From the NCBI GenBank assembly GCA_021296415.1, contig JAGWAL010000013.1:12158-74116 (forward strand): DNA of 61,959 nt, written 5' to 3'. The stretch comes from Acidimicrobiia bacterium. Lineage in GTDB: Bacteria; Actinomycetota; Acidimicrobiia; Acidimicrobiales; CATQHL01. The first letter of the stretch is position 1. Every line of letters starts with the position of its first letter. This document shows positions 1 through 61,959 of this stretch, one piece after another. A model generated the notes under the pieces. That model saw nothing but the letters and a program-made list of their open reading frames with translations. It had not been told where the DNA came from and did no database searches. The position numbers were made by a program, and so were the translations under genes.

Positions 1-746
1 TCGATGTCACCGGAGGCCAGGATCGCCGCCAACTGCCCCGCCGTCACCTCCGACAGGACGCTCTCGGAGACAGCCACGTCGGCGAGCAGACCCGCCACGT
101 CGGTCAACACGACGAGGCGCTCGGCTCCCAGCGCGGCGGAGAGAGCGCCCGCCACGGTGTCGGAGTTGATGTTGTACGGCTGCGCGGCGTCGTCCGCCCC
201 GATCGTGGAGACGACGGGGATGTAGCCCAGCTCCTGGAGGTTCCGGACGATGCCCGGATCCACCGCCGCCACCTCGCCGACGTAGCCGAGTGCCGGATCG
301 CGCGGGGCGGCGCGGATCAGGCCGGCATCCTCACCGGACACACCCACGGCCAGAGGGGCGCTCGCATTGATGGCCGAGACGATGTCGCGGTTGACCTTGC
401 CGACCAGCACCATGCGCACGATGTCGAGGGTCTCGGCATCGGTCACGCGGCGCCCGGCCACGAAGGCCGGCTCCTTGCCGAGCCGGCCCATCAGGTCGTC
501 GATCTGGGGCCCGCCGCCGTGGACGATCACGGGGCGGATCCCCACGGAGTGCATGAGCACGACATCACCGGCGATGGCGCGTGCGGCCTCCGGGTCGCTC
601 AGCGGCACGCCACCGAACTTGATCACGACGGTGCGCCCGGCGAAGCGTTGGATGTAGGGCAGCGCCTGGGTGAGCACCTCGGCGGTGACCTGGGGCGCCG
701 CGGGGTGCCCGGGCGCGCCGGTTGGGGAAGGCGAGTGCGGGCTCAT
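1..746 (-). CDS. argB: acetylglutamate kinase (3' end lies outside the window)
   Basis: Own minus-strand translation from ATG at 746 gives MSPHSPS...PYIQRFAGRTVVIKFGG...PVIVHGGGPQI...YNINSDTVAG. It is absent from the ORF track because no stop falls in the window. The ATG shares one nucleotide with the argJ stop. Confidence 0.85.
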   Translation of the reverse strand, partial: MSPHSPSPTGAPGHPAAPQVTAEVLTQALPYIQRFAGRTVVIKFGGVPLSDPEAARAIAGDVVLMHSVGIRPVIVHGGGPQIDDLMGRLGKEPAFVAGRRVTDAETLDIVRMVLVGKVNRDIVSAINASAPLAVGVSGEDAGLIRAAPRDPALGYVGEVAAVDPGIVRNLQELGYIPVVSTIGADDAAQPYNINSDTVAGALSAALGAERLVVLTDVAGLLADVAVSESVLSEVTAGQLAAILASGDI

Positions 747-1909
747 CAGCTCGTCCGGGAGTTCTCGTCGATGTAGGCGTGGGAGAGGTCGACGGTGATG
801 ATCTCGGCCCGCCCGTGGCCCAGGCCCAGGTCCACGTTCAGGTGGAGGCGGCGGCGGCGCATGTACGCCCCGACGGCCTCGGCGTCGGGTTGCTGCGGGC
901 GCCCGTCGGCGTACACCACGTGGTCGCCGTAGGCGATGCGGAGGCGCTCGGGGTCGAACGCCACGCCGGCGGCGCCGAACTCGCTGGCGATGCGCCCCCA
1001 GTACGGGTCCTCGCCGAACCACGAGCACTTGACGAGCTGGCAGTTGGCGCAGTCCCTGGCGGCTTTGGCGGCCTCGGCGTCGCTGGCAGCCCCGGTTACC
1101 CGCAGGAGCACGGTCTTGGTGGAACCCTCCGCATCGTCGGCCATCTGGAGCGCCAGATCACCGCACGCCTCGGCGACCGCCGCGGCGAGTGCGTCGCGGG
1201 GCACCGCACCGGCACGGCCGTTGGCCAGCAGCAGCACGGTGTCGTTCGTCGACTCGGCACCGTCGACGGTGAGGCGGTTGAAGCTGGTCGCCACGCCGCT
1301 GCGCAGGACGTCCTGCAACTCAGCGGGCTCGGCGGCGGCGTCGGTGGTCACAACGGCCAGCATCGTGGCCATGTTGGGCTCGAGCATCGCCGCGCCCTTG
1401 GCGATGCCGCCGACGGTGAAGCCGCCGCCGTCCACCACGACCTCCTTGGCAACGGTGTCGGTGGTCATCATGGCTCTGGCCGCCTCGCTGCCACCTCCCG
1501 GGTGCCGCGCCGCCACGACCCGGGGAATCCCGGCGGCGATCACCTCCATCGGCAGCTCGAAGCCGATGAGACCCGTGGAGCACACGAGAACGTGATCGCT
1601 GCTGCAGCCGAGAGCGGCCGCGGTGAGACCGCACATTCGCTCTGCGTCGGCGAGGCCCTGCCGCCCGGTGGCGGCGTTGGCGTTGCCGCTGTTGAGTATC
1701 ACCGCGGCGGCGAGACCGCCGGAACGCTCGAGGTGGCCGCGCGTGACCAAGACCGGGGCGGCGGTCATCTTGTTCGACGTGAAGGTACCGGCCGCGGCCA
1801 CCGGGGCGGCGTCGGCCGTGGCCACCACGGACATGTCGGGGGCGCCCGACGGCTTGATCCCCGCGGTGATGCCGGCGGCGACGAAGCCCTCCACGGCGGT
1901 GACGCTCAC
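746..1909 (-). CDS. argJ: bifunctional ornithine acetyltransferase / N-acetylglutamate synthase
   Basis: Lower part of ORF 746..2587, from GTG at 1909 (VSVTAVEGFVAAG...ATMLAVVTTDA...). GTGA overlap with the argC stop. Lies in arg operon context. Confidence 0.9.
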   Translation of the reverse strand: MSVTAVEGFVAAGITAGIKPSGAPDMSVVATADAAPVAAAGTFTSNKMTAAPVLVTRGHLERSGGLAAAVILNSGNANAATGRQGLADAERMCGLTAAALGCSSDHVLVCSTGLIGFELPMEVIAAGIPRVVAARHPGGGSEAARAMMTTDTVAKEVVVDGGGFTVGGIAKGAAMLEPNMATMLAVVTTDAAAEPAELQDVLRSGVATSFNRLTVDGAESTNDTVLLLANGRAGAVPRDALAAAVAEACGDLALQMADDAEGSTKTVLLRVTGAASDAEAAKAARDCANCQLVKCSWFGEDPYWGRIASEFGAAGVAFDPERLRIAYGDHVVYADGRPQQPDAEAVGAYMRRRRLHLNVDLGLGHGRAEIITVDLSHAYIDENSRTS

Positions 1910-2928
1910 GGGTACACCCCCACGGTGCTGAGGCCGGCGGTCTCGTCCAGACCGCAGAGAGCGTTGGCGCACTGCACCGCCTGCCCGGACGCGCCCTTGC
2001 CGAGATTGTCGAGGGCGCAGAGCGCCATGACCCAGCCGGTGCGGGCGTCGTGACGTGCGGTGAGGTGGGCACTGTTTGACCCGAGTGTGGCCTTGGTGGA
2101 GGGAGATCGCTCGCTCACGGTCACGAAGGGCTCGCCGGCGTAGGCCTTCCGGTAGATCGCCAGGAGATCGTCTGTGTCGCAGGCACCGGTCGGGCGGGCG
2201 TAGCAGGTGGCGAGGATGCCCCTGTTCATGGGTGCGAGATGGGGAGTGAACAGCACCTCGGCACCACTGGCCTGCTGGATCTCGGGCGTGTGGCGGTGGT
2301 CCAGCAGGCCGTAGGCCGTGAAGTCCTCGTCCACGGCGCAGAAGCTGGTGTGGGGCTTCGCCGGGCGCCCGGCGCCGGAGACCCCGCTGGCGGCGTCCAC
2401 GATCACGCCGGACGGCTCGATCGCGCCGGCGTCGACCAGCGGAGCCAGTGCCAAGGCGGCCGCTGTGGGATAGCAGCCGGGCGCGGCAACGGCGGCGGCG
2501 CCGGCGAAGGTCTCGCGATAGATCTCGGGCAGCCCGAAGGCGAAGCTCGCCATTTGGTCGGGAGCCTCGTGGGGCGCGCCGTACCACTGCTCGTAGACGG
2601 CGGCGTCGTTCAGCCTGAAGTCGGCCGCCAAGTCCACGATCTTTGCCCCGGTGCCCGCAGCGACGAGGCGGGGGACGATCCGCTGCGACGCCCCGTGCGG
2701 CAGTGCGAGGAACACCACCTCCGCGCCGGCGACGGCGTCGACGTCGTAGCTGCTGAAGATCAGCTCGGGATAGGCGGAACCGAGGTGGGGATAGAGGTCG
2801 CCGACCGCCACACCGGCCTGCGTGTCACCGGTCGCCACGACAACCGACATCGCCGGATGCGCGCCGACGATGCGCAGCAGTTCCGCGCCGGTGTAGCCCG
2901 ACGCCCCAACGATCGCCACCGAGAGCAT
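1906..2928 (-). CDS. argC: N-acetyl-gamma-glutamyl-phosphate reductase
   Basis: ORF 1906..2928, MLSVAIVGASGYTGAELLRIV..., with a GCYPT active-site Cys region. Adjacent to argJ and argB. Confidence 0.92.
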   Translation of the reverse strand: MLSVAIVGASGYTGAELLRIVGAHPAMSVVVATGDTQAGVAVGDLYPHLGSAYPELIFSSYDVDAVAGAEVVFLALPHGASQRIVPRLVAAGTGAKIVDLAADFRLNDAAVYEQWYGAPHEAPDQMASFAFGLPEIYRETFAGAAAVAAPGCYPTAAALALAPLVDAGAIEPSGVIVDAASGVSGAGRPAKPHTSFCAVDEDFTAYGLLDHRHTPEIQQASGAEVLFTPHLAPMNRGILATCYARPTGACDTDDLLAIYRKAYAGEPFVTVSERSPSTKATLGSNSAHLTARHDARTGWVMALCALDNLGKGASGQAVQCANALCGLDETAGLSTVGVYP

Positions 2929-3006
2929 CCCAAGAATATACAGGATTCCGTATCAATATGCAAACTTGTCACCGGGGCCTGCGGAGTCGACGACCGCGCT
3001 GCCCCG

Positions 3007-5394
3007 TCACTCGCGAAGCGTGGCTCCTGCGGTGGTGGCGGCGGTGATGCAGGCGGCGCGTATCTCGCCGACCTCGGCGTCTGTGAGCGTGCGGTCGGCG
3101 GACTGCAGGCGCAGGCGCCAGGCCACGCTGCGGCGGTCCGGGCCGAGACGCTCGGCGTCGCGGAAGACGTCGAACAGGTGCAGCGAGACGAGGGTGTCGC
3201 CCGCGGCCCGGCGCAGCGCGGTCCCGACGGCCGCGGCGGGCACGGCGTCGCCGAGGACGAACGCCAGATCCACATCGCTGGAGGGATAGCGGCTGGGGGG
3301 GCGATAGCCGGGGCTGTCGACGTGCGATTCCAGGAGCCGGGCAAGGTCGCACTCCAGCCAGGCCACCCGCTCGCCGATCCCGAATGCCTCGGCGACCGCC
3401 GGGTCGATCTCACCGAGGACGCCGACCATCTCGCCGCCGGCGACGAGCACGGCCGAACGGGTGGGATGCAGGCCGGCCGTGGCCTCGTTGCGAACGTCGG
3501 TCGGGACGAACGGAATGGCTCGCCGCAGGCGCTCCCAGAGAGCCGCCGCGGCGGGAGCCTCGCGCCCGGCCAGGGCGACCGCCACGTGGTCCCCCTCGTC
3601 GGGCAGTTCGCCGTCGCCGGGCCAATGGACGTGGCCGATCTCGAAGAGCGCCACGCCCGGCTGGCGGCGGGCGGCGTTGTAGGCCACGGACTTCAGCAGG
3701 CCCGGCCGCAGCGAGGTGCGCATCACCGACTCCTCGGCAACCAGCGGGTTGGTCACCGTGATGCCGTCGGGCGGAAGACCGCAGCGCTCCAGGTCACCGG
3801 GGGCCAGGAAGGGCAGCGGCATGGCCTCCATGAGCCCGAAGCCCGCCAGCGCCTCGTGCACGCGGCGTCGGGCACGCTGGCGGTCGGTCAGACCGCCGGG
3901 GTGCGGCGACTTCGAGACCGTCCGAGCGATGCGGCTGTAACTCCACAGCCGGCCGACCTCTTCGATCACGTCGATCTCCGTGGACGAGTCGGGGCGCCAC
4001 GACGGCACGGTCACGTCCCAGACCTCGCCGGGGTAGCTGCGGGGGGAGGCCGCGGTTGGTTCGGCTCGGGCCGGGACGATCTCGAACCCGATGGGCTCCA
4101 GGCAGGCGCGCATCTCGCCGGCCGTCAGAGCGGTGCCGAGGAGGGCGTTCACCCGGCCCGTGCGCACCCGCACCGGCCGGCGCGACGGCACGTCCCCGTG
4201 TGCCTGCACCAGCTCGGGCGCCAGGGTCACTCCCCCGGCGGCGGCCAACTCCGCGAAGCGCTCCAGTGCCCAGGGGGCGATCTCGGGATCCACACCGGCC
4301 TCGAAGCGGGCGGAGGCCTCGCTGCGGAGGCCCAGGCGGCGGGACGTGCGGGCGATGTCGGGAGGATTCCACCAAGCGGCCTCCAGCAGCACCACCTCGG
4401 TCTCCGCGGAGATCTCCGTCGAGGCGCCGCCCATCACGCCGGCGATGCCGATGGCCACGTCGGAGGCGTCGGCGATCACGCCGTCGCCCGCGCTGAGGGT
4501 TCGACGGACGCCGTCGAGCGTCTCGACCTGTTCGCCATCGTCCGCCCGACGCACCCGCAGCAGCCCGTCGGGCACCAGCGCGGCGTCGAAGGCGTGCGAG
4601 GGCTGGCCGATCTCCAGCATGACGTAGTTGGAGATGTCCACCACGAAGTTGATCGGGCGCATCCCCAGCGCCAGCAGGCGCCGGGCAAGGCGCGGCGGCG
4701 TGCGGGCCCCCGGGGCGTTCCGCAGCAGGCGCACGCTGAAGCGCCCGCACAGGTCGGGCGCCAGGATCTCGACGGAGGCCGACTCCCCCGCCGGAGCCCC
4801 GGAGGTCTCGACGCGCACCTCGGGCAGCTCGAACGGGACGCCACGGCGGGCGGCCAGGTCGCGGGCCACGCCCACGACCGACAGGGCGTCGGGACGGTTG
4901 GGGTTGACCTCCAGGTCGAACAGCACGTCACCGGCCACGCCCAGGGCCGCGGTCAGATCGTCGCCCGGTTCCAGATCGGCCGGCAGGATCATGATGCCTT
5001 CGGCGTCGGAGCCCATGTCCAGCTCGGCGGCCGAGCACAGCATCCCCTCCGAGAGCCGACCGCGCATCTTCCGCCGGCGGATCTCCAAACCGCCGGGCAT
5101 CGTGGTACCCACGGTGGCGAGGGGCACCAGATCGCCGACGGACATGTTGAACGCCCCGCAGCAGACCTGCCGCGGCTCGCCGTCGCCGGCGTCGACGTCC
5201 ACGAGTTGGATGCGGTCGGCGTCGGGATGGGGTCGCAGCCCGGCGACGCGGGCCACGACGATGCCGGCCGGCGCCTCGGCGAACGTGACCATGTCCTCGA
5301 CCGCCAGGCCCAGGTCCGACAGCTCCTCGGCGATGCCCTCCGGGGGTCCCTCGACCGGCGCGAACTCGCGCAGCCAGGACAGCAGCACCTTCAT
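3007..5394 (-). CDS. pheT: phenylalanine--tRNA ligase beta subunit
   Basis: Part of ORF 3007..6858 starting at MKVLLSWLREFAP (ATG 5394). The ATG overlaps the pheS stop. Length about 795 aa. Confidence 0.93.
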   Translation of the reverse strand: MKVLLSWLREFAPVEGPPEGIAEELSDLGLAVEDMVTFAEAPAGIVVARVAGLRPHPDADRIQLVDVDAGDGEPRQVCCGAFNMSVGDLVPLATVGTTMPGGLEIRRRKMRGRLSEGMLCSAAELDMGSDAEGIMILPADLEPGDDLTAALGVAGDVLFDLEVNPNRPDALSVVGVARDLAARRGVPFELPEVRVETSGAPAGESASVEILAPDLCGRFSVRLLRNAPGARTPPRLARRLLALGMRPINFVVDISNYVMLEIGQPSHAFDAALVPDGLLRVRRADDGEQVETLDGVRRTLSAGDGVIADASDVAIGIAGVMGGASTEISAETEVVLLEAAWWNPPDIARTSRRLGLRSEASARFEAGVDPEIAPWALERFAELAAAGGVTLAPELVQAHGDVPSRRPVRVRTGRVNALLGTALTAGEMRACLEPIGFEIVPARAEPTAASPRSYPGEVWDVTVPSWRPDSSTEIDVIEEVGRLWSYSRIARTVSKSPHPGGLTDRQRARRRVHEALAGFGLMEAMPLPFLAPGDLERCGLPPDGITVTNPLVAEESVMRTSLRPGLLKSVAYNAARRQPGVALFEIGHVHWPGDGELPDEGDHVAVALAGREAPAAAALWERLRRAIPFVPTDVRNEATAGLHPTRSAVLVAGGEMVGVLGEIDPAVAEAFGIGERVAWLECDLARLLESHVDSPGYRPPSRYPSSDVDLAFVLGDAVPAAAVGTALRRAAGDTLVSLHLFDVFRDAERLGPDRRSVAWRLRLQSADRTLTDAEVGEIRAACITAATTAGATLRE

Positions 5395-6422
5395 CAGAAC
5401 TGCTCCAGGAAGCTCACGTCGTTGGTCCAGAGGTCCCGCAGGTCGTCGATGCCGTAGCGGAGCATGGCGAGGCGGTCGATGCCGAACCCGAAGGCGAACC
5501 CGCTCCAGCGCTCCGGATCCACGCCGCAGACCTCCAGGACCGACGGGTGCACCATGCCCGAACCTCCCAGCTCGAGCCAGGTGCCGTCGGGGCGCTGCAC
5601 GTCGAACTCGGCGGAGGGCTCGGTGAACGGGAAGTAGGACGGGCGCAGGCGGGAGGTGAACCCGGGACCGAAGTAGGCCGTGGTGAAGGTCTCGATGGCG
5701 CCGGCCAGGTCGCCCAGCGTGATGCCCTCGTCGACCACGAGCCCTTCTATCTGGTGGAAGACCGGCATGTGGGTGGCGTCGGCGGTGTCCTGGCGGTAGC
5801 AGCGGCCCGGCGCCACCACGTACAGCGGCGGGGGCCGGGTCTGCATGACCCGCACCTGCACCGGCGAGGTGTGGGTGCGCAGCAGCGTGCTGCCCGGACT
5901 GCCGTGGTCGACGTAGAGGGTGTCGTACATGTCGCGCGCCGGATGCCCGGGCGGGAAGTTGAGCGCCCCGAAGTTGTGCCACTCCGTCTCGATCTCGGGG
6001 CCCTCCGCCACGGTGTAGCCCATGGCACAGAAGACGTCCTCGAGGCGCCGCTGCGTCTGCGTGATGACGTGCAGCCGGCCCACCGGCGGGGGCTCGTGCA
6101 GCTCGGTGAGGTCGAGGCGCTCGGCCTCCAGTTGCGCGCGGCGCTCCGCTGCCCGCAACTCGTCCAGACGTTCGGTGTAGCGCGCCTCCACGGCGGCGAG
6201 CGCCTCGCTGAGGGCTCGCCCAGCCGCCGGGCGCGCCGCGGGCGCCAACGACCCGAGGCGCCGCCGCAGGCCGGACAGCGGGGAACCCTTGCCGAGCAGT
6301 TCGGGGCGGACCGCCGCGAGGGCGGCGACATCGGCGGCGTCGGCGATGGCGGCGAGCGCCGCCTCGGTGCATGACCGGGCATCTGCAGCGAGAGCGACGG
6401 CGTCGGGTACTCCGGCACTCAT
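5394..6422 (-). CDS. pheS: phenylalanine--tRNA ligase alpha subunit
   Basis: ORF 5394..6557. Likely start is MSAGVPDAV at 6422, with an ATGA overlap onto the upstream gene. Class II motifs FPPGHPARDM and FTEPSAEFDV are present. Confidence 0.92.
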   Translation of the reverse strand: MSAGVPDAVALAADARSCTEAALAAIADAADVAALAAVRPELLGKGSPLSGLRRRLGSLAPAARPAAGRALSEALAAVEARYTERLDELRAAERRAQLEAERLDLTELHEPPPVGRLHVITQTQRRLEDVFCAMGYTVAEGPEIETEWHNFGALNFPPGHPARDMYDTLYVDHGSPGSTLLRTHTSPVQVRVMQTRPPPLYVVAPGRCYRQDTADATHMPVFHQIEGLVVDEGITLGDLAGAIETFTTAYFGPGFTSRLRPSYFPFTEPSAEFDVQRPDGTWLELGGSGMVHPSVLEVCGVDPERWSGFAFGFGIDRLAMLRYGIDDLRDLWTNDVSFLEQF

Positions 6423-7246
6423 GGGGCCGCGTCCGCTCCGGCGGGGTCGTGGCGGCGACGGCGCTGCACCTCGAAGCACAGCACGGCCGCGGCCGCGCCG
6501 ACGTTGAGCGACTCGGCCTGGCCGCCGAGGGGGACGTGCACCCACTCGTCGATGCATCCGGACAGCGAATCGGGAAGGCCGTGCGACTCGCTGCCGACCA
6601 CCAGCGCCAGCGGCTCGCGCAGGTCAGCCCGGTCGTACGGCAGGCCGCGTCCCGCCGCGGCGCCCAAGGTGCGCAGGCCACGTCCATGCAGACCCGCCAG
6701 GACGACGGCCGGATCGTCCACCAGCGCCGGCGGCAGGCGGAAGATCGAACCGGCGGAGGCGCGCACCGCCTTGGGGCCGTAGGGATCGGCGCCCGACCCG
6801 GCGAAGACCACGCCGTCGGCGCCGGCGGCCTCGGCGCAGCGCAGCAACGTGCCGGCATTGCCGGGGTCGGCGACCGAGACGGCGACCAGCACGAACGAGG
6901 CCAGGGCCGGCGGTCCGGCGGTCTCGGGGCGCTCCGCCAGGGCCAAGAGGGGCTGCGGCGTCACCGAGGCCCCCACCCTGACGAGCGTTCCCTCCTCCAA
7001 CTCGACCAGGTCGGCGCCGGCGCGGGCCAACTCATCGCCGAGGCGGCGGACCTGCTCGTCGGCCCGCGCCGTCTCGACGTAGACCTCGCGGATGCGCAGC
7101 CCCGCGGCGGCCGCCTCGGCGCCGAGCGTCGCACCCTCGACGATGAAGACGCCCTCGTGGCGGCGGGCGGCGGCGGAGCGGGCCAAGCGGCGCAACCCGG
7201 CGAGGCGGGGTCGCGGCATCGTCAACAGCACCACGTCCCGGCCCAC
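6419..7246 (-). CDS. TrmH/SpoU-family RNA 2'-O-methyltransferase
   Basis: ORF 6419..7246 with SpoU motifs (ADPGNAGTLLR, LVVGSESHGL, ESLNVGAAAAV). Occupies the position between rplT and pheS seen in other actinobacteria. Confidence 0.8.
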   Translation of the reverse strand: MGRDVVLLTMPRPRLAGLRRLARSAAARRHEGVFIVEGATLGAEAAAAGLRIREVYVETARADEQVRRLGDELARAGADLVELEEGTLVRVGASVTPQPLLALAERPETAGPPALASFVLVAVSVADPGNAGTLLRCAEAAGADGVVFAGSGADPYGPKAVRASAGSIFRLPPALVDDPAVVLAGLHGRGLRTLGAAAGRGLPYDRADLREPLALVVGSESHGLPDSLSGCIDEWVHVPLGGQAESLNVGAAAAVLCFEVQRRRRHDPAGADAAP

Positions 7247-7264
7247 CGACGCAGGGGCGCGGCG

Positions 7265-7642
7265 TCAGGTCCCGACGGCCAGATCGCTGGTCCGGGCGTC
7301 GTCCGCCAGCTTCACGAGCGCGGCGAAGGAATCGGGATCGTTGACCGCCATGTCGGCGAGAGCCTTGCGATCCACCTCCACGCCGGCGGCGCGGAGTCCT
7401 GCCATGAACGTGCTGTACGTGGAGCCGTGCCGGCGGCACCCGGCGTTGATCCGCTGGATCCAGAGCCGCCGCATCTCCCCCTTGCGGGCCCGGCGATCCC
7501 GGAAGGCGTACTGGCCGGAGTGCAGCAACTGCTCGTTGGCCCCTCGCCAGGTGCGGCTCTTGTTGCCGTAGTAGCCCTTCGCCCGCGCCAGGGTGGTCTT
7601 GCGCCGCTTGCGCGCCTGGGCGGATCGTCTCGCTCTGGCCAT
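7265..7642 (-). CDS. rplT: 50S ribosomal protein L20
   Basis: ORF 7265..7642, [26 protein letters not shown]... Confidence 0.95.
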
Positions 7643-7672
7643 GTGCTGTGACCTCCCGACTTCCCGGCGCCG

Positions 7673-7867
7673 TCAGATGCCGAGCTGGCGACGCACCGAC
7701 GGTGTGTCGGCGCTGCTCACCGCTCCGTCGCGGCGCAACTGGCGCTTGCGCTTGGGGGCCTTCTTCTCGAGGATGTGGTTCTTGTAGGCGTGGCGCCGGG
7801 CGATCTTGCCGGAGCCGGTCACCTTGAAGCGTTTGGCGGCGCCCCGGCGGGTCTTCATCTTGGGCAT
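7673..7867 (-). CDS. rpmI: 50S ribosomal protein L35
   Basis: ORF 7673..7867, [22 protein letters not shown]... Confidence 0.95.
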
Positions 7868-7957
7868 GGGTCTTCTTCTCCGGATTCGATTCCTGGCGCT
7901 CGTACCGAGACGCTCTCAAGGCTCGGGGCAGGCGAGGCCGATCACAACCCCGACGGG

Positions 7958-8016
7958 TGGCCGAGTGCAACTGGCCCAAGTTCAACCGGCCCAAGTTCAA
8001 CTGGCCCAGGTGCAAC
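7958..8016. repeat. about four tandem 15-bp units (TGGCCCAAGTTCAAC-like) in the infC-rpmI spacer
   Basis: Read directly: tggccgagtgcaac / tggcccaagttcaac / cggcccaagttcaac / tggcccaggtgcaac. A degenerate fifth unit follows. Confidence 0.85.
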
Positions 8017-8057
8017 CGGCGCAGTCGGTTCCCGCCGCCGGCGGCGGCCGCTGCGGG

Positions 8058-8600
8058 TCAGCGGTCGCGTGTGCGCCGGTCGGGCGCCAGGACCATCACC
8101 AGGTTGCGGCCGTCCTGGCGGGGCGGGGCTTCGATCCGGGCCAGGTCACCGGTCACCTCGGACACCTCATCGAGGATCCGCTGGCCCAGTTCCGGATGCA
8201 GCGTCTCGCGGCCACGGAACATGACCGTGATCTTCACCCTGTTGCCCTGGGTCAGGAAGTCCCGGACCTTGCGGGTCTTCGTCTCGAAGTCGCCGCGCCC
8301 GATCTTGGGCCGGTACTTCATCTCCTTGACGACGACCTGCGTGCTCTTCTTGCGCGACTCCCGGGCCCGCTGCGCCGCGTCGTACTTGTACTTGCCGTAG
8401 TCCATGATCCGGCAGACGGGTGGCTCGGCCTTGTCGGCCACCTCCACGAGGTCCAATCCGTGTGCCTGCGCGATCGAGAGAGCCTCAGGGAGCGGGCGGA
8501 TCCCGATCTGGGTTCCGTCGGGACCCACCAGACGGACCCGCGACGCTTGGATGTTCTCGTTGACGAGCGGCTCGGAACCTGCCGACGCAGCTATGGCCAA
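8058..8600 (-). CDS. infC: translation initiation factor IF-3
   Basis: ORF 8058..8600, ...NENIQASRVRLVGPDGTQIG...VVKEMKYRPKIG... The start codon is TTG, not ATG (plus strand reads caa at 8598-8600). Confidence 0.92.
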   Translation of the reverse strand: MAIAASAGSEPLVNENIQASRVRLVGPDGTQIGIRPLPEALSIAQAHGLDLVEVADKAEPPVCRIMDYGKYKYDAAQRARESRKKSTQVVVKEMKYRPKIGRGDFETKTRKVRDFLTQGNRVKITVMFRGRETLHPELGQRILDEVSEVTGDLARIEAPPRQDGRNLVMVLAPDRRTRDR

Positions 8601-8827
8601 TCACTCAGCAATCGTGACTTCCCCTCTCTCGGTTCACCGGTGTCGCCGACACGGCACGACGGTTCGGCGTGACGGCAAGCATAGGCCCAGAGCACCTCGC
8701 CCACCGAAGGCGGCGGGCGGGGCTGCGGTGAGACCGACCGGAGCGAATCCGGTTCGGCCCCTCTGGGCGGGGCATAGAGTACCAGGAAGCGCCGGAGAAT
8801 CGAAGAAAACGACTGCGAGGAGCCACC

Positions 8828-9259
8828 ATGACACTCTGGACCCCGGGTGGTGAACACCACGTGCCCAGAGACCCGCAGCCGGAGAGCGAGACCCCGGCAG
8901 CGGACGGTGATGCCGGTGCTCCGGTCGACGAGGAACAGTTCGACCTCGAGGACCTCAGCCCCGAGGACCGCGAGCGAGCCGAAGCCATGCTGGCCGAACT
9001 GGCCGCAGCGAGGGAGCGGCTCGCCGCCGCCCCGCCCGAGGTCGTCGTGGCCAACCACGCCATGGGCCTGTACGAGTTGGGCGCCATCCACCTCACGGCC
9101 GAGCCGCCCCGCACCGAAGCCGCGCGCCTGGCGATCGATGCGATGGGGGCGCTGGTCGAGGGACTGGGCGGTCGGCTCGGCGAATCCGAGCCGACCCTGC
9201 GCGAGGCCCTGCAGAGCCTCCGCATGGCCTACGTGCAGCAGTCGTCGGGCGGCGGCTGA
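8828..9259 (+). CDS. DUF1844-like conserved hypothetical protein
   Basis: ORF 8828..9259. An acidic N-terminus is followed by ...VVVANHAMGLYELGAIHL...AIDAMGALVEGL...LRMAYVQ, which I recognise as the DUF1844 pattern often found next to infC in actinobacteria. Confidence 0.55.
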   Translation: MTLWTPGGEHHVPRDPQPESETPAADGDAGAPVDEEQFDLEDLSPEDRERAEAMLAELAAARERLAAAPPEVVVANHAMGLYELGAIHLTAEPPRTEAARLAIDAMGALVEGLGGRLGESEPTLREALQSLRMAYVQQSSGGG

Positions 9260-9287
9260 GCAACCCGGCGCCGGTAGCGTGGGCGCG

Positions 9288-10163
9288 ATGTTGCGCCTGG
9301 TCCTGCCGAAGGGATCGCTCGAGGGGGCCACCCTGGAGTTGTTCGCCGACGCCGACCTGAACGTCCGGCGGGTGTCCAAGATCGACTACCGGGCGACCGT
9401 CGACGACCCGCGCGTCGACGACGTGCGCATCCTCCGCCCCCAGGAGATCCCCCGCTATCTCAGCGAGGGCATCTTCGATCTGGGCATCAGCGGGCGGGAC
9501 TGGGTCACCGAGAGCGGTGCGGAGGTCACCTCGCTGTGCCGGCTGGGGTACTCCAAGACCACCGACCGTCCGGTGCGCATCGTCGTGGCGGTAGCCGCCG
9601 ACTCGCCGTACGAGAGCGCCGCCGACATGCCCGACGGCGTCCGCGTCTCGACCGAGTATCCCAACCTCACCAGCCGTTTCTTCGCCGAGCAGGGCATCGA
9701 GGCCGACGTGCAGCTGTCCTACGGGGCCACCGAGGCCAAGGTGCCCGAGATCGTGGACTGCGTCGTGGAACTGACCGAGACCGGTGGCGCCCTGCGCGCC
9801 GCCGGCTTGCGGATCATCGACACCGTGCTGGTGTCGCACACCGAGTTGCTCGCCAACCCGGCGGCTCACGCCGACCCCGAGCGCCGTCACGCCATGGGGC
9901 AGATCGCCACGCTGCTGACCGGCGTGTTGGAGGCGCGGGGCCACGTGCTGGTGAAGATGAACGTGGCGGCGGCCGCGCTGACGTCGGTGATCGACCTGCT
10001 GCCCTCGATGAAGGCTCCGACCGTGAACGAGCTCTACCGCGGCCAGGGCTTCGCCGTGGAGACGGTCGTGCCCAAGGCGGTCATCAACACCCTCATCCCT
10101 GCGCTTCGCGACGCCGGCGCCAGCGACATCCTGGAACTCCCGCTCGCCAAGATCGTCCACTGA
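9288..10163 (+). CDS. hisG: ATP phosphoribosyltransferase, long form
   Basis: In-frame ATG at 9288 within ORF 8847..10163: MLRLVLPKGSLEG...DLGISGRDW...ELTETGGALRAAGL... About 291 aa, including the C-terminal regulatory domain. Confidence 0.9.
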   Translation: MLRLVLPKGSLEGATLELFADADLNVRRVSKIDYRATVDDPRVDDVRILRPQEIPRYLSEGIFDLGISGRDWVTESGAEVTSLCRLGYSKTTDRPVRIVVAVAADSPYESAADMPDGVRVSTEYPNLTSRFFAEQGIEADVQLSYGATEAKVPEIVDCVVELTETGGALRAAGLRIIDTVLVSHTELLANPAAHADPERRHAMGQIATLLTGVLEARGHVLVKMNVAAAALTSVIDLLPSMKAPTVNELYRGQGFAVETVVPKAVINTLIPALRDAGASDILELPLAKIVH

Positions 10164-10194
10164 CGATTCGCGGCGGCCACAGTGGGCGGCCGGA

Positions 10195-10683
10195 TCAGTG
10201 GGCGGTGGGTTCGTCGCTCAGGAGCCGGAGGGCGTGGGGTAGCACGTCGAGGACCGCTTCGGTGCATTCGACTGCGCCGCGGGGCGATCCCGGGGTGTTC
10301 AGGATCAGTGCCCGGCCGCGCGTGCCCGCCACGGCGCGGGAGAGCCGCCCCAGCGGGTTGACGAGCCGCATCGCCTCGGCGAGTCCAGGGGCGCGGCGTT
10401 CGACCACGCGCAGAGTGCCCTCCGGCGTGAGGTCGCGGGGGCCGAAACCCGTGCCGCCGGTGGTCACGACGAGACCGGTGAAGCCGTCGGCCATGTCACG
10501 CAGCGCCGCGGCCACCGACTCGGTGCCGTCGGGCACGGCGCGCCGCTCGATCACCTCGTAGCCGGCGCCCGCCAGCAGCTCCTCCAGAGCCTCGCCGGAG
10601 CGATCCTCGCGCACCCCGGCTATCACCCCGTCGGAGACGGTGAGGACCTTGGCGCGCAGGCCGGCGGCACGCAGATCGGTCAC
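10195..10683 (-). CDS. MoaB/MogA-family molybdenum cofactor biosynthesis protein
   Basis: ORF 10195..10683, ...LTVSDGV...VVTTGGTGFGPRDLTPE...LNTPGSP... Confidence 0.8.
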   Translation of the reverse strand: MTDLRAAGLRAKVLTVSDGVIAGVREDRSGEALEELLAGAGYEVIERRAVPDGTESVAAALRDMADGFTGLVVTTGGTGFGPRDLTPEGTLRVVERRAPGLAEAMRLVNPLGRLSRAVAGTRGRALILNTPGSPRGAVECTEAVLDVLPHALRLLSDEPTAH

Positions 10684-10775
10684 GTGGCGACCCTACCGGT
10701 GTGGCGCCGTGCGCGCTTGACTCACGATGGCCGTCCTGCAATCCATTCGGAGCAGCGGCCGATCAGCCACACCTT

Positions 10776-10844
10776 GGATTCCGGCCCACGACGGAATGAC
10801 GAAGAGAACGCCGGAATCACGATCGGCACGCCGGAATCACGATC
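10776..10844. repeat. REP-like element, degenerate copy plus two tandem 17-nt ACGCCGGAATCACGATC units
   Basis: ggattccggcccacgacggaatgacg at 10776-10801. acgccggaatcacgatc occurs at 10808-10824 and again at 10828-10844. Confidence 0.7.
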
Positions 10845-10868
10845 AAGGCTCCGCCCACTTCAGCGGCT

Positions 10869-11759
10869 CTACGTGCCCAGCAGGCAAGCGCCGTCGAGCC
10901 GCGCTCCCAGGTGCCACTCGGCGGCCGTCATGGCGCGCCGGCCGGCAGCCTGCACCTCGTCGAGACGCAGACCGCCCGCCCCGGTGCCGACGACGAGACC
11001 ATCGAGGACCCCCGGCCGACCCTCGTGGTCGGCGGCGACGGTTGCTCCCAGAATCCGGAAGCGCTCGCCCGCCAGCGTGGTCCAGGCCCGGCCCAGGCGG
11101 ATCTGCCGGTGCAGTTCGGCGGCCGGGCGGTCCCAGTCGAGGCGGAGGTCGTCGTCGCTGATCTTGGCCGCCCAGGTGACCTCGCCCTGCTGCTCGACAG
11201 GATCGCGCGGCCCCACCCGTAGCAGGGCAACGAGCAGCGGGCCGCTCGTCGCCACGAGGCGCTCGCGGAGTTGGGCGAGGGTCTCGGTGGGTCCGATGGG
11301 CGTCGCGACCTGGTCGTAGAGCGGTCCGGTGTCGAGGGTCTCGGTGAGCGCCATGATGCTGACGCCGGTGGTCTCGTCGCCCGCCAGGATGGCCCGCTCC
11401 ATGGGCGCGGCACCCCGCCAGCGCGGCAGCAGCGAGAAGTGGACGTTCAGCGCCGGCAGGACGTCGAGCACATCCAAGCCGATGAGGCGCCCGTAGGCCA
11501 CCACCACCGCGCCGTCGGCCGCATCCGCTGCGGCGACCGCGGCGGCCGGATCGTGCGTGACCGGTACACCCAGCGCGGCGGCGGCGCGGCTCACCGGACT
11601 GGGCTCGGGCGACCCCCGCCGGGAGCGGCGGCGATCCGGGCCGGTCACGACCAGCGCGATCTCGAACCCGGCGGCGTGCAGGGCGCGCAGCGGCGGCACG
11701 GCGAGCTGCGGCGTGCCGAAGTAGACCAGCCGGCGAACCGTCGCCGGCCAGGGGGTCAC
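10869..11759 (-). CDS. fmt: methionyl-tRNA formyltransferase
   Basis: ORF 10869..11831, with likely GTG start at 11759 just after the def stop. Contains ...RLVYFGTP...HFSLLPRWRGAAP... Confidence 0.88.
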   Translation of the reverse strand: MTPWPATVRRLVYFGTPQLAVPPLRALHAAGFEIALVVTGPDRRRSRRGSPEPSPVSRAAAALGVPVTHDPAAAVAAADAADGAVVVAYGRLIGLDVLDVLPALNVHFSLLPRWRGAAPMERAILAGDETTGVSIMALTETLDTGPLYDQVATPIGPTETLAQLRERLVATSGPLLVALLRVGPRDPVEQQGEVTWAAKISDDDLRLDWDRPAAELHRQIRLGRAWTTLAGERFRILGATVAADHEGRPGVLDGLVVGTGAGGLRLDEVQAAGRRAMTAAEWHLGARLDGACLLGT

Positions 11760-11763
11760 GACG

Positions 11764-12288
11764 TCACTCGCCGCCGAGGGAGGGGAAGAGCCCGCTCCCT
11801 GCGGAGCCCAGGCCGCGCCGCCGCAGCTCACCGAGGGCGGCGCGCCGCTGGTCCGGGTCGAGACGCTCGGTCAGGAGGACACCGTCGAGATGGTCGATCT
11901 CGTGCTGGATGAGCCGGGCGAAGAGGTCGTCGGCCTCGACGGTCACCTCGTTGCCGTCGAGATCCACCCCGGTCAGCGCGATCCGGCGGGGCCGCTCGAT
12001 CTCCCACGAGTAGCCGGGCACCGACAGGCAGCCCTCCTCGAAGACCCACGTGCCGTCGCTCCCGGTGATCACCGGGTTGAGGATCACGCCCCGACCGCAG
12101 GTCTCGGGCTCGTCGTAGACGAACAGGCGCTTGCGCACCCCCACCTGCGGGGCGGCCAGACCGATCCCCCGGGCCTCGTACATGGTGGTGAACATGCTGT
12201 CGCAGAGGCGGGCGACCGATCCGTCGATCCGGGTGACCTCCGCTGCCTTCGAGCGCAGCACCGGGTCGCCGAACAGCCGGATCTCCAC
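11764..12288 (-). CDS. def: peptide deformylase
   Basis: ORF 11764..12288 with motifs GIGLAAPQ, EGCLS and QHEIDHL. Confidence 0.95.
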   Translation of the reverse strand: MEIRLFGDPVLRSKAAEVTRIDGSVARLCDSMFTTMYEARGIGLAAPQVGVRKRLFVYDEPETCGRGVILNPVITGSDGTWVFEEGCLSVPGYSWEIERPRRIALTGVDLDGNEVTVEADDLFARLIQHEIDHLDGVLLTERLDPDQRRAALGELRRRGLGSAGSGLFPSLGGE

Positions 12289-12352
12289 GACGTCGAGGCT
12301 AGCGAGCGGTGCGGCGACCGGGGGCGCCCCGGGCGCCGCTATCGTCGGCGCG

Positions 12353-13024
12353 ATGGCCGGGGTGGAGCATTACTTCTCGCCGAACCCGGGCTCGCGGCGC
12401 CGCGAGCGCACCGTCACCCTCCGGCTGAACGACGTGTCGGCCGATCTGCGCACCGACCGCGGGGTCTTCTCGGCCGATCGCGTCGACCCCGGCACGCTCC
12501 TGCTCCTGAAGCATGCGCCGCTGCCTGCACCGCAGGCCGGCAACGGCAGCGCAGCGGCCGCCAGGGTCCTGGCCGACGTGGGCTGCGGGTACGGATCCAT
12601 CGCCGTGGCGCTGGCGCTGCGGGCGCCGGACGCCACGATCTGGGCGGTGGACGTCAACGAGCGGGCGCGGGAACTGGCCGCCGCCAACCTGACGGCAGCC
12701 GGAGTTGCGGTCGCCGGGAGCGGCGAGCGACGAGGGGCGGGGCGGGCCCGGGTCTGCGCTCCTGAGGAGGTCCCAGCGTCACTGCGTCTCGACGCCCTCT
12801 ACTGCAACCCGCCCGTGCGCATCGGCAACGAGGCTCTCGACGAACTGCTGCGGGACTGGCTGAACCGTCTGCGCCCCGGCGGGTTCGCGGTGCTGGTGAT
12901 GCACAAGAACCTGGGCGCCGACTCGCTGGCGCGGCGGCTGGCGGCGGCCGGCTCGGCGCCCCGGCGGCTGGCCATCGGCGGCGGCTACCGCGTGTTGCAG
13001 GTTCCCGCGGCAACCGACCGTTGA
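12353..13024 (+). CDS. class I SAM-dependent methyltransferase (MTS/RsmC-like small domain)
   Basis: ATG 12353 in ORF 12131..13024. Motif I is VLADVGCGYGSIAV and motif IV is LYCNPPVRIG. Confidence 0.7.
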   Translation: MAGVEHYFSPNPGSRRRERTVTLRLNDVSADLRTDRGVFSADRVDPGTLLLLKHAPLPAPQAGNGSAAAARVLADVGCGYGSIAVALALRAPDATIWAVDVNERARELAAANLTAAGVAVAGSGERRGAGRARVCAPEEVPASLRLDALYCNPPVRIGNEALDELLRDWLNRLRPGGFAVLVMHKNLGADSLARRLAAAGSAPRRLAIGGGYRVLQVPAATDR

Positions 13025-13026
13025 CC

Positions 13027-14499
13027 ATGAGCGGCTCCGAGCGCCCGCGGGCCATGATCGCCGGCACCGCCGTGTCGGTGGACCACTACATCGGCGGCCG
13101 GCGGGTGGCCTCGCCCGGCACCTTCGAGGCCCGGTCACCGCTGGACTGGTCGCTGAAGCTGGCCGACGTGTCGGCAGGCGACGGGGCGGTGGCCGGGGCC
13201 GCGGTGGCTGCGGCCTGCGAGGCGGCCGAGGGGTGGGCCGCGCGGGGAGCCGCCGGCCGGGGCGTGCACCTGCGCCGGCTGGCCGATCTGATCGACGGGT
13301 CGGTCGAGGTGCTGGCGGAGATCGAGTGCCTGGACATGGCGATGCTGCTGGAGAGCCTGCGGCGCCGGGTCATTGCCCGCGGCGCCCGGAACTTCCGGGC
13401 CTACGCCGACCTGGCCGAGTCGTACAGCGAGCGCACCTGGGCGTCGAACGGGACCGACAACCGCGTCCAGCGGATGCCGGCGGGACCGGCGGTGATCATC
13501 ACGCCCTGGAACGCACCGTTCATGCTGGCCACGTGGAAGGTGGCGCCGGCCCTGGCCGCGGGCAACACGGTGGTGCTGAAGCCGGCGGAGTGGTCGCCGC
13601 TGTCGGCAAGCCTCCTGGCCGACCTGGCGCACGAGGCGGGACTGCCGGCGGGCGTGCTGAACGTGGTGCAGGGCCGGGGGGCCGAGGTGGGCGCCGCCCT
13701 CGTGGCCGACGAGCGGGTGCGCCGCATCTCCTTCACCGGATCGCCGGAGACGGCACGGTCCATCGGCGCGGCCGCGGCCGCCAACATCGTGCCCTTCACC
13801 GCCGAGTTGGGCGGCAAGGGACCCCTGATCGTCTTCGAGGACGCCGACATCGAGGCGGCAGCCCGCACCGCCGCCGGGCAGTTCGACGACTCGGGCCAGG
13901 TCTGCCTGGCGGGAACCCGCCTACTGGTGGCCGAGGGCATCGCGGAGGAGTTCCGGCAGCGCTTCGACGCCCACACCAACGCCCACGTGCTGGGCGACAG
14001 CCGTGATCCGGCGACGACCATCTCGCCCCTCATCCACCCCGAGCACCTGGCCCGCGTGGAGGGGTTCGTGGAGCGGGCGCGCCGGGCCGGTGACACCGTG
14101 CTGCGCGGCGGGCGCCGCAGCCGCCCCGACGGCCTGTGGTACGAGCCCACGCTGATCCGCCCCGCAGGCAACGACAGTGAGATCGTGCAGCGGGAGGTCT
14201 TCGGGCCGGTCCTCACGCTGCAGACGTTCGCGGACGAGCCCGAGGCCGTGCGGCTGGCGAACAGCACGCGCTACGGACTCTCGGGCGTGGTCTTCACCGG
14301 CTCGGGGGCCCGGGCCGAGCGGGTGGGCCAGGCAGTGCGGGCCGGAACCGTGTGGGTGAACTGCTTCGGTGTGCGCGACCTCGCCGCGCCGTTCGGCGGC
14401 TGCGGCATCAGCGGGCTGGGTCGCGAGGGCGGCGACTACGCCCTCGACTTCCACAGCGACCTGAAGACCGTCCAGGTCCGCCAGGGCACGACCGGCTGA
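13027..14499 (+). CDS. NAD-dependent aldehyde dehydrogenase, HpaE / hydroxymuconic-semialdehyde-dehydrogenase-like
   Basis: ORF 13021..14499 (ATG at 13027). Contains TPWNAPFMLATWKVAPALAAGN, ELGGKGP, a QVCLAG catalytic Cys and a C-terminal VRDLAAPFGGCGISGLGREGG resembling E. coli HpaE. Confidence 0.85.
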   Translation: MSGSERPRAMIAGTAVSVDHYIGGRRVASPGTFEARSPLDWSLKLADVSAGDGAVAGAAVAAACEAAEGWAARGAAGRGVHLRRLADLIDGSVEVLAEIECLDMAMLLESLRRRVIARGARNFRAYADLAESYSERTWASNGTDNRVQRMPAGPAVIITPWNAPFMLATWKVAPALAAGNTVVLKPAEWSPLSASLLADLAHEAGLPAGVLNVVQGRGAEVGAALVADERVRRISFTGSPETARSIGAAAAANIVPFTAELGGKGPLIVFEDADIEAAARTAAGQFDDSGQVCLAGTRLLVAEGIAEEFRQRFDAHTNAHVLGDSRDPATTISPLIHPEHLARVEGFVERARRAGDTVLRGGRRSRPDGLWYEPTLIRPAGNDSEIVQREVFGPVLTLQTFADEPEAVRLANSTRYGLSGVVFTGSGARAERVGQAVRAGTVWVNCFGVRDLAAPFGGCGISGLGREGGDYALDFHSDLKTVQVRQGTTG

Positions 14500-14515
14500 G
14501 CGCGTCAGCCGTCCC

Positions 14516-15718
14516 GTGAGCACTTCGGACCGCCCCACAGCCGCCGCCCGGCAGCGGGAGCTCGTGGGACTCGTCGCCGATCTCGGACCGACGTTCGCCG
14601 AGCGGGCCGCCGGTTACGACCGCGAGGCCCGCTTCCCCGTCGAGAACTACGCCGACCTGCGCAAGGCCGGCTTGCTGGGTCTCTGCATCCCCGCCGACCA
14701 CGGCGGCCTCGGCGCCGACTTCGCCACCTACGGCCTGGTGTCGGAGGAACTCGGGCGCTACTGCGGGTCCACGGCCCTCACCTTCAACATGCACACCGCC
14801 ACGATGCTGCTCTGCGGCCAGATCGCCGACGACCTGGCCATGTCCGCCGCCGAACGAGCCCGCCACGAGCGCCGGCGCGCCGCCATGTTCGCCGGCGTCA
14901 TCGAGAAGGGCCACATCCACGCCCAACCGTTCAGCGAGGGGAACGCGCCCGGGGCAACCGCGGGCGTGAACACGCTGGCGGTGCCCGTCGACGGCGGCTG
15001 GCGGCTGCGCGGCCGCAAGATCTTCGCGTCGCTGTCGGGCGCCGCCGACCGCCACAACGTGATCTGCGTCACGCCCGACGACCCCACGATCCGCTTCATG
15101 AGCGTGCGCGCCGGCGCAGAGGGGCTGCGCACCGAGGGGGAATGGGATCCGCTGGGTATGCGCGGCACCGTCTCGCTGACCCTCGTGATGGACGACGTCT
15201 TCGTACCGGCGGAGGCCGAGCTGCTGCCTCCGGGGGTCTTCGACCAGGTGGCGTCCCGCTGGCCGCACTTCTACCTGACGCTCTCGTTCACCTACCTGGG
15301 CATCATGCGCGCCGTGATGGACTTCACCGACGACTATCTGGCGGGCCGGGTGGGTCCGGGAGCGCGCCGCGACAACCCGCAGAAGCAGGCGGGGTGGGCG
15401 CAGCTGCAGGTGGCCTACGAGCGCACCTACGCCCTGGCGCGACAGGTGCTGGCAGAGGCCGGGCCCGACCCGACCCACGAGCAGGTGCGCCGGGCGTGGG
15501 CCGCGGCCGTCTCGACGATGGAGACCGCGCCCGAGTTGGCCTCGCTGGCGGTGCGGGTCTGCGGCGGCCGCTCGCTGCTGCGACCGCAGCCGCTGGAACG
15601 CCTCTACCGCGACGCCCGCTGCGGGGCCACGATGCTGCCGTGGAGCGTGGAGGCCTGCCTGGACCGCCTGGGACGGGCCGGGCTGTCCGCCGCCGAGGAC
15701 GGCGAGCCCTACGCCTGA
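14516..15718 (+). CDS. acyl-CoA dehydrogenase-fold flavoprotein (possible group D monooxygenase)
   Basis: ORF 14516..15718 with an ACAD-like N-terminal and middle domain. The C-terminal RDARCGATMLPWS replaces the RDAxIxxIYEGT segment. Paralogue of 44480..45658. Confidence 0.75.
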   Translation: MSTSDRPTAAARQRELVGLVADLGPTFAERAAGYDREARFPVENYADLRKAGLLGLCIPADHGGLGADFATYGLVSEELGRYCGSTALTFNMHTATMLLCGQIADDLAMSAAERARHERRRAAMFAGVIEKGHIHAQPFSEGNAPGATAGVNTLAVPVDGGWRLRGRKIFASLSGAADRHNVICVTPDDPTIRFMSVRAGAEGLRTEGEWDPLGMRGTVSLTLVMDDVFVPAEAELLPPGVFDQVASRWPHFYLTLSFTYLGIMRAVMDFTDDYLAGRVGPGARRDNPQKQAGWAQLQVAYERTYALARQVLAEAGPDPTHEQVRRAWAAAVSTMETAPELASLAVRVCGGRSLLRPQPLERLYRDARCGATMLPWSVEACLDRLGRAGLSAAEDGEPYA

Positions 15719-15758
15719 GTTCGGGCCTGTTGATCACGCCCCAGCGAAGTTCGACCCT

Positions 15759-15774
15759 GCCGGCCATGGCCGGC
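15759..15774. terminator. perfect 16-bp palindrome GCCGGCCATGGCCGGC between convergent genes
   Basis: Read directly. Lies between the ACAD stop (15718) and the P450 stop (15828). No U-tract. Confidence 0.4.
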
Positions 15775-15780
15775 GACACA

Positions 15781-15807
15781 TGGATTCCGGCCTCCGCCGG
15801 AATGACG
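15781..15807. repeat. REP-like hairpin element (best copy): tggATTCCGGCctccGCCGGAATgacg
   Basis: 8-bp stem with a 4-nt loop. Related copies lie near 10776, 17181, 18122 and 49051. Confidence 0.8.
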
Positions 15808-15827
15808 AAGTGGGACGCCGCGCCGGC

Positions 15828-17096
15828 TCAGGCGAGCTTCACCCTCACGGGTAGGTGCTTGATGCCGCTGATGAAGTTGGAGCGCAGCCGCTCGGGAGTC
15901 CCGGCAAGCTCGATCGCGGCCACCCGCGGCAGCAGTTCCTCCAGCGTCAGGCGCACCTCCATGCGCGCCAGCCAGGCCCCCAGGCAGAGGTGCGGGCCGT
16001 TGCGCCCGAAGGCCACGTGGTCGTTGGGCGTGCGGCCGATGTCGAAGCGGTAGGGATCGGGGAAGGCGCGCTCGTCGTAGTCGGCGCCGACCCACCACAG
16101 CACCACCTTGTCGCCCTCCCGGACCAGCCGGTTCCCCACCTCGGTGTCCCGGGTGGCGGTGCGCCTGAAGTGCATCGTGACCGTCGTCCAGCGCAGGATC
16201 TCCTCGACGGCGGCGGGGATCAGCGACGGATCGCCGCGCAGCGCCTCGAGCTGCTCCGGGTGCTCCAGCAGCGCCATCAACCCGCCCGTGACGGTGTAGC
16301 GCGTGGTGTCGTTGCCGGCGGCCACCAGCAGGGCGAAGAAGTTGTTGAACTCCAGGTCGCTGAGCGGCGTGCCGTCGGACGTGGGTGCCAGCAGGCGGGA
16401 GATGACGTCGTCGGTCGGCCGCTCCCGGCGCAGTGCGGCGGCCTCCTGGGCGTAGCGGAACACCTCAAGGCCGGCGGGGCTGCGGAACGGGATGAGCCGG
16501 AACTCCTCGGTGTCGGTGAGGTCCACCACGTGGTCGGTGTACTCGGGGTCGGTGTTGGAGAGCAGTTGGTCGCCCCATACCACGAGTTGCTCGGCATCGG
16601 CGTCGGGGACGCCCAGCAGGCGGCCCAGCATCCGCATCGGCAGCTGCCGCGCGATCTCGGTGACGAAGTCGAACTCGTCGTGCTCCAAGGCTTCGACGAC
16701 AACCGACCGGGCCAGGTCTCTGATGGCGGCCTCGTAGCGGTCGACGGTGTTGCGGGTGAAGCCGCGGTTCACCAGCCGGCGCATGCGGGTGTGGGCGGGC
16801 GGGTCGAGTTCCATCATCGTGCGCCGCGCCTCGGTCTCCTCGGCGTCCATCTCCTCGAGGCGGATGCCCCGAGTCGAGGTGAACGTGTCCCAGGCGTGGT
16901 TGGCGCGGATCACGTCGGAGTAACGCGTCAGTGCCCAGAAGCCGGAGCCGTCGCTCTCGTCCCACCACGACACCGGGTCCTCGTCGCGCAGCCGGTGGAA
17001 CGTGGCGTAGGGCACGCCGGCGGTGAACGTGTCGTGACTGGTGAGGTCGGCGTGACCGTCGTCGCTGTCGGGGGTCCAGGGGTGCCGCGGGATCAT
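15828..17096 (-). CDS. cytochrome P450 (copy 1)
   Basis: ORF 15828..17096. I-helix AAGNDTT, EEILR, heme loop FGRNGPHLCLG and C-terminal RSNFISGIKHLPV. Confidence 0.92.
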   Translation of the reverse strand: MIPRHPWTPDSDDGHADLTSHDTFTAGVPYATFHRLRDEDPVSWWDESDGSGFWALTRYSDVIRANHAWDTFTSTRGIRLEEMDAEETEARRTMMELDPPAHTRMRRLVNRGFTRNTVDRYEAAIRDLARSVVVEALEHDEFDFVTEIARQLPMRMLGRLLGVPDADAEQLVVWGDQLLSNTDPEYTDHVVDLTDTEEFRLIPFRSPAGLEVFRYAQEAAALRRERPTDDVISRLLAPTSDGTPLSDLEFNNFFALLVAAGNDTTRYTVTGGLMALLEHPEQLEALRGDPSLIPAAVEEILRWTTVTMHFRRTATRDTEVGNRLVREGDKVVLWWVGADYDERAFPDPYRFDIGRTPNDHVAFGRNGPHLCLGAWLARMEVRLTLEELLPRVAAIELAGTPERLRSNFISGIKHLPVRVKLA

Positions 17097-17180
17097 GGGG
17101 AGGGGCTAGGTGGCCGCCGGGTCGCGCCAAGACCGTGCCGGGCCATCAGTTCCGGTCACGGCTCCGATGCCCGGATAGTC

Positions 17181-17204
17181 GATTCCGGCCTTCGCCGGAG
17201 TGAC
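17181..17204. repeat. REP-like hairpin element
   Basis: gattccggccttcgccggagtgac. A second small hairpin GGAAGctcgaaCTTCC follows at 17206-17221, just downstream of the ADC-family gene. Confidence 0.7.
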
Positions 17205-17227
17205 AGGAAGCTCGAACTTCCGCCTCG

Positions 17228-18034
17228 TCATCGAGGGGTGGGCTCCAGCGTCGTGCCGCCGCTCCAGGACGTGCCGACGCTTCGCCAGTAGCCGCCGATC
17301 ATCTCCCGCGGTGCCAGGCGGGTGAGTTCCTCGCTCGGCGAGTCGAAGACCTGCAGGGTGGCCTCCCCCCGGAAAGCCGGACCCAGTTCGACGTCATAGC
17401 CCCGCATGGTGACTATCTCGTGCAGGGAGTCGGTGCCATCGGACTCGATGGCCGGGAAGAAGCGGTGGTGCAGCATGGGCAGGGCGTTCACGAAGCCGGC
17501 CCCCTCACTGGGGCCGCTGATCTCGAAGGTGGCCTCGACGAGGCGCCGTCCGGCTGCCGCGCACGTGGCCCCGAAGCGCCCGCCGGCCTGCAGCCGCGGT
17601 CCCGCCCGCCCCACCGTCACGGGACGAGTCAGCCAGATCTCGCCCAACTTCTTGGGATACCCCTGCACGTGGCCACGCACCATGGCGAAGTCCTTGTCCA
17701 CCCAGATGTAGACGCAGCGGCTGTAGGTGGTGTCGCGGTAGCGGCAGCGCACCACCACGAAGCACTCCTTGTACTGCGCCCGGGTGGGGTCGAGGAGCTC
17801 CTCGAAACCGTCGGAGCAGGATTGCCAGTCGGCCCAGACCACGGCCACGGCGCCGGGATCCTCGGCAGCGGGCGACAGGGGTGGCGGCAGTAACTCGGCC
17901 ACCGCCTCTGGGTCGGTGCGATACTCGATCGTGAGCATGTCCCCGGAGTAATGCCAAGGAGGGGCGGGAACGAGGCCCGACGCGCCGGTGGCCGACCGGG
18001 GGAACGTGAAACCTCGCAGGTCGGAGCCCGACAC
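17228..18034 (-). CDS. acetoacetate decarboxylase (ADC) family protein
   Basis: ORF 17228..18034 with ADC-family features (PPWHYSGDML..., ...YKECFVVV..., ...VGTSW...). Confidence 0.7.
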   Translation of the reverse strand: MSGSDLRGFTFPRSATGASGLVPAPPWHYSGDMLTIEYRTDPEAVAELLPPPLSPAAEDPGAVAVVWADWQSCSDGFEELLDPTRAQYKECFVVVRCRYRDTTYSRCVYIWVDKDFAMVRGHVQGYPKKLGEIWLTRPVTVGRAGPRLQAGGRFGATCAAAGRRLVEATFEISGPSEGAGFVNALPMLHHRFFPAIESDGTDSLHEIVTMRGYDVELGPAFRGEATLQVFDSPSEELTRLAPREMIGGYWRSVGTSWSGGTTLEPTPR

Positions 18035-18121
18035 GCCTGCGAGTATATGCTTTGGTCCCTAATGATTTCGAGAGGTGTCCGCACAGGACGACGTGCGGGG
18101 CAGATCTCGCCGCTGAGCAGT

Positions 18122-18147
18122 AGGTTCCGGCCTTCGCCGGAACGACG
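18122..18147. repeat. REP-like hairpin element
   Basis: aggttccggccttcgccggaacgacg, in the ADC / FAH divergent spacer. Confidence 0.7.
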
Positions 18148-18179
18148 GTGTAGCCCTACGGAGGGCCTGAGGAGGCTCC

Positions 18180-19028
18180 ATGAGCGAGCGACGCAGGATC
18201 CTGATTGACGGCGCCGCCACGACAGTCACCGTGTTCGGCGACCGGCTCGTGGCATCCGATGGCCGCTCGGTGCCGGAGGCCGAAGCGGTGCACTTGCCGC
18301 CGAGCGTTCCCAGCAAGATCATCTGCGTGCACCTGAACCACACCAGCCGGGTGCGCGAGTTCATGGCGACCCTCCCGCCGGCACCCACCTACTTTCACAA
18401 GCCCACCTCGTCGCTGCTGGGCCATGGCGGCCACGTGGTGCGCCCCGAGCGCTGCCGCTACCTGAACTACGAGGGCGAGGTGGTGATCGTCATCGGGCGA
18501 TCGACCCGCAACATCAGCCCCGACGCGGCCGGCGAGCACATCGCCGGCTACACCATCGGCAACGACTTCGGGCTGCACGACTTCCGCGACACCGACGCCG
18601 GCTCGATGCTGCGCGTCAAGGGCTCCGACACGATGTGCCCCGTGGGCCCGGGCCTGGTCGAGGGCTGGGACTTCCGCGACAAGCAGTTGCGCACCCTCGT
18701 GAACGGCGAGGTCCGCCAGGAGGGGAACACCGCCGAGATGACCTGGGACATGCACTACCTGGTCGCCGACCTGGCCCGCACCATCACATTGCTGCCCGGC
18801 GACATGGTCTTCTCCGGCACGCCGGCGGGCTCCCGGCCGGTGGAGCCCGGCGACGTGGTGACCGTGGAGGTGGAGGGCCTCGGCGCACTCACCAACACCG
18901 TGGTGGCCGGTCCCGAGCCGGTACGCGACGACTGCGGGGCGCAGCCCAGCGACTCGGAGGAGGTCGTCTCCACCGCCTTCGGGGGCGACTGGGAGTTCCG
19001 CGGCATCCGCCCGCCACGGCGGGGCTGA
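18180..19028 (+). CDS. fumarylacetoacetate hydrolase (FAH) family protein, HpaG-like
   Basis: ORF 18180..19028, ...YEGEVVIVIGR...GYTIGNDFG...LLPGDMVFSGTP... Confidence 0.85.
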   Translation: MSERRRILIDGAATTVTVFGDRLVASDGRSVPEAEAVHLPPSVPSKIICVHLNHTSRVREFMATLPPAPTYFHKPTSSLLGHGGHVVRPERCRYLNYEGEVVIVIGRSTRNISPDAAGEHIAGYTIGNDFGLHDFRDTDAGSMLRVKGSDTMCPVGPGLVEGWDFRDKQLRTLVNGEVRQEGNTAEMTWDMHYLVADLARTITLLPGDMVFSGTPAGSRPVEPGDVVTVEVEGLGALTNTVVAGPEPVRDDCGAQPSDSEEVVSTAFGGDWEFRGIRPPRRG

Positions 19029-19108
19029 GACCGCCGGCACTCGGGCGGCGGCGAGAACCGCTCTTCGACGGCTCGGGCCGCCAAGAAACATCCGCCGGAT
19101 CCGGCTAA

Positions 19109-19126
19109 TCGTTTGTATCCAAACGA
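19109..19126. promoter_or_regulatory. palindrome TCGTTTG-TATC-CAAACGA upstream of the ABC transporter operon (candidate operator)
   Basis: Read directly in a locally AT-richer stretch. A 7-bp-stem hairpin (CCCGCAT...ATGCGGG, 19152-19174) follows in the leader. Confidence 0.35.
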
Positions 19127-19200
19127 AACATGTGGCAGTGTTTGGGGTGCGCCCGCATCACGGACACATGCGGGCACGGGGCAAGGAAGGGAAGGCCGAT

Positions 19201-20547
19201 ATGCGGCGTGCATCCACTTGGCGCAGACTCCTGGTACCCATCGCGGCGGCGGCGCTCCTGGTGGCGGCCTGCGGCTCCGATGAGGAGGAGGCCCCCGCTC
19301 CTCCCCCACCGCCGGCCACCGAGGCAGCCGCTCCCGAACCGCCTCCGCCCCCGCCCGAGCCGCCGCCGGAGCCCGCGGCTCCCGAACCGGAGCCACCACC
19401 GGCACCCGAGCCGGAGGAACCGGCGGCCATGGGGTTCGACATCGACGCTGTCCTGGCGGCCGACCTGAACGACTGCGCGCCGGCGCCCACCGGCGACCCG
19501 CTGAAGATCGGCTTCGCCGCCGACCTGTCCGACCTGGGCGGCTTCGCCGACGCACCCGCCAGCCAGGCGGCCGGGTACTTCATCGACCTCATCAACTGCA
19601 CCGGCGGTGTGAACGGCACCCCGCTGGAGCTGACGATCCAGAACATCGAGGGAGACCCCGACGTCACCCAGCGCGCCGCCCAGGACCTGCTGGACGCCGG
19701 CGTGTCGGCGATCCTCGGCCCGCCGTTCCCGGACTTCGGCTTCCCGCTGCTGCAGGTCACCGCCGGCCAGGTGCCGGTGCTGTTCGTGGCCTCGACCGAG
19801 CCGACCCTGTCGGATCCGGCACAGCTGGCGTTCCTGGTGGCCTTCGACGACACCGCGCAGGCCAGCGCGGCGGCGGAGTTCGCGCTCGACCAGGGCTGGA
19901 CCACCGCCGCCACGTTCTCCTCGCCCGGCCCCTACTTCGGCTACAACCCCGAGATCTTCACCGAGGTGTTCGAGGCGGGCGGCGGAACGGTGATCGCCGA
20001 CTACAACTACGTGCCCATCGAGGACGTGGACTTCTCGTCGCAGGCCAACGAGATGGCGAATCTGGATGCGCCGCCGGACGTGGTGTACAGCGCGATGCTG
20101 GCCTTCCAGGCGGCCATCCTGCGCGGCCAGCTGGACGGCGTCGGCGTGGAGACCAGATTCCTCATCACCGACGCCTTCGAGGCCACCGGCGGCTACGCCG
20201 AGGGTGAGGCCGTGGAGGGCTTCTACCACACCACCCATTCCTTCCCCGCGCCCGGCAGCCGCGTGGTGATCCTCGACGAGGGCTTCGAAGCCACCACCGG
20301 CGCCGCCCTCGAGAACCCCTCCTTCGGGGGCCTCGCCGCCGACGCCATCGCCATGGTGATCGACGCCTTCCTGCGCACCGGGTCGCACGATCCGGCTGTG
20401 ATCGGCGCCGCCATCGCCGAGGCCCAGGGAGTCGAGGGCGTGACCGGCGTGCTGTCGTACCCCGGCGGCAGCGGCTCCCCGGAGAAGCCCGTCTACGTGC
20501 ACCAGGTCGTCGACGGGCAGCCCTCGCTGGCCGCAACCATCGGCTGA
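19201..20547 (+). CDS. ABC transporter substrate-binding lipoprotein (Liv/branched-chain-amino-acid type, periplasmic binding protein family)
   Basis: ATG 19201 in ORF 19132..20547. Signal peptide plus lipobox LLVAAC, then a roughly 50-aa Pro/Glu/Ala linker and a type I PBP-like body. Confidence 0.8.
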   Translation: MRRASTWRRLLVPIAAAALLVAACGSDEEEAPAPPPPPATEAAAPEPPPPPPEPPPEPAAPEPEPPPAPEPEEPAAMGFDIDAVLAADLNDCAPAPTGDPLKIGFAADLSDLGGFADAPASQAAGYFIDLINCTGGVNGTPLELTIQNIEGDPDVTQRAAQDLLDAGVSAILGPPFPDFGFPLLQVTAGQVPVLFVASTEPTLSDPAQLAFLVAFDDTAQASAAAEFALDQGWTTAATFSSPGPYFGYNPEIFTEVFEAGGGTVIADYNYVPIEDVDFSSQANEMANLDAPPDVVYSAMLAFQAAILRGQLDGVGVETRFLITDAFEATGGYAEGEAVEGFYHTTHSFPAPGSRVVILDEGFEATTGAALENPSFGGLAADAIAMVIDAFLRTGSHDPAVIGAAIAEAQGVEGVTGVLSYPGGSGSPEKPVYVHQVVDGQPSLAATIG

Positions 20548-20568
20548 CGGCCGGCCGCCAGCCTGAAC

Positions 20569-20599
20569 GACGCCGGGCGGAGACCATCCGCCGGGCGTC
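20569..20599 (+). terminator. strong hairpin (11 of 12 bp stem, 7-nt loop) after the binding-protein gene
   Basis: gacgccgggcgg-agaccat-ccgccgggcgtc, 22 nt after the stop. No U-tract, so it could be an intra-operon attenuator or mRNA stabiliser instead. Confidence 0.4.
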
Positions 20600-20710
20600 G
20601 CGCGTCCGGCACGATCCCCGTACCAATACCGTGTAGACAATCGAGTACATGCCCGGGAACGAGTCGCTCCGGTTGCGGCGCGGGTTGATGGATCGAGCCG
20701 GATCGGCACG

Positions 20711-21598
20711 ATGACCGAACTCCTGCAGCAACTCGTCGACGGGATCGGGCGCGGCAGCATCTACGCCCTGCTGGCGCTCGGCATCGCCGTCATCTTCGGC
20801 GTCATGCACCTCGTCAACTTCGCCCACGGCGAACTCATCACGGTGAGCGCCTATGTCGGCTACGGGCTCTTCACACTCGGGCTGCACTGGTGGGCGCTGG
20901 TGCCGGCGATCCTGGCGTCCTCGATGCTGACGGCGCTGGGGATCGAGTTCGCCGCCTTCCGCTGGGTGCGCAACTCGTCGGACTTCACGATGGTGCTCAC
21001 CTCCTTCGGCGTCCACTTCGTGGTGCAGGCGCTGTTCATCATGGGCGTCTCCGCCAACCGGCGCGCCTTCGCCCGCCCGAGTTGGCTCTTCGAGACCGTC
21101 AGCGTGGGAGGCGTGAACCTGGAGGTCTACGACCTGGTGGTCATCGGTGTCACACTCCTCACACTCGCCGGCACCGTGTGGCTGGTGCGCCGCACGATGT
21201 TCGGCATGACGCTCCGGGCCGCGGCCGACGACTTCGAGGCCGCCCGCCTGATGGGCGTGCGCAGCAACCGGGTGATCCGCGGTGCGTTCGTGCTGTCCGG
21301 AGCGCTGGCCGGTGTGGCCGCCGTCTTCTGGCTGATGCGCACCGGGCAGGCGGACCCGACAGCCGGACTCACCCCCATGCTGAAGGGTGTGCTGGCCGCG
21401 CTCATCGGGGGGCTGGGCAGCCTGGGGGGCGCCGTCGTGGGCGGTCTGGCGCTGGGCCTCGTGGAGGTCCTGCTGATCTCGCGCCTGCCCGACGGCGTGG
21501 TGGGACTCACCGACGGGATGGTGTTCCTCTGCATCGCCCTGCTGTTCGTCTTCCGACCGCAGGGGATCGTCACCATCCGCCGGGCCGAGAGGGTCTGA
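20711..21598 (+). CDS. branched-chain amino acid ABC transporter permease (LivH type)
   Basis: ORF 20711..21598, MTELLQQLVDGIGRGSIYALLALG..., polytopic. Confidence 0.88.
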   Translation: MTELLQQLVDGIGRGSIYALLALGIAVIFGVMHLVNFAHGELITVSAYVGYGLFTLGLHWWALVPAILASSMLTALGIEFAAFRWVRNSSDFTMVLTSFGVHFVVQALFIMGVSANRRAFARPSWLFETVSVGGVNLEVYDLVVIGVTLLTLAGTVWLVRRTMFGMTLRAAADDFEAARLMGVRSNRVIRGAFVLSGALAGVAAVFWLMRTGQADPTAGLTPMLKGVLAALIGGLGSLGGAVVGGLALGLVEVLLISRLPDGVVGLTDGMVFLCIALLFVFRPQGIVTIRRAERV

Positions 21599-21783
21599 GA
21601 GCCATGTCGCTCCGGATCGAGGCAAGAGAACCCCGAGCGAGGGCGGTGGGGCGGGGCGCCGTTCTGCTCCTCCGACGCAGGCGTGCAAGAGTCGTCGCAG
21701 GGACCCCGGCAGCTCCCGCGATCTCGCCAGGGGGTCGAGGAATGACACCCCGACGCCTCCCGGCTGCAGCGAAGGGCTGCGGC

Positions 21784-23640
21784 ATGAGCGGTGATCCGGT
21801 GCGGCACGTGCTGGGGCCGATCCTGGGGTCGGTGGCGCTGTTCGGGCTGCTGGTGGGTGGCGCTCTGGCCTACACCGCCACGGGCGGGGCGGCACGCGAC
21901 GACCTCGTCACCCAGATGCTCATCAACGGCATCATGGTGGTGGGCATCGGGGTCTACGTGGGCAACACCGGCGTCATGTCCTTCGGCCACATCGGCTTCG
22001 GCGCCATCGCCGGCTACACGTTCGCGGTGCTCGCCATCTCGCCCGAGCGCAAAGCCCAGATCATTCCCGACGCTCCGTTCGGACTGGCCGACGTGAGCCT
22101 GCCGCCCGCGGTTGCGGTGCTCGTGGCGATAGGCGTCACGCTGGTTGCCGCGGTGGTCATCGGGTTGGGCCTCACCCGTTCGGGCGCACGCACCGGCGCC
22201 ATCTCGGCGGCCGTGATCACCCTCGCCCTCCTCTTCGTGGTGCACGAGGTGGCCCGCAACTGGACGGATCTCACCGGAGGAGGCCGCTCGGGTATCAGCT
22301 TCAGCCTCGGCAACAAGCTGGAGGGCCGCACCTGGATCTACGTCCTGCTCTTCGCCTCGATCCTGGTGGCCCGGCTGTTCCGCCAGACCCGCATCGGGCG
22401 CCTGGCCCAAGCGGCCCGGGAGGACGACCTGGCGGCACGGGCCGTCGGCATCGACCCCGCAACCCAGCAGATGGTCGCGCTGGCGCTGTCGGTCGTCATC
22501 GTGGCGGTGGGCTCGGCGCTGCGCGTCTACGCGCTGGGGGTCATCACCCCGCGGTTCTTCTTCTTCGAGTACACGCTCATCACGCTGGCGATGCTCATCG
22601 TCGGCGGGCGCAACAGCGTGACCGGCGCTCTGCTGGGCGTCGTCGTCATGACGATCGGCCTCGAAGCCATGCGCTACGTGGCCGGCCCGGACGTGAACGT
22701 GGCGGCGCTGGACTGGCTGCTGCGCGACGGGCTCACGGGCATCTTCCTGGGCGGGGCGATGTTGGGGTTCATGATCTTCCGCTCCTCGGGCCTGCTGGAC
22801 GACTGGGAGCTCGACGCCTGGCTGCGGCGCCGCCGGCGTCGCCGGCGATCGGCCCGGCCGGACGCGGCACCCCCTGCGGGCGAACTCCCGCCCCCGCAGG
22901 TGAACTCCCTCGCCACGTCGGACGTGACGGTGGACTTCGGCGGCTTCCGCGCCCTCGAGGGTGCCCACGTCGAGGTGAGGGGGGACGAAGTGGTCGGGCT
23001 CATCGGCCCGAACGGGGCGGGCAAGACCACGCTGCTGAACGTCATGGGTGGCGTCGTCACCCCCACCTCCGGTCGCTGCATCGCCGCGGGCCGGGATCTC
23101 ACGGGGGCCTCCGCCCATGCCGTGGCCCGCGGGGGGTTGGTGCGTACCTTCCAGAACCTCCGGCTCTTCGGCTCCCTGACCGTGCAGGAGAACGTCGAGG
23201 CGGCGGCTCTGATGGCCGAGCGGCATCGTGCGGAGAGACCGGGGCCGGATGTCGAGTCGCTGCTGCGCGGCGTGGGCATCTGGGAGCACCGGCACCGCCG
23301 TGCCCGAGAGTTGGACTACGGCAACGCCAGGCGCCTCGAGTTGGTCCGGGCCGCCGCCGCCCGTCCCGATTTCCTGCTCCTCGACGAGCCCACCAGCGGG
23401 ATGAGCGACGCCGAGTCGCTGGAGATGATCGACCGGGTAAGGACCACGGCGGCCGCCGTCGGCGCGGGTGTGCTGGTCATCGATCACGATCTGAACTTCA
23501 TCATCGGGATCTGCGACCGGGTGTTCACACTCGATCAGGGGAAGATCATCGCCGTGGGCACCCCGGCGGAGATCCAGGCCAACCCCCTGGTGCAGGCCGC
23601 CTACCTGGGCTCGGATCTCCGCACGCCGGGAGAGACGTGA
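21784..23640 (+). CDS. fused ABC permease (LivM type) and ATP-binding protein (LivG type)
   Basis: ATG 21784 in ORF 20890..23640. The N-terminal half is hydrophobic and LivM-like. An Arg-run linker (WLRRRRRRRRSARP) follows, then Walker A GPNGAGKTT, YGNARRLE and Walker B LLLDEP. The start is uncertain (in-frame ATGs also at about 21604 and 21742). Confidence 0.8.
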   Translation: MSGDPVRHVLGPILGSVALFGLLVGGALAYTATGGAARDDLVTQMLINGIMVVGIGVYVGNTGVMSFGHIGFGAIAGYTFAVLAISPERKAQIIPDAPFGLADVSLPPAVAVLVAIGVTLVAAVVIGLGLTRSGARTGAISAAVITLALLFVVHEVARNWTDLTGGGRSGISFSLGNKLEGRTWIYVLLFASILVARLFRQTRIGRLAQAAREDDLAARAVGIDPATQQMVALALSVVIVAVGSALRVYALGVITPRFFFFEYTLITLAMLIVGGRNSVTGALLGVVVMTIGLEAMRYVAGPDVNVAALDWLLRDGLTGIFLGGAMLGFMIFRSSGLLDDWELDAWLRRRRRRRRSARPDAAPPAGELPPPQVNSLATSDVTVDFGGFRALEGAHVEVRGDEVVGLIGPNGAGKTTLLNVMGGVVTPTSGRCIAAGRDLTGASAHAVARGGLVRTFQNLRLFGSLTVQENVEAAALMAERHRAERPGPDVESLLRGVGIWEHRHRRARELDYGNARRLELVRAAAARPDFLLLDEPTSGMSDAESLEMIDRVRTTAAAVGAGVLVIDHDLNFIIGICDRVFTLDQGKIIAVGTPAEIQANPLVQAAYLGSDLRTPGET

Positions 23641-24611
23641 TGCGCGCCGTGCTCCTCAGCGAGTTCGGCGCCCCCGTGCGCCTCGTCGAGGATCACCCCG
23701 ACCCCGCGGCCGACGGCGGAGAGGTCATCGACGTGATCGCCTGCGGTGTGTGCCACTCCGACCTGCACATCTCCGAAGGCCTCTTCCCCATCGCCCTGCC
23801 GCGGATACTCGGGCACGAGGTGACCGGCATGCACCCGCGGCTGGGCCCCGTGATGGTCTACGCGCCCTGGGGATGCGGACGCTGCGCCGACTGCGAGGCC
23901 TCCCTGGAGATGATCTGCGCCGACGCCGCCGAGGCCGGCATCTTCTCCGACGGCGGCTACGCCGAGCGGATGGCTGTGCGGGAGGCCCGCTACCTGGCGC
24001 CCCTCGGCGACCTCGACCCCGTCGCCGCGGCACCGCTGGCCTGCGGCGGGCTCACCGCCTACCGGGCCGTCGGGCACACGCTGGATCTGCTGCGACGCCG
24101 CGGCCCCGGGGCCCGGGCCACCGTGATCGGCGCCGGTGGGCTGGGGCAGTTCGCCATCCGCTACCTGCGGCTGCTCAGCGACGCCACCGTCGTGGCCGCC
24201 GACACCGCGGCGGCCAAGCGGGCCACCGCCTGCGAGATCGGCGCGGACGAGGCCGTCGATCCCGGCGACGGCGTGCCGCCGACCGACGTGGTGCTGGACT
24301 TCATCGGCGCGGACGTCACGCTGGCCCAGGCTGCGGGCGCCGTGCGCAAGCGCGGCCTGGTGGTCGTCATCGGGCTCTTCGGCGGCAGGATCCCGTGGGG
24401 TTTCGGCGCCTGGCCACACGAGGTGCAGTTCATGAACAGCGTGTGGGGCACCCGGGCGCAACTCGACGAGCTGCTTTCGCTGGCCGCCCGCGAGCCCTCG
24501 ATCATCCAGCCTGTGGAGACCCTGCCCCTCGAGCGGGCGGCCGAGGCGCACGAGCGGGTGCGCACCGGAGACCTGCGGGGGCGGCTGGTCCTGACGGTCC
24601 GCGGCCGCTGA
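23640..24611 (+). CDS. zinc-dependent alcohol dehydrogenase (MDR family)
   Basis: ORF 23637..24611 with GVCHSDLH, GHEVTG, the CGRCADC structural-Zn motif and GAGGLG. The ATG overlaps the livMG stop. Confidence 0.88.
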   Translation: MRAVLLSEFGAPVRLVEDHPDPAADGGEVIDVIACGVCHSDLHISEGLFPIALPRILGHEVTGMHPRLGPVMVYAPWGCGRCADCEASLEMICADAAEAGIFSDGGYAERMAVREARYLAPLGDLDPVAAAPLACGGLTAYRAVGHTLDLLRRRGPGARATVIGAGGLGQFAIRYLRLLSDATVVAADTAAAKRATACEIGADEAVDPGDGVPPTDVVLDFIGADVTLAQAAGAVRKRGLVVVIGLFGGRIPWGFGAWPHEVQFMNSVWGTRAQLDELLSLAAREPSIIQPVETLPLERAAEAHERVRTGDLRGRLVLTVRGR

Positions 24612-24626
24612 AGCGCCCGGCGATCG

Positions 24627-25886
24627 ATGGACCCCGCCAGCTCGGTGACCAGCAATCCGCTGGACGTGGCGGCGCCGAGCCTGTACCTGGACGGCATCCC
24701 GCACGACCGCTTCGCCGCCATGCGGGCCGCGCCCGGCCTCACCTGGCACCCGTACGACGAGGGCGGCTTCTGGGCCGTCACCCGCCACGGCGACGTGCGC
24801 GCCGTGTCCCGGAACCCGGCGATCTTCTCCTCCGGAATCGGCCACACCAACCTCTGGGATCTGGAGGCCGACGCCCTGGAGGCCCGCCGCTCGCTCATCG
24901 ACACCGACGCACCCACACACACCCGGCTCCGGCGGATCGTCAGCCGCCACTTCACGCCCCGCAGCACCGCGCGGTTCACTGCGGTGACGCGCGCCATCGC
25001 CGCCGAGCTGCTCGACGGCTTCGTGGCGTCCGGTGGTGGGGACTGGGTCAGAGCCGTGGCGGCGCCGCTGCCGATCCGGGTCATCATGCTGATCCTCGGG
25101 ATACCCGAGGCCGATGCCGACCACCTCGTCGAGTTGTCGGACCACCTCGTGGACGGGACCGGCGACCGACCCACGCTGCCGCCCGACGCCTTCGGCAACA
25201 CGACGCCACTGCGGCTGTTGCCGTTCGGGAGTGCCGCCAGCCACGCCCTCTTCGTCTACGGCGAGGAGTTGGGCGAGCGTCGCCGGGCCGCGCCGGCCGC
25301 AGACCTGGTGACCGAGCTGGTGCGGGCCGCCGACGGGGGCGGGCTCAGCCCGGCCGAATACCGCAACTTCTTCCACCTGCTCGTGTTCGCCGGCAACGAG
25401 ACCACGCGGACCGCGCTCGTACACGGGGCACTGGCGTTCGCCGAACATCCCGAGCAACTGAGGCTGCTTCGCCACCGTCCCGAACTCCTCGACGGGGCCA
25501 CCGAGGAGGTGCTGCGCTGGGCCACACCGGTCCTGCACATGCGCCGCACCGCCCGCCGCGACACCGCCCTGGCGGGCACGGCCGTCAGCGCCGGCGACAA
25601 GGTGGTGATGTGGTACGCCTCGGCCAATCGCGATCCGGAGGCGTTCGATGACCCGTTCCGCTTCGACGTGTCACGCTCGCCCAACGAGCACTTCGCCTTC
25701 GGGGGCGGCGGGCATCACTTCTGCCTCGGCGCCTCCCTGGCACGCATGGAGATCAGGGTGCTCCTGGAGGAACTCCTGAAGCGACGCATCGGCCTTCGTG
25801 CGGCCGGCGCGCCGCGGCGGATCGCCTCGAACTTCGTGCACGGCGTAGCGTCGGTGTCCATGCAACCGGTGGAGCCGGACCCGTGA
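24627..25886 (+). CDS. cytochrome P450 (copy 2)
   Basis: ORF 24627..25886 with FAGNETT, EEVLR and FGGGGHHFCLG. Confidence 0.92.
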   Translation: MDPASSVTSNPLDVAAPSLYLDGIPHDRFAAMRAAPGLTWHPYDEGGFWAVTRHGDVRAVSRNPAIFSSGIGHTNLWDLEADALEARRSLIDTDAPTHTRLRRIVSRHFTPRSTARFTAVTRAIAAELLDGFVASGGGDWVRAVAAPLPIRVIMLILGIPEADADHLVELSDHLVDGTGDRPTLPPDAFGNTTPLRLLPFGSAASHALFVYGEELGERRRAAPAADLVTELVRAADGGGLSPAEYRNFFHLLVFAGNETTRTALVHGALAFAEHPEQLRLLRHRPELLDGATEEVLRWATPVLHMRRTARRDTALAGTAVSAGDKVVMWYASANRDPEAFDDPFRFDVSRSPNEHFAFGGGGHHFCLGASLARMEIRVLLEELLKRRIGLRAAGAPRRIASNFVHGVASVSMQPVEPDP

Positions 25887-27049
25887 GCGCGCCGCTGGAG
25901 GGCATCCTCGTGGTCACGCTGGAGAACGCCGTGTCGGCGCCGTTCACGACCCGCCATCTGGCCGATCTGGGGGCCAGGGTGCTGAAGGTGGAGCGCCCGC
26001 CACTGGGCGATTTCGCCCGTCACTACGACAGCAGGCTGGCCGGCGAGTCCACTTACTTCGTCTGGGGCAACCGGGGCAAGGACAGCATCGCGCTCGACCT
26101 GCGCGATCCGGCGCAGCGGGAGCGGTTCGACGAGTTGGTTGCCGGAGCCGACGTGTTCGTCCAGAACCTCTCCCCCGGCGCCGCCCGCCGCGCCGGCGTG
26201 CTCGCCGAGCAGCTCGTGGCCCGCCATCCCCACCTGGTGGCCTGCGACATCTCGGGCTACGGCATCGACGGGCCGCGGGCCGACGACAAGGCCTACGACC
26301 TCGTCGTGCAGGCCGAGGCGGGCGCCGTGGCGCTCACCGGCGACCCCGATCGCATGAGCAAGGTGGGCTTCTCCGTCGCCGACATCTGCGCCGGGATGTA
26401 CGCCCTCAGCGCCATCCTGGCGGCGCTGCACCGCCGCTCCCGCACCGGCGAGGGGGCGGCGATCTCGCTGTCGATGCTGGAGTGCCTGGCCGAGTGGACG
26501 GCACCGCAGACCTACGCCTCGGTCGCCGACGGCGCTCCGCCCACCCGATCCGCCCGGCGACACTCGCTCATCGCCCCGTACGGGCTGTTCGAACTCGCCG
26601 ACGGCGCCGTGATCATGCTGGCGGTGCAGTCCAACGCCGAGTGGGTGGTGCTGGCGACCGACGTGATGGAGCGACCCGGGCTGGCGACCGATCCCCGCTT
26701 CGCCGAGAACGCCGACCGGGTCGTCAACGTGGAGGAGTTGGAGGCCGAACTGAGCGCCGCTCTCGCCGCCGAGCCGGCGCCGACGGTGCTGGAGAAGCTT
26801 CGCCGGGCGCGCATCGCCTTCGGCCAGGTGAACGGCCCGCTGGAGGTCGCCGACCACGAGCAACTCCGGGCGCGGGGCCGGTTCGCCGACGTGGACCTGC
26901 CGGGAGGCCACACGACGGTGCTCCGCCCACCGTTCAACATCAGCGACGGGGGCGAGCCGCGGAGCCGGGTTCCCGCCCTCGGCGAGCACGATCCCGCACT
27001 CGTGGACGAACTGGTGGCACGCGCCCGGCGCCGAGCCGGCGAGGCGTAG
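25883..27049 (+). CDS. family III CoA-transferase (CaiB/BaiF/racemase fold)
   Basis: ORF 25883..27049, ...LEGILVVTLENAVSAPF...LADLGARVLKVERP...NRGKDSIALDL... GTGA overlap with the P450 stop. Confidence 0.85.
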   Translation: MSAPLEGILVVTLENAVSAPFTTRHLADLGARVLKVERPPLGDFARHYDSRLAGESTYFVWGNRGKDSIALDLRDPAQRERFDELVAGADVFVQNLSPGAARRAGVLAEQLVARHPHLVACDISGYGIDGPRADDKAYDLVVQAEAGAVALTGDPDRMSKVGFSVADICAGMYALSAILAALHRRSRTGEGAAISLSMLECLAEWTAPQTYASVADGAPPTRSARRHSLIAPYGLFELADGAVIMLAVQSNAEWVVLATDVMERPGLATDPRFAENADRVVNVEELEAELSAALAAEPAPTVLEKLRRARIAFGQVNGPLEVADHEQLRARGRFADVDLPGGHTTVLRPPFNISDGGEPRSRVPALGEHDPALVDELVARARRRAGEA

Positions 27050-27051
27050 CG

Positions 27052-27759
27052 ATGCTGCAGATCGAGTCGCTCACCACCCGCTACGGGTCGATCGCCGCGC
27101 TGCGGACCGCCACGCTACGGGTCGGCGAGGGCGAGATCGTGGGGGTGATCGGCCCCAACGGCGCCGGCAAGACGACGCTGTTGAACTCCGTCGCCGGCCT
27201 CCTCAGCCCGGCCGCCGGGCGCGTCCTGCTGGACGGCAGGGACGTCACCGGAGCGGCGCCCGACCGGATGCTGCGGGCCGGCGTGGCCCTGGTCCCCGAG
27301 CACCGCCGGCTGTTCGCCGACCTGACGGTGCGCGAGAACCTGCTCGTGGCCGGGATCACCGCAACCGCCCGCCGGCGCGCCGAGCGCGTCGAGGAAATGG
27401 CCGAACTGTTCCCGGTGCTGGGCGACCGGCGGGAGGTGCCCGCCGGCTACCTCTCCGGAGGCGAGGCCCAGCAACTCGCCATCGCCCGCGCCCTCATGAG
27501 CGCTCCCCGGATACTGCTGATGGACGAGCCGTCTCTCGGGCTGGCCCCCACGCTCGTGGACCTGGTGTTCGACCTCATCGGCCGGTTGGCCGCCGCCGGG
27601 CAGACCCTGCTGGTGGTCGAACAGAACGCCCACCGCATGCTGGGCGCCTGCGACCGGGCCTACATCATGCGCTCCGGCGAGATCGCCACGGAGGGATCGG
27701 GCCGGGAGCTGCTGCAGCGCAAGGACCTGTTCGACACCTACCTCGGCCCCTCCGGCTGA
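27052..27759 (+). CDS. ABC transporter ATP-binding protein (LivF type)
   Basis: ATG 27052 in ORF 26482..27759. Contains GPNGAGKTT, LSGGEAQQLAIARAL and LLMDEPS. Starts 2 nt after the CoA-transferase stop. Confidence 0.88.
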   Translation: MLQIESLTTRYGSIAALRTATLRVGEGEIVGVIGPNGAGKTTLLNSVAGLLSPAAGRVLLDGRDVTGAAPDRMLRAGVALVPEHRRLFADLTVRENLLVAGITATARRRAERVEEMAELFPVLGDRREVPAGYLSGGEAQQLAIARALMSAPRILLMDEPSLGLAPTLVDLVFDLIGRLAAAGQTLLVVEQNAHRMLGACDRAYIMRSGEIATEGSGRELLQRKDLFDTYLGPSG

Positions 27760-27778
27760 CCGGAGCCGGCCGCGCCCC

Positions 27779-29065
27779 TCAGAGGTACGGCAGGTACGTG
27801 TCGAGTTCCCAGTCGGTGACGTGGGCAGTGAACTGCGCCCACTCGGTGCGCTTGACGGCGGTGAACTGCGCCACCGTCTCGGCGCCGAAGGCCTCGACGA
27901 AGGTCTCGTCGGCCTCCAGTTCGTCGAGGGCCTCGGCCAGAGAGCCGGGCGCGTGCACCTCGCAGCTGACGTTCTCGAGACCGTCGAGTGTCTCCGGCGG
28001 CGGGCACTCCAGTTCGTCGGCGACCCCGAGGCGGCTTGCCGTCAGGATCGCGGCGGCGGCGATGTGCGGGCTGGCCGCCGGGTCGGCGAGGCGGTTCTCC
28101 AGGCGGGTGGACGAGCCGCGTTCGGGGTTCACCCGCACCGTCGTGCAGCGGTGGTCGTGCCCCCAGTTCTGCCAGTAGCCGCAGAGCTGTGCCGGGGCCA
28201 GGCGCTTGTAGGAGTTGACCGTGGGACAGCACAGCGCCGTCATCGGCCGCAGGTACGCCAGTTGCCCGGCGATGCACTGCTTGGCGAGCGTCGAGAGGCC
28301 GTCGGGAGCGGCGTGATCCACGAGGGCGAGGTCCCCCGAGTCGTCAACGAAGCTGAGGTTCACGTGCAGGCCGTTGCCGCCCCGGTCGGCGATCGGCTTT
28401 GGCAGGAAGGTCAGCAGGAGGTCCCGCTCCGCCGCAACCTCCCGCGCCATCGTCTTGAACAGGAACGCCTCGTCGGCGGCGGCGATGGCGTCGTCGTAGA
28501 CCAGCGTGAACTCGAACTGGCTCTCGTCGTACTCGGCGTTCACCGACTCCAGGGAGAACCCGCACGCCGCCGCCTGCGTCACGATGTCGCGGCAGACACC
28601 CGACGGGTCGTTGAAGTGCCCGGTGCCGTAGACGAAGGATCCGGGCGCGCCGTACGGCTTCCAGCCGCCGTCACCGTCGGGCCCCATGAGGTAGGCCTCG
28701 AACTCGTAGCCCACCTTGGGCGTGAACCCCCTGTCCTCCCAGGCGGCCACGGCGCGACGCAACACCTCCCGGGGCGCGAAGGGAATCGGTGCGCCCTCGA
28801 AGGTGAGGTCACCGACGACGACACCGACGCCCTCCTCCCAGCCGGGGCGCACGTCGTCGAGGCTCAGGCTGCACGTCAGGTCGGGCATGCCCTCCAGGAA
28901 ACCCGCCCCGGGCACGGGCCCCATGTAACGGTCGTAGTTGAGCGCGAAGGACGTGATGCAGTGCCGCGCCCCGCCGGCCGCCACCGCGGCGGGCAGGTAC
29001 TTGCCGCGCGGCAGGTTCAGATGATCGGGCCAGAGCACGCGGATCTGCTGGTACTCGGCACTCAC
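27779..29065 (-). CDS. glutamine synthetase-fold ligase (gamma-glutamyl-amine synthetase candidate)
   Basis: ORF 27779..29119. GTG at 29065 has AGGAGG 6 nt upstream. GS catalytic-domain motifs present: GGNGLHVNLSF, PTVNSYKRL and RLENRLADPAASPH. Confidence 0.85.
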   Translation of the reverse strand: MSAEYQQIRVLWPDHLNLPRGKYLPAAVAAGGARHCITSFALNYDRYMGPVPGAGFLEGMPDLTCSLSLDDVRPGWEEGVGVVVGDLTFEGAPIPFAPREVLRRAVAAWEDRGFTPKVGYEFEAYLMGPDGDGGWKPYGAPGSFVYGTGHFNDPSGVCRDIVTQAAACGFSLESVNAEYDESQFEFTLVYDDAIAAADEAFLFKTMAREVAAERDLLLTFLPKPIADRGGNGLHVNLSFVDDSGDLALVDHAAPDGLSTLAKQCIAGQLAYLRPMTALCCPTVNSYKRLAPAQLCGYWQNWGHDHRCTTVRVNPERGSSTRLENRLADPAASPHIAAAAILTASRLGVADELECPPPETLDGLENVSCEVHAPGSLAEALDELEADETFVEAFGAETVAQFTAVKRTEWAQFTAHVTDWELDTYLPYL

Positions 29066-29085
29066 GGCGCACCTCCTGTCTGTCT

Positions 29086-29107
29086 CGCAAGCCCCGGGGA
29101 GCTTGCG
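29086..29107. promoter_or_regulatory. inverted repeat CGCAAGC-N8-GCTTGCG in the ligase/MarR divergent spacer (candidate MarR operator)
   Basis: Read directly. Lies 21 nt upstream of the ligase start codon. Confidence 0.35.
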
Positions 29108-29257
29108 GCGTCGTACCACAGGCCACCCCCGGCGTCGAATCTGCCGGGGCGCGGCGTGCGGGCGCAGAGATTCGGGCCCGGTCCCGCGGCGGAGTCCCTA
29201 CGCTCGCCGCGTGCCGGTCCGCCGTCGGGCGGCGGGGGCTGGCGTATTGTGGCGACC

Positions 29258-29779
29258 ATGCCGCGGGCCTTCGCCGCCGGGGACGACGAACTCGTCGAGG
29301 CCGAGTGCCTCATCCGCGCCGAGCTCGGCGCCCTGGATCTGGACCTGCTGGCACTCGCCGCCGTGTCGAACATCTTCCGGGCCGCCACCGCGGTGCGGAA
29401 CCACATGGAGCGCGGCGTGCTCCACCAGTACGGACTCTCCTGGAGCGCCTTCGTGGTGCTGTTCGTGCTGCGCGTCTGGGGGGAGCAGGAGTCCGGGCAC
29501 CTCGCCGCCGAGGCCGGCATCACCGGCGGGACGCTCACCGGCGTGCTCAACACGCTGCAGCGCAAGGGGTACGCCGAGCGCTCCGTGCATCCCACCGACG
29601 GTCGCCGCATGCTCGTGCGGACCACCGAGTCGGGGCACCGCGTCGTCGACGAGATCATGCCCGCCTTCAACAAGCAGGAGGCGCTGGTCACCCGCGACCT
29701 CAGCGACACCGAGGCCACCCAACTGGCGGCGTACCTGCGGACGCTGCTGCGCACCGTTGCTGACCTGAACACATCCTGA
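29258..29779 (+). CDS. MarR-family transcriptional regulator
   Basis: ATG 29258 in ORF 27821..29779. Winged-helix region ...SGHLAAEAGITGGTLTGVLNTLQRKGYAERSVHPTDGRRMLV... Confidence 0.88.
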   Translation: MPRAFAAGDDELVEAECLIRAELGALDLDLLALAAVSNIFRAATAVRNHMERGVLHQYGLSWSAFVVLFVLRVWGEQESGHLAAEAGITGGTLTGVLNTLQRKGYAERSVHPTDGRRMLVRTTESGHRVVDEIMPAFNKQEALVTRDLSDTEATQLAAYLRTLLRTVADLNTS

Positions 29780-29883
29780 ATCCGGCCTCGACAACTCCCC
29801 CGAAAAACTGTTAGGGTCCAAACGATTCTACCCACGCGTGCCGGGCGGTGACGGCGCGCCGACCGCAGGGAACGAGGCGAGGT

Positions 29884-30762
29884 ATGGGCGAGATCGTCGG
29901 CGCAGGGCTCGTGTCGCACGTCCCCCCCATCGTCATGCCCGAGGCGGAGCGGCGGCTCCTCAACGACGGGGAGGATTTCAGCCTCTGCGCCGGCCTCGAG
30001 CGCCTGCGGGCCGAGCGCCTCGACGGCTTGCGACCCGATGTGATCGTGGTGTTCGACACGCACTGGTTCAGCACCTTCGAGCACGTGTGCAGCGCGCACG
30101 AACGCCGTCGCGGTCTGTTCACGTCCGACGAGCTGCCGCGGGGCATGCGGCAGATGCCCTACGACATCCCCGGCGATCCCGAGCTGGCCTTCGGGCTGGC
30201 GGCCCTGGCGGAGGCTCGGGACGACACCTGGGTGCTGGCCTGCGACGATCCCCACCTGCCGATCCACTACCCCACCGTCAACCTTCTGGGGTACTTGCAG
30301 GGCGACGAGGCCTGGATGTCGGTGAGCATCTGCCAGACCGCCACGGCGGGGGACTTCCTGCTGCTGGGCGAGTTGCTGGCGGCGGCGGTGGCCGATCTGG
30401 ACCGCCGGGCGGTCCTGCTGGCCTCGGGGGGCTTGAGCCACCGGTTCTGGCCGCTGCGGGAACTGCGCTCGCACGAATCCGCGGATCTGCGCAACATCAT
30501 CAGCCGCGAGGCACGGGCCGCTGACGAGAGTCTCCTCGAGCAACTGCGTGCCGGCGACCACGCCGCTGTGCTGGCGGGAGTGGACGGGTTCCGCCGTCAC
30601 GCGCCGGAGGGCTTCTTCGGCCACTACCTGATGATGGCGGGGGCGCTGGGCGGCGCGGCCTGCCGGGCACCCGGCGAGATGTTCTCCGCCTACGAATCGG
30701 CGGCGGGCACCGGCCAGGCGCACGTCTGGTTCGACCGTCCCGCCGGCGGCTGGAAGGCTTGA
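29884..30762 (+). CDS. class III (LigB-type) extradiol ring-cleavage dioxygenase, HpaD (homoprotocatechuate 2,3-dioxygenase)-like
   Basis: ATG 29884 in ORF 29848..30762. VSHVPP, IVVFDTHW, FTSDELPRGMRQMPYDIPGDPELA, LLASGGLSHRF and AAGTGQAHVWF parallel E. coli HpaD as I remember it. Confidence 0.8.
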   Translation: MGEIVGAGLVSHVPPIVMPEAERRLLNDGEDFSLCAGLERLRAERLDGLRPDVIVVFDTHWFSTFEHVCSAHERRRGLFTSDELPRGMRQMPYDIPGDPELAFGLAALAEARDDTWVLACDDPHLPIHYPTVNLLGYLQGDEAWMSVSICQTATAGDFLLLGELLAAAVADLDRRAVLLASGGLSHRFWPLRELRSHESADLRNIISREARAADESLLEQLRAGDHAAVLAGVDGFRRHAPEGFFGHYLMMAGALGGAACRAPGEMFSAYESAAGTGQAHVWFDRPAGGWKA

Positions 30763-30809
30763 GTTCCACCGCGCCGATCGGCCAGGATCATGATCCCGAG
30801 GAGGCTGCC

Positions 30810-31664
30810 ATGAGATTCGCCAACGTGTCCGGACGGGCCTGCCTGGTGCTGGACGGTCGGGCGGTGGACATCGCCGAGGCGTCGGGCGGCGCCCTGAGCT
30901 CGGACCCGATGATGACGGCCGACCTCGCCAATCATGCGGCGCTGCGGGCGCTGGCCGCCGACGTCGATCCTGCCTCCTGGCCCGCACTGCGGGAGGCCGA
31001 CCTGGGGCCGCCCGTTCCGCATCCGGGGAAGATCATCGCCCTCGCCCTCAACTATCGGACCCATGCGGAGGAGGCCGGTCTGGCGATCCCCACCGAGCCG
31101 CACGTCATGGCCAAGTTCCCCACCTGCATCTGCGGTCCCGGCGCCGACGTGCCGATCGGTGACCTGGAGATGGTCGACTACGAGGTGGAGTTGGTGCTGG
31201 CAGTGGGGCGGCGCTGCAAGGGGGTGGCCGCGCCTGATGCCTGGAGCCACATCTCGGGCCTCACCTGCGGCAACGACGTCAGCGATCGCAACGAGCAGTT
31301 CCGCCCGCCCGTGCGCCAGTTCTCCCTGGCCAAGAGCTACGACGCCTTCGGGCCCATCGGCCCGACCATGATCACGCCCGACGAGGTTCCGAACCGCGAC
31401 GACCTTGCACTCGGTTGCCGGGTGGACGGCGAGGTGCGCCAGCAGGCCCGCACCAGCGACTTCATCTTCGACGTGAGCTACCTGATGGCGTGGCTGTCCC
31501 GCTACGTCACACTCGAGGTCGGCGATCTCATCTTCACCGGTACGCCGGGCGGCGTGGGGGACTCCATGGATCCGCCCACGTACCTGCGCCACGGTCAGGT
31601 GGTGGAACTGGAGATCGAGGGCATCGGCACGCTGCGCAACCGGATCGTGGCCGGGGAGGGTTGA
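30810..31664 (+). CDS. fumarylacetoacetate hydrolase (FAH) family protein
   Basis: ATG 30810 (GAGGAGG upstream) in ORF 30759..31664, ...DYEVELVLAVGR...GLTCGNDVSDR...LEVGDLIFTGTPGGVG... Confidence 0.85.
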   Translation: MRFANVSGRACLVLDGRAVDIAEASGGALSSDPMMTADLANHAALRALAADVDPASWPALREADLGPPVPHPGKIIALALNYRTHAEEAGLAIPTEPHVMAKFPTCICGPGADVPIGDLEMVDYEVELVLAVGRRCKGVAAPDAWSHISGLTCGNDVSDRNEQFRPPVRQFSLAKSYDAFGPIGPTMITPDEVPNRDDLALGCRVDGEVRQQARTSDFIFDVSYLMAWLSRYVTLEVGDLIFTGTPGGVGDSMDPPTYLRHGQVVELEIEGIGTLRNRIVAGEG

Positions 31665-31667
31665 GCC

Positions 31668-32039
31668 GTGCGGGTCGTGGTCGGCGGTGACAGGAGTTCA
31701 ACCTACGGGGGCCTCTTCACCGGCCGCGTGGAGCTGGAGATGCTGCACGCCACCGCCGGCGACGACGAGCCCGACACCGCCCACGTGCACTTCAGCGACG
31801 GGGCGGTCACCAACTGGCACAGCCACCCCGGGGGCCAGCTGATCTACGTGGCGGCCGGGCGCGGCCGGGTCGGCACCGACGCCGACGGCGCCGTGCCGCT
31901 GGAGCCGGGCACGCTGGTGGTGGCTCCGCCGAACGAGCGCCACTGGCACGGCGCGGCTCCTGGCTGCGACTGCACGCTCCTGTGCGTCACGTGGGGCACG
32001 ACCTGCTGGACCGACGAGGCACCCGGCCTCGGCGACTGA
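31668..32039 (+). CDS. cupin-domain protein
   Basis: ORF 31668..32039 with cupin motifs NWHSHPGGQLIYVAAG and PPNERHWHGA. Confidence 0.75.
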   Translation: MRVVVGGDRSSTYGGLFTGRVELEMLHATAGDDEPDTAHVHFSDGAVTNWHSHPGGQLIYVAAGRGRVGTDADGAVPLEPGTLVVAPPNERHWHGAAPGCDCTLLCVTWGTTCWTDEAPGLGD

Positions 32040-32172
32040 CGCCGCAGACCGGAACCTGGTCTCGCGGTGGTCCGGGCAGCGCCGCCGGCGGCCTAGCAAT
32101 GGCCGCCTACAGCGCCCCCGACACCCCCGCCCTCGCGATCCTGTGGTTGCGGTGGAGGAAGGCCACGAACAC

Positions 32173-33582
32173 GTGAGTCCCGCGACCTCCGGCGTACCCG
32201 AAGTGGCCGTCATCGGCTACGCGCTGGCCAACCTGCTGGGCCGGGCCGGCATAGAGACCCGCGTCCACGAGCGCTGCACCGAGCCGTACCCGCTGCCGCG
32301 TGCCTGCCACCTCGATGCCGAGATCATGCGCATCTTCCAGAACATCGGGCTGGGCGACGAGATGGCTGCGCTCGTCGAACCCAGCAGGGGCATGCTATTC
32401 GTGGACGCCGACGGTCGGCCGCTGTTCGACTACGAGGACTTCGTCCGCGACCCCATCCTGGGTTGGCACGAGGACTACGTCTTCATCCAGCCCGAACTGG
32501 ACGCCGTGCTGCGCGCCGGCGTGGACCGCTTCGACTGCGTGGACGTGCGGCTCGGCGCCGAGGTCGCCGACTGGCGGGAGGTGCCCGCCCGGTGGGTGGT
32601 GGCCTGCGACGGCGCCGCCGGCACGTCCCGGCCAAGGGCCGGCATCGACTTCGTGGACCTCGGCTACGACCAGCGGTGGCTGGTCGTGGACGTGATGCTC
32701 TCGCGGCCCGTCGAGCTGCCCGGCATCATCTGTCAGGTCTGCGATCCGAAGCGGCCCGCCACGTTCGTGCCGTCGGCCCGCGACCACCGCCGCTGGGAGT
32801 TCCGCCTGGCCCCCGGTGAGTCCGACGAGCAGGCCGCCGATCCGGAGAACGTGTGGCAGCTCCTGGCCCCCTGGCTGCAGCCGGGCGACGGGGAACTCGT
32901 GCGGGCCGCGGTTTACGACTTCCACGCCACCGTCGCCGAGACCTGGCGCCACGGGCGGCTGCTGCTGGCGGGCGACGCGGCCCATCAGATGCCGCCGTTC
33001 ATGGGTCAGGGCATGTGCTCGGGCATCCGCGACGCCGCCAACCTGGCCTGGAAGCTGCAGGCCGTGCTGCACAACGGCGCCCCGGAGGGGCTGCTGGACA
33101 GCTACGAGGCCGAGCGCCGCCCGCACGTCGAGCGCTGCATCGAACTGTCCATCGAGGCGGGCCGGCTGCTGGACGAGCCGGCCTTCCCCGAACCCGACAG
33201 CGACGACGGGGAGCGCTGGTCGCGCCTCCCCCCGCTCTCCGGACTTTTCCAGCAGAGCGCCGCGCCCGCACCCTTCCCCATCGGCCACCAGGCTCGCCAG
33301 CCGACCGTGGTGCTGGAGGGGGAGCGCCTCCTGCTGGACGACCTGGCCGGACCCGGCTGGTACCTCGTGAGCGACGGCCCGGCCGGCGGCGCCGGGCTGG
33401 CACGGGTGGTGGATGCGACACGGCTGGGCGACCCCGACGGCTGGCTGGCGAGGCTCCTCGGCGGCTCGGCCGCGGTCCTGATCCGCCCCGACCGCTACGT
33501 CTACGGCACCGCGAGCACGACGGCCGACGTGGCGGCCCTGCTGGCGGATGCCCGCCGCAGCGTCGGCCTGGAGAGCGCCTGA
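32173..33582 (+). CDS. FAD-dependent aromatic hydroxylase, MhpA/PheA-TfdB class, with a truncated dinucleotide-binding motif
   Basis: ORF 32143..33582 (GTG 32173 is a plausible start). VACDGAAGTSR and GDAAHQMPPFMGQGMCSGIRDAANLAWKL are intact. The N-terminal VAVIGYALANLLGRAG lacks the GxGxxG core. Confidence 0.75.
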   Translation: MSPATSGVPEVAVIGYALANLLGRAGIETRVHERCTEPYPLPRACHLDAEIMRIFQNIGLGDEMAALVEPSRGMLFVDADGRPLFDYEDFVRDPILGWHEDYVFIQPELDAVLRAGVDRFDCVDVRLGAEVADWREVPARWVVACDGAAGTSRPRAGIDFVDLGYDQRWLVVDVMLSRPVELPGIICQVCDPKRPATFVPSARDHRRWEFRLAPGESDEQAADPENVWQLLAPWLQPGDGELVRAAVYDFHATVAETWRHGRLLLAGDAAHQMPPFMGQGMCSGIRDAANLAWKLQAVLHNGAPEGLLDSYEAERRPHVERCIELSIEAGRLLDEPAFPEPDSDDGERWSRLPPLSGLFQQSAAPAPFPIGHQARQPTVVLEGERLLLDDLAGPGWYLVSDGPAGGAGLARVVDATRLGDPDGWLARLLGGSAAVLIRPDRYVYGTASTTADVAALLADARRSVGLESA

Positions 33583-33599
33583 GGACCGGTCGCGGCGGC

Positions 33600-34868
33600 T
33601 CAGCCCGGGACGATGCGCAGCGGCAGCCGTTTCAGGCCGTTGATGAAGTTGGAGCGCACCCGGGTGACCTCGCCGCACACCTCCAGGTGCAGGTTCCTGC
33701 GCAGCAACTCCTCGAGGAACACGCGCACCTCCAGGCGGGCCAGCCACGATCCGAGACAGAAGTGCGGGCCTCCCCCGCCGAAGGTGACGTGACGGTTGGG
33801 GTCGCGGCCCAGGTCCAGCGTGTGGGGGTCGTCGAAGACCTCCTCGTCGTAGTTGGCCGAGAGGTACCAGGTCACGACCTTGTCCCCCGCGGCCACGGGG
33901 ACGCCGGCGACCTCGGTGTCCATCACCGCCGTGCGGCGGAAGTGGATCTGGGGCGAGGCATAGCGCAGGACCTCCTCGACCGCCGTCGTCAGCAGGTCGG
34001 GTTCGGCACGCAGGCGTGCCAGCTCGCCGGGGCGCTCGGCCAGGGCAAGGGCACCGTGATTGAGGGCGTGGCGGGTGGTCTCGTTGCCGGCGATGACCAG
34101 CAGCAGGAAGAGCGTGTTGAAGTTCTGCCGCGACAGCTCACCGGCGGCCACGAGCAGCGACACCACGTCGTCGGCCGGGTGGCGGCGCTTGCCGTCGGCG
34201 AGTTGCCGGGCGTAGGCGAAGACCCTCGTCGAAGTGGGGCTGCGGAACGGCAGGAGCCGGTACGGGTCGGTGTCCTCCCTGTCGAAGACCACCTCGGAGT
34301 AGTCCGGGTCGGCGTGGTAGATGATCCTGTCGGCCCACTCGAACAGGCTGCCGGTGTCCTCGTCGGGCACGCCCAGGATGCGGCTGATCATGAGGATCGG
34401 CAGCGGGCGGGCCACGGCGCCGACGAAGTCCACCTCGGCTCCGGCGCCGTTGCCCCCGGCATCTGCGAGCGCCTCGTCGAGGATCTGCGCCATGAGCTCC
34501 CGGGCGTCGCCCGTCCACCGCTCGATGCTGCGGCGGGTGAAGTTGCGCGACACCATCCGGCGCAGCCGGGTGTGCTCGGGCGGATCCGTCTCCAGCATGG
34601 TGCGCCGGGCCTCGCGGGCCTCGGGGTCGCGCTCCAACTCCTCCAACTCGGTGCCGCCGACCTGCGACGAGAACGTTTCGTGGTCGCGGTGGACCGCCAC
34701 GAGGTCGGCCCAGCGGGTCACCGCCCAGAAGCCGGCGTTGCCGTCCGGCTCGGGGTGCCAGGCCACGGGCATCTCGCGCCGCAGGCGAGCGAACGCCTCG
34801 TGAGGAATGGCTCGCTCGTAGACGTCGTGGCTGCAGATGTCGACCGGCGAGAGCGGGCCTCTTGTCAC
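33600..34868 (-). CDS. cytochrome P450 (copy 3)
   Basis: ORF 33600..35159. GTG 34868 overlaps the stop of the upstream gene (GTGA). Contains IAGNETT, EEVLR, FGGGGPHFCLG and RSNFINGLKRLPL. Confidence 0.9.
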   Translation of the reverse strand: MTRGPLSPVDICSHDVYERAIPHEAFARLRREMPVAWHPEPDGNAGFWAVTRWADLVAVHRDHETFSSQVGGTELEELERDPEAREARRTMLETDPPEHTRLRRMVSRNFTRRSIERWTGDARELMAQILDEALADAGGNGAGAEVDFVGAVARPLPILMISRILGVPDEDTGSLFEWADRIIYHADPDYSEVVFDREDTDPYRLLPFRSPTSTRVFAYARQLADGKRRHPADDVVSLLVAAGELSRQNFNTLFLLLVIAGNETTRHALNHGALALAERPGELARLRAEPDLLTTAVEEVLRYASPQIHFRRTAVMDTEVAGVPVAAGDKVVTWYLSANYDEEVFDDPHTLDLGRDPNRHVTFGGGGPHFCLGSWLARLEVRVFLEELLRRNLHLEVCGEVTRVRSNFINGLKRLPLRIVPG

Positions 34869-35560
34869 CGGCCTGCCACGTCGTCGAGGAACCAATCCAC
34901 TAGCCGCTGCGTGCGACGGGACGCCGAGGCCTCCAGGCCGGCGGTCTCGGCCGCCATCACACCAGGGTCGACGCCGTGGGCCCGGAGTTCCTCGTCCCCG
35001 ATCACGAGCCATTCCGCCAGCAGCTCGCTGTCCACCTCGGGGTGGAACTGCAATCCCAGGCTCCGGCCCTCGCGAAAGGCCTGCGGGCCGTTGCGATTGC
35101 GGGCGATCTCGGTGGCACCCTCGGGGACCGTGAAGCGGTCGTAGTGCCACTGGAACCACGGTCCGGGTGAGAGGCCGTCAGGCTCGTCGGTGTCGATTGT
35201 GAGCCAGCCGAACTCGGGGACCGGCGCCCGTGACACCGTGCCGCCCAGGGCTGCGGACAACACCTGGCCACCGAAGCAGAGGCCGAGGACGGGCCGCCCG
35301 GAGTCGTGGGCACGCCGGACGAAGTCGAGTTCACGGTGGATCCAGCTTCCGATCCTGGCCTCGTCGTACACCGACCACACCGCTCCCAGCACCACCACCA
35401 GGTCGTAGTCGCCGGGATCGGGGAACGCACGGTCGCTGACGGGGTTCTGCACGTCGCCGACCACCCGGAAGGGCTCCAGTTCGACGCCCCGGCCGGCGAG
35501 AGCCTCGCCGACGAGCGCCGCGTGCCCAGTCGGGTCGTGCTCGACCGCCAACCCCTTCAC
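34865..35560 (-). CDS. class I glutamine amidotransferase-fold protein (gamma-glutamyl hydrolase candidate)
   Basis: ORF 34865..35743, likely GTG 35560. Nucleophile elbow PVLGLCFGGQ and the His-Glu motif LQFHPE are present. Confidence 0.8.
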   Translation of the reverse strand: MKGLAVEHDPTGHAALVGEALAGRGVELEPFRVVGDVQNPVSDRAFPDPGDYDLVVVLGAVWSVYDEARIGSWIHRELDFVRRAHDSGRPVLGLCFGGQVLSAALGGTVSRAPVPEFGWLTIDTDEPDGLSPGPWFQWHYDRFTVPEGATEIARNRNGPQAFREGRSLGLQFHPEVDSELLAEWLVIGDEELRAHGVDPGVMAAETAGLEASASRRTQRLVDWFLDDVAGR

Positions 35561-35591
35561 CGCCGCAGCATACCGGCGGCCATCCGACGGC

Positions 35592-35749
35592 CCGGTCGGG
35601 AGCCGGGTGCCGTTCGCTCCTTCGGCGCAGGCGCAAGGCGTCGCAAAGCGGCTCTTTAGACCGGTCGGGAGCCGGGTGCCGCAGTGTCCGGTCGGGGGCC
35701 GGGGTGCCGTTCGCTCCTTCGGCGCGGGCGCAAGGCGTCGCAAAGCGGC
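35592..35749. repeat. two copies of a roughly 61-bp unit plus a 20-bp partial copy, in the spacer between priA and the amidotransferase-P450 operon
   Basis: Full copies at 35592-35652 and 35688-35749: ccggtcggg(a/g)gccgg(g)gtgccgttcgctccttcggcgc(a/g)ggcgcaaggcgtcgcaaagcggc. Partial copy ccggtcgggagccgggtgcc at 35661-35680. Confidence 0.85.
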
Positions 35750-35824
35750 CCCCCGGCCCCCTTCCTCGGTTGTTGGCGGCCGCTGGGGTGATCGGGTCGG
35801 GGTGCGGGCCCGGTGGAGGGGTCG

Positions 35825-37743
35825 TCAGAACCTCAGCGGGTCGATGGCCAGGCGGAGGCGGCCGGGGGGGCGCTCGACGTTGGCGAGGGCGTCGAGGAGG
35901 AACCTGCGGTCGGCGGCGCGGACGACCCAGCGGTTCTCTCCCACCGGGGAGATGTCGAGGCCGAGCGGCCGACCCAGGCGCTCCACGAAGGCGTCGGCGG
36001 CCGCTCCGGCGATCTCGGCGAGCGTCTCGAACGGGGGGAAGCCGAGCTGTTGGCGCAGAGCCCGGTCGTGGCTGCTCAGCAGGCCCGGGTCGGCGGTGCC
36101 GGCGGCCTGCAGGACCGGGTGGCCGGGCTGGCGGGTCTGCACCAGGATCCGGCCTCCGCCGCTGCGGGGCCCGGCGAGGCGGGCGGCGCGGACCAGGAGC
36201 GCCATGGCCTGCTCGTTGGCCCGGTAGCGAGGCGCCGAGAGTTCCTGATCGAAGTCCAGGAACGCCACCAGGTCGGCCTTGGGGACTCGGTGCAGCGCGG
36301 CTTCGGTTCCGATCACCACGCGGGAGTCGCCGCCCCCGGTCTCCGGGCCTGAACGGGCGGATCCGCTCACCTCGGCAACCCGCTCGCCGAGCAGCACCTC
36401 CAGCTCCTCGCGGAGCCTGGCCACGCCGGGACGCAGGATGCGCAGGCGCGTGGCTCCGCAGCCCGAGCAGACCCGCGGACGATGCTCGCCGCAGCGCGGG
36501 CAATCCAGACCGCCGGTGCTTGCGCCCGCGGCGGTTCCCTCTCCCACCGCGGCTCCGCAGGAGTCGCAGACCACCAGGTCGCCGCATCCCGCGCAAGCCA
36601 GAAGGCGCGCCCGCCCCTTGCGGTTTAGGACGCAGACGGCCCTGTCGCGGGACCGGAGGCGGGCCACGAGCGTCTCGGTCAGCAGGCCGTGGCGGCCCAC
36701 CTCGGGGTCGCGCTGGTCCACGACCTCCAGGCTCGGCCATCCCTCCCGCTCGACGGCGCGCCGCGGTGCCAGAGGCCCGTCGGACGCCAGTTCCTGGGCC
36801 TCCAGGGTGGGAATCGGCGAGACCAGCACACACGGGACGCCCGCTCGGCGGGCCCGCTCGACGGCCACCTCGCGGGCGCTCCAGGTCGGTGCGTCCTCGG
36901 CGACCAGTGCCTGAGCACCACGACCGCGGCGAGCCGGGGAGCAGGGCCGAAGACCCCGGCACGGGTCCCGACCACCACGCCACCGGCAGCGGCCTGCGCC
37001 CAGCCGTCGGGCAGCAGAGCCGCGGCGGCACCGCGACGGCGCACCCAATCGGCCAGGCGCCCCGCGTCGGCGACGTGCGGGACGACCAGCAGAACATCGC
37101 CCCGCGTCAGGGCCGCCATCAGCAACGGACCCCTGTCGCCGGCGGGAGGAACGCGCACCACCGACACGGACCTCTCGAACGCGCTCTCCCAGATCGCTTC
37201 GGAGCCTGTACCGGCCGGGCGGGCTGCCGGCGGTGCCGACGGCGCGTCGTGCCGAGGGACGCACTCGACGACTCGCGGCGGCGAGGCGGTACCGAAGAAC
37301 GTGGCGCGGCGCCCGGCCCAGCGCCATGCCGCCCAACAAGCCAGGTCGAGTGTCTCCGCCGACGGCCCGACGCCGACCAGCTTCGAGAGCGGTCGCAAGT
37401 CCAGGGGAGCCGGCTCGCGCCCGTCGCCCTCGTCGGGCGGCGGGTCACCCCCGAGATCGAGTTCCAAACGGAGATCTGCGGGCTGCTCGAGAGCGGCCTC
37501 GAGGATCGCGTCGGGCTGCGAACCCGGAGCCAGGGAGGGTTCGATGTTCCTTGCCGGGGCGGGTCGCCCGGCGGGCTCGGGGTCGCAGGCCGTCACCCAG
37601 GCGCCAACGCGGCGGCCCTGCAACGCCACACGCACCATCGTCCCGACGGCCAGCCTCGCCGCTCGACCGTCATCGTGCCAGGCGGAGGGCACCTCGTAGT
37701 CGAACTCGCGGTCGACGGCCGCCACGTCGGTGCGCACCCGCAC
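35825..37743 (-). pseudogene. priA: primosomal protein N' (PriA) with an interrupted reading frame (apparent 1-nt frameshift near 36913)
   Basis: The N-terminal part is ORF 36679..37743 (VRVRTDVAAVDREFDYEVP...LAAVVVL). The C-terminal part is ORF 35825..37339 (...ALVAEDAPTWSAREVAVE..., the Cys-rich CAGCG..CDSCG..CPRCG..CSGCG, ...QTRQPGHP...). Total span is 1919 nt, not divisible by 3. Confidence 0.7.
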
Positions 37744-37811
37744 GACCCGCGGGCCGCGCCGCGGCGGGAGGTCGGACTCGGTTGGCGGCGGTTGCCAGGA
37801 GGGCGTCCGGC

Positions 37812-38984
37812 TCAGAGGCCGAGTTCCGATCGCAGCTCGTGGACCCGGTCCGTGCGCTCCCAGGTGAACTCGTCGCGCTCGCGGCCGAAGTGGCCGTAGG
37901 CGGCGGTCGAGGTGTAGATGGCCCGCAGCAGGTCCAGGTCACGGATAATGACCGCCGGGCGCAGATCGAACACCTCGCGGACGGCAGGGGCGATCGCGGC
38001 CGGATCCACGTGGTGGGTGCCGAACGTCTCCACCATCACCGAGACCGGCTCGGCAATGGCGATGGAGTAGGCGATCTGGATCTCGCAGCGGTCCGCCGCA
38101 CCGGCGGCGACAAGGTTCTTGGCCGCCCAGCGCGCCGCGTAGGAGGCCGAGCGGTCGACCTTGGTGGGGTCCTTGCCGCTGAAGGCCCCGCCGCCGTGGC
38201 GGGCCATGCCACCGTATGTGTCCACGATGATCTTCCGCCCGGTGAGCCCGGCGTCGGCCACGGGCCCGCCCATCACGAAACTCCCCGTGGGGTTGACGAG
38301 GATCCGCGGGTCGGCCTCGGGGAACAGGGGACGCAGCACCGGATTGATGACGTGCTCGACGATGTCGGGCTCGATGGTGCGCCGGAGGTCGGTCCCGGCA
38401 GCGTGCTGAGCGGAGACCAGCACCGTCTCCACACCAACGGGCACGTCGCCCTCGTAGCGCACGCTCACCTGGGTCTTGCCGTCAGGACGGAGATACGGCA
38501 CAGCGCCGGCCCGGCGTACCTCCGAGAGGCGCTCGGCCATGCGGTGCGCCAGATGGATCGGCATCGGCATGAGGGTCTCGGTGTCCCGGCAGGCGTAGCC
38601 GAATACCAAGCCTTGATCGCCGGCCCCCATCACGTCAGGATCCTCGGCGGGCGCGTTGTCGACGCCGAGAGCCACCTCGGGCGCCTGCTCGCCGATGGCC
38701 AACACGACCCCGCAGACGTTGCCGTCGAAGCCGATATCGCCCCGGTCGTAGCCGATGCCGCAGATGGTGTCGCGCACGATCCCCGGAATGTCCACCCAGG
38801 CATCGGTGCGGATCTCGCCGCTCACGAGACACAACCCGGTGGTCAGGAACGTCTCGCAGGCCACCCGGCTCTCGGGGTCCTTGGCGATCAGCGCATCGAG
38901 GACGGCGTCGGAGACCTGATCGGCCATCTTGTCGGGATGGCCCTCGGTGACGGACTCCGAAGTGAAGGTGTAAGTGGGGCTCAC
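37812..38984 (-). CDS. metK: S-adenosylmethionine synthase
   Basis: ORF 37812..38984 (GTG start), ...[25 protein letters not shown]...GAGDQG... Confidence 0.95.
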
Positions 38985-39067
38985 AGTGCCTCGATCATCG
39001 TTCCCGGCGGCTGTGGGTCTGCCGCCCTCCGTCCTGTCGTGTCGTCACCCGCCCCCCGTCGGCGGCG

Positions 39068-39073
39068 ATTATA
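39068..39073 (-). promoter_or_regulatory. candidate -10 box TATAAT about 84 nt upstream of metK
   Basis: The minus strand reads gagccggTATAATcgcc. No convincing -35. A small hairpin (CCCCGtcgCGGGG) lies just after the upstream gene's stop. Confidence 0.3.
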
Positions 39074-39148
39074 CCGGCTCGCCACCGGCGGCCTCCCGGG
39101 GCGGGACCTGACCGCCACCCCCGCCCTCGCCCCGCGACGGGGCGGGTC

Positions 39149-40273
39149 TCAGGCGTTCTGCTGCGGCGGGTGGTCGCCGGTGAGACCCTGCTCGCGCCAG
39201 AGGGCGAGTTTCTCGAGGACAGGGAAGTCGTTGAAGCTGAAGAGGCAGGCATCGTCGGACGTCGAGGCGTTGGCGTGCTCGTGCCATGTCCACGAGGGCA
39301 CGCAGAAGATGTCCATCTCGACCCAGTCGAAGCGGTGCCCGCCGATGACCGAGTGGCCCGATCCCCTGGCAACCTGGTAGACGACGTTGCCGGTGTGCCG
39401 GTGGGCCCGCGTCGCCTCGCCGGGACGGAGCAGTTGCATGGCCGCACCCATCGTGGCCATGACGTGGCCGCCGGTGTGAGGGTTCACATAGCGCAGCATC
39501 ACGCCGTCGTGGGGACTCTCGACACCGGCCGAGGCGGCCCGCTGCAACGACTCGTAAGTGGCGTCGAAGGGATAGCGCAGCAGCGGCGAGTAGGGCCGGT
39601 CCCAGGAGTAGCCGGTCGGCAGCAACGCGGGACCGCCGAACGCGCCTTCGGAGTCGTTGGGTGGATGGTCGACGCTCTGGTGGTGGTCGGGATGCACCTC
39701 GTACCAGTTGGCTTCGAGGGCGTTGGCGAGCGGGATGTCCAGGCCGTCCTGCCAGAGGCAGGTCTCACCCTCCTCGTCCACGCCGTGGTCGTGCCAGGTG
39801 CCACCGGGCGTGAGCACGAAGTCTCCGGGGTGGAGGTCGACGCGGTGGCCGTCCACGACCGTGTAACCGCCCGAGCCCTCCATGATGAAGCGCAGGGCCG
39901 AGGCGCCGTGGCGGTGCGCCGAGGCACGCTCGCCGGGCCGCATGACCTGGATGCCACTGAAGAGCAGTCCGCACACGGCGCTGATCTCTCTGCGCCTCGG
40001 GTTGCGCAGGTAGACGACCCTGCGACCCGCGTCCTCGGGCGCCACGAGGTCGAGTGAGCGCAGCGCCTGGATGCGCAGCTCGGACCACCGCCACAGAGTC
40101 GGCGCCGAGAACGCATGCGGCTCCCAGGGCTCGATCTCGTTCGCGACGGTCCACAGAGCGCCGGTGTCGAGGCGGTCCAGCTCGCCGTAGTACTGCTGCA
40201 GATCTTCGCTGTCGGCAACCCGGGCGCGACCCAACTCCCGGTCGCGCGCCTCGCCGGCGGTTCGGATGCTCAT
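39149..40273 (-). CDS. gentisate 1,2-dioxygenase-like bicupin dioxygenase
   Basis: ORF 39149..40273, ...IQVMRPGERASAHRHGASALRFIMEGSGGYTVVDGHRV...GDFVLTPGGTWHDHG..., plus a second cupin with HRHTGNVVYQV. Confidence 0.8.
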   Translation of the reverse strand: MSIRTAGEARDRELGRARVADSEDLQQYYGELDRLDTGALWTVANEIEPWEPHAFSAPTLWRWSELRIQALRSLDLVAPEDAGRRVVYLRNPRRREISAVCGLLFSGIQVMRPGERASAHRHGASALRFIMEGSGGYTVVDGHRVDLHPGDFVLTPGGTWHDHGVDEEGETCLWQDGLDIPLANALEANWYEVHPDHHQSVDHPPNDSEGAFGGPALLPTGYSWDRPYSPLLRYPFDATYESLQRAASAGVESPHDGVMLRYVNPHTGGHVMATMGAAMQLLRPGEATRAHRHTGNVVYQVARGSGHSVIGGHRFDWVEMDIFCVPSWTWHEHANASTSDDACLFSFNDFPVLEKLALWREQGLTGDHPPQQNA

Positions 40274-41298
40274 GGTCGGACCTCCTGGCTGTCGTGACCG
40301 GCAAGGGTGTCGAGGAGCTCGATGGGACCGTCGAAGGGCTCATCCGGACCCCGCGGCGTGCGATCGACCGCGAGAGAGAACACGTCGAAGCGGTTGTAGT
40401 GGCCGGTGATGTTGTGCATCTGGTTGTGCTGGACGCACCGCGCCAGGTCGATCTCTCCGTAGGCGATGCCCTCTTCGTCGATGAGCGGCTCGCCGACGAC
40501 GGCCCCGTCGGGACCGCAGATCCCACTCCACGCCGAGTTGCGCCGGCGCAGGAGTTCCTGCGCCTCCGGCCCGGCCAGAGCCATGGCCGCGATGATCTCG
40601 TCGCCGATGGTCGAGCACGCAGCGACGGTGAAGACCTTCCCTTCGAACGAGTGCGCCGCGGTTCGGGTCCATATGGCAGCGGCCATGTCGTAATCCTCGG
40701 GCGCCGTCGGCAGAGCGATGTAGCCCGCCACGTGCACGAGTTCGCCCTGCTCGAGGAGGGCGAACCGTGCCAGCGGATTCGAGTTCTCGCCGCATGCCAG
40801 CACGCCGAGCGGTCCCAGCGGTGTGTCGTGGACGACGAGGCTCGAACCGTCGCCGCCGGTCCAGGTGAGCTTCTCGGCCCAGGTCGGCACGAGTTTGCGG
40901 TGCCGCCCGAGGAGGCGACCCCGATCGTCGATCGTCAGCGTGGTGTTGTAGATCGTGCCGACCCCCCGGCACGATCGTTCGTTGACGCCGATCACGACGT
41001 GGACGCCGTGGCGGCGCGCGGCAGCGGCGACGGCTGCGACCTCGGGGCCGGGAACGGTCACGGCGGTGTCGTGGAGGCGCCGGAACCACTCGCTGCCTGC
41101 GAGCGGCGTCATGATCCAGTTCCAGTACGGGTAGCCGGCGATGAAGACCTCCGGGAACGCCACGAGCGAGGCGCCGCCCCGGGCGGCTTCGGCCACCAGC
41201 GAGGCGGCACGTTCGGCGGTGGCCTGCGGTTCGAGGAACGCGGGCGCCATCTGGACTGCTGCCGCCAGATAGGGAGGCGGGTAGGAGGCGCTGCTCAT
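40270..41298 (-). CDS. nitrilase-branch carbon-nitrogen hydrolase
   Basis: ORF 40270..41298. The Glu-Lys-Cys triad context is AFPEVFIAGYPYW, HRKLVPTWAEK and LACGENSNPL. 4-nt overlaps with both neighbours. Confidence 0.82.
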   Translation of the reverse strand: MSSASYPPPYLAAAVQMAPAFLEPQATAERAASLVAEAARGGASLVAFPEVFIAGYPYWNWIMTPLAGSEWFRRLHDTAVTVPGPEVAAVAAAARRHGVHVVIGVNERSCRGVGTIYNTTLTIDDRGRLLGRHRKLVPTWAEKLTWTGGDGSSLVVHDTPLGPLGVLACGENSNPLARFALLEQGELVHVAGYIALPTAPEDYDMAAAIWTRTAAHSFEGKVFTVAACSTIGDEIIAAMALAGPEAQELLRRRNSAWSGICGPDGAVVGEPLIDEEGIAYGEIDLARCVQHNQMHNITGHYNRFDVFSLAVDRTPRGPDEPFDGPIELLDTLAGHDSQEVRP

Positions 41299-42563
41299 CG
41301 GTCGGCCACGAACGTGATCGGGAGGTGCTTGATCCCGTTGATGTGGTTGCTGCGCAGCCGATCCGGTGGGCCCGCCAACTCCAGCCGTCGCACCCGACGG
41401 GCGAGTTCCTCCAGCACCGCGGCGATCTGCAGGCGGGCGAGATGCGAGCCGAGGCAGAAGTGCGGGCCGCCCCGACCGAAGGCGATGTGATTGTTGGGCG
41501 AGCGATCGATGACGAAGTGCTGCGGCTCGTCGAAGTGCTTCTCGTCGCGGTTCGCCGAGGCGTAGTACATGACCACCCGCTCACTCGCCCGGATCGTCAC
41601 CGAACCCAACCTCGTGTCCTCCGTGGCGACGCGGCGGACGAAGTGGACCGCAGTGGCCCAGCGCAGCACCTCGTCGGCGGCGACGTACGAGTCGATCCCT
41701 CCGGCACGGAGGCGGCGCCACTCGCCGGGATGTGTCGCCAGGGCCGCCAACCCGTGACTGATCGAGTGCCGGGTTGTCTCGTTGCCCGCCACCACGAGCA
41801 TCAGGAAGTAGTTGCAGAACTCCCGGTCGGTGAGCTCCCGGCCGCCGGCCCGACCGGTCGCGAGCGCGCTGACGACGTCTGCGCCCGGCCGGTGCCGGCG
41901 CTCGACCGCCAGCTCCCGCCCCAGGTCGAACGCCTCGAGGGAGGCCGGATGGCCGAACGGCAGGAGACGGCGCAACTCGGCGGGCACGGCCTCGACGGCA
42001 GGGTCCCGGAACTCGGGGTCGTCGGACCCGATGACGGCATCGCTCCAGCGGATCATGTCGTCGCGCCGGTCCGGCGGGATGCCCATGATCTGGCAGAGCG
42101 TGAGGATGGGGAGGCGCTCGGAGATGACCGAGACGGCGTCACAGGTGCCGCGCCCGAGTGCCTCGTCGATGAGTCCGGCCGCCGTGGAGCGAACCGACTC
42201 CCGCAACTTCCGGACCGCCTTCGGCGTGAACAGCCGCGCCGTGATCCGGCGCATGTCGGTGTGCTGCGGAGGATCCATCTCGAGCAGGGTCCGCCGCACG
42301 TCGCACTGCTCGTCGTCGAGGTCGTCGAGGCTGATGACGCCTTTGCGGGAACTGAAGCGCCCCGTGTCGCGCGAGACGACCACGATGTCGTCATACGCCG
42401 TCACCGCCCAGAACCCCTCGTGCCCGCCGCCGCGATCGTTCCACGCGACGGGGCTCGATCTCCGGAGGCGGGCGAACTCCTCGTGCGGCACGCCGCTCCT
42501 CCACAGTTCCGGGTCGGAGAGATCCACGGCGGCCCGCGGGCGTGTGGGAGCCTTTGCCGTCAC
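41295..42563 (-). CDS. cytochrome P450 (copy 4)
   Basis: ORF 41295..42563 (GTG start) with VAGNETT, DEVLR, FGRGGPHFCLG and RSNHINGIKHLPI. Confidence 0.92.
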   Translation of the reverse strand: MTAKAPTRPRAAVDLSDPELWRSGVPHEEFARLRRSSPVAWNDRGGGHEGFWAVTAYDDIVVVSRDTGRFSSRKGVISLDDLDDEQCDVRRTLLEMDPPQHTDMRRITARLFTPKAVRKLRESVRSTAAGLIDEALGRGTCDAVSVISERLPILTLCQIMGIPPDRRDDMIRWSDAVIGSDDPEFRDPAVEAVPAELRRLLPFGHPASLEAFDLGRELAVERRHRPGADVVSALATGRAGGRELTDREFCNYFLMLVVAGNETTRHSISHGLAALATHPGEWRRLRAGGIDSYVAADEVLRWATAVHFVRRVATEDTRLGSVTIRASERVVMYYASANRDEKHFDEPQHFVIDRSPNNHIAFGRGGPHFCLGSHLARLQIAAVLEELARRVRRLELAGPPDRLRSNHINGIKHLPITFVADR

Positions 42564-42830
42564 GTCGACTCACCCACGACACAATGTATAGCGTATTAGT
42601 CGTGATCGCTGTAATAGCAATATGCTATGAACATCACCCGAAACCTGGAGGTTGCCGGCGTCGTCCCAGCCGGACTCCCGTCCAGAGCCATCTGATCCGC
42701 TCTTGGCTAGGCACTATACGTCCTCTCCACCTCGACATACAACACGACGGCAGCGGTGATCAGAGTGATAGCTTGGCCCGCCCAGCGCTCAGAGCCTTAC
42801 GTAATCCTTGCGATAGCGAATTATCAATCC

Positions 42831-42836
42831 TAGAAT
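42831..42836 (+). promoter_or_regulatory. candidate -10 box TAGAAT, 6 nt before the GTG of the PaaX-like gene (a leaderless transcript is plausible)
   Basis: Read directly: cctagaatgagagtGTGgcg. No SD is possible in the 6-nt gap. Confidence 0.35.
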
Positions 42837-42842
42837 GAGAGT

Positions 42843-43673
42843 GTGGCGAACCCTCGGGAGACGATTCTGGACCTCTACGGATCGTTCATCAGAGACTTCG
42901 GGGGCTGGATCGCGGTGGCCGATCTGATTCGCCTCCTCGACACGCTCGGCATCGACGAGGCGTCGTCCCGCTCGGCGGTCTCCCGCATGAAACGGGCCGA
43001 ACTCCTGCAGCCGGCCATCCTGGGGGGCGTCAAGGGCTACAGACTCACCACGCCGGCCGAGGAGTGGTTCGCCGACGGCGACCAGCGCATCCTGCATCGG
43101 AGCGGTCCGGTCGAGCACACCCGCTGGGTGCTCGTCTCGTTCTCGGTGCCGGAGGGCGAGAGGATGATGCGATACCGGCTGCGGGCCCGCCTCAGCGCTC
43201 TCGGATTCGGGCAGGCCTCCGCGGGACTCATGGTCGCTCCCGTCGCCGTGATGGCGGAGACCGAACGGACGCTGCGGCGTGAGGGGCTCGACTCGTACGT
43301 CACGCTCTGGGACGCGACCCACGCGGGTTTCACCAGCACCGCGGCCATGGTGGCGTCCGCCTGGGACCTCCCGGCGATCCGAGCCGCCTACGACACCTAC
43401 ATGGCATCGCAGAGGCCGGTGCCGGCGGCGCTGGAGTCCGTGGTCGATGACGACCGGGAGGCGTTCCGTCACTACGTCGCCAACGTCAACGCCTGGCGTG
43501 CCCTCCCCTACCTCGACCCTGGACTCCCACTCTCGGCGCTGCCGGCCGGCTGGCCGAGTTCCGAGGCCGCGCAGCTCTTCGACGCCGTCGCGGCCCGGTT
43601 GCGCCCCGGCGCCTGGCGCTGGTTCGTCAGGATCTGCTCCCGGAATCACGAGGTGAGGGCGAAGGCAGGATGA
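42843..43673 (+). CDS. PaaX-family transcriptional regulator
   Basis: ORF 42843..43673, ...LDLYGSFIRDFGGWIAVADLIRLLDTLGIDEASSRSAVSRMKRAELL..., with a PaaX-like C-terminal domain. Confidence 0.78.
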   Translation: MANPRETILDLYGSFIRDFGGWIAVADLIRLLDTLGIDEASSRSAVSRMKRAELLQPAILGGVKGYRLTTPAEEWFADGDQRILHRSGPVEHTRWVLVSFSVPEGERMMRYRLRARLSALGFGQASAGLMVAPVAVMAETERTLRREGLDSYVTLWDATHAGFTSTAAMVASAWDLPAIRAAYDTYMASQRPVPAALESVVDDDREAFRHYVANVNAWRALPYLDPGLPLSALPAGWPSSEAAQLFDAVAARLRPGAWRWFVRICSRNHEVRAKAG

Positions 43674-44464
43674 TCGATCATGACCGCCATCCGATCTCCT
43701 GGCGCGATGCCGGCGAGGGTCCGCCCGTGATATTCCTGCACGGACTCGGCGGCACCCGCACGGCCTGGGATCCGCAGTTGCGCGGCCTGGCCGATCGGTT
43801 CCGCTGCATCGCCTGGGACATGCCGGGCTACGGGGCCTCGGCCCGCCTGGAGGAATTGACGTTCCCCGCCATCGCCGACAGCCTCGCCGGGCTGCTGGAC
43901 ACTCTGGAACTCGAGACCGCCGATCTCGTCGGGTTGTCGTTCGGCGGCATGCACGCGCTGCACGCGGCCGTCCACCATCCCGCCCGGGTGCGCCGGCTGG
44001 TGCTCGCCGACACGAGCCCCGCATTCGGACTCGACGGAACCACCGCACAGGAATGGAAGGAGGCCCGGCTCGCACCGATCGAGCGCGGCCTGGCCCCCTC
44101 CGACATGGCCGCGGGGGTCATCGAGTCGATCTGTGCGAAGCCTCTGGAGCCCGGGATTCGCGGTCAACTCGTTGCATCGTTCGCTCGGATCTCCGCGGCC
44201 GGCTTCCGGGCCTCCGTCGAGTGCCTGGTGCATCACGACGTTCGCGGCCAACTGGCCGGCATCGCCTGCCCGTCGCTGGTGATCGTTGGCGAGGCCGACC
44301 GGGAGACGCCCGTGGCGTACGCGGAAGCGCTGGCGGCCGGCCTTCCGAACAGCAGCCTCGAGGTGCTGGAAGGAGTCGGCCACCTGTCGCCGTCGGAAGC
44401 TCCGGAGCACTTCAACCGGCTCGTCGGAGACTTCCTCGGGCGGCCCGACGCGCCGAGCGATTGA
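43670..44464 (+). CDS. alpha/beta hydrolase
   Basis: ORF 43670..44464 with VIFLHGLGG, nucleophile elbow GLSFGG and a late GHLSPSE His. ATGA overlap with the regulator. Confidence 0.85.
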   Translation: MIDHDRHPISWRDAGEGPPVIFLHGLGGTRTAWDPQLRGLADRFRCIAWDMPGYGASARLEELTFPAIADSLAGLLDTLELETADLVGLSFGGMHALHAAVHHPARVRRLVLADTSPAFGLDGTTAQEWKEARLAPIERGLAPSDMAAGVIESICAKPLEPGIRGQLVASFARISAAGFRASVECLVHHDVRGQLAGIACPSLVIVGEADRETPVAYAEALAAGLPNSSLEVLEGVGHLSPSEAPEHFNRLVGDFLGRPDAPSD

Positions 44465-44479
44465 CAGCAGGAGGACTCG

Positions 44480-45658
44480 ATGAGCGACACGATCCGCACA
44501 CCCGCCCGGCTGGCGATCGTGGACCGGGTCAGCCGGCTCGGTCCGCTGTTCGCCAAGCGCACCGCCGAGTACGACCGTGAGGCGCGTTTCCCGTACGAGA
44601 ACTGGGGGGACCTCCGCGACGCCGGACTGCTGGGCATCGCCGTTCCCGTCGAAGCAGGCGGCCTGGGCGGCGACTTCGTGGCCTACGCCCTGGCGTCGGA
44701 GGAACTGGGGCGCCACTGCGCCGCCACGGCGCTCACCTTCAACATGCACGTGGCGACGACGTTGCTCGTCGGTGAGATCGCCGACGCACTCGACCTGACC
44801 GCAGCGGAACGGGGGCTGCTGGCCGAGCGCCGCGCCCGACTCTGGGACGGCATCGCCACCGAGCAGCACATCCACAGCCAGCCCTTCTCGGAGGGCCGCG
44901 CCGCCGGGGCCACCGGCGGCTACGCCACCCGCGCCACGCCGGTCGAGGGTGGCTACCGGGTCACCGGACGCAAGATCTTCGCATCGCTGGCCGGCGCCTC
45001 CAACTACCACAACATCCTGTGCCACACCGACGGCGACCCGCTGGTGCGGCTGCTGGGCGTTCCCCACGATGCCCATGGTCTGAGGATCGAAGGCGAGTGG
45101 GATCCGCTCGGCATGCGCGCAACCGACTCGCGCAACCTGGTCATGAACGACGTGTTCGTACCCGCGGAGAACGAGTGGCTACCGCCCGGAGCCTTCGACC
45201 AGGCCGCGACGCGCTGGCCGTACATCTTCATGACGCTCTCATTCACCTACCTGGGGCTGATGCGGGCAATACGCGACTTCACAGCCGAATATCTTCGGGA
45301 GAGTGGCCGAGCGACCAATCCCATCAAGCAACAAGGATGGGCGGAGATGAACCTCGTCTACGAGCAGGCGCAGGCGCTCTGTTACCGGATCCTCGGCGAC
45401 GTGTGCGTGGATCCCGAGCCGGCCAAGGTCCACCGGGCGTGGGCTTCGCTGGTCACGACGATGGAGGGGGCTCCGGCCATGGCCACCACCGCCATCCGCA
45501 TCTGCGGTGGACGGTCGATGCTGCGCCCGAGCCTCATCGAGCAGGCCTACCGGGATGCACGCTGCGGTGCCGCCATGCTGCCGTGGAGCGTGGAGGTGTG
45601 CCTGGAGCGGCTCGGTGCCGCGGGCCTCGCTGATCCGGCAGAGGGAGCCTCGCGATGA
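44480..45658 (+). CDS. acyl-CoA dehydrogenase-fold flavoprotein (paralogue of 14516..15718)
   Basis: ORF 44480..45658. Shares EYDREARFPYENW..., LTFNMHVAT and the C-terminal RDARCGAAMLPWSVEVCLERLG with the other copy. Confidence 0.75.
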   Translation: MSDTIRTPARLAIVDRVSRLGPLFAKRTAEYDREARFPYENWGDLRDAGLLGIAVPVEAGGLGGDFVAYALASEELGRHCAATALTFNMHVATTLLVGEIADALDLTAAERGLLAERRARLWDGIATEQHIHSQPFSEGRAAGATGGYATRATPVEGGYRVTGRKIFASLAGASNYHNILCHTDGDPLVRLLGVPHDAHGLRIEGEWDPLGMRATDSRNLVMNDVFVPAENEWLPPGAFDQAATRWPYIFMTLSFTYLGLMRAIRDFTAEYLRESGRATNPIKQQGWAEMNLVYEQAQALCYRILGDVCVDPEPAKVHRAWASLVTTMEGAPAMATTAIRICGGRSMLRPSLIEQAYRDARCGAAMLPWSVEVCLERLGAAGLADPAEGASR

Positions 45659-46701
45659 ACACCACCGCCACCGAATGGCGCTGGGTGCAGCGCTATGCCG
45701 AACAGTTCCGGGCGTGCGACCTGCAGGCCGGCGAGGTGGCCGTGCTGCTGTCGGAGGCCGCCAGCAGGCCGCTGATCGTCGAGACGGCCCGCATGGCGCT
45801 GGAGTCGCTGGGCGCGGCCGTGGCCGACGTGCGCATGCCGACGCCGACCAATCCCGGCCCTGTCCCCATCCGCTCGACCGGGGCCTCGGTGGCCCTGGCC
45901 GGGCACCGGGCGGCCATCGCCGCTCTGGCGGCCGCCGACTTCGTCGTGGACTGCACCGCCGAGGGACTGCTGCACGCCCCCGAGTTGGGCGAGATCCTGG
46001 CGGGGGGCAGCCGCGTGCTGATGATCTCCGCCGAGCACCCCGAGAATGCCGAACGCTGGCCCCACGACCCGACGCTGGCCGAGCGCGTGGAACACGGTGT
46101 GGCGCTGCTGACCGCCGCCGAGGTGATGGGTATCACCAGCGCCGCCGGCACCGACCTGCGAGTCCACCTCCCCGGCGCGGTCCGGGCCGGCTCCCACGGC
46201 TGGTGCACCGCACCCGGCAGCATCGCCCACTGGCCCGGCGGACTGGTCCTGGCGTTCCCGGCCGAGCGAACCGTCAACGGCACGCTCGTGCTGGCGCCCG
46301 GTGACGTCAACCTCACCTTCAAGGAGTACATTCGCGAGCCCATCAGCCTGCGGATCATCGACGACTACATCGTCTCCATCGACGGCGACGGCCACGATGC
46401 GGCACTGATGGAGTCCTACCTGGCGTCCTTCGAGGAAGTCGACGCCTACGCGGTCAGCCACGTGGGCTGGGGGATGAACCCGGGCGCCCGCTGGGAGGCC
46501 CTGGCCATGTGGGACAAGGGCGACCTCAACGGCACCGAACTGCGGGCCTTCGCCGGCAACGTGGTCTACTCCACCGGCGCCAACGAGACCGCCGGCCGCT
46601 TCTGCCGCGGCCACTTCGACCTGCCCATGCGCAACTGCACCGTCACCCTCGACGGCGAAACGGTCGTCGACGAGGGGAGACTACGCGCCGACCTTCGCTA
46701 G
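45655..46701 (+). CDS. NicX-like (2,5-dihydroxypyridine 5,6-dioxygenase / M29 aminopeptidase-fold) protein
   Basis: ORF 45655..46701. ...HWPGGLVLAFP...GTLVLAPGD...SHVGWGMNPGARW...STGAN...CRGHFDLPMRNC... matches my recollection of P. putida NicX, including the His/Ser/His-x-Asp iron-ligand contexts. Confidence 0.65.
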   Translation: MNTTATEWRWVQRYAEQFRACDLQAGEVAVLLSEAASRPLIVETARMALESLGAAVADVRMPTPTNPGPVPIRSTGASVALAGHRAAIAALAAADFVVDCTAEGLLHAPELGEILAGGSRVLMISAEHPENAERWPHDPTLAERVEHGVALLTAAEVMGITSAAGTDLRVHLPGAVRAGSHGWCTAPGSIAHWPGGLVLAFPAERTVNGTLVLAPGDVNLTFKEYIREPISLRIIDDYIVSIDGDGHDAALMESYLASFEEVDAYAVSHVGWGMNPGARWEALAMWDKGDLNGTELRAFAGNVVYSTGANETAGRFCRGHFDLPMRNCTVTLDGETVVDEGRLRADLR

Positions 46702-46829
46702 TCGAGCCGGCCAACTCGTGCCGGTGGAGACGGTCGAGGAGATTCGCGCCGGCATTATGGACCGCCGGCACGCCGCCACCGCCGCCCGGGATCGAGCACG
46801 CTGACGGCGGGAATCGGGGGACGGACCGG

Positions 46830-48899
46830 CTACGGGGATGTCAGGAGTTGGTCGGTCCCGACGTAGACGAACTCCCACGGTTCGGGATCGGGCCCCTGGT
46901 TCTCGACCCCGGCGGGGTAGCTGGGTATGAAGCCGTGCATCTTGGCCTGGAGGAAATTGTCGGCGGCCAACCAGGCGTACGCGTCGGAATACTTGAATTG
47001 ATTGATCCCGTGCCGGGTGGTTGCCAGATCGACTGCATAGCCGGTCTGATGACGCGAATAGCCCGGCGGCGCGATGACTCGGAATGCTCTGAAGATCTTC
47101 TCGTCCGTGTACGGCGCCTCCAGGCGGTGGAACAGCAGCTGTCTCTGTAGACCGAACCCGCGGTACCCGGAATTCAGCACGATCGAGTGGCCGGCTTGTC
47201 GGGCGGCCTCGCGGAGAGCCCGGTAGGCGCGTGCCGCCTCGGGTTGCAGCAGCTCCTGCTCCACGACCTCCAAGTCGTCCAGGGAGGCAACCACCGGTTG
47301 CAGCCTGTATCCCCGTTCCTCGGCGATTCTCCGCATACGAGCATCGATCTGCTCGTCGGCGGTGATGGTGGGAGCGTCGGATATGCGCACCAGGTTTGAC
47401 AGCATCACCGAATCGAGCAGGTCCTTGAACTGTTGACTCGAGAAATGCGGCATTTCCGCTGCTGCTTGCGCGGTGGATCTCGAGGTGCTCTCCCGATGAT
47501 CGATGTCAAAGGGCGACGTTCCCCTGTGTCGTTCACAGTCGCCCTCGATGAGATCGTGGAGTCGGTCGACCCGCCAGCCCCCTTCGGCGGGCCGCGGCGC
47601 TCCGTTCTCGTCGAGCAGGTGCGGGTGGAAATCCCAGCCGGCGATCCGGTCGCCGACGAAGTCGAGTTGCAGCACGCCCGTCTCGCCCGTGATGCCCCAT
47701 CTCGGGTGCCAGACGAAGTTGCCCAGCGAAAAGGCAACCAACTTGCCGTCCACGAACTCGATCGACTGCAGGACGTGCGGATGGTGACCGATGACGGCGT
47801 CGGCGCCGGCGTCGAGCAGGATCCGGGCGTACTCCCGCTGATCAGCGCTGGGACAGGTGGCCACCTCGATGCCCCAGTGAACGACGGCTATCACCACGTC
47901 CGCCTCACCGGCGGCGATCCTCACACTCTCGAGCACGCGCTCGGGTTCGGCATCCGAGGCGATGCCCGGTGAGCCGGGCCCGGCGGGGAAACTCCACGGA
48001 ACGATCCTGGACACACCCACGAACGCCACCGTCACGGACTCATCGATCACCAGGAGGCGGTGCCGGAAGGCCTCGACGTCGTTGACCCCCGCCCCGAGGG
48101 CCACCACGCCGGCGTCCTCCAACGACGCGATCGTGTCGACCAGGGCGTCCGCGCCGTAGTCCTTGGCGTGGTTGTTGGCCAGATTGGCGACGTCGATGCC
48201 GGCGTCGGCAATCCGCTGCGCCGCCGACGGGGGGGCACGGAAGGTGAACTGCTTGTCGGTCGGCGTATCGCGATCCGTGATCGCCATCTCCACGTTCACG
48301 ACGGCGACGTCCCCCGAAGCCAGGGGCGGTTCGATGCCCTCGAACGGATCGATCCCGGCCGGCTCGGTGCGATCCATGAGCACATCCCCCGCCGACAGCA
48401 GCGTCCAGCGCGTCCCCGTCGTGGTTGCCGTCGTTTCGGCCGGTGTCACCGGCGAGCTGTTCAGCCAGCGTCCCGGCGTGGCGTCGCCGGCGACGAACCG
48501 TCTCGTGGGCAGTCGGCGCGTTCCCCACGTGCCATCGTCCCGCCGCTGTTGCAGCGCGAACTCCACGCTCCCCCCGTCGAGCCGCCGCGCGGAGGCGCGC
48601 ATCTGCATCCCGGCAATCGGCAGCGGCGAGCTGTTCAGCCAGCGTCCCGGCGTGGCGTCGCCGGCGACGAACCGTCTCGTCGGCAGCTGGCGCACTCTCC
48701 ACGTGCCATCGTCCCGCCGCTGTTGCAGCGCGAACTCCACGCTCCCCCCGTCGAGCCGCCGCGCGGAGATGCGCACCTGCAAGCTCTCGTCCTGATCCGC
48801 GGACGCCGCTGCGGCGGTGGCGAGAACGCCGGTTGCGACCATCGCGACCGCGAACACGGACAGCAGGAGCCGCTGTCCGATGTCAAGAGTCCGAGACAT
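46830..48899 (-). CDS. secreted multidomain protein: signal peptide, two tandem repeat modules of about 58 aa, CapA/PGA_cap metallophosphatase-like domain, C-terminal VanY/M15B D-Ala-D-Ala carboxypeptidase-like domain
   Basis: ORF 46830..48899. CapA-like region: VANLANNHAKDYG, VVHWGIE, GHHPHVLQ, SLGNFV. VanY-like region: SGYRGF..., PGYSRHQTGYAVDL, EPWEFVYVG. Confidence 0.75.
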   Translation of the reverse strand: MSRTLDIGQRLLLSVFAVAMVATGVLATAAAASADQDESLQVRISARRLDGGSVEFALQQRRDDGTWRVRQLPTRRFVAGDATPGRWLNSSPLPIAGMQMRASARRLDGGSVEFALQQRRDDGTWGTRRLPTRRFVAGDATPGRWLNSSPVTPAETTATTTGTRWTLLSAGDVLMDRTEPAGIDPFEGIEPPLASGDVAVVNVEMAITDRDTPTDKQFTFRAPPSAAQRIADAGIDVANLANNHAKDYGADALVDTIASLEDAGVVALGAGVNDVEAFRHRLLVIDESVTVAFVGVSRIVPWSFPAGPGSPGIASDAEPERVLESVRIAAGEADVVIAVVHWGIEVATCPSADQREYARILLDAGADAVIGHHPHVLQSIEFVDGKLVAFSLGNFVWHPRWGITGETGVLQLDFVGDRIAGWDFHPHLLDENGAPRPAEGGWRVDRLHDLIEGDCERHRGTSPFDIDHRESTSRSTAQAAAEMPHFSSQQFKDLLDSVMLSNLVRISDAPTITADEQIDARMRRIAEERGYRLQPVVASLDDLEVVEQELLQPEAARAYRALREAARQAGHSIVLNSGYRGFGLQRQLLFHRLEAPYTDEKIFRAFRVIAPPGYSRHQTGYAVDLATTRHGINQFKYSDAYAWLAADNFLQAKMHGFIPSYPAGVENQGPDPEPWEFVYVGTDQLLTSP
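48451..48770. repeat. in-frame tandem duplication inside the CapA-VanY gene (period 174 bp)
   Basis: 48451-48596 versus 48625-48770 differ at about 6 positions over about 146 nt by hand alignment. They encode ARRLDGGSVEFALQQRRDDGTW..R.LPTRRFVAGDATPGRWLNSSP twice. Confidence 0.9.
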
Positions 48900-49050
48900 T
48901 GTCGGGTCCAGGGGTTGGACGGTCGGGGTTTGCCGGTACCGGATGCTCGCCGATTCCTGTACGGGGCCGATGGGCCTCCGGCTGCGGAGCCCGGGCGCGG
49001 GGACGCCCGAGGCCGGCGCACGGGGCGATATCAGATGTCATCGGTGTCGT

Positions 49051-49075
49051 GGATCCCGGCCTTCGCCGCAACGAC
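49051..49075. repeat. REP-like element, degenerate copy
   Basis: ggatcccggccttcgccgcaacgac, between the CapA-VanY start and the coaBC stop. Confidence 0.55.
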
Positions 49076-49100
49076 CCCCCGAGGGGCCGCCGATGGGCTC

Positions 49101-50309
49101 TCAGCGTGCGGCGCGGAGGGCCACGACCCGGTCGAGGATTGCCCGGGCCACGTGGCGCTTGGAGGCGAGCGGGACGGTCGTGCAGCCACCGGCGGAGTCG
49201 AGGAGGGCCACCTCGTTGGTGTCGTGGTCGAAGCCGGCCCGGGGTGCCGAGACATCGTTGACCACGATGAGGTCGGCACCCTTGGCGTGCAGCTTGACCC
49301 GCGCGTTGGCCAGCACGTCGGAGGTCTCGGCGGCGAAGCCGACCAGGATCCCGGCGCCGGTGCCCCGACCCAGCGCGGCGAGGATGTCCGGTGTGGGTTC
49401 GAGGGTGATGGTGCGGGCCTCGCCGGTCTTCTTGATCTTCTCGGCAGCGGGCGCGGCGGGCCGGTAGTCGGCGACGGCGGCCGCCATGATCACCACGTCG
49501 GCGGGCAGCCGGTCCACGACGGCGGTGCGCATCTCCTCGGCCGTCTCGACCAGTACGAGATCCACGCTCGCCGGCAGCGGGCGCTGCACGGTGGCGACCA
49601 GTGTGACTTTGGCACCGCGGACCGCCGCCTCCGTGGCCACGGCGTAGCCCTGCTTGCCGGACGAGCGGTTACCGACGAACCGCACCGGGTCGATGGGTTC
49701 GCGGGTGCCGCCGGCGGTCACGAGGACGCGCAGTCCGGTCATGTCACCGGACGAGGCGGCGTCACCGATGGCCAACGCATCCGCCGCGGCGGCAAGGATC
49801 GGTTCGGGCGCCGCCAGGCGTCCGGCGCCCTCGTCACCGCCGGCGAGGCGGCCCTCCTCCGGCGGTACGACGATCACGCCGCGCCCGGCGAGGAGACGCA
49901 GGTTGTCCTGGGTCGCCGGGTGCTCCCACATCTCGGTGTGCATCGCCGGGCAGACCACGACCCGCGCCCGGGTGGCCAGGAGGGTGGCGCTCAGCAGGTC
50001 GTCGGCAAGTCCGGCCGCGTAGGCGCCGATCACGCGAGCGGTGGCCGGGCAAACCAGGATCAGATCGGCCTGCCGGCCCAGGGTGACGTGCGGGATCGGA
50101 TCGTCGTCGTCGAAGAGCGAGAGGCGGGCTCGTTCGGAGGCCAGCGCCGAGAACGTGACCTCGCCGACGAAGCGCTGTGCCGCCGCCGTCAGCACGGGGA
50201 CGACGTGAGCGCCGGCATCGACGAGACGCCGGCAGATCTCGACAGCCTTGTAGGCGGCGATCCCCCCGCTGACGGCGAGAACGATGCGACTCCCCGCGAA
50301 GGGGCTCAT
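49101..50309 (-). CDS. coaBC: bifunctional phosphopantothenoylcysteine decarboxylase / phosphopantothenate--cysteine ligase
   Basis: ORF 49101..50309, ...IVLAVSGGIAAYKA...PAMHTEMW...VTAGGTREPIDPVRFVGNRSSGKQG... Confidence 0.93.
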   Translation of the reverse strand: MSPFAGSRIVLAVSGGIAAYKAVEICRRLVDAGAHVVPVLTAAAQRFVGEVTFSALASERARLSLFDDDDPIPHVTLGRQADLILVCPATARVIGAYAAGLADDLLSATLLATRARVVVCPAMHTEMWEHPATQDNLRLLAGRGVIVVPPEEGRLAGGDEGAGRLAAPEPILAAAADALAIGDAASSGDMTGLRVLVTAGGTREPIDPVRFVGNRSSGKQGYAVATEAAVRGAKVTLVATVQRPLPASVDLVLVETAEEMRTAVVDRLPADVVIMAAAVADYRPAAPAAEKIKKTGEARTITLEPTPDILAALGRGTGAGILVGFAAETSDVLANARVKLHAKGADLIVVNDVSAPRAGFDHDTNEVALLDSAGGCTTVPLASKRHVARAILDRVVALRAAR

Positions 50310-50347
50310 GCGGCGCTCACAGTCGGCACACCGCGAATCCGGCGGCC

Positions 50348-50677
50348 TCAGCCGGCCTGGTCGGGCAACTCCGCGTCCAGCTCCAGCGTCGGCTCTTCGG
50401 GCTCCGGAGGATCCTGAACCGTGACCGCAACGATCTTGCCCTGCTCGATCTCCTGCAGGGCGATCGACAGCGGCTTCCGAGCCGTCGAGGAGACCTGCGG
50501 CGGGATCATCCGTCCGAGACCCTCGCCGAGTTGGCCGTAGTAGGAGTTGATCTGCCGGGCGCGCGTGGCGCCGAGTGCGACCAGCCGGAACTTGGAGTCG
50601 TCGGCCTTCTCGAGCAGCTCCTCCACCGGAGGATTGATCATGCTGTTGGTTTCATCGCCGAACTCGGGTCCCCGCAT
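50348..50677 (-). CDS. rpoZ: DNA-directed RNA polymerase subunit omega
   Basis: ORF 50348..50677, ...INPPVEELLEKADDSKFRLVALGATRARQIN... GGGGAG lies 5 nt upstream of the ATG at 50677. Confidence 0.9.
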   Translation of the reverse strand: MRGPEFGDETNSMINPPVEELLEKADDSKFRLVALGATRARQINSYYGQLGEGLGRMIPPQVSSTARKPLSIALQEIEQGKIVAVTVQDPPEPEEPTLELDAELPDQAG

Positions 50678-50793
50678 CGTCGCTCCCCAAACTGGTCGTC
50701 GAGTTAATCGTCAGGCGTGGCTCGCACCCACGGCACCGGTCTCGCATCGACCATGTTCCCGCCGCGCTGCAGCCACCGACTCGCTCCGACAGC

Positions 50794-51396
50794 CTACCGC
50801 TCGCCACCCGATTCACGGCCGGGTGCCGTCGTGCCCGCCACATCACGCCGGCGCCGGTGCTCGTCGATGATCCGCCCCATCTCGGCCACGGTCTCGTTCA
50901 GGTCGGCGTTCACGACGACGACGGCACCGAGGTCCCGGGCCGTCTCCCGCTCGCCGGGCCCGTAGGACAGGCGGGCCCGCACGTGGGCCTCACTGTCACC
51001 CCGAACGCGCAGCCGGTGCGCCTGATCGGAATCGGACGGCGCCTCGAGGAACAGCAGCAGCGCCTCCGGATGCCGGGCGCGCACCTGACGGGCCCCCTGG
51101 ACGTCGATCTCCAGGAGGATGTCACACCCCGGCGGCGGCTCGGGATGGGGCGTGCCGTAGCGGTACTCACCGAAGTCGGCCCACTCCAGGAAGTCCCCCG
51201 CGGCAATCGCCGCATCGAAGGTGGCGCGGCCCACGAAGTGGTAGGCGTCATCGGGCTCACCCACGCGCTGTGGCCGGGTGGTCCATGAGCGGCTGAGCCA
51301 GAGCCGATCGTCCTGGCCGACCAGCAGGCGCGCCAGAGTGCTCTTGCCGGACCCGCCCGGTCCGGAGAGAACGATCAGCAGGGGTGATGTTGTCAG
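50794..51396 (-). CDS. gmk: guanylate kinase (N-terminus inferred; no ATG/GTG/TTG available upstream of the P-loop)
   Basis: The ORF track starts at an internal GTG (51264). The frame stays open upstream and encodes LTTSPLLIVLSGPGGSGKSTLARLL... The in-frame stop is at 51421-51423. CTG at 51396 is the best candidate start. Confidence 0.8.
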   Translation of the reverse strand: MTTSPLLIVLSGPGGSGKSTLARLLVGQDDRLWLSRSWTTRPQRVGEPDDAYHFVGRATFDAAIAAGDFLEWADFGEYRYGTPHPEPPPGCDILLEIDVQGARQVRARHPEALLLFLEAPSDSDQAHRLRVRGDSEAHVRARLSYGPGERETARDLGAVVVVNADLNETVAEMGRIIDEHRRRRDVAGTTAPGRESGGER

Positions 51397-51437
51397 TCCC
51401 GATGCCCTCGAAGGCCGACGTCAGCCCTCGAAGGAAA

Positions 51438-51752
51438 CTACGGCAGCCTGGCCAGGAGTGCCTCGCGCTGCTTGACGCCGAGGCCTCGCAGCCGTCGCGT
51501 CTCGCTGATGTCGAGTTCCTCCATGAGCCTTCGGGCCGTCACCTTTCCAATTCGGGGCAGCGACTCCAGGACGGCCAATACCTTGGTGCCTCCGACCACA
51601 TCGTCGTCGGAGGCCAGGTCCAGCACATCGGACAGAGTCAGATCGCCCAGCTTCAGGCGGTCCTTCAAGTCCGCCCGCTGGCGGCGAACCGCCGCAGCCT
51701 TGGCCAGAGCCTCTTTCCGTTGTGCATCACTGAGTTGTGGGGGTAGGGGCAT
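51438..51752 (-). CDS. mihF: integration host factor MihF
   Basis: ATG 51752 within ORF 51438..52070: MPLPPQLSDAQRKEALAKAAAVRRQRADLK... Sits between pyrF and gmk, as in mycobacteria. Confidence 0.88.
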   Translation of the reverse strand: MPLPPQLSDAQRKEALAKAAAVRRQRADLKDRLKLGDLTLSDVLDLASDDDVVGGTKVLAVLESLPRIGKVTARRLMEELDISETRRLRGLGVKQREALLARLP

Positions 51753-51850
51753 GGCCGGGAACTGTAACCGTGTCGCAACCCGGATTGGCGCATTTCGGGG
51801 TGATCTGTGACGCGTGTGCCGGCGCGAGCCGGTGGTTCCCCTCGCCTCGC

Positions 51851-52519
51851 TCACCCGGACAGCAGCGCCGCAGCCGCCTCCGCAGGGTCCGCAGCCGCGG
51901 TCACGGGCCGTCCGATGACGAGGATGTCGGCACCTGTGGCGACCGCTGCCACCGGTGTCGCCACCCGCGACTGATCGTCGGCGGCCGCGCCCGGCGCACG
52001 GATCCCGGGGACGACACGCAGCAGGTCGGGCGCAGCCGCGACGATCGTCGGCAGGTCCGAGGCCGCGCACACCACACCGCCACAGCCGGCGGCGGCGGCA
52101 CGGCGCGCCCGCCGCTGCAAGACCTCCGGCGCAGCCTCGCGATCGCTGGTCAGCACACTGATCGCCAGAGCCAGCGGCGGGCCGGCTCCGGGCGGGCGGG
52201 GCGCGTTGACGAGTCCCTCGACGCCGGCTCGGAGCATGTCGGAGCCGCCGGCGGCGTGCATCGTCACGTAGCGCGCGCCGAGGCTGCCGAGGGCGCCTGC
52301 GGCGCGCCCCACGGTGTTCGGGATGTCGTGCAGCTTCAGATCCACGAACACGTCGAAACCCTCGTCACGCAGCGCCTGCACGGCCCGCGGGCCGACCGCG
52401 CCGAACAACTCCAGGCCCACCTTGGCGATGCCGAACCACGGATGCAGCGCCCGGGCCAGGATCACAGCCCGGTCCAGATCAGCGGTGTCCAGCGCCACAG
52501 CGCAGCGGGTGCGATCCAT
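51851..52519 (-). CDS. pyrF: orotidine 5'-phosphate decarboxylase
   Basis: ORF 51851..52519, ...VALDTADL...VFVDLKLHDIPNTV...LVIGRP... Confidence 0.92.
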   Translation of the reverse strand: MDRTRCAVALDTADLDRAVILARALHPWFGIAKVGLELFGAVGPRAVQALRDEGFDVFVDLKLHDIPNTVGRAAGALGSLGARYVTMHAAGGSDMLRAGVEGLVNAPRPPGAGPPLALAISVLTSDREAAPEVLQRRARRAAAAGCGGVVCAASDLPTIVAAAPDLLRVVPGIRAPGAAADDQSRVATPVAAVATGADILVIGRPVTAAADPAEAAAALLSG

Positions 52520-52583
52520 CGGCGTGCCGTTCAGGAAGCCCCTGCGGGCCGCCGACCCGCACGGTGCGCGACTTCGGACTCCA

Positions 52584-53539
52584 TCAGCCCGTCGCGCCGG
52601 TCGGGGAGCGGTGTGCCGCGCCGGTCAGGTTGCTCACCGCCGGCACGCCGCGGCGCCGGCACCACACGGCCACCTCCGCACACACCCTCTCGGCGGCCCG
52701 CGGGGAGGCGAACGTGGCGGTGCCGACCTGCACGGCCGACGCACCGGCCATCAGCATCTCGATGGCATCGACACCCGTCGCCACGCCACCGACGCCGACG
52801 ATGGGCAGATCCGCCAGCGCCGCACGGCACTCCCACACGGCCCGCACGGCCATGGGACGGATGGCGGGACCGGAGACTCCCCCCGCCCCGGCGCCCAGCA
52901 CGGGGCGCCGTTCGACGACGTCGATCACCAAACCGGGCACGGTGTTGATAAGCGTCACGGCCGAGGCACCCGCCTCCTGCGCAGCAGCCGCCACCGCGAC
53001 GACATCGGGAGTGACGAGGCTGAGCTTCGCCCAGCGCGGCAGGCCCGCCGCGGCCGCGGCCTCGACGGCGGCGGCCGTGGAGGTGGGTTTGCGGGCGAAG
53101 AGGTGCTCGCCGTCGTCGAGGTTGGGGCAGGAGACGTTGACCTCCAGCGCCAGGATTCCGGCCCGGTGCGGTGCCAGCAGCTCGGCGGCCCGGCGGTACT
53201 CGTCGAGGGTTCGCCCCCAGATGCTGGCCACGACCCGCACCCCCGCCGCCCGCAGCGCCGGCAACTGCTCGGCGGTCCACGCCGCAACTCCCGGTCCCTG
53301 GAGACCGACGCTGTTGATCATCCCGGCGGGCACGGCGTCCAGCCGGGGTGCCGGATTCCCGGGCCAGGGATCCGCCGAAAGCGACTTGACGACGACCGCG
53401 CCCGGCGCCGCCAGGTCCATCACGCCCGCCAGCTCCGTCCCGTAGCCCACCGTTCCCGAGGCGCACAGCACCGGGTTCGGCAGTTCGACGTCGCCCACCG
53501 AGACGCGCAGGTCGACGGCGCGCGCGGTGCGGCGCATCG

Positions 53540-53543
<4 letters not shown>
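52584..53543 (-). CDS. pyrD: dihydroorotate dehydrogenase, class 1 catalytic subunit
   Basis: ORF 52584..53543, ...[11 protein letters not shown]...LEVNVSCPN...VGVGGV... Confidence 0.9.
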
Positions 53544-56916
<3,373 letters not shown>

Positions 56917-56917
<1 letters not shown>

Positions 56918-58095
56918 CAGCCGTGAGCGGGCCCGGGGGCGCCGGGCTCGAGATCGCCATCGCCGCCGAATCCGGCCCCGTCCGGCTCGGAGCCGTGCAG
57001 TTCCCGCAGCCAGGTGTCGAAGTTGGCGAAGACGTAATCGCTGTCGTGCGGGCCGGGACCCGCCTCGGGGTGGTGCTGCACGCCGAAGGCCGGAACCTCG
57101 AGGCTGCGCAGGCCCTCCACGGTGCCGTCGTTGAGGTTGCGATGGGTGACCTCGACGCTGCCGGCGCCGCTGTCGGCGACGCTGAAATTGTGGTTCTGGC
57201 TGGTGATCTCGACGTCACCGCTGGCAAGGTGGCGCACCGGATGGTTGCCCCCGTGGTGCCCGAAGGGCAGCTTGAAGGTCTCGCCCCCCAGGGTTGCGGC
57301 GAGGAGTTGATGGCCGAGGCAGATCCCGAAGACGGGAACGGCGCCCAGCAATCCGCTGATCACGTCGCCGGCGCCCTGCACGGCCGCGGGATCGCCGGGT
57401 CCGTTGGACAGCAGCACCCCGTGCGGGCGGCGCGCCAGGATGCTCTTGGCCCCGAAGCAGGCGGGGACCACTTCGACGTGGGCGAACGCCGCCAGGCGGC
57501 GCAGCATCGAGGTCTTCACGCCGAAGTCGACGACGCTGACACGCCAGGGCGCCCGGCCGTCGGCACGAGTCGTCGACCAGTGGTAGGGACGGTCGCAGGT
57601 CACCGCGGCGACGAGGTCGACGCCGTCGGTTCCGGGCTCGGCCGCCGCGGCGGCGCGCAGGTCGGCCTCCGGTGCCGTGCCGAAGGCACCCACCATGGCT
57701 CCCGCCGAGCGGATGTGCCGGGTGAGACGGCGCGTGTCGATCCCCGTGAGACACGACAGGCCGTGGCGCACGAGGAAATGGTCCAGCCGGCCGTCGGCGC
57801 GCCAGTTGCTGGGCGTCGTCACCAGGTCACGCACCACGAGGCCCCGACAGAACGGCCGGCGGCTCTCGAAGTCGGCGCCGGTGACCCCGTAGTTACCGAT
57901 GTGGGGGTAGGTGAACGTGATGATCTGCCCGGCGTAGGACGGGTCGGTGAGAACCTCCTGGTAGCCGGTCATCACGGTGTTGAACACCACCTCACCGGCG
58001 GTGAGGGCGCCGGACTGGCGGGCACCCACCACGTCTCCCTCGAAGACCTCGCCGTCGGCCAGCACCAGCGCACCGGGGCGGCGGTCACCCGTCAC
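56917..58095 (-). CDS. carA: carbamoyl-phosphate synthase small subunit
   Basis: ORF 56917..58095 with GICLGHQLL and HHG..HPV motifs. Overlapping junctions with pyrC and carB. Confidence 0.95.
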
Positions 58096-59393
58096 CGCTG
58101 CGCCTCGCCGTCGATCACCACAGGCTCGCCGGCCACGAGCGTGTGGCGCACCCGGCCTCGGAGCCGGCGGCCGGCGTAGGGCGTGTTCCGGCTGCGGCTG
58201 GCACCGCCGGAGTCATCGACCGTCCAGACGGCCTCGGGATCGAAGACCAGCAGGTTCGCCGGGCGGCCCGCCGCCACGGGGCCGCCGTGGGTGTCGCCCA
58301 ACCCGGCGATGCGTGCCGGCTGCCAAGACAGCAACGCCAGGACGTCCGCCACGGGCATGTCGAGCTCGGTCAGGGCGAGGGCAAGCGCCGTCTCCAGGCC
58401 CAGCATGCCCGGCGGGGCCTGCTCGAACGGGCGGTCCTTGGCGTCCGCGGTGTGGGGCGCATGATCGGTGGCGATGGCATCCAGGACTCCGCCGGCGAGG
58501 GCGGCGCGCACCGCGGCAACATCCGGCTCGGGGCGCAGTGGCGGGTTCACCTTGAAGGTTGCGTCGTAGGAGGCGCAACACTCGTCGGTGAGCGTGAAGT
58601 GATGCGGGGCGACCTCGGCGGAGACGGCTACCCCGCTGCGGCGGGCCGCGTCGAGGATCGCCACGGAGCCGGCCGTGGAGAGGTGCTGGAAGTGCACCGG
58701 CACCCCGGTCAGGCGGCTGAGGGCCACGTCGCGCATCACCATGATCTCCTCGGCCTCGGCGGGTATCCCGGGGATGCCCAGCCGCGACGACCATTCCCCC
58801 TCGTGCATCTGCCCGCCGTCGGCCAGCGAGTCCACCTCGCAGTGCTGCGCCAGGCGCACGTCGAGGTCGGAGGCGTACTCGAGGGCTCGCCGCATGACCC
58901 CGTCGTCCTGCACGCCGTTCCCGTCGTCGGTGAAGATCCGCACGCCGAGCGCCGCCATCTCCGCCATCGGCGCCAGCCGCTCCCCCGCCCGGGCCACGGT
59001 GATGGCGCCTGCCACCTCCACGCGGCACAACGCCGCACGACCCAGTTCCTGCACCTCGCGCACCATCGCCGCCGAGTCGATGGCGGGGACGGTGTTGGGC
59101 ATCGCCACGACGGCGCAGAACCCGCCCAGCGCCGCGGCGCGGCTGCCGGACTCCACGGTCTCGGCCTGCTCGCCGCCGGGCTGGCGGAGGTGGGTGTGCA
59201 GGTCCACCAGGCCGGGGGCGACGATGCAGCCGCGCGCGTCGAGCGTGCGGCGGCCGAGGCCGGACCCTTCCGCCAGTCCCTCGCCGACCGCGGCGACGTG
59301 GCCGTCCGCCTCCACGATCACGTCGGCGACCCGCTCGCCCGTGGCGTCGATGACGGTGCCGCCGGCGACGACCAGCGCGGCCCGCTCAGTCAC
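58092..59393 (-). CDS. pyrC: dihydroorotase
   Basis: ORF 58092..59492, with likely GTG 59393 (8-nt overlap with the pyrB end), ...APGLVDLHTHLRQPG... Confidence 0.9.
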   Translation of the reverse strand: MTERAALVVAGGTVIDATGERVADVIVEADGHVAAVGEGLAEGSGLGRRTLDARGCIVAPGLVDLHTHLRQPGGEQAETVESGSRAAALGGFCAVVAMPNTVPAIDSAAMVREVQELGRAALCRVEVAGAITVARAGERLAPMAEMAALGVRIFTDDGNGVQDDGVMRRALEYASDLDVRLAQHCEVDSLADGGQMHEGEWSSRLGIPGIPAEAEEIMVMRDVALSRLTGVPVHFQHLSTAGSVAILDAARRSGVAVSAEVAPHHFTLTDECCASYDATFKVNPPLRPEPDVAAVRAALAGGVLDAIATDHAPHTADAKDRPFEQAPPGMLGLETALALALTELDMPVADVLALLSWQPARIAGLGDTHGGPVAAGRPANLLVFDPEAVWTVDDSGGASRSRNTPYAGRRLRGRVRHTLVAGEPVVIDGEAQR

Positions 59394-60417
59394 GCCGGGC
59401 TCCCGGAGCAGGGTCGGCGGGAACCGAATCCGCCGGTTGCGCGGTGCGGCGGGTCCCGGACGGGGCGGACGCGGCAGCCTCGGCGGCGGCACCGCTGCCC
59501 AGCAGCCTGAACAGCACGGCCATGCGTATCGCCACCCCGTTGGCGACCTGCTCGGTGATCGTGGCGCAGTGCATCTCGGGCACCTCGGCGCCGATCTCGA
59601 CGCCGCGGTTCATGGGACCGGGGTGCATGACGATGGCGTGGTCGGCGAGGCGCGCCACGCGCTCGGCGCTCAAACCGAAGCGCTCGTGGAACTCCCGCAG
59701 GCTGGGCAGCAGGGCCGCGTCCTGGCGCTCGCGCTGCAGGCGCAGCAGGTACACCACGTCGGCGCGCGGCAGCACGTCGTCGAGGCGGCTGCTGACCGCG
59801 ACCTTCCAGGAGTCCACCGCGGGCGGAAGCAGCGTGGCCGGCGCCACCAGCGTGACCTCGGCGTCGAGTGCCTGCAGCGCCGCCACGAGGGAGCGGGCCA
59901 CCCGCGAGTGGGCGATGTCCCCCACCACGGCGACGCGGCGGCCTTCGACGTCGCCCAGACGGCTGCGGATCGTGTAGCAGTCCAGCAGAGCCTGCGTGGG
60001 GTGCTCGTGACGGCCGTCACCGGCGTTGATGACCGAGCAGTCGAGCCAGCGCGAGAGTTGGCTGGCCACCCCGGCGGAGCGGTGCCGTACCACGACGCAG
60101 TCGACGCCGAGAGCGGCGACTGTCTGGGACGTGTCCCGCAGCGACTCTCCCTTGCTGAGCGAGGACCCACCGGCGCTGAACGTCACGGTGTCGGCGGACA
60201 GGCGCTTGGCGGCGGTCTCGAACGAGAGCCGCGTGCGCGTGGAGTCCTCGAAGAACAGCGAGGCCACCGTCCGGCCCCGCAGGGCGGGCACCTTGGGGAT
60301 GGCCCGGGTGTTGACCTCGGCGAAGCTGTCGCCGAGGCGCAGGATCTCGCGGATCCCGTCCCGGCCGAGGTCCGCGACCGACAGCAGATGCCGCGGCCCG
60401 GCTGTTGGACGGCTCAC
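59386..60417 (-). CDS. pyrB: aspartate carbamoyltransferase catalytic subunit
   Basis: ORF 59386..60417, ...FFEDSTRTRLSFE...HEHPTQALLD...HPGPMNRG... Confidence 0.95.
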   Translation of the reverse strand: MSRPTAGPRHLLSVADLGRDGIREILRLGDSFAEVNTRAIPKVPALRGRTVASLFFEDSTRTRLSFETAAKRLSADTVTFSAGGSSLSKGESLRDTSQTVAALGVDCVVVRHRSAGVASQLSRWLDCSVINAGDGRHEHPTQALLDCYTIRSRLGDVEGRRVAVVGDIAHSRVARSLVAALQALDAEVTLVAPATLLPPAVDSWKVAVSSRLDDVLPRADVVYLLRLQRERQDAALLPSLREFHERFGLSAERVARLADHAIVMHPGPMNRGVEIGAEVPEMHCATITEQVANGVAIRMAVLFRLLGSGAAAEAAASAPSGTRRTAQPADSVPADPAPGARRD

Positions 60418-60430
60418 GAAGCGATCCTCC

Positions 60431-60928
60431 TCAGGTCACCACGCCGAGGGAGACGCCGCCGGCGCTCACGTCCACCATCTCGTCGGCGCGCGTCGGCAGG
60501 TTCTTTCCCACGTAGTCGGCGCGGATGGGCAACTCGCGGTGCCCGCGGTCCACCATGACGGCCAGCTGCACGGCGCGGGGGCGACCGAAGTCGCACACCG
60601 CGTCCAGCGCCGCTCGCACCGTGCGGCCCGTGTACAGAACGTCGTCCACCAGGATCACGGTCCGGCCCGTCAGATCCTCGTCGATGACCGTGGGCGCCTG
60701 CACCACGACAGGTCGGAGCCCGATGTCGTCACGATGCATCGCCACGTCCAGGGATCCACAGGAGACCGCCGCGCCGTCGATCTCGGCGAGCAGCGCCGCC
60801 AGCCGCTCCGCCAGGAACACGCCACCGATCTGCAGGCCGACGAGCACGAGGTCCTCGGTGCCGCCGTTGCGCTCGATGATCTCGTGCGCCATGCGTCGCA
60901 GCGCCCGCTCCAGCGCGGCGGCATCCAT
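60431..60928 (-). CDS. pyrR: bifunctional pyr operon regulator / uracil phosphoribosyltransferase PyrR (true start probably upstream at a non-canonical codon)
   Basis: ORF 60431..60928, ...RMAHEIIERNGG...VILVDDVLYTGRTVRAALDA...VDRGHRELPIRADYVG... The frame is open up to 61054. Confidence 0.9.
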   Translation of the reverse strand: MDAAALERALRRMAHEIIERNGGTEDLVLVGLQIGGVFLAERLAALLAEIDGAAVSCGSLDVAMHRDDIGLRPVVVQAPTVIDEDLTGRTVILVDDVLYTGRTVRAALDAVCDFGRPRAVQLAVMVDRGHRELPIRADYVGKNLPTRADEMVDVSAGGVSLGVVT

Positions 60929-61070
60929 GACCTGCGTGCGGGGGACGTAATCGCCCGCGGTGCCGATGTGGCGAGCGGGAGCGGGAGACGCACCGGCGAC
61001 GCCGGAGAAAGGGGGCGACGCCGCCCGGGCTCTGCGCTCGCGGTCAGACAGCGTTCAACCTCCGGTCCGT

Positions 61071-61090
61071 GCGGGCCTCACAGGACCCGC
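61071..61090 (-). promoter_or_regulatory. PyrR-binding-loop-like RNA hairpin in the pyr leader
   Basis: The minus strand reads GCGGG-UCCUGUGAGG-CCCGC. The loop resembles the PyrR box UCCAGAGAGG. GGAGG follows 7 nt downstream (61063..61059). Confidence 0.55.
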
Positions 61091-61169
61091 TTAACGGTCG
61101 GGTGACGGTACCACGACAGCACCCCCGAACCACGCACCCCCGCCGTGCGGTGACCGACCGACCGGCCTG

Positions 61170-61604
61170 TCAGCTATCGTGCCGAACCCGGCGGGCGATG
61201 GTTGCCAGGACGCCGTTCACGAAGCGGCCGGACGACGCCGTGGAGTAGAGATTGGCGAGCTCCACGGCCTCGTTGAGGACGACCGCCGCGGGCACCTGTC
61301 CCCGGTGCGCCAGCTCGTAGACGGCGAGTCGCAGGATGGCCCGGTCGACGGGTGCCATGCGCGGCACCGACCAATCGACGGCCACCTCCTCCAGCAAGGC
61401 ATCGATGGCCGCCGCGTGGGTCGCCACGCCCTCGATCATCTCGACCGCCAGCGGTGCCGGCGGCAGGTCCTGGCAACTCAGCAGGTCGAGAATGCCAACC
61501 TCACGCGCCTCGGCCTCGTAGAGGAGCCCCAGTGCCCGCTCGCGCGCCCGGCGGGCGTCGCTGCGGGCGCCCGGCGTGGCGTCGGGGTCGGGCCGCTGAC
61601 TCAC
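61170..61604 (-). CDS. nusB: transcription antitermination factor NusB
   Basis: ORF 61170..61604, ...RERALGLLYEAE...DRAILRLAVYEL...INEAVELA-like...FVNGVL... Confidence 0.9.
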   Translation of the reverse strand: MSQRPDPDATPGARSDARRARERALGLLYEAEAREVGILDLLSCQDLPPAPLAVEMIEGVATHAAAIDALLEEVAVDWSVPRMAPVDRAILRLAVYELAHRGQVPAAVVLNEAVELANLYSTASSGRFVNGVLATIARRVRHDS

Positions 61605-61959
61605 CCTCGGGCGATGTACTGGCCCGTGCGGGTGTCCACCTTGATGCGCTCCCCGGGCTCGATGAACAGCGGCACCGCCACGACCAGACCCGTCTCGGTG
61701 ACCGCCGGCTTGGTGGCGCCCGAGACCCGGTCGCCCTGGATGCCGGGCTCGGTCTCGGTGATCGCCAGGATGACCGCGGCGGGCAGGTCGGTCCCCACGA
61801 TCTCGCTGCCGTACATCTGCAGGATGACCGAGTCGCCCTCGACGATGTAGCTGCCGGTCTCGCCCAGCGTGGCCTCCTCGACGTAAAGCTGCTCGTAGGT
61901 CTCGCCGTCCATGAATACCCGGGCCTCGCCGTCGCGGTACAGGTACTGCATGGAGCGCT
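61601..61959 (-). CDS. efp: elongation factor P (5' end outside the window)
   Basis: ORF 61601..61951 continues to the window edge, ...GDSVILQMY...KPAVTETGLVVAVPLFIEPGERIKVDTRTGQYIARG. Confidence 0.92.
   Translation of the reverse strand, partial: RSMQYLYRDGEARVFMDGETYEQLYVEEATLGETGSYIVEGDSVILQMYGSEIVGTDLPAAVILAITETEPGIQGDRVSGATKPAVTETGLVVAVPLFIEPGERIKVDTRTGQYIARG

Follow-up and report, generated by a model that had tools for sequence, protein, structure and literature searches.

What could a ligase resembling glutamine synthetase be doing among P450 genes and genes for the opening of an aromatic ring? The question is raised by DNA of an uncultured actinobacterium, Acidimicrobiia bacterium (Acidimicrobiales, CATQHL01), of which we analyzed a stretch of 61,959 nt (JAGWAL010000013.1, positions 12,158-74,116), called the window below. 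The original prediction was confined to eight genes at 27779-35560 and combined gamma-glutamylation of an amine and P450 oxidation with a homoprotocatechuate-type meta-cleavage. All eight genes are present, with the coordinates, folds (Pfam) and motifs given for them, and the reading is supported in silico by the ligase, by co-location and by the link to ring cleavage. However, the boundaries proved too narrow, as the most conserved partners are at 13021-19028.

The putative gamma-glutamyl-amine ligase (27779-29065, minus strand) has a Gln-synt_C domain (272 bits, Pfam) and contains the motifs PTVNSYKRL and GGNGLHVNLSF. Were it an ordinary glutamine synthetase assimilating ammonium, it would be no more than a neighbour of the catabolic genes. 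The glutamine synthetase catalytic domain and the name 'glutamine synthetase' in source annotations are consistent with that idea, but the remaining evidence leaves it virtually no credence. The NCBIfam GlnA model scores 177.7, far under its cut-off of 429, every other NCBIfam glutamine synthetase cut-off is likewise missed, and Pfam finds no glutamine synthetase N-terminal domain. In a phylogenetic tree, the ligase groups with Novosphingobium and Ruegeria homologues on the side of the amine ligases IpuC and PuuA, to which this group, a clade of its own, is sister, and E. coli GlnA is distant. The ligase retains every residue of the ATP, metal and glutamate sites of glutamine synthetase (E129, E131, E212, E220, H269, R321, R339, R344, E357 and R359), but those of the ammonium site are swapped (D50P, S53G, Y179V, E327L, N264G and H271N), the flap residues are also replaced, and the adenylylation Tyr is absent. 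The predicted distinction from housekeeping glutamine synthetase is therefore upheld. These residues show an intact catalytic core and a remodelled, hydrophobic amine site, and from them we infer the joining activity.

Co-location was counted within 10 kb of the ligase in 51 species-level relatives with sufficient flank, which belong to Acidimicrobiia, Nitriliruptoria, Vicinamibacteria, Chloroflexota and Deinococcota. A P450 was found in 96% of these loci, a candidate gamma-glutamyl hydrolase in 86% and a LigB-type dioxygenase in 84%; MarR (71%), an HpaE-like aldehyde dehydrogenase (ALDH, 69%), an MppR-like protein of the acetoacetate decarboxylase superfamily (ADC, 69%) and an HpaG-like FAH1 (65%) were also frequent. 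The P450 is immediately beside the ligase in 38 of 61 loci (62%). Thus the amidotransferase-like hydrolase and P450 expected near the ligase in relatives are indeed found there, and the LigB frequency bears out the proposed link to HpaD-like ring cleavage, to which an operator-like motif adds support. Separate plasmid searches showed that cultured Novosphingobium and Streptomycetaceae, including S. canus and Embleya, carry the cluster and that Ruegeria carries its ligase-P450 module.

The ring-cleavage genes resemble those of homoprotocatechuate degradation, although all Hpa-type matches (HpaD, HpaE, HpaG, HpaR) are under the equivalog cut-offs. The LigB-type (class III) extradiol dioxygenase (29884-30762, plus strand; Pfam LigB) has HpaD_Fe as its best NCBIfam match (116.6 bits, cut-off 316) and 3,4-dihydroxyphenylacetate 2,3-dioxygenase (8iq8) as its best PDB match; the His, His, His and Glu that we take to be the LigAB metal/catalytic set align. 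Outside the originally proposed region, the conserved ALDH (13021-14499, plus strand) best matches HpaE in NCBIfam (462.6 bits, cut-off 638) and is 69.5% identical to an ALDH that sits between LigB and FAH1 in relative L036. FAH1 (18180-19028, plus strand), an isomerase/decarboxylase of HpaG/HpcE type, matches HpcE best in the PDB (1gtt, 213.9 bits) and the C-terminal HpaG model of NCBIfam with 203.3 bits (cut-off 276); Novosphingobium and Streptomyces orthologues are 69-74% identical. The ADC protein (17228-18034, minus strand; Pfam ADC) is closest to MppR (4jm3, 195 bits; NCBIfam MppR, 230.7 bits, cut-off 380). MppR-type proteins perform pyruvate-aldehyde aldol chemistry and have been suggested as meta-pathway aldolases (PMC7820114), and we propose that this one is a hydratase-aldolase.

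A degradative set of this kind bears on whether the cluster might instead be biosynthetic, yielding a betalamic-acid- or muscaflavin-like pigment or another DOPA-derived metabolite from a P450, a LigB/DODA-type dioxygenase and a decarboxylase, with the ligase adding or carrying a glutamyl group. Plant betalain synthesis does combine a P450 (CYP76AD) with a LigB-family DOPA dioxygenase. There is no PLP decarboxylase in the window, and several relatives have one inside the cluster; one akin to aromatic amino acid decarboxylases adjoins LigB in 16% of loci. However, the conserved partners are catabolic (the HpaE-like ALDH, HpcE-like FAH, aldolase-type ADC and MarR/HpaR-like repressor), LigB is nearest to ring-fission enzymes from degradative pathways, and NRPS, PKS, tailoring or export genes are not conserved with the cluster. 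We regard a biosynthetic role as very improbable.

The MarR-family regulator (29258-29779, plus strand) has HpaR as its best, sub-threshold, match. Exact matches to an operator-like motif, TTTGGWCCCTAA, number only two in the window, both in promoters of conserved modules. The motif is found as TTTGGTCCCTAA at 18051-18062, in the divergent ADC/FAH1 intergenic region, and as TTTGGACCCTAA (minus strand) at 29811-29822, upstream of LigB; being common to both, it ties the 13021-19028 partners to the LigB operon. The former is present at the orthologous ADC/FAH1 position in L007, L013, L017 and L072, and the latter is kept upstream of LigB in L001, L003, L007, L008-L014, L017, L072 and L080. When up to one mismatch was allowed, TTTGGWCCCTAA gave 27 matches over 22 loci, none of them inside an identified gene and about 20 at orthologous intergenic sites, either upstream of LigB or between ADC and FAH1. 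A weaker palindrome, TTTGGATACAAA, is located at 19112, upstream of a solute-binding protein (SBP) gene.

Neither the ligase promoter nor the GATase promoter of the window showed the operator motif, and the ligase here adjoins no P450; both observations count against functional coupling and against the N-dealkylation scheme discussed below. The first also invites the view that two independent modules share one catabolic island, the ligase, P450 and amidotransferase (GATase) handling a non-aromatic amine in an ipu- or Puu-like manner (e.g. a branched alkylamine or ethanolamine) and LigB, ALDH, FAH and ADC handling (hydroxy)phenylacetate. The P450s do resemble omega-hydroxylases of methyl-branched lipids and steroids, some loci have ligase and P450 without LigB, and the APC permeases match non-specifically, with an ethanolamine permease among the matches. 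In addition, Liv-type ABC transporter, Zn-ADH, CoA-transferase and ACAD-like genes lie between the modules in the window. Most are in an inserted block (19132-27759, all on the plus strand; Pfam) made up of a Liv-type SBP (19132-20547), permease (20711-21598) and permease-ATPase (about 21742-23640), the Zn-ADH (23637-24611), P450B (24627-25886), a family III CoA-transferase (25883-27049) and a Liv-type ATPase (27052-27759). Synteny of this block extends to L001 and L002 and, in part, to L003 and L007. Against independence, the genes stay together in five or more phyla despite reshuffling of their order, which argues for selection on the combination; ALDH, ADC and FAH also accompany the ligase-P450 pair at loci with LigB out of range; and L003 has the operator motif in front of its hydrolase-ligase-P450 operon, too. 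Independent modules are thus unlikely, and functional coupling of the gamma-glutamylation/P450 module to a meta-cleavage of homoprotocatechuate type, for the breakdown of an aromatic amine, is probable.

P450A (15828-17096, minus strand) represents the P450 lineage whose pairing with the ligase is the most widespread, as judged by its identity to ligase-adjacent P450s (59% in L006, 49-50% in Novosphingobium and Ruegeria, and 48-49% in S. canus and Embleya); it falls in the CYP125/124/268 clan. Its paralogue P450C (33600-34868, minus strand; 47% identity), with the haem-binding loop FGGGGPHFCLG, is translationally coupled to the GATase. The GTGA stop/start overlap described previously is real: on the minus strand at 34868-34865 the GATase ends ...GGC CGG TGA and P450C starts GTG ACA AGA, and independent gene calls repeat the 4-bp overlap in the syntenic relative L001. 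The GATase (34865-35560, minus strand) is a stand-alone hydrolase of the class I glutamine amidotransferase fold, with the Cys-His-Glu motifs, among them the LCFGGQ and QFHPE that had been noted before. Its proposed role in final deglutamylation is more questionable; the enzyme may be a glutaminase or a safety valve, not the last pathway step. Its best PDB match (7d54, 209.8 bits) is an M. smegmatis glutaminase crystallised with Gln. No GATase or C26 hydrolase was found in seven loci (5.6-10 kb flank on each side, HMM search included) or in the S. canus cluster.

A specific order of glutamylation, P450 N-dealkylation, arylacetate formation and meta-cleavage is put forward tentatively, at somewhat below even chances. 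The ligase would spend ATP on forming an amide between the amine and the glutamate gamma-carboxyl, and a CYP125-clan P450 (P450A, with P450C as local paralogue) would oxidise the gamma-glutamyl amide. As to the presumed regiochemistry, we lean to hydroxylation at the carbon bonded to the amide nitrogen, from which the carbinolamide would collapse to an arylacetaldehyde and L-glutamine; hydroxylation of the ring while the amine stays protected is a close rival. The aldehyde would be oxidised to an arylacetate (4-hydroxyphenylacetate or 3,4-dihydroxyphenylacetate), hydroxylated to the catechol where needed. LigB would then open the ring, and the HpaE-like ALDH, FAH1 and MppR-like protein would process the product, the last replacing HpaH/HpaI to give pyruvate and succinic semialdehyde. 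The GATase would convert glutamine back to glutamate, or act on the gamma-glutamyl amide as a safety valve, paralleling AtdA2 in aniline degradation.

Several observations support N-dealkylation. The minimal conserved unit is ligase plus P450; the seven loci and S. canus manage without a GATase or C26 hydrolase; the nearest relative of the GATase with a known structure is a glutamine-binding protein; and in Ruegeria TM1040 a GntR/GATase/P450/ligase module is surrounded by phenylacetate genes of the paaABCD type and lacks a ring-cleavage set. In aniline degradation, the substrate of the oxygenase is the gamma-glutamyl amide and its product is catechol; the C-N bond is thus already broken by this reaction, and a safety valve is all that the GATase-like enzyme provides (PMC11335346; PMC4539516). 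Other considerations count against the scheme. Amine oxidases or transaminases could deaminate at no ATP cost, and the minimal clusters, which have no separate ring hydroxylase, imply that N-dealkylation works for a catecholamine only, or needs genes elsewhere. Characterised CYP124/125/142-clan P450s are known to hydroxylate the chain termini of elongated substrates, not mid-chain carbons. On plasmid pSLUN1 of S. lunaelactis, the ligase, LigB, FAH, ADC, two ALDHs, a PuuD-family hydrolase, a PLP decarboxylase and an APC permease are present without a P450, which is hard to reconcile with P450-dependent C-N cleavage.

The last two points are more easily accommodated by the order originally predicted, in which the glutamyl group protects the amine through ring fission and is hydrolysed last. 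Tyramine or dopamine would be gamma-glutamylated, the P450 would form gamma-glutamyl-dopamine by ring hydroxylation (a step that the pSLUN1 set, if for a catecholamine, would not need), and LigB would cleave the gamma-glutamyl catecholamine. The HpaE-like ALDH, FAH1 and MppR-like aldolase would yield pyruvate and gamma-glutamyl-4-aminobutanal, which by our own bookkeeping is the Puu intermediate; it would be oxidised to gamma-glutamyl-GABA, for final hydrolysis by the GATase or a PuuD-like enzyme. Glutamylation would block cyclisation of the free amine onto the ring-fission product or o-quinone. In 55% of loci the hydrolase is of the PuuD type (Peptidase_C26), Embleya and S. lunaelactis have an ALDH-C26 operon like puuC-puuD, and the aromatic-type decarboxylase beside LigB fits as well. 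So does the ipu-type cluster of pTC1, where a GATase/C26 gene directly precedes the P450 as in the window; the P450 of the ipu pathway is said, after de Azevedo Wasch (2002), to leave the amide intact. On the other hand, complete clusters free of any hydrolase (L066, L073 and S. canus) would trap glutamate, loci with ligase and P450 only (L006) and the Ruegeria module go unexplained, and the lower-pathway enzymes are most like those acting on the free acid. Protection through ring fission is accordingly a serious but rather unlikely alternative to N-dealkylation.

P450C, FAH2, the cupin and the flavoprotein form a lineage-specific accessory block, which with its GATase-coupled P450 is present in about 22% of loci. 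FAH2 (30810-31664, plus strand; Pfam), 34% identical to FAH1, occurs in 24% of relatives, invariably with the small cupin (31668-32039, plus strand; Pfam) and the MhpA-like FAD monooxygenase (32143-33582, plus strand; PRK06183.1-3, 450.6 against a cut-off of 390). In the latter, an in-frame 15-nt deletion takes GPVGA out of the GYGPVG dinucleotide-binding motif, which is intact in all 11 orthologues with a readable N-terminus. Having lost its GxGxxG FAD-binding glycine motif, the flavoprotein of the window is probably inactive. A further flavoprotein, of the acyl-CoA dehydrogenase fold (14516-15718, plus strand; weak ACAD domains in Pfam), has 5z8t/5gj7 and then nitrososynthases as best PDB matches, is 60% identical to an ACAD-like gene within L056-type clusters, and is possibly a group D monooxygenase. 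Farther away, an alpha/beta-hydrolase (43670-44464), an ACAD-fold flavoprotein (44480-45658) and a NicX-like protein (45655-46701), all on the plus strand, form a trio that sits within the ligase cluster in other lineages and may belong to the pathway.

A dispersed MarR-type regulon, comprising 13.0-19.0 kb and 27.8-35.6 kb and possibly also 43.7-46.7 kb, is the best explanation for the window, and its substrate class would be an aromatic alkylamine of the tyramine, dopamine or phenylethylamine type. The gene set is widely conserved and previously undescribed. As judged from its sequences, its most likely function is the degradation of an aromatic amine: glutamate would be joined to the amine, a P450 would oxidise the conjugate, and the ring would be opened along a homoprotocatechuate-like route.

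The window has a G+C content of about 72%, and third-position GC was therefore used for gene calling. The nearest relatives of its proteins are found in Acidimicrobiales/Acidimicrobiia MAGs (84-92% identity for the ligase). A catabolic island of about 22.5 kb is bordered on both sides by housekeeping genes: pheS, rplT, infC, hisG, fmt, def and a methyltransferase gene, ending at 13024, on one flank, and priA and metK, with coaBC farther out, on the other. The original prediction had placed a putative gamma-glutamylation-dependent amine catabolic cluster at 27779-35560, and all eight of its genes were borne out by Pfam and NCBIfam searches. These encode a glutamine synthetase (GS)-like ligase (27779-29065, minus strand; Gln-synt_C, 272 bits), a MarR regulator (29258-29779, plus), a LigB-type dioxygenase (29884-30762, plus; top match HpaD_Fe, 116.6 bits against a cut-off of 316), the FAH-fold protein FAH2 (30810-31664, plus), a cupin (31668-32039, plus), an MhpA-like FAD monooxygenase that passed its subfamily cut-off (32143-33582, plus), a P450 (P450C; 33600-34868, minus) and a class I GATase-fold hydrolase (34865-35560, minus). 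The motifs quoted for these genes were all found, as was the GTGA stop/start overlap, at 34868-34865. The genes inside the proposed boundaries are correct, but the boundaries are too narrow, since the best-conserved partners are encoded outside them. Compared with Rfam, the entire window had no match, and hence no riboswitch or leader RNA.

The ligase was compared with housekeeping GlnA (GS-I), and a housekeeping role was rejected. With the GlnA model TIGR00653 it scored 177.7 bits against a cut-off of 429, with only residues 159-425 aligned, and it also fell under the cut-offs for type III GS (234 versus 470) and gamma-glutamylputrescine synthetase (213 versus 650). When aligned to E. coli GlnA, the metal, ATP and glutamate residues are all kept (E129, E131, E212, E220, H269, R321, R339, R344, E357, R359). 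The ammonium-site and flap residues are changed (D50P, where the column rests on a low-similarity N-terminal alignment, S53G, Y179V, E327L, N264G and H271N), and the adenylylation site Tyr397 is Leu. The changes at Asp50, Ser53, Tyr179, Glu327 and Tyr397, like the sub-cut-off GlnA score, speak against a GlnA assignment; Y179 and E327 are likewise changed in PuuA and IpuC. Among solved structures, the ligase matches best a glutamate-methylamine ligase (9qur) at 173 bits and GS-I-alpha enzymes at about 165 bits, with weaker matches to NpaA1 (8wwu, 114 bits) and PA5508 (102 bits). In a neighbor-joining tree of 11 sequences, a small reference set without TdnQ, GlnA2-4 or GS-I-alpha, the ligase and its Novosphingobium and Ruegeria homologues formed a clade whose sister group is IpuC/PuuA, well removed from E. 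coli GlnA, the outgroup; this is the placement that the proposal of an amine ligase called for. The protein is thus predicted to be an organic-amine ligase rather than a glutamine synthetase. Its family (about 427 aa) retains 51-61% identity across Acidimicrobiia, Nitriliruptoria, Vicinamibacterales, Chloroflexota and Deinococcales.

The window proteins were searched by tblastn against 87 fetched loci, and partners within 10 kb of the ligase were counted in the 51 species-level loci with enough flanking sequence. A P450 was present in 96% of these, a GATase or Peptidase_C26 (C26, PuuD-type) hydrolase in 86% and LigB in 84%, so that the expectation of a conserved ligase, amidotransferase, P450 and dioxygenase neighbourhood held. 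MarR followed in 71%, an HpaE-like aldehyde dehydrogenase (ALDH) and an MppR-like protein of the acetoacetate decarboxylase superfamily (ADC) in 69% each, and an HpaG-like FAH protein in 65%. The P450 directly adjoins the ligase in 38 of 61 loci. In the most frequent layout MarR, ADC, LigB, ALDH and FAH1 all point away from a divergent ligase, which is followed by a P450 gene in the opposite orientation and then by C26 and an APC permease, both oriented as the ligase. Window orthologues of conserved partners that the original block had missed are ALDH (13021-14499), P450A (15828-17096), ADC (17228-18034) and FAH1 (18180-19028). P450C, the P450 joined to the GATase gene, is a 47% paralogue of P450A and was found only alongside the FAH2-cupin-flavoprotein block, which occurs in about 22% of loci. 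In Microthrix and in one other locus (L072) the full set is contiguous, including the block of the original prediction and a PLP decarboxylase; no PLP decarboxylase was found in the window.

The two halves of the conserved cluster are separated in the window by 19132-27759, which carries a Liv-type ABC transporter, a Zn-ADH, P450B and a family III CoA-transferase. This block is syntenic in loci L001 and L002, and in L003 the gene after the ligase opens a comparable P450/CoA-transferase/ACAD/GntR block. In all, four CYP125/124-clan P450 paralogues with 41-48% mutual identity lie within 27 kb (15828-17096, 24627-25886, 33600-34868 and 41295-42563). No ferredoxin or reductase gene adjoins any of the four.

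Several cultured organisms carry the cluster in variant forms. Novosphingobium sp. EMRT-2 has MarR, LigB, P450-ligase-ALDH, ADC and FAH-ALDH-ferredoxin, and the cluster is also present in S. canus and Embleya. On plasmids and linear replicons of Streptomycetaceae, namely those of S. canus and Embleya and pSLUN1 of S. lunaelactis, the orthologous LigB/ALDH/FAH/ADC/MarR set is accompanied by a ligase that has diverged further (36-39% identical); on pSLUN1 the P450 is missing. As one of these replicons has no P450 and another no hydrolase, they are natural "knock-out" variants useful for working out the mechanism. Ruegeria sp. TM1040 has GntR/GATase/P450/ligase genes inside its phenylacetate (paa) genes and no ring-cleavage set, and its ligase-P450-GATase module is a further cultured test case. 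The orthologous clusters in Novosphingobium sp. EMRT-2, S. canus and Embleya make the hypothesis testable.

For the lower pathway, the window LigB aligns to 8iq8, a 3,4-dihydroxyphenylacetate 2,3-dioxygenase, with correspondence of the first-strand His, the His of DTHW, the His of LSHRF and the Glu of P-E-G, which by analogy with LigAB would be the Fe(II)-binding and catalytic residues. FAH1 is nearest to HpcE (1gtt) and ALDH to HpaE, with NCBIfam scores of 203.3 for the HpaG C-terminal model (cut-off 276) and 462.6 for HpaE (cut-off 638). The best PDB matches of the ADC protein are MppR (4jm3, 195 bits) and 4zbo/6eej (166 bits), presumably Sbi00515; its NCBIfam MppR score of 230.7 bits is below the cut-off of 380. 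Aldol reactions between pyruvate and aldehydes are catalysed by MppR-type proteins, for which a role as aldolases of meta pathways has been put forward (PMC7820114). As in the Hpa/Hpc pathway of E. coli and Pseudomonas, the predicted order is extradiol dioxygenase, semialdehyde dehydrogenase and FAH-fold isomerase/decarboxylase, under a MarR/HpaR-type repressor. HpaD, HpaE, HpaG and HpaR are the top matches in the window, but all scores are under the equivalog cut-offs. Domain and profile searches found no HpaF isomerase, HpaH hydratase, HpaI aldolase or HpaBC hydroxylase in the window cluster, in place of which there is the MppR-like protein. Because these four are absent, the cluster is predicted to resemble the Hpa pathway in function but falls outside it. 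It would also be fed differently, by the glutamylation/P450 module rather than by an amine oxidase (TynA) and FeaB. Automatic names are of no help here: PGAP calls the S. canus LigB a "3,4-dihydroxyphenylacetate 2,3-dioxygenase" and labels its orthologues in Novosphingobium and S. lunaelactis "catechol 1,2-dioxygenase", but the names add no information because the HMM scores are the same, at a sub-threshold 127-130 bits. An ACAD-like protein was considered as an HpaB/C2-type hydroxylase and rejected, since the structures nearest to it in the PDB are 5z8t/5gj7 and nitrososynthases rather than components of 4-HPA hydroxylase.

Catabolic routes that depend on gamma-glutamylation have been described for polyamines, ethanolamine, isopropylamine, cyclic amines and anilines, and that for isopropylamine involves an oxygenase and a GATase-like enzyme. 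The same combination is established for aniline and 1-naphthylamine, where a GS-like ligase forms the gamma-glutamyl amide, the oxygenase converts the amide to a catechol with loss of the C-N bond at that step, and the catechol is then ring-cleaved (PMC11335346, PMC4539516). Like the window, these systems (AtdA1-A5, TdnQTA1A2B, NpaA1-A5) encode the ligase together with a class I GATase-like hydrolase. The window differs in having a P450 instead of a two-component Rieske dioxygenase, and no Rieske or reductase domains were found in the called cluster genes of the window or of the syntenic L001. Its ligase belongs to a different clade from the aniline-type enzymes (only 114 bits to NpaA1), the amine is presumed to be of the alkyl (sp3) rather than the aryl type, and ring cleavage is of the LigB/Hpa type.

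The ipu pathway of Pseudomonas sp. KIE171 (IpuC ligase, P450 IpuD, hydrolase IpuF) shares with the window a ligase/P450/gamma-glutamyl hydrolase trio at one locus, and in an ipu-like cluster of P. aurescens pTC1 the P450 gene comes directly after the hydrolase gene, as it does here. The window ligase, however, shares only 33% identity with pTC1 IpuC and falls into another clade, and the window P450 shares only about 31% with that of pTC1. A dedicated ferredoxin/reductase is absent from the window cluster, whereas S. canus and Novosphingobium have one, and the ipu clusters lack an aromatic ring-cleavage set. The Puu pathway and actinobacterial GlnA2/3/4 (gamma-glutamyl-polyamine, -ethanolamide) also begin with ATP-dependent gamma-glutamylation of the amine, as predicted for the window, and likewise comprise an ALDH alongside a hydrolase of the PuuD or GATase type. 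The window GATase is nearest to a stand-alone mycobacterial GATase (PMC6529630). Unlike Puu, the window has no PuuB-type oxidase, has a P450 and an aromatic ring-fission set attached, and has a ligase only 29% identical to PuuA. Full-text literature searches found no description of a ligase/P450/Hpa-type (homoprotocatechuate) cluster, nor of bacterial catabolism of gamma-glutamyl-tyramine, -dopamine or -phenylethylamine. Judged by these searches, the joining of gamma-glutamylation and a P450 to LigB/Hpa-type ring fission is new.

The genes present allow two orders of steps in the upper pathway. The P450 might hydroxylate the nitrogen-bound carbon, in which case an arylacetaldehyde and glutamine would be formed. 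Consistent with this, the minimal conserved unit is ligase plus P450; no hydrolase was found in S. canus or in seven loci flanked at either end by 5.6-10 kb of sequence (for the seven, confirmed by HMM); the Ruegeria module is located among paa genes; and the window GATase resembles a glutaminase, its nearest solved relative, which binds glutamine. In the other order, closer to the original prediction, the P450 would hydroxylate the ring, and the glutamyl group would be retained through ring fission. The absence of the P450 from the S. lunaelactis cluster is in keeping with that order, as are the frequency of PuuD-type hydrolases and the occurrence of ALDH-C26 operons. By our own bookkeeping, moreover, an Hpa-type route acting on gamma-glutamyl-dopamine would end at the Puu intermediate gamma-glutamyl-4-aminobutanal, and N-acylation would block cyclisation of the ring-fission products. 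On the comparative sequence evidence, C-N cleavage by the P450 is slightly favoured. The ALDH subtype is uninformative on this point, because the two Novosphingobium ALDHs match many ALDH models with similar sub-threshold scores.

Should C-N cleavage be the correct order, ligase and P450 could form a self-sufficient two-enzyme "amine-to-glutamine" module, an idea that we advance tentatively and regard as somewhat less likely than not: nitrogen would be captured on glutamate, the nitrogen-bound carbon hydroxylated, and the adduct released as an aldehyde and L-glutamine. If true, this widespread module, spanning at least five phyla, would offer an alternative to amine oxidases, dehydrogenases and transaminases. 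It would pass amine nitrogen straight into central nitrogen metabolism and feed arylethylamines to the phenylacetyl-CoA (paa) route or to a novel Hpa-like route with an MppR-type aldolase. Naming a substrate from the permease or PLP decarboxylase HMMs was rejected; the permease matches are non-specific (ethanolamine permease, BCAA, TyrP; 45-113 bits), and the decarboxylase is nearest, with low scores, to a gut-bacterial decarboxylase (4obu), DesA and DOPA decarboxylases. A biosynthetic reading of the cluster was also rejected.

An AT-rich, operator-like 12-mer, TTTGGWCCCTAA, was spotted by eye and then tested. It has exactly two exact matches in the window, at 18051 in the divergent ADC/FAH1 promoter region and at 29811 upstream of LigB, and none in shuffled sequence. 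As the motif was taken from these very sites, the count for the window is circular, and independent support comes from other loci, where the motif is found again at orthologous positions. With at most one mismatch there are 27 matches in 1.4 Mb of loci, none of the 27 inside identified genes and about 20 at orthologous positions, in lineages as far apart as L003, L007, Microthrix and L072; one match in L003 precedes a hydrolase-ligase-P450 operon. In the window, neither the ligase promoter nor that of the GATase has a copy, and when the promoter regions of ligase/MarR, GATase and LigB were searched for palindromes, GC-rich hairpins at 29086-29107 and 29205-29234 were all that emerged.

Some features of the window are local. 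In the MhpA-like flavoprotein gene, a 15-nt in-frame deletion at about 32220 drops GPVGA of the GYGPVG Rossmann motif, which is kept in all 11 orthologues with a readable N-terminus; judged by this motif, the window protein is probably unable to bind FAD, unless the deletion is an assembly artefact. The priA gene (35825-37743, minus strand) is split between two reading frames that overlap at about 36829-36913, residues 5-328 of the L001 PriA matching one frame and residues 287-653 the other, by either a frameshift or an assembly indel in what is normally an important gene. Given both this split and the flavoprotein deletion, assembly indels are possible. Between priA and the GATase gene, 35592-35749 holds a 97-bp tandem duplication, with 55-nt copies that are 93% identical and, in addition, a 21-nt repeat that is exact. 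Four other loci (L010, L011, L012 and L080) each have, in this position, a single copy of a 23-nt core of the repeat unit, and the repeat may be a duplicated promoter or leader element.

Beyond the island, the metK-coaBC interval (39149-43673) contains an operon of a gentisate-1,2-dioxygenase-like bicupin (39149-40273), a Nit6803-like nitrilase (40270-41298) and P450D (41295-42563), divergent from a PaaX-like regulator (42843-43673); its gene content suggests a separate arylacetonitrile or arylacetate route. It is followed at 43670-46701 by an alpha/beta-hydrolase, 52% identical to the product of the gene upstream of the L003 ligase, an ACAD-fold flavoprotein, 68% identical to L056 6727-7938, and a NicX-like protein, 70% identical to L087 16312-17373, whose L002 homologue is flagged PF26233 NicX. 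This trio lies inside the ligase cluster in L038, L046, L056 and L087, and it has that position in Ca. Poriferisocius-type loci. A 689-aa fusion of PGA_cap (capsule synthesis/CapA-like) and VanY D-Ala-D-Ala carboxypeptidase domains is encoded at 46830-48899 (minus strand).

The cluster is widespread, coherent and testable in cultured strains. If confirmed, it would give functions to a distinct GS-like clade and to a subgroup of CYP125-clan P450s, and a catabolic role to the MppR-like acetoacetate decarboxylase family. Because it is conserved in abundant, mostly uncultured lineages, among them Acidimicrobiia of peat, soil, sludge and sponges, Vicinamibacteria and Chloroflexota, the cluster may act as a major sink for aromatic amines of biogenic origin and as a route for the nitrogen in them.

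Follow-up and report, generated by a model that had tools for sequence, protein, structure and literature searches.

A widespread hydrolase–dioxygenase gene module, linked to a cytochrome P450 in Acidimicrobiales, with a possible role in the breakdown of nitrogen-containing aromatics

The nitrilase-like C–N hydrolase and the gentisate-dioxygenase-type enzyme encoded behind a cytochrome P450 in an Acidimicrobiales operon are the core of a module that recurs across phyla and consists of the C–N hydrolase, a dioxygenase of the gentisate 1,2-dioxygenase (GDO) type, an FAH-family acylpyruvate hydrolase and a maleate cis-trans isomerase. The pair is not peculiar to this locus, and the module, overlooked in the original prediction, is very widespread yet functionally undescribed. 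Gene context suggests that the hydrolase does not degrade nitriles but takes part in aromatic-amine breakdown, where it would set ammonia free from an intermediate that is an amide. We put the probability that it acts on a maleamate-type amide in a pathway for nitrogen-containing aromatics at roughly 45%, a judgement drawn from sequence and gene neighbourhood; with like reserve, the three genes may stand first in an operon for the catabolism of such compounds (aromatic amines or N-heterocycles).

Gene organisation of the locus

Three minus-strand open reading frames at 39149–42563 of the window, by which we mean the whole stretch of 61,959 nucleotides (62 kb) that was analysed, encode a P450, a CN-hydrolase and a bicupin dioxygenase, exactly where the original prediction had placed them. 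Their third-position GC of 0.86–0.90 is of the coding type (window GC 72%), and both predicted 4-nt junctions were found, as ATGA start/stop overlaps between the P450 and hydrolase genes (41295–41298) and between the hydrolase and dioxygenase genes (40270–40273). Pfam, curated-model and PDB matches agree with the families first assigned: P450, branch-1-type nitrilase (FPE / HRKLVPT / CGEN) and GDO-like bicupin.

The hydrolase–dioxygenase overlap is also seen in loci L001, L004, L005 and L006 and the P450–hydrolase overlap in L002, and the order P450–hydrolase–dioxygenase is common to at least nine independent Acidimicrobiales loci (L001–L004 and L144–L148), a count from which the window's own contig (L085) was left out. 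Because overlaps and gene order recur across relatives, the linkage is not due to chance juxtaposition, the possibility against which it had been proposed to survey them. Two sister lineages with the hydrolase–dioxygenase pair (L005 and L006) keep the hydrolase without the P450. We found no description of such an operon in the published literature, in agreement with the original remark that none was known.

In sister Acidimicrobiales genomes the operon runs P450–hydrolase–dioxygenase–FAH–isomerase. The window's own operon is without the last two genes, only FAH paralogues sitting elsewhere: its lineage has lost both from the locus, which counts against the amide pathway proposed below. A GC-rich hairpin on the minus strand (39120–39146; stem CCCGCCCCG...CGGGGCGAGGGCGGG, from a fold of 38985–39160) begins 3 nt past the TGA of the dioxygenase gene and may mark the operon end, although the evidence for this is weak, with a whole-region z-score of only -1.2; a T-tract terminator was looked for after the dioxygenase gene and none was found. 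As had been predicted, neither redox partner of the P450 accompanies the operon, there being no detectable ferredoxin within the 62 kb window and no ferredoxin reductase among the window genes scanned against Pfam; the genes for both must lie at another place in the genome.

A four-gene module across phyla

Relatives of the module occur in at least 565 species genomes of various phyla; Proteobacteria, Bacteroidota and Actinomycetota all have it. Among 80 genome loci from many phyla anchored on the nitrilase-like gene, a GDO gene is present in 74, an FAH gene in 72 and an isomerase gene in 66. In a metagenome sample anchored on the GDO gene, FAH accompanied all 11 loci with the hydrolase against 2 of the 12 without it, and the isomerase 7 of 11 against none of 12. 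The hydrolase–dioxygenase module exists independently of any P450 and is ancient.

Our best explanation is that the dioxygenase would cleave 5-hydroxyanthranilate, the 2-amino analogue of gentisate, between C1 and C2 to the amide 'maleamoylpyruvate', which the FAH-family enzyme would split into pyruvate and maleamate; the nitrilase-like enzyme would then release ammonia by hydrolysis of maleamate, or of the amide of the preceding step, to leave maleate, which the isomerase would turn into fumarate. The proteobacterial gene order, GDO–FAH–hydrolase–isomerase, parallels these proposed reactions. The isomerase partner matches 4FQ7 ('Maleate cis-trans isomerase', 314 bits), which we take to be the nicotine-pathway enzyme of P. 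putida S16, and 2XEC, a putative maleate isomerase (217 bits), so maleate is indicated as a pathway intermediate. GDO, FAH and isomerase already form a complete route from gentisate to fumarate and pyruvate in which the C–N hydrolase is not needed, and its correlation with the isomerase may therefore simply reflect one shared operon.

The C–N hydrolase

The second gene of the operon (40270–41298, minus strand) encodes a nitrilase-superfamily C–N hydrolase (CN_hydrolase, 143 bits). Its best curated model is the Nit6803 nitrilase (212 bits, below the cut-off of 502.6), and its closest relatives are branch-1 nitrilases. With nitrilases of solved structure it shares about 40% identity, and it retains Glu49, Lys135, Glu142 and Cys169. 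Such kinship tells against an amide substrate. The 49 family-specific invariant positions cluster around the catalytic residues, and the pocket is remodelled, with glycine for tryptophan beside the catalytic cysteine (CGE for the CWE of the compared nitrilases) and PTWAEK in place of PTHVER. Identity within the subfamily is 63–70% across phyla, and 61–69% between this hydrolase and its orthologues from Proteobacteria, Bacteroidota and Streptomyces; judged by its sequence the enzyme is a distinct, tightly conserved 'CGEN' subfamily of the nitrilase branch. The nitrilase assignment, for which membership of an amidase clade had been named as the alternative, thus holds as to branch, but with a remodelled active-site neighbourhood, and the gene context suggests that the substrate is an amide. 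We found no activity reported in the literature for any member of the subfamily; the known maleamate amidases, which are of the NicF type, have a different fold, that of the isochorismatase family.

The original prediction had envisaged, as the first of two routes, a true nitrilase, which would convert an aromatic or arylacetonitrile to a hydroxybenzoate-type acid for hydroxylation by the P450 and gentisate-type cleavage. The intact catalytic residues and the genuine nitrilases among the closest characterised relatives are in its favour, as is the R. pomeroyi module, whose neighbours encode an aminotransferase, a StyD-like arylacetaldehyde dehydrogenase and IorAB, all of them enzymes that make aryl-acids as a nitrilase would. 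We nevertheless hold it to be improbable: the survey of about 150 related loci turned up nothing nitrile-related, neither an aldoxime dehydratase nor a nitrile hydratase gene nor any other, an enzyme so highly conserved in so many species genomes is unlikely to serve rare nitriles, the CWE motif is altered, and the orthologues of the P450 place it among γ-glutamyl-amine systems (see below). Flavobacterium species carry the four-gene module, and whole cells of Flavobacterium indicum, whose gene is a candidate family member, were inactive on every nitrile tested (PMC5405348).

The dioxygenase and its substrate

The last gene (39149–40273, minus strand) encodes an orthologue of GDOsp, a dioxygenase with two cupin domains that falls in the gentisate 1,2-dioxygenase family. 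It scores 306.7 bits with TIGR02272, below the cut-off of 442.1, and 578 bits with 64% identity against PDB 3BU7, the crystallised GDOsp, which is itself the cupin adjoining the nitrilase homologue in R. pomeroyi. The 3-His site (His120, His122 and His161), Arg84, Gln109, Arg128, His163 and Asp176 and the HxH...HxH site of the second cupin domain are conserved, and all the gentisate-binding residues are kept. In the GDO tree, nitrilase-linked and nitrilase-less enzymes are interleaved and form no separate nitrilase-linked clade, hence there is no sign of a shift in specificity. The literature lists GDOsp as a gentisate 1,2-dioxygenase, which speaks against an amide-forming cleavage.

These features fit an alternative that we regard as unlikely, namely plain CoA-dependent salicylate/gentisate catabolism of the sdg type: gentisate is cleaved, FAH converts maleylpyruvate to maleate and pyruvate, the isomerase yields fumarate, and the hydrolase is peripheral, a feeder or safeguard that turns, for example, salicylamide- or anthranilamide-type amides or stray nitriles into the acid outside the main route. 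The Streptomyces-type loci (ligase, SdgC, hydrolase, GDO, FAH, isomerase and PaaX) resemble the nine-ORF sdg cluster of Streptomyces WA46, which reportedly degrades salicylate. A related sdgC in Massilia is induced by salicylate, a nitrogen-free compound, and this also weighs against a nitrogenous substrate. Such catabolism would, however, leave unexplained why no partner in the module is as constant as the hydrolase, often placed between FAH and isomerase, why the module keeps company with isatin-hydrolase-type genes and 2-oxoacid oxidoreductases, and why its Acidimicrobiales version is paired with NicX-like and glutamine-synthetase (GS)-like genes.

The genes found upstream in other phyla point to nitrogen. 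An SdgC / 2-aminobenzoyl-CoA monooxygenase-reductase-type gene (NF006101, 1301 bits) is present in 47 of the 80 loci, and further partners outside Acidimicrobiales are a thioesterase and a CoA ligase or an IorAB-like oxidoreductase. PF04199 genes linked to the module in nine loci bear the published isatin-hydrolase signatures (HxG[T/A]HxDxPxH, WxW and Asp/His/Gln, with Gln, not Glu), and in most of these nine they co-occur with IorAB-like genes, whose products could turn isatinate into 2-aminobenzoyl-CoA. The aryl-CoA 5-hydroxylase, thioesterase, ligase or IorAB and isatin-hydrolase partners together indicate 2-aminobenzoyl substrates. In these phyla, to judge from gene context, the supply would run from an isatin hydrolase through an IorAB-like 2-oxoacid oxidoreductase or CoA ligase and an SdgC-type 5-hydroxylase to a thioesterase. 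For a CoA-dependent anthranilate pathway, PaaX-type regulators and hydroxyanthraniloyl-CoA are documented, while its lower part is unknown (PMC3534580; GapMind preprint).

Nitrogen might also be removed before ring cleavage, so that a genuine gentisate dioxygenase receives a gentisate-level intermediate. The hydrolase would then act on an enaminone made by the monooxygenase/reductase, 2-amino-5-oxocyclohex-1-ene-carboxyl-CoA, or on the quinone-imine tautomer of 5-hydroxyanthranilate, which would reconcile a nitrogen-containing substrate with GDOsp as a gentisate enzyme. SdgC-type proteins do retain the Old-Yellow-Enzyme reductase domain, and C7H8O4-CoA, consistent with a deaminated reduced product, was present in anthranilate-grown Arthrobacter (PMC3534580). 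This order of events seems distinctly unlikely, as many loci have the core module without an SdgC-type gene (R. pomeroyi, Duganella and all Acidimicrobiales) and the NicX-module pairing is given no reason. Nor is the Cys-Glu-Lys nitrilase fold known to hydrolyse imines or enamines.

The P450

The first gene of the operon (41295–42563, minus strand, GTG start) encodes a CYP125-like P450 (Pfam p450) with an I-helix AGNET, an EVLR motif and the haem loop FGRGGPHFCLG; it is 41.5% identical to CYP125 (PDB 5DQN) and 49% to the reconstructed CYP125 ancestor. None of the loci compared has both the P450 and an SdgC-type gene. The proteobacterial orthologues of the P450 (57–66% identity, with 63% to those of the operons named next) lie beside GS-like and amidotransferase-like (GATase) genes in all five contexts, as GS–GATase–P450(–FdR–Fdx) operons with GATase and P450 adjacent or fused in each case, a layout that is that of γ-glutamyl-amine oxidation systems. 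As the orthologues are always encoded with a GS-like ligase and an amidotransferase-like hydrolase, the P450 most likely hydroxylates an amine substrate or its γ-glutamylated form. The NicX operon (see below) also has GS-like neighbours, in L146 and L147 and in an Ensifer cluster; on the other side, the GS-like genes of Acidimicrobiales are only 24–27% identical to the GS-like partners of the proteobacterial P450s. CYP125 relatives oxidise terminal methyl groups of lipids, and the substrate is for that reason quite uncertain.

Formation of an oxime or nitrile by the P450, as by plant CYP79/CYP71, with subsequent hydrolysis by the nitrilase, was the second route first envisaged. Its sole support is that the two genes are adjacent and translationally coupled, and it is very unlikely, given that the P450 is CYP125-like and not of the CYP79 type, its orthologues partner with GS-like and GATase-like genes, two sister lineages have the hydrolase–dioxygenase pair without it, and the ancient hydrolase–dioxygenase module is independent of any P450.

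The proteobacterial GS–GATase–P450 operons raise a slight chance that in Acidimicrobiales the hydrolase replaces the amidotransferase-like γ-glutamyl-amide hydrolase and frees the amine, once hydroxylated, from the γ-glutamyl group that carries it. The P450 and hydrolase genes are arranged like P450 and GATase, the operon having no GATase gene, and the nitrilase-superfamily members Nit1 and Nit2 hydrolyse glutamyl-type amides. Against this, tblastn showed no P450 orthologue or NicX-triad gene in the loci of hydrolase orthologues from Proteobacteria, Bacteroidota and Streptomyces, gene calls and annotation showed no GS-like gene in L081, L082, L149, L150, L156 and L158, and L005 and L006 do without the P450. 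Since close orthologues of the hydrolase lack these partners, one conserved function is expected of it.

The divergent operon

In Acidimicrobiales the upstream genes of other phyla are absent, and the P450 and a divergent plus-strand operon, adjacent to the trio and not mentioned in the original prediction, stand in their place. It begins with a PaaX-like transcriptional regulator (42843–43673) that has all three PaaX Pfam domains and scores 128 bits with TIGR02277, below its cut-off; loci of Streptomyces and Kitasatospora that contain the module have PaaX-like genes too, as do L144–L148. An α/β-fold hydrolase (43670–44464; Abhydrolase_1/6), possibly acting on N-acyl/N-formyl amides or esters, overlaps it by 4 nt. 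Its counterpart in the Ensifer NicX–ACAD–ABH cluster shares 32% identity with it, and a canonical NicD-position hydrolase only 26%, the latter value being a further point against maleamate-type chemistry.

Next follows a flavin monooxygenase of the acyl-CoA-dehydrogenase fold, group D type (44480–45658; ACAD N/M/C domains), whose top curated and PDB matches are type-2 ACAD-domain proteins, nitrososynthases, DszC and HsaA and whose Ensifer homologue (38% identity) is encoded with a flavin reductase. The last product (45655–46701) is a ring-cleavage dioxygenase of the NicX-like (2,5-dihydroxypyridine 5,6-dioxygenase) family, which matches PDB 7CN3 NicX at 183 bits (E 6.5e-53) and is 41% identical to Azospirillum NicX of a canonical nic cluster, with the SHVGWG and GHFDLP positions aligned; the Pfam scan gave no match, whereas its orthologues are annotated with PF26233 NicX. 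Unlike the canonical nic cluster, the Acidimicrobiales loci with called genes (L144–L148) have no NicF-type isochorismatase amidase. The pairing of a NicX-like enzyme and an α/β-hydrolase without this amidase suggests an independent convergence on maleamate, and the NicX-type module may likewise feed an N-acyl-maleamate-type product to the same C–N hydrolase.

Between the P450 and PaaX-like genes lies a divergent promoter/operator region (42564–42842) in which alignment with L144, L145 and L001 reveals two conserved blocks, ATCGCAAG at about 42807–42814 and GATC(G/A)C...ACGCTATA(C/T)AT at about 42584–42611, the second immediately upstream of the P450 start; promoter-like hexamers are present on both strands at 42808–42849.

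The operon and its genomic setting

At 72% G+C, the window is full of spurious open reading frames, and the real genes were chosen by third-position GC content (GC3). Three of them lie in tandem on the minus strand: a cytochrome P450 (41295-42563, 422 aa, GC3 0.90), a nitrilase-like C-N hydrolase (NIT; 40270-41298, 342 aa, GC3 0.86) and a bicupin dioxygenase resembling gentisate dioxygenases (GDO; 39149-40273, 374 aa, GC3 0.89). Alternative frames overlapping the trio lack the coding pattern in third-position GC. The P450-NIT and NIT-GDO junctions are both ATGA, with a stop/start overlap of 4 nt. Pfam and NCBIfam place the products among the P450s, among the CN_hydrolase proteins closest to nitrilases and among the bicupins of the GDO family, each with a score under the curated equivalog cut-offs. 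Coordinates, junctions and domain assignments agree with the original prediction of three coupled genes from these families, and its remark that no ferredoxin accompanies them holds more widely: a ferredoxin search detected none across the whole 62 kb window.

The nearest relatives are metagenome-assembled genomes of Acidimicrobiales; the locus L085 (LXNJ01000006.1) is identical with the contig that holds the window. Together with a divergent four-gene operon, the trio forms a catabolic island (37812-51264) inserted in a housekeeping array of the order gmk-rpoZ-coaBC-island-metK-priA, and the same insertion is found in two related loci, L144 and L145. The divergent operon begins with a PaaX-like regulator (42843-43673), followed by an α/β-hydrolase (43670-44464), an ACAD-fold flavoprotein (44480-45658) and a NicX-like protein of 348 aa (45655-46701). 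The G+C content of the island is slightly lower, at 0.67-0.70 compared with 0.72-0.75. A gene with PGA_cap and VanY domains (46830-48899) lies between coaBC and the NicX-like gene in the window and is lacking in L144 and L145. The priA gene (35828-37731, minus strand) is split near 36913: residues 5-282 of the L144 orthologue, a single 653-aa open reading frame, are matched in frame -1 (37731-36913) and residues 287-653 in frame -3 (36913-35828), reflecting either a frameshift or an assembly error.

Between the divergent P450 and PaaX-like genes, the intergenic DNA has two blocks conserved among four loci, namely ATCGCAAG at 42807-42814 and GATC(G/A)C...ACGCTATA(C/T)AT at 42584-42611. Because the latter, which includes a -10-like TATA(C/T)AT, lies immediately 5' of the P450 start, the P450 is the promoter-proximal gene of its operon. 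Both blocks are candidate operators for the PaaX-like regulator; they resemble the core of the E. coli PaaX operator (TGATTCGC-like). At the other end of the operon, the spacer between the GDO stop and metK (38985-39148) holds a GC-rich hairpin and a -10-like element, GGTATAAT, which is presumably the metK promoter. Folding of this spacer gave no significance, an Rfam scan of the window returned no family and no riboswitch in the spacer, and a search for a T-tract terminator was negative.

Conservation of the linkage and the core module

That the three genes might be neighbours by chance was a caveat of the original prediction. In relatives, the order P450-NIT-GDO recurs in the Acidimicrobiales loci L001-L004, L144, L145, L146 and L147/L148, whose NIT proteins are 69-89% identical to that of the window. 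Two further Acidimicrobiales loci, L005 and L006, keep NIT-GDO and the divergent operon without the P450. The 4-nt overlap between NIT and GDO is retained in L001, L004, L005 and L006, and that between P450 and NIT in L002. Genes for a FAH-family hydrolase and an Asp/Glu-racemase-family protein extend the operon in L004, L146 and L147 and are also present in L006, and a FAH-family gene extends it in L002; in the window, L001, L144 and L145, the operon stops after the dioxygenase and adjoins metK.

Scanning one genome per species yielded at least 565 relatives of NIT. Partners were counted in the best 80 of these loci, which come from Burkholderiales, Xenorhabdus, Providencia, Vibrio, Flavobacterium, Streptomyces, Sphingomonadales and others: a GDO is found in 74 of the 80, a FAH-family gene in 72 and a racemase-family gene in 66. 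The latter scores 314 bits against the 'Maleate cis-trans isomerase' chains of 4FQ7, the nicotine-pathway enzyme of P. putida S16, and 217 bits against the putative maleate isomerase 2XEC. By sequence it is a genuine maleate cis-trans isomerase orthologue, and the route of the module passes through maleate.

Because these 80 loci had been selected through NIT, metagenome contigs anchored on GDO were sampled as well. NIT is present in 18 of the 40 GDO loci that have enough upstream sequence. A FAH gene accompanies 11/11 NIT-positive and 2/12 NIT-negative GDO loci, and an isomerase gene 7/11 and 0/12 (Fisher p = 0.0013, for loci that are not phylogenetically independent). Since NIT-negative GDOs mostly lack FAH too and the loci are related by phylogeny, the co-occurrence of NIT and isomerase is not independent evidence of biochemical coupling. 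The partner counts in the two samples define NIT, GDO, FAH and isomerase as one module. The trio heads a conserved operon, and NIT and GDO belong to this four-gene module; the P450-coupled form is a lineage-specific variant, and the module itself is widespread and appears in public annotation.

Outside the module, solitary GDO genes of the same clade occur in unrelated contexts, the NIT-less contexts being heterogeneous and uninformative, and distant NIT homologues (45-53% identity) in Polaromonas and Salinigranum likewise have unrelated neighbours. Full-text literature searches found no paper placing a nitrilase-family gene in a cluster for gentisate, anthranilate or maleamate, and the nitrilase survey of Podar et al. 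2005 (PMC1199592) does not describe the NIT/GDO partner set.

Two unusual arrangements were seen among the related loci. On two metagenome contigs, a PF07519 gene of the tannase/feruloyl-esterase family lies between NIT and the maleate isomerase (L149 10302-11834; L150 10098-11732). In L146, one gene call (12073-13719, 548 aa) combines a maleate-isomerase (Amdase) domain with all three PaaX domains, possibly a genuine fusion of enzyme and regulator, possibly an error of gene calling.

A distinct family within the nitrilase fold

The predicted branch-1-type nitrilase with its triad contexts is well founded. Glu49 (FPE), Lys135 (HRKL), Glu142 and Cys169 do not vary among 121 family members and line up with their counterparts in three solved nitrilases. 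Nitrilases (212-183 bits) and cyanide dihydratases are the highest-scoring PDB entries, with no amidase-type CN-hydrolase above 52 bits. The top structural relatives are about 40% identical and comprise 6ZBY ('NitA'), 8UXU and the nitrilase chains 22RY/22SF/22RX, presumably those of the A. facilis 72W nitrilase.

Judged by its sequences, the NIT family is distinct from canonical nitrilases. NIT scores below the curated nitrilase equivalogs (212 against a cut-off of 502.6 for TIGR04048, Nit6803, the best NCBIfam model, and 51.8 against 500 for NF040852), and a test for the CWE motif was negative, the family having A-C-G-E-N where the three solved nitrilases have C-[W/A]-E-H. Likewise, RKLVPTWAEKLTW, which includes RKLVPTWAEK, replaces the RKLKPTHVER..Y of the solved enzymes. 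Altogether, 49 positions with at least 95% conservation among the 121 members differ from all three solved nitrilases, and many of them flank catalytic residues. Identity across phyla is 61-70%, which is high for a nitrilase and suggests that the family may have one fixed substrate. Our searches found no assayed member of the subfamily, and source names such as 'aliphatic nitrilase' seem to have been assigned automatically. For most bacterial nitrilase homologues, no physiological role is known.

The nitrilase fold usually prefers nitriles. One alternative is that NIT is a true nitrile feeder of the pathway. The aldoxime-nitrile pathway and the Nit1C cluster resemble the trio in being conserved clusters around a branch-1-type nitrilase homologue. 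Unlike them, the trio has neither an aldoxime dehydratase nor the Nit1C partners (radical SAM, acetyltransferase, AIR synthase), and no aldoxime dehydratase match was found among the proteins neighbouring NIT in the window. We regard such a nitrile feeder as improbable.

The dioxygenase and the gentisate pathway

The GDO of the window is orthologous to GDOsp, the crystallised Ruegeria (formerly Silicibacter) pomeroyi dioxygenase (PDB 3BU7), with 578 bits and 64% identity. On the R. pomeroyi megaplasmid, the gene directly downstream of the NIT homologue matches the 3BU7 chain with 901 bits over the full 374 residues and is therefore the gene for GDOsp itself. Pfam finds two Cupin_2 stretches in the window protein. 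Its 3-His site (His120, His122 and His161) is identical to that of GDOsp (119, 121 and 160), as is the second shell (Arg84, Gln109, Arg128, His163 and Asp176, corresponding to 83, 108, 127, 162 and 175), and the HxH...HxH metal motif of the second domain is common to both. The window protein remains under the cut-off of the gentisate dioxygenase equivalog TIGR02272 (306.7 against 442.1 bits), as does its Providencia orthologue (309); GDOsp falls in the same subgroup. In a neighbour-joining tree of 117 GDOs, we looked for a separate NIT-linked clade as a hint of new specificity and found none: NIT-linked and NIT-less members are interleaved, so the tree holds no evidence of a change in GDO specificity.

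Another alternative is an ordinary gentisate pathway with NIT as an accessory hydrolase. GDO, FAH and isomerase already suffice for gentisate, GDOsp is published, according to the title of its report, as a gentisate 1,2-dioxygenase, the enzyme type that turns gentisate into maleylpyruvate, and related sdgC genes are salicylate-induced. The sdg cluster of Streptomyces sp. WA46 reportedly (Ishiyama et al. 2004) encodes a CoA-dependent conversion of salicylate to gentisate. It shares with the window GDO-type ring cleavage and, in actinobacteria, PaaX-type regulation, and loci of Streptomyces and Kitasatospora carry the same NIT alongside ligase, SdgC-type hydroxylase, GDO, FAH and isomerase. The window differs in having no CoA ligase, SdgC-type hydroxylase or thioesterase, and has the P450 and the NicX-type operon instead. 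We know of no role given to a nitrilase-family gene in the sdg pathway. On balance, we consider an ordinary gentisate pathway rather unlikely; were it correct, the outcome would be a modest refinement of annotation.

Aromatic-amine genes with the module in other lineages

The genes accompanying the module were counted over the same best 80 loci, with domain evidence taken from a Providencia locus. Most frequent, in 47 of the 80, is a bifunctional FAD-monooxygenase/Old-Yellow-Enzyme protein of the salicylyl-CoA 5-hydroxylase / 2-aminobenzoyl-CoA monooxygenase-reductase type (NF006101, 1301 bits). A 4HBT thioesterase is present in 34/80; an IorA/IorB-like 2-oxoacid:ferredoxin oxidoreductase, in 30-34/80, is the alternative to an AMP-ligase, which is found in 14/80 (Flavobacterium, Streptomyces). 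Flavin reductases and MarR regulators each occur in 26/80, with PaaX as the regulator in actinobacteria. The R. pomeroyi locus also has a class-III aminotransferase and a StyD-like aldehyde dehydrogenase.

Beside NIT/GDO in nine loci (L012, L015, L044, L046, L071, L117, L121, L156 and L158; Kerstersia, Glaciimonas, Burkholderia, Sphingomonas, Sagittula and metagenomes), and mostly together with IorAB-like genes, there is a PF04199 'cyclase' gene. All seven PF04199 sequences examined carry the signatures of isatin hydrolase: HxG[T/A]HxDxPxH near residue 70 (the Mn site), a WxW hairpin near residue 60 and Asp/His(+14)/Gln(+26). It is the Gln in place of Glu that sets isatin hydrolases apart from kynurenine formamidases (PMC6117287). 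NCBIfam offered no model naming the PF04199 cyclase-family protein. The product of isatin hydrolase is isatinate (2-aminophenylglyoxylate), from which, we infer, an IorAB-type enzyme would yield 2-aminobenzoyl-CoA, on which the bifunctional flavoenzyme type is known to act.

The anthranilate route of Azoarcus proceeds via β-oxidation-like steps and not via GDO-type ring cleavage. In the CoA-dependent anthranilate pathway of Arthrobacter (Rue61a), hydroxyanthraniloyl-CoA accumulates and the lower part is unknown (PMC3534580; GapMind preprint). This pathway shares its PaaX-like regulators with the window and its bifunctional flavoenzyme type with the 47 related loci, whereas the window itself lacks the flavoenzyme.

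The NicX-like operon of Acidimicrobiales

Homologues of the ligase, the SdgC-type hydroxylase, the thioesterase and IorAB are absent from the entire window, and across the related loci P450 and NicX-type genes are never found together with SdgC, IorAB or ligase genes. The NicX-like protein is a homologue of NicX, the 2,5-dihydroxypyridine 5,6-dioxygenase: it matches PDB 7CN3 with 183 bits and shares 41% identity with NicX from a canonical nic cluster in Azospirillum. It retains the predicted metal-ligand positions, and its orthologues are annotated with PF26233. Having no Pfam match of its own, this 348-aa protein was also considered as an aldoxime dehydratase, a candidate rejected in view of the 7CN3 match. 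The neighbouring protein with the ACAD fold is similar to group-D flavin monooxygenases. NicX-like, ACAD-like and α/β-hydrolase genes form a triad that is also present on replicons of Ensifer, Aminobacter, Shinella and Sinorhizobium, and the Ensifer record has a flavin reductase and a glutamine-synthetase-like (GS-like) gene alongside.

In the canonical nic cluster, NicX is followed by NicD (an α/β-hydrolase), NicF (a maleamate amidase of the isochorismatase type) and NicE (maleate isomerase), and this maleamate branch of nicotinate, nicotine and hydroxypyridine catabolism ends in the conversion of maleate to fumarate with release of ammonia. The window shares with it the NicX-family dioxygenase and an α/β-hydrolase, the latter only 26% identical to the hydrolase in the NicD position, and sister loci have a true maleate isomerase. 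No NicF-type isochorismatase gene is found in the island, and none was called in L144-L148. Across the promoter from the NicX operon in Acidimicrobiales lie NIT and, in complete versions, the isomerase, which is absent from the window and present in the sister operons L004, L006, L146 and L147; in L146 and L147, the NicX operon has GS-like genes next to it. Compared with the maleamate branch, the amidase would be a member of the nitrilase superfamily and not of the NicF type, the hydroxylase of the window is an ACAD-fold flavoprotein plus P450 and not NicC or NicAB, and there is an additional ring-cleavage enzyme of the GDO type.

A probable amine-pathway P450 at the head of the operon

The best structural family match of the P450 is to the CYP125 steroid C26-monooxygenases, with which it shares the motifs of class-I bacterial P450s (haem loop FGRGGPHFCLG, I-helix AGNETT and ExxR EVLR). 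Its identity to CYP125 5DQN, 41.5% over aligned residues and 39% counting gap columns, is borderline against the 40% threshold of family nomenclature; it is 49% identical to a reconstructed CYP125 ancestor. It differs from CYP125 in an insertion of about 12 residues in the F/G region, in the lack of sterol-catabolic genes nearby and in the amine-catabolic operons that house its orthologues. Outside Acidimicrobiales, its closest relatives (57-66% identical) are from Hydrogenophaga, Vibrio, Duganella, Novosphingobium, Sagittula and others, and in 5/5 contexts inspected these proteobacterial orthologues belong to operons of GS-like, glutamine-amidotransferase-like (GATase-like) and P450 genes, followed in 3/5 by a ferredoxin reductase and a [2Fe-2S] ferredoxin. 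On a Duganella-type contig (L151 10001-11989), a 662-aa fusion of a class-I glutamine-amidotransferase-like domain and a P450 stands between a GS-like gene and ferredoxin reductase and ferredoxin genes. An identity matrix confirms the orthology, because the P450 is 63% identical to the P450s of GS-GATase operons compared with 42-44% to the window's own paralogues. The Ensifer GS-like gene from the NicX-type cluster is in turn 55-56% identical to the GS-like partners of the orthologous P450s.

GS-like and GATase-like genes together with an oxygenase are the layout of γ-glutamylation-dependent amine oxidation, as in aniline dioxygenase systems and in the P450-dependent Ipu pathway for isopropylamine. 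Because its orthologues occupy GS-GATase-P450 operons, we infer that the P450 is an amine-pathway enzyme that one lineage has recruited as the first gene of its NIT-GDO operon and does not form an oxime or nitrile; a nitrile made by the P450, with NIT acting on it, thus seems very improbable. That NIT substitutes for a γ-glutamyl-amide hydrolase we think highly doubtful. The operons of the orthologous P450s, with GS-like, GATase-like, P450, ferredoxin reductase and ferredoxin genes, may resemble in layout those of the γ-glutamylation systems (Ipu; Atd/Tdn). In the window, the P450 is coupled to NIT instead of a GATase-like gene, the operon has no redox partners, and GS-like (27779-29119) and GATase-like (34865-35743) genes exist but lie outside the operon.

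In Sagittula (L152 1072-11266), a GS-GATase-P450 operon adjoins a gene of the 2-aminobenzoyl-CoA monooxygenase/reductase type with β-oxidation-type genes, linking the P450 orthogroup once more to catabolism of the anthranilate type.

A proposed amide-hydrolase role

Every variable upstream module concerns aromatic amines or N-heterocycles, be it isatin hydrolase, IorAB, the 2-aminobenzoyl-CoA-type hydroxylase, the NicX-like and GS-like proteins or the amine-type P450. Our preferred reading, to which we assign a probability of about 0.45, is that NIT hydrolyses an amide and that the substrate of the module is the 2-amino analogue of gentisate. Cleavage of 5-hydroxyanthranilate between C1 and C2 by the GDO-type enzyme would leave C2 as a carboxamide, from which FAH would free pyruvate and maleamate; NIT would then hydrolyse the amide and the isomerase complete the route. 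The NicX route would arrive at the same amide. Such a scheme uses each conserved gene exactly once and would explain both the constancy and the position of NIT. It is weakened by the preference of the fold for nitriles, the published gentisate role of GDOsp, the salicylate induction of related sdgC genes and the sufficiency of GDO, FAH and isomerase for gentisate. Nitrogen might instead be removed before ring cleavage, an order of events that we hold to be unlikely.

Beyond amide hydrolysis as such, we more tentatively speculate that the 'CGEN' subfamily of NIT is a new ene-amide (maleamate or maleamoylpyruvate) amidohydrolase. Together with a GDO that acts on 5-hydroxyanthranilate, it would make up an undescribed but very widespread ring-cleavage pathway for carbon and nitrogen derived from anthranilate and isatin. 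Such a pathway would complete the aerobic, CoA-dependent route of anthranilate breakdown by supplying its missing lower half, into which Acidimicrobiales would feed via a P450 and NicX-type module and not via CoA thioesters.

The function of NIT is directly testable with few substrates, as NIT is unusually conserved and its metabolic context is fixed. If it is the amidase for the ring-cleavage product, a function would be assigned to a large 'nitrilase' family now mis-named in databases, the lower part of the CoA-dependent anthranilate/isatin pathway would be supplied, and the substrate presumed for a crystallised 'gentisate dioxygenase' would be revised. The Acidimicrobiales variant, from an uncultured lineage, also shows a P450 and NicX-type route replacing a CoA-dependent hydroxylation route as a module.

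Other catabolic clusters of the window

The window holds four CYP125-like paralogues with 41-48% mutual identity, at 15828-17096 (-), 24627-25886 (+), 33600-34868 (-) and 41295-42563 (-), each in a different catabolic cluster within 62 kb. A second aromatic/amine catabolic cluster (27779-35743) contains the GS-like gene, on the minus strand, a LigB-type extradiol dioxygenase (29848-30762), a FAH-family hydrolase (30759-31664), a small cupin (31668-32039) and a FAD monooxygenase (32143-33582). Its GATase-like gene is directly upstream of one of the paralogues, P450b, in the same GATase-P450 pairing as in Proteobacteria. A further cluster (13021-19028) comprises an aldehyde dehydrogenase, an ACAD-fold protein, the paralogue P450_d, an acetoacetate-decarboxylase-family protein and a FAH-family hydrolase; its ACAD-fold protein is 58.5% identical to that of the island.

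Follow-up and report, generated by a model that had tools for sequence, protein, structure and literature searches.

A PaaX-led operon carrying a putative ring-opening module with a divergent NicX-family protein in an Acidimicrobiia bacterium

The stretch of DNA analysed here, referred to as the window, comprises 61,959 nucleotides from an Acidimicrobiia bacterium, a sponge-associated actinobacterium. A four-gene operon occupies positions 42843-46701 of its plus strand and encodes, in this order, a PaaX-like regulator, a serine alpha/beta hydrolase, an ACAD-fold flavoprotein and a 348-aa NicX homologue. Coordinates and gene order agree with a first-pass annotation of the same DNA, as do the two ATGA overlaps, at 43670-43673 (PaaX-like regulator and hydrolase) and 45655-45658 (flavoprotein and NicX homologue). 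The latter 4-nt overlap, of the kind associated with translational coupling, recurs in at least 15 other loci, and the 15 nt separating the hydrolase and flavoprotein genes contain a GGAGGA sequence. The features of the window that matter for the argument are the following.

14465..15718, plus strand: second member of the ACAD-fold monooxygenase family, 58.5% identical to the gene at 44480
39149..42563, minus strand: divergent operon of GDO-like, nitrilase-superfamily and P450 genes (Pfam/NCBIfam)
42564..42842, no strand: divergent control region between the P450-nitrilase-GDO-like and PaaX-led operons (repeats, alignment)
42843..43673, plus strand: PaaX-family transcriptional regulator, first gene of the operon, 276 aa, GTG start (Pfam, TIGR02277)
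43670..44464, plus strand: serine alpha/beta-fold hydrolase of PcaD/esterase type, 264 aa (Abhydrolase_1, NCBIfam, PDB matches)
44480..45658, plus strand: predicted ACAD-fold flavin-dependent monooxygenase, 392 aa (Acyl-CoA_dh domains, alignment, model)
45655..46701, plus strand: predicted NicX-family mononuclear Fe(II) ring-cleavage dioxygenase of the Ser/Thr177 clade, 348 aa (7cn3 match, model, tree)

The motifs on which the NicX assignment had first been based (HWPGG, SHVGWG, STGAN and GHFDLPMRNC) are all present in the 348-aa translation. The resemblance is strong, but it is not restricted to the C-terminal half, as had been thought: the sole match of the protein in a phmmer search of the PDB is NicX (7cn3, E 6.5e-53), and it extends over residues 27-342. 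The AlphaFold model (pLDDT 91.9) superimposes on NicX 7cn3/7cup with a TM score of 0.90-0.91, and the four iron ligands, whose inspection had been recommended, are kept, with His269, Ser306, His320 and Asp322 corresponding to His265, Ser302, His318 and Asp320 of NicX. Sequence and model together identify the protein as a predicted true member of the NicX family with intact Fe ligands. The automatic database names "peptidase M29" and "leucyl aminopeptidase", along with a fold distantly shared with AmpT, PepS and AmpS, would favour an M29-type aminopeptidase instead, a reading with hardly any chance of being correct. Pfam Peptidase_M29 does not match the protein, M29 enzymes in the PDB give no sequence match to it even at E 10, and their TM scores lie at 0.52-0.59 with 14% identity, against 0.91 for NicX. 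The metal site is the His/Ser/His/Asp set of NicX, and the same wrong M29-type names sit on genes of true nic clusters. Since it is not an M29 peptidase, the protein does not show the better alignment to that family that the first-pass annotation had named as evidence against its own proposal.

All characterised NicX-family enzymes known to us act on 2,5-dihydroxypyridine (2,5-DHP). With NicX and Hpo of Pseudomonas putida KT2440 and S16 (7CN3, 7CUP), the 348-aa protein shares about 34-40% identity over its whole length, identical Fe(II) ligands, a serine hydrolase gene nearby, and equivalents of His105, His189, Leu104 and Arg293, which are retained in its clade. In the tree, however, this clade (SH-aLRT 100%) stands apart from the NicX proteins of nic clusters. 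A scan of species-representative genomes gave at least 592 confirmed matches to the clade, and 81 sequences were checked for their pocket residues. Glu177 of NicX is replaced by Ser or Thr in 81 of 81 (Ser180 in the 348-aa protein), while Glu308 is lost in favour of Val, Thr or Asn (Thr312 here), the Tyr178 position is variable, and two residues are deleted at the position of Cys76. Glu177, Tyr178 and Glu308 are present in the four nic-cluster NicX proteins compared, as well as in a paralogue on contig C41 of the same genome, which has the canonical residues and scores 327 bits to NicX, versus 183 for the 348-aa protein. Binding of DHP by NicX involves Glu177, His189 and His105, with Glu177 forming two hydrogen bonds, to N1 and O1 of the substrate, and thereby reading the pyridone N-H/C=O (PMC7910607). 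Judged from sequence, the 348-aa protein and the nicotinate-pathway enzyme are not orthologues. The two exchanged pocket residues and the gene context suggest a changed substrate for the clade, most probably another N-containing aromatic, although DHP-like compounds may still bind because the equivalents of His105, His189, Leu104 and Arg293 are kept.

The hydrolase (Abhydrolase_1, 2.6e-27) has Ser90, Asp190 and His238 invariant in the alignment. Its best NCBIfam models are those of PcaD, below cut-off, and in the PDB it comes closest to esterases and PcaD (2xua). The proposed equivalence to NicD fared poorly, as its identity to four NicD proteins taken from real nic clusters is 20%, and PcaD-type scores are higher. 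The flavoprotein contains three Acyl-CoA_dh domains, and both ACAD catalytic-base positions are without Glu in an alignment to Bcd (5ol2). The top matches of its model are 5z8t ("Flavin-containing monooxygenase"), KijD3, TdsC/DszC and nitrososynthases, so that it models as an ACAD-fold flavin monooxygenase and not as an acyl-CoA dehydrogenase. These group D enzymes share with it the fold and the missing dehydrogenase catalytic base; the separate flavin reductase that they need is encoded within the cluster in Ensifer and Streptosporangium. On the other hand, the flavoprotein is 19-28% identical to any solved member of the group and forms a family of its own, tied to the NicX-like clade. No flavin reductase gene is linked to the operon here, and an unlinked PF01613 gene is found in this genome at G000:C9:36750-37163. 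Hydrolase and hydroxylase would be non-orthologous replacements of their nic counterparts.

Across 41 related genomes, the NicX-like and flavoprotein families have an identical profile (both in 16, neither in 25), and in one genome (G016, 95% complete) only a remnant of the hydrolase/NicX-like pair is left after deletion, with the flavoprotein absent. This pair is syntenic across the genus, so the gene arrangement is not due to chance. Flanks of the full 8 kb are available on both sides of the NicX-like gene for 41 related loci (like the genomes of the profile, not independent samples), and these flanks contain the hydrolase in 33, the flavoprotein in 32 and both in 29. The hydrolase is thus a regular partner here, as NicD is of NicX, the part of the first-pass comparison that stands. 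Neither gene accompanies the NicX-like gene at five of these loci (L083, L089, L090, L100 and L105), some of which have arginase-family or aminotransferase genes adjoining it. The hydrolase, flavoprotein and NicX-like genes make up a widespread and conserved three-gene module, putatively for ring opening. Whereas the partners of NicX are NicC, NicE and NicF, those of the clade are the ACAD-fold monooxygenase and often a GS-like ligase. Frequent neighbours at the 41 loci include GS-like ligases (22/41) and P450s (22/41), with C26 hydrolases, LigB and ADC recurring, a set that suggests aromatic-amine catabolism. Plasmids of Ensifer and Sinorhizobium carry the trio in an operon with a GS-like ligase, a flavin reductase, a TetR regulator and an APC permease. 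The GS-like gene, found elsewhere after the NicX-like gene, is missing at that place in this genus, and the window has homologues of the recurring neighbours at 15.8-35.6 kb. GS-like ligase, C26/GATase-like hydrolase and P450 are shared with the catabolism of amines by gamma-glutamylation (aniline Atd/Tdn, isopropylamine Ipu and piperidine Pip), a likeness of gene neighbourhood only. To our knowledge, the described Atd/Tdn, Ipu and Pip systems include neither a NicX-type dioxygenase nor such a flavoprotein.

The PaaX-like protein matches PF07848, PF20803 and PF08223. As in the phenylacetate catabolon of E. coli and Pseudomonas, these three domains go together with a divergent promoter region with repeated boxes; unlike PaaX itself, the protein scores 128 bits against TIGR02277, half the equivalog cut-off of 264, and lacks paa genes and a CoA ligase in its vicinity. 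The remark that a PaaX-type regulator without paa genes is unusual was fair, but it applies to few loci of the module: PaaX lies beside it in 10 of 77, and TetR, GntR or PucR regulators are found elsewhere. The spacer 42564-42842 contains three direct copies of a 17-nt box, GTRATC-N-TRATAGC (42602-42618, 42756-42772 and 42801-42817). In an alignment with four relatives only the two ends of the spacer are conserved, forming two GCGATCA-type islands, one near each promoter. The PaaX-like protein would bind to these boxes, and the nitrilase operon, which shares the control region, is probably co-regulated with the PaaX-led operon here. Adjacency of the GDO-like/nitrilase/P450 operon to the module is confined to this window, the genus genomes G002 and G014, and 5 of 80 loci (L028, L032, L033, L039 and L040), which all belong to the closest relatives (75-95% identity). 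As a partner of the module this operon is not conserved; like PaaX, it is an addition specific to the lineage.

The reading considered rather likely is that this operon unites the gene of a PaaX-like repressor with a conserved three-enzyme ring-cleavage module that follows the logic of NicC, NicX and NicD, but is not the nic pathway. The ACAD-fold flavoprotein, supplied with reduced flavin by an unlinked reductase, would hydroxylate an N-containing aromatic (hydroxypyridine/pyridone-like or aminophenol-like), yielding a hydroxylated ring similar in type to 5-hydroxy-2-pyridone or hydroquinone. The Fe(II) enzyme of the NicX family would then insert O2 and open the ring beside the hydroxyl-bearing carbon. 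In the resulting open-chain product, the serine hydrolase would cleave a labile bond, either an N-formyl/N-acyl amide (imide) or an ester. Both divergent operons are probably repressed in this lineage by the PaaX-like protein, acting at the conserved boxes. The proposed order of steps is that of the nic/hpo/pic lower pathway, where the hydroxylase is a group A flavoprotein rather than a two-component-type ACAD-fold enzyme and the hydrolase is NicD (or Nfo) rather than a PcaD-like protein. Here and in many genomes, the module lies in or beside genes for gamma-glutamyl-amine ligase, P450, C26 hydrolase, LigB, ADC-family and FAH proteins, and therefore most likely represents one arm of aromatic-amine or N-heterocycle catabolism.

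The conserved fold, Fe ligands and four pocket equivalents, the regularly adjoining hydrolase and the name "2,5-dihydroxypyridine 5,6-dioxygenase" that some databases give automatically to clade members would also suit a genuine 2,5-DHP 5,6-dioxygenase with an N-formylmaleamate deformylase, the ACAD-fold enzyme making 2,5-DHP from 2- or 3-hydroxypyridine or hydroxynicotinate and the maleamate passing to another amidase. This is unlikely, if not negligibly so. The DHP-binding Glu177 (PMC7910607) and Glu308 are lost, a canonical-type paralogue coexists in the genome, and the hydrolase is remote from NicD. The nic/hpo/pic pathway further has NicE and NicF, whereas the maleate isomerase NicE was not found in four near-complete relatives (G014, G003, G002 and G006), NicF-like matches in this genome (G000) are weak (28-36% identity), and NicF adjoins the module in 0 of 80 loci. 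The 2,5-DHP/maleamate branch of the first-pass annotation, taken in the nic sense, is disfavoured on these same grounds.

An operon led by a PaaX-family gene could alternatively indicate an aryl-CoA route, in which an aryl-CoA would be the signal for the regulator, the ACAD-fold protein would have a CoA thioester as its substrate, like TdaE-type oxygenases, and the hydrolase would be a thioesterase. ACAD-like flavoprotein oxygenases of CoA esters do exist (PMC8283759), but the route is quite improbable: a CoA ligase is absent from the cluster of the window and from the frequent neighbours, the structures nearest to the flavoprotein, itself without the catalytic Glu, are monooxygenases of free substrates, and PaaX lies beside the module in few loci, with other regulators found elsewhere. 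Even less credit is given to a cyanopyridine or nitrile pathway, in which the nitrilase would yield a pyridine carboxylate, P450 and flavoprotein would hydroxylate it, the NicX-like protein and the hydrolase would open the ring and the CN-hydrolase would double as maleamate amidase. It draws on the common control region, in which conserved boxes lie near either promoter, and on a gene in the GDO/nitrilase operon of L039 and L040 that is 69-71% identical to maleate isomerase. Against it, the adjacency behind the original cyanopyridine suggestion is limited to the few loci named above, the hydrolase/NicX-like pair of most species in the genus lies directly next to metK, with nitrilase, P450, GDO and PaaX all absent there, and both a molybdenum hydroxylase and a NicC-type enzyme are lacking.

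The second ACAD-fold gene of the window, at 14465..15718, has P450, ADC-family and FAH genes as neighbours and is the copy kept by every genome of the genus. In those genomes of the genus that have no flavoprotein gene between the hydrolase and NicX-like genes, a distance of 26-34 kb separates this paralogue from the NicX-like gene.

The 348-aa protein of the window belongs to a distinct and widespread clade of the NicX family, which is encoded in a conserved three-gene module together with an alpha/beta hydrolase and an ACAD-fold flavoprotein. Here, the module is preceded by the gene for a PaaX-like regulator. The regulator and hydrolase genes share an ATGA overlap, as do those of the flavoprotein and the 348-aa protein, and the 15-nt gap between hydrolase and flavoprotein holds a GGAGGA. 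Gene calls and translation reproduced throughout the layout described in the first-pass annotation, including the motifs quoted there. The G+C content of the window is 70%, its genome is of Acidimicrobiia type and incomplete (77.5%), and its DNA is contained in sponge metagenomes of several studies, with no RNA run among those listed as containing it.

Features of the window and its genome
42843-46701, plus strand: the four-gene operon
42843-43673, plus strand: PaaX-family regulator, first gene of the operon
43670-44464, plus strand: alpha/beta hydrolase, 264 aa
44480-45658, plus strand: ACAD-fold flavoprotein, 392 aa
45655-46701, plus strand: NicX-like protein, 348 aa
42564-42842: divergent spacer, 279 bp
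39149-42563, minus strand: P450-nitrilase-GDO-like operon
14465-15718, plus strand: paralogue of the flavoprotein, 58.5% identical
14465-20544 and 27779-35566: homologues of nearly all recurrent module neighbours, namely the ACAD-fold paralogue, P450 (62% to the cluster type), ADC-family, FAH, Peripla_BP_6, GS-like, LigB (62%), a further P450 and GATase-like
Contig C41 of the same genome, 27224-28195, minus strand (10156-11250 of locus L013): second NicX-family gene, canonical type

A sequence search against all PDB chains, with E-values up to 10, matched the 348-aa protein to NicX (7cn3) only, with an E-value of 6.5e-53 over residues 27-342. Its AlphaFold model (pLDDT 91.9) superposes on NicX with a TM of 0.90-0.91 and an rmsd of 2.1 Å, so that both full-length similarity and fold place it in the NicX family. 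Searches of the local Pfam library at an E-value of 10 and of the local NCBIfam library gave no match, and PF26233 is the Pfam family precomputed for its homologues. To our knowledge, no non-heme iron dioxygenase of this fold has been characterised outside the NicX type, for which 2,5-dihydroxypyridine is the single described substrate. An identity as an M29 aminopeptidase of the T or S type was rejected: AmpT, PepS and AmpS reach a TM of 0.52-0.59 at 14% identity, and at an E-value of 10 neither the PDB search returned an M29 chain nor Pfam an M29 match. In NicX, the Fe(II) ligands are His265, Ser302, His318 and Asp320 (PMC7910607). The HMMER alignment to 7cn3, from which all NicX residues were mapped, places His269, Ser306, His320 and Asp322 of the 348-aa protein at these positions. 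Among 81 sequences compared from its clade, His269 and Ser306 are present in all, and His320 and Asp322 in 80, one row being gapped. The alignment to NicX and M29 enzymes proposed in the first-pass annotation is thus decided in favor of NicX, with all four ligands kept.

The same annotation had suggested a 2,5-dihydroxypyridine/maleamate branch, a reading that the iron site fits and the changes in the substrate pocket argue against. In NicX, two hydrogen bonds connect Glu177 with N1 and O1 of 2,5-dihydroxypyridine; O1 is also contacted by His189, and His105 together with Leu104 holds the substrate in position (PMC7910607). The window protein keeps the last three as His192, His107 and Leu106, and carries Ser180 in place of Glu177 and Thr312 in place of Glu308; the Glu177-His189-His105 network therefore retains both histidines and loses its glutamate. 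When the 81 clade members are compared with four NicX proteins from annotated plasmid nic clusters (with the order NicE-NicD-NicX-NicF or similar, and NicAB/NicC upstream), position 177 in NicX numbering is Ser in 79 and Thr in 2, and the nic-type proteins all have Glu there. At position 308, the clade has Val, Thr or Asn and the nic-type Glu; position 178 is variable versus Tyr. A quick maximum-likelihood tree groups the window protein with its actinobacterial relatives and with the proteins of Ensifer/Sinorhizobium, in a clade that has an SH-aLRT support of 100% and is separate from the nic-type sequences. Moreover, the second NicX-family gene of this genome, on contig C41, scores 327 bits to 7cn3 versus 183 for the window protein, and its product shows the canonical Phe/Glu/Tyr/His...Glu pattern (Glu177/Tyr178/Glu308). 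Of the two, this paralogue is the better candidate for a genuine 2,5-dihydroxypyridine dioxygenase.

The partners expected of a maleamate pathway point in the same direction. The hydrolase matches Abhydrolase_1 and shares the fold and an invariant Ser-Asp-His triad (Ser90, Asp190, His238) with NicD, but is not its ortholog: it is only 20% identical in a multiple alignment to four NicD proteins, taken from annotated plasmid nic clusters and not from P. putida, with BLASTP E-values of 1e-6 to 1e-9. It scores higher against PcaD-type models and esterases than against NicD, and reaches 5e-30 with the hydrolase of the Ensifer module. Four near-complete genomes of the genus (G014, G003, G002 and G006) were searched for maleate isomerase (NicE) and yielded none, and neither NicF nor NicE lies directly beside the module in the best 80 loci of a motif scan. 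In these loci, a maleate-isomerase-like gene occurs only in L039 and L040, 6-7 kb off, inside the neighboring GDO/nitrilase operon. NicF-like (isochorismatase-family) matches in the genome of the window are weak ones only. The loss of both glutamates, the separate clade, the canonical paralogue elsewhere in the genome, the low identity of the hydrolase to NicD, and the lack of NicF or NicE directly beside the module in the 80 loci argue that the window protein is not the nicotinate-pathway enzyme.

The flavoprotein, in turn, departs from the enzymes whose fold it shares. ACADs use a catalytic Glu at the position of either MCAD Glu376 or IVD Glu254. Aligned to the butyryl-CoA dehydrogenase Bcd (5ol2), the flavoprotein shows Leu-Pro-Trp where ACADs carry Tyr-Glu-Gly, and Pro/Tyr at the IVD-type position; a true acyl-CoA dehydrogenase was rejected, since the catalytic Glu is missing from both positions. 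The top structural matches of its model (pLDDT 84.6) are 5z8t ('Flavin-containing monooxygenase'), the N-oxygenase KijD3, TdsC/DszC, and nitrososynthases. A literature search found no report naming PDB 5Z8T/5GJ7, and the ESM Atlas gave generic names only. In Ensifer and Streptosporangium, the cluster itself contains flavin reductase genes, and PF01613 genes are present, unlinked, in the genus of the window. The protein is predicted to be an ACAD-fold two-component (group D) flavin monooxygenase. All genomes of the genus with the hydrolase/NicX-like pair carry a 57-60% identical paralogue of it, 26-34 kb away where both are on one contig. In more distant lineages, the gene that immediately precedes the NicX-like gene resembles this paralogue and the gene at 44480 equally closely. 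Absence of the gene between hydrolase and NicX-like in part of the genus does not imply that the flavoprotein is dispensable.

To follow the distribution of the clade, one representative genome of each species was scanned for two clade-specific motifs, which yielded at least 600 stretches, at least 592 of them confirmed by tblastn. These matches come from sponge symbionts, soil and freshwater Actinomycetota, and rhizobial plasmids. Acidimicrobiia, among them the sponge-associated Candidatus Poriferisocius, account for most of the best 80 loci, and Streptosporangium, Nanopelagicales and Thermoleophilia are represented as well. In the genus, the hydrolase and NicX-like pair is divergent from metK in every genome examined, while only a subset (the genome of the window, G002, G014, and loci L028 and L032) also has the regulator, a flavoprotein gene inserted between the two, and the P450-nitrilase-GDO-like operon. 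All ORFs in the 8-kb flanks were clustered blind to function, recurrent clusters were then annotated, and neighbors were counted in the 41 loci whose flanks are complete.

Recurrent neighbors of the NicX-like gene in the 41 full-flank loci
Hydrolase: 33
Flavoprotein: 32
Both of these genes: 29
Glutamine-synthetase-like (GS-like) ligase, closest to gamma-glutamylputrescine synthetase, below cut-off: 22
P450: 22
GATase/C26 hydrolases: 13 for one cluster, 9 for the other
Luciferase-like monooxygenase: 12
ADC-family protein: 11
LigB dioxygenase: 10
PaaX: 8

A 4-nt overlap joins the flavoprotein gene to the NicX-like gene in at least 15 loci. Across 41 related genomes, which are non-independent samples, an intact NicX-like clade member and the flavoprotein family are both found in the same 16 and both absent from the other 25. 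One of these 25, the genus genome G016 (95% complete), retains only a deletion remnant of the hydrolase/NicX-like pair and is also missing the flavoprotein family; this joint loss is a separate event from the joint presence in G024, which belongs to another family. The plasmid collection gave its best match, at 48% identity, in an operon of Ensifer adhaerens and Sinorhizobium with the order NicX-like, ACAD-family, alpha/beta hydrolase, TetR, GS-like, flavin reductase and APC permease. This compact seven-gene operon occupies 155767-163495 of plasmid p1 of E. adhaerens W2-B9 (locus L022), its counterpart being on a plasmid of Sinorhizobium sp. RAC02 (L025). In the window, homologues of the recurrent module neighbors lie between 15.8 and 35.6 kb, and roughly 15.8-46.7 kb looks like one catabolic island, broken by priA and metK.

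The regulator contains the three PaaX Pfam domains and scores 128 bits against TIGR02277, for which the cut-off is 264. No paa genes were found in the operon or among the neighbors at 35-50 kb of the window. The divergent spacer contains three 17-nt boxes, at 42602-42618, 42756-42772 and 42801-42817 (GTGATCGCTGTAATAGC and variants). The core of these GTGATCGC boxes may resemble the E. coli PaaX site (TGATTCGYG). In the window and four relatives, the spacer is conserved at its two ends only, near each promoter and around the first and last box, a pattern that fits a putative single repressor acting over both divergent operons in this lineage. The link with the nitrilase, from which degradation of a cyanopyridine had been proposed, gains little support, as the nitrilase operon is a neighbor of the module in the window, G002, G014 and 5 of the 80 best loci only, all among the closest relatives with 75-95% identity, and PaaX is next to the module in 10 of 77 loci.

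Together with the homology, fold, ligands, pocket differences, gene coupling and co-occurrence observed, the best-supported model is a hydroxylate-cleave-hydrolyse unit analogous to NicC-NicX-NicD, for which we infer every catalytic step as well as the nature of the substrate. Such a unit would combine non-orthologous partners with a dioxygenase of altered pocket. The loss of the two pocket glutamates fits a substrate without the free lactam N-H, or with an extra substituent or negative charge. The neighborhood points to aromatic amines or amino-acid-derived aromatics, based on the GS-like, C26, P450, LigB, ADC-family and FAH genes, the amino-acid-type permeases, and the kynureninase in Streptosporangium. 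A bolder proposal, which we consider unlikely, is that the Ser/Thr177 clade represents a new NicX-type substrate class in an undescribed aromatic-amine pathway, the ring being not free 2,5-dihydroxypyridine but either a gamma-glutamyl-tagged aminophenol or a heterocycle. For the tagged aminophenol, the HO-C=C-NH-C(=O) unit would mimic 5-hydroxy-2-pyridone and the hydrolase would split the resulting imide, so that the arylamine nitrogen could go straight into glutamine. For the heterocycle, the cleavage product of the neighboring LigB would reclose on its own amine, giving the ring to be opened. The literature search found no publication on the Ser/Thr177 clade, nor any in which a NicX homologue is partnered by an ACAD-fold or GS-like protein.

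The NicX family as a whole comprises 1505 representatives of 50%-identity clusters at an E-value of 1e-3, and 183 at 1e-30. Among such representatives (the proteins P0122-P0271), position 177 is occupied by Glu, Gln, Ser/Thr, Asn, Leu or Gly, with the His/Ser(Ala)/His/Asp ligands mostly kept. This variation marks the family as functionally under-explored, and several further subfamilies are probably not 2,5-dihydroxypyridine dioxygenases either. The substrate-reading position is thus far more varied than one described substrate implies, and in one large clade the enzyme comes with a fixed set of partners, a putative flavin monooxygenase and a hydrolase, and recurs in aromatic-amine gene islands of abundant uncultured Actinomycetota, sponge symbionts included. 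Automatic names given to these genes, such as 'peptidase M29', 'leucyl aminopeptidase', '2,5-DHP dioxygenase' or 'acyl-CoA dehydrogenase', mislead metabolic reconstruction. The culturable carriers Ensifer adhaerens W2-B9, Sinorhizobium sp. RAC02 and Streptosporangium sp. NPDC051022 make the function directly testable.

Several loci show further particularities. The hydrolase of the two rhizobial plasmids has 430 aa, with an N-terminal extension of about 175 aa, and the Ensifer copy adjoins an IS3 transposase. In Streptosporangium sp. NPDC051022 (locus L076, 4382-14626), genes for a PucR-type regulator, a kynureninase and an amino-acid permease are divergent from an arm with flavin reductase, hydrolase, NicX-like, GS-like, TetR and amidohydrolase genes, and an ACAD-fold gene is absent within 10 kb. 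The remnant in G016 (locus L020, G016:C1:3222000-3241999, at about 10151-10700) encodes hydrolase residues 1-95 followed by NicX-like fragments 99-158, 214-237 and 327-348. The canonical paralogue on contig C41 forms a head-to-head pair with a gene of amidase signature, and genes for an Asp-dehydrogenase-like protein, hydantoinase B and a peptide-type ABC transporter are found nearby. The crocagin proteins CgnB and CgnE (PDB 6zsv and 6zsu) are distant structural relatives of the NicX/M29 fold, with a TM of about 0.5 to the model of protein P0001. Finally, Candidatus Aldehydirespirator and relatives (loci L089, L090, L100 and L105, at about 7700-11020) carry the NicX-like gene without a hydrolase or flavoprotein within 8 kb, in several cases after an arginase-family or class I/II aminotransferase gene, and may put the enzyme to a different use.
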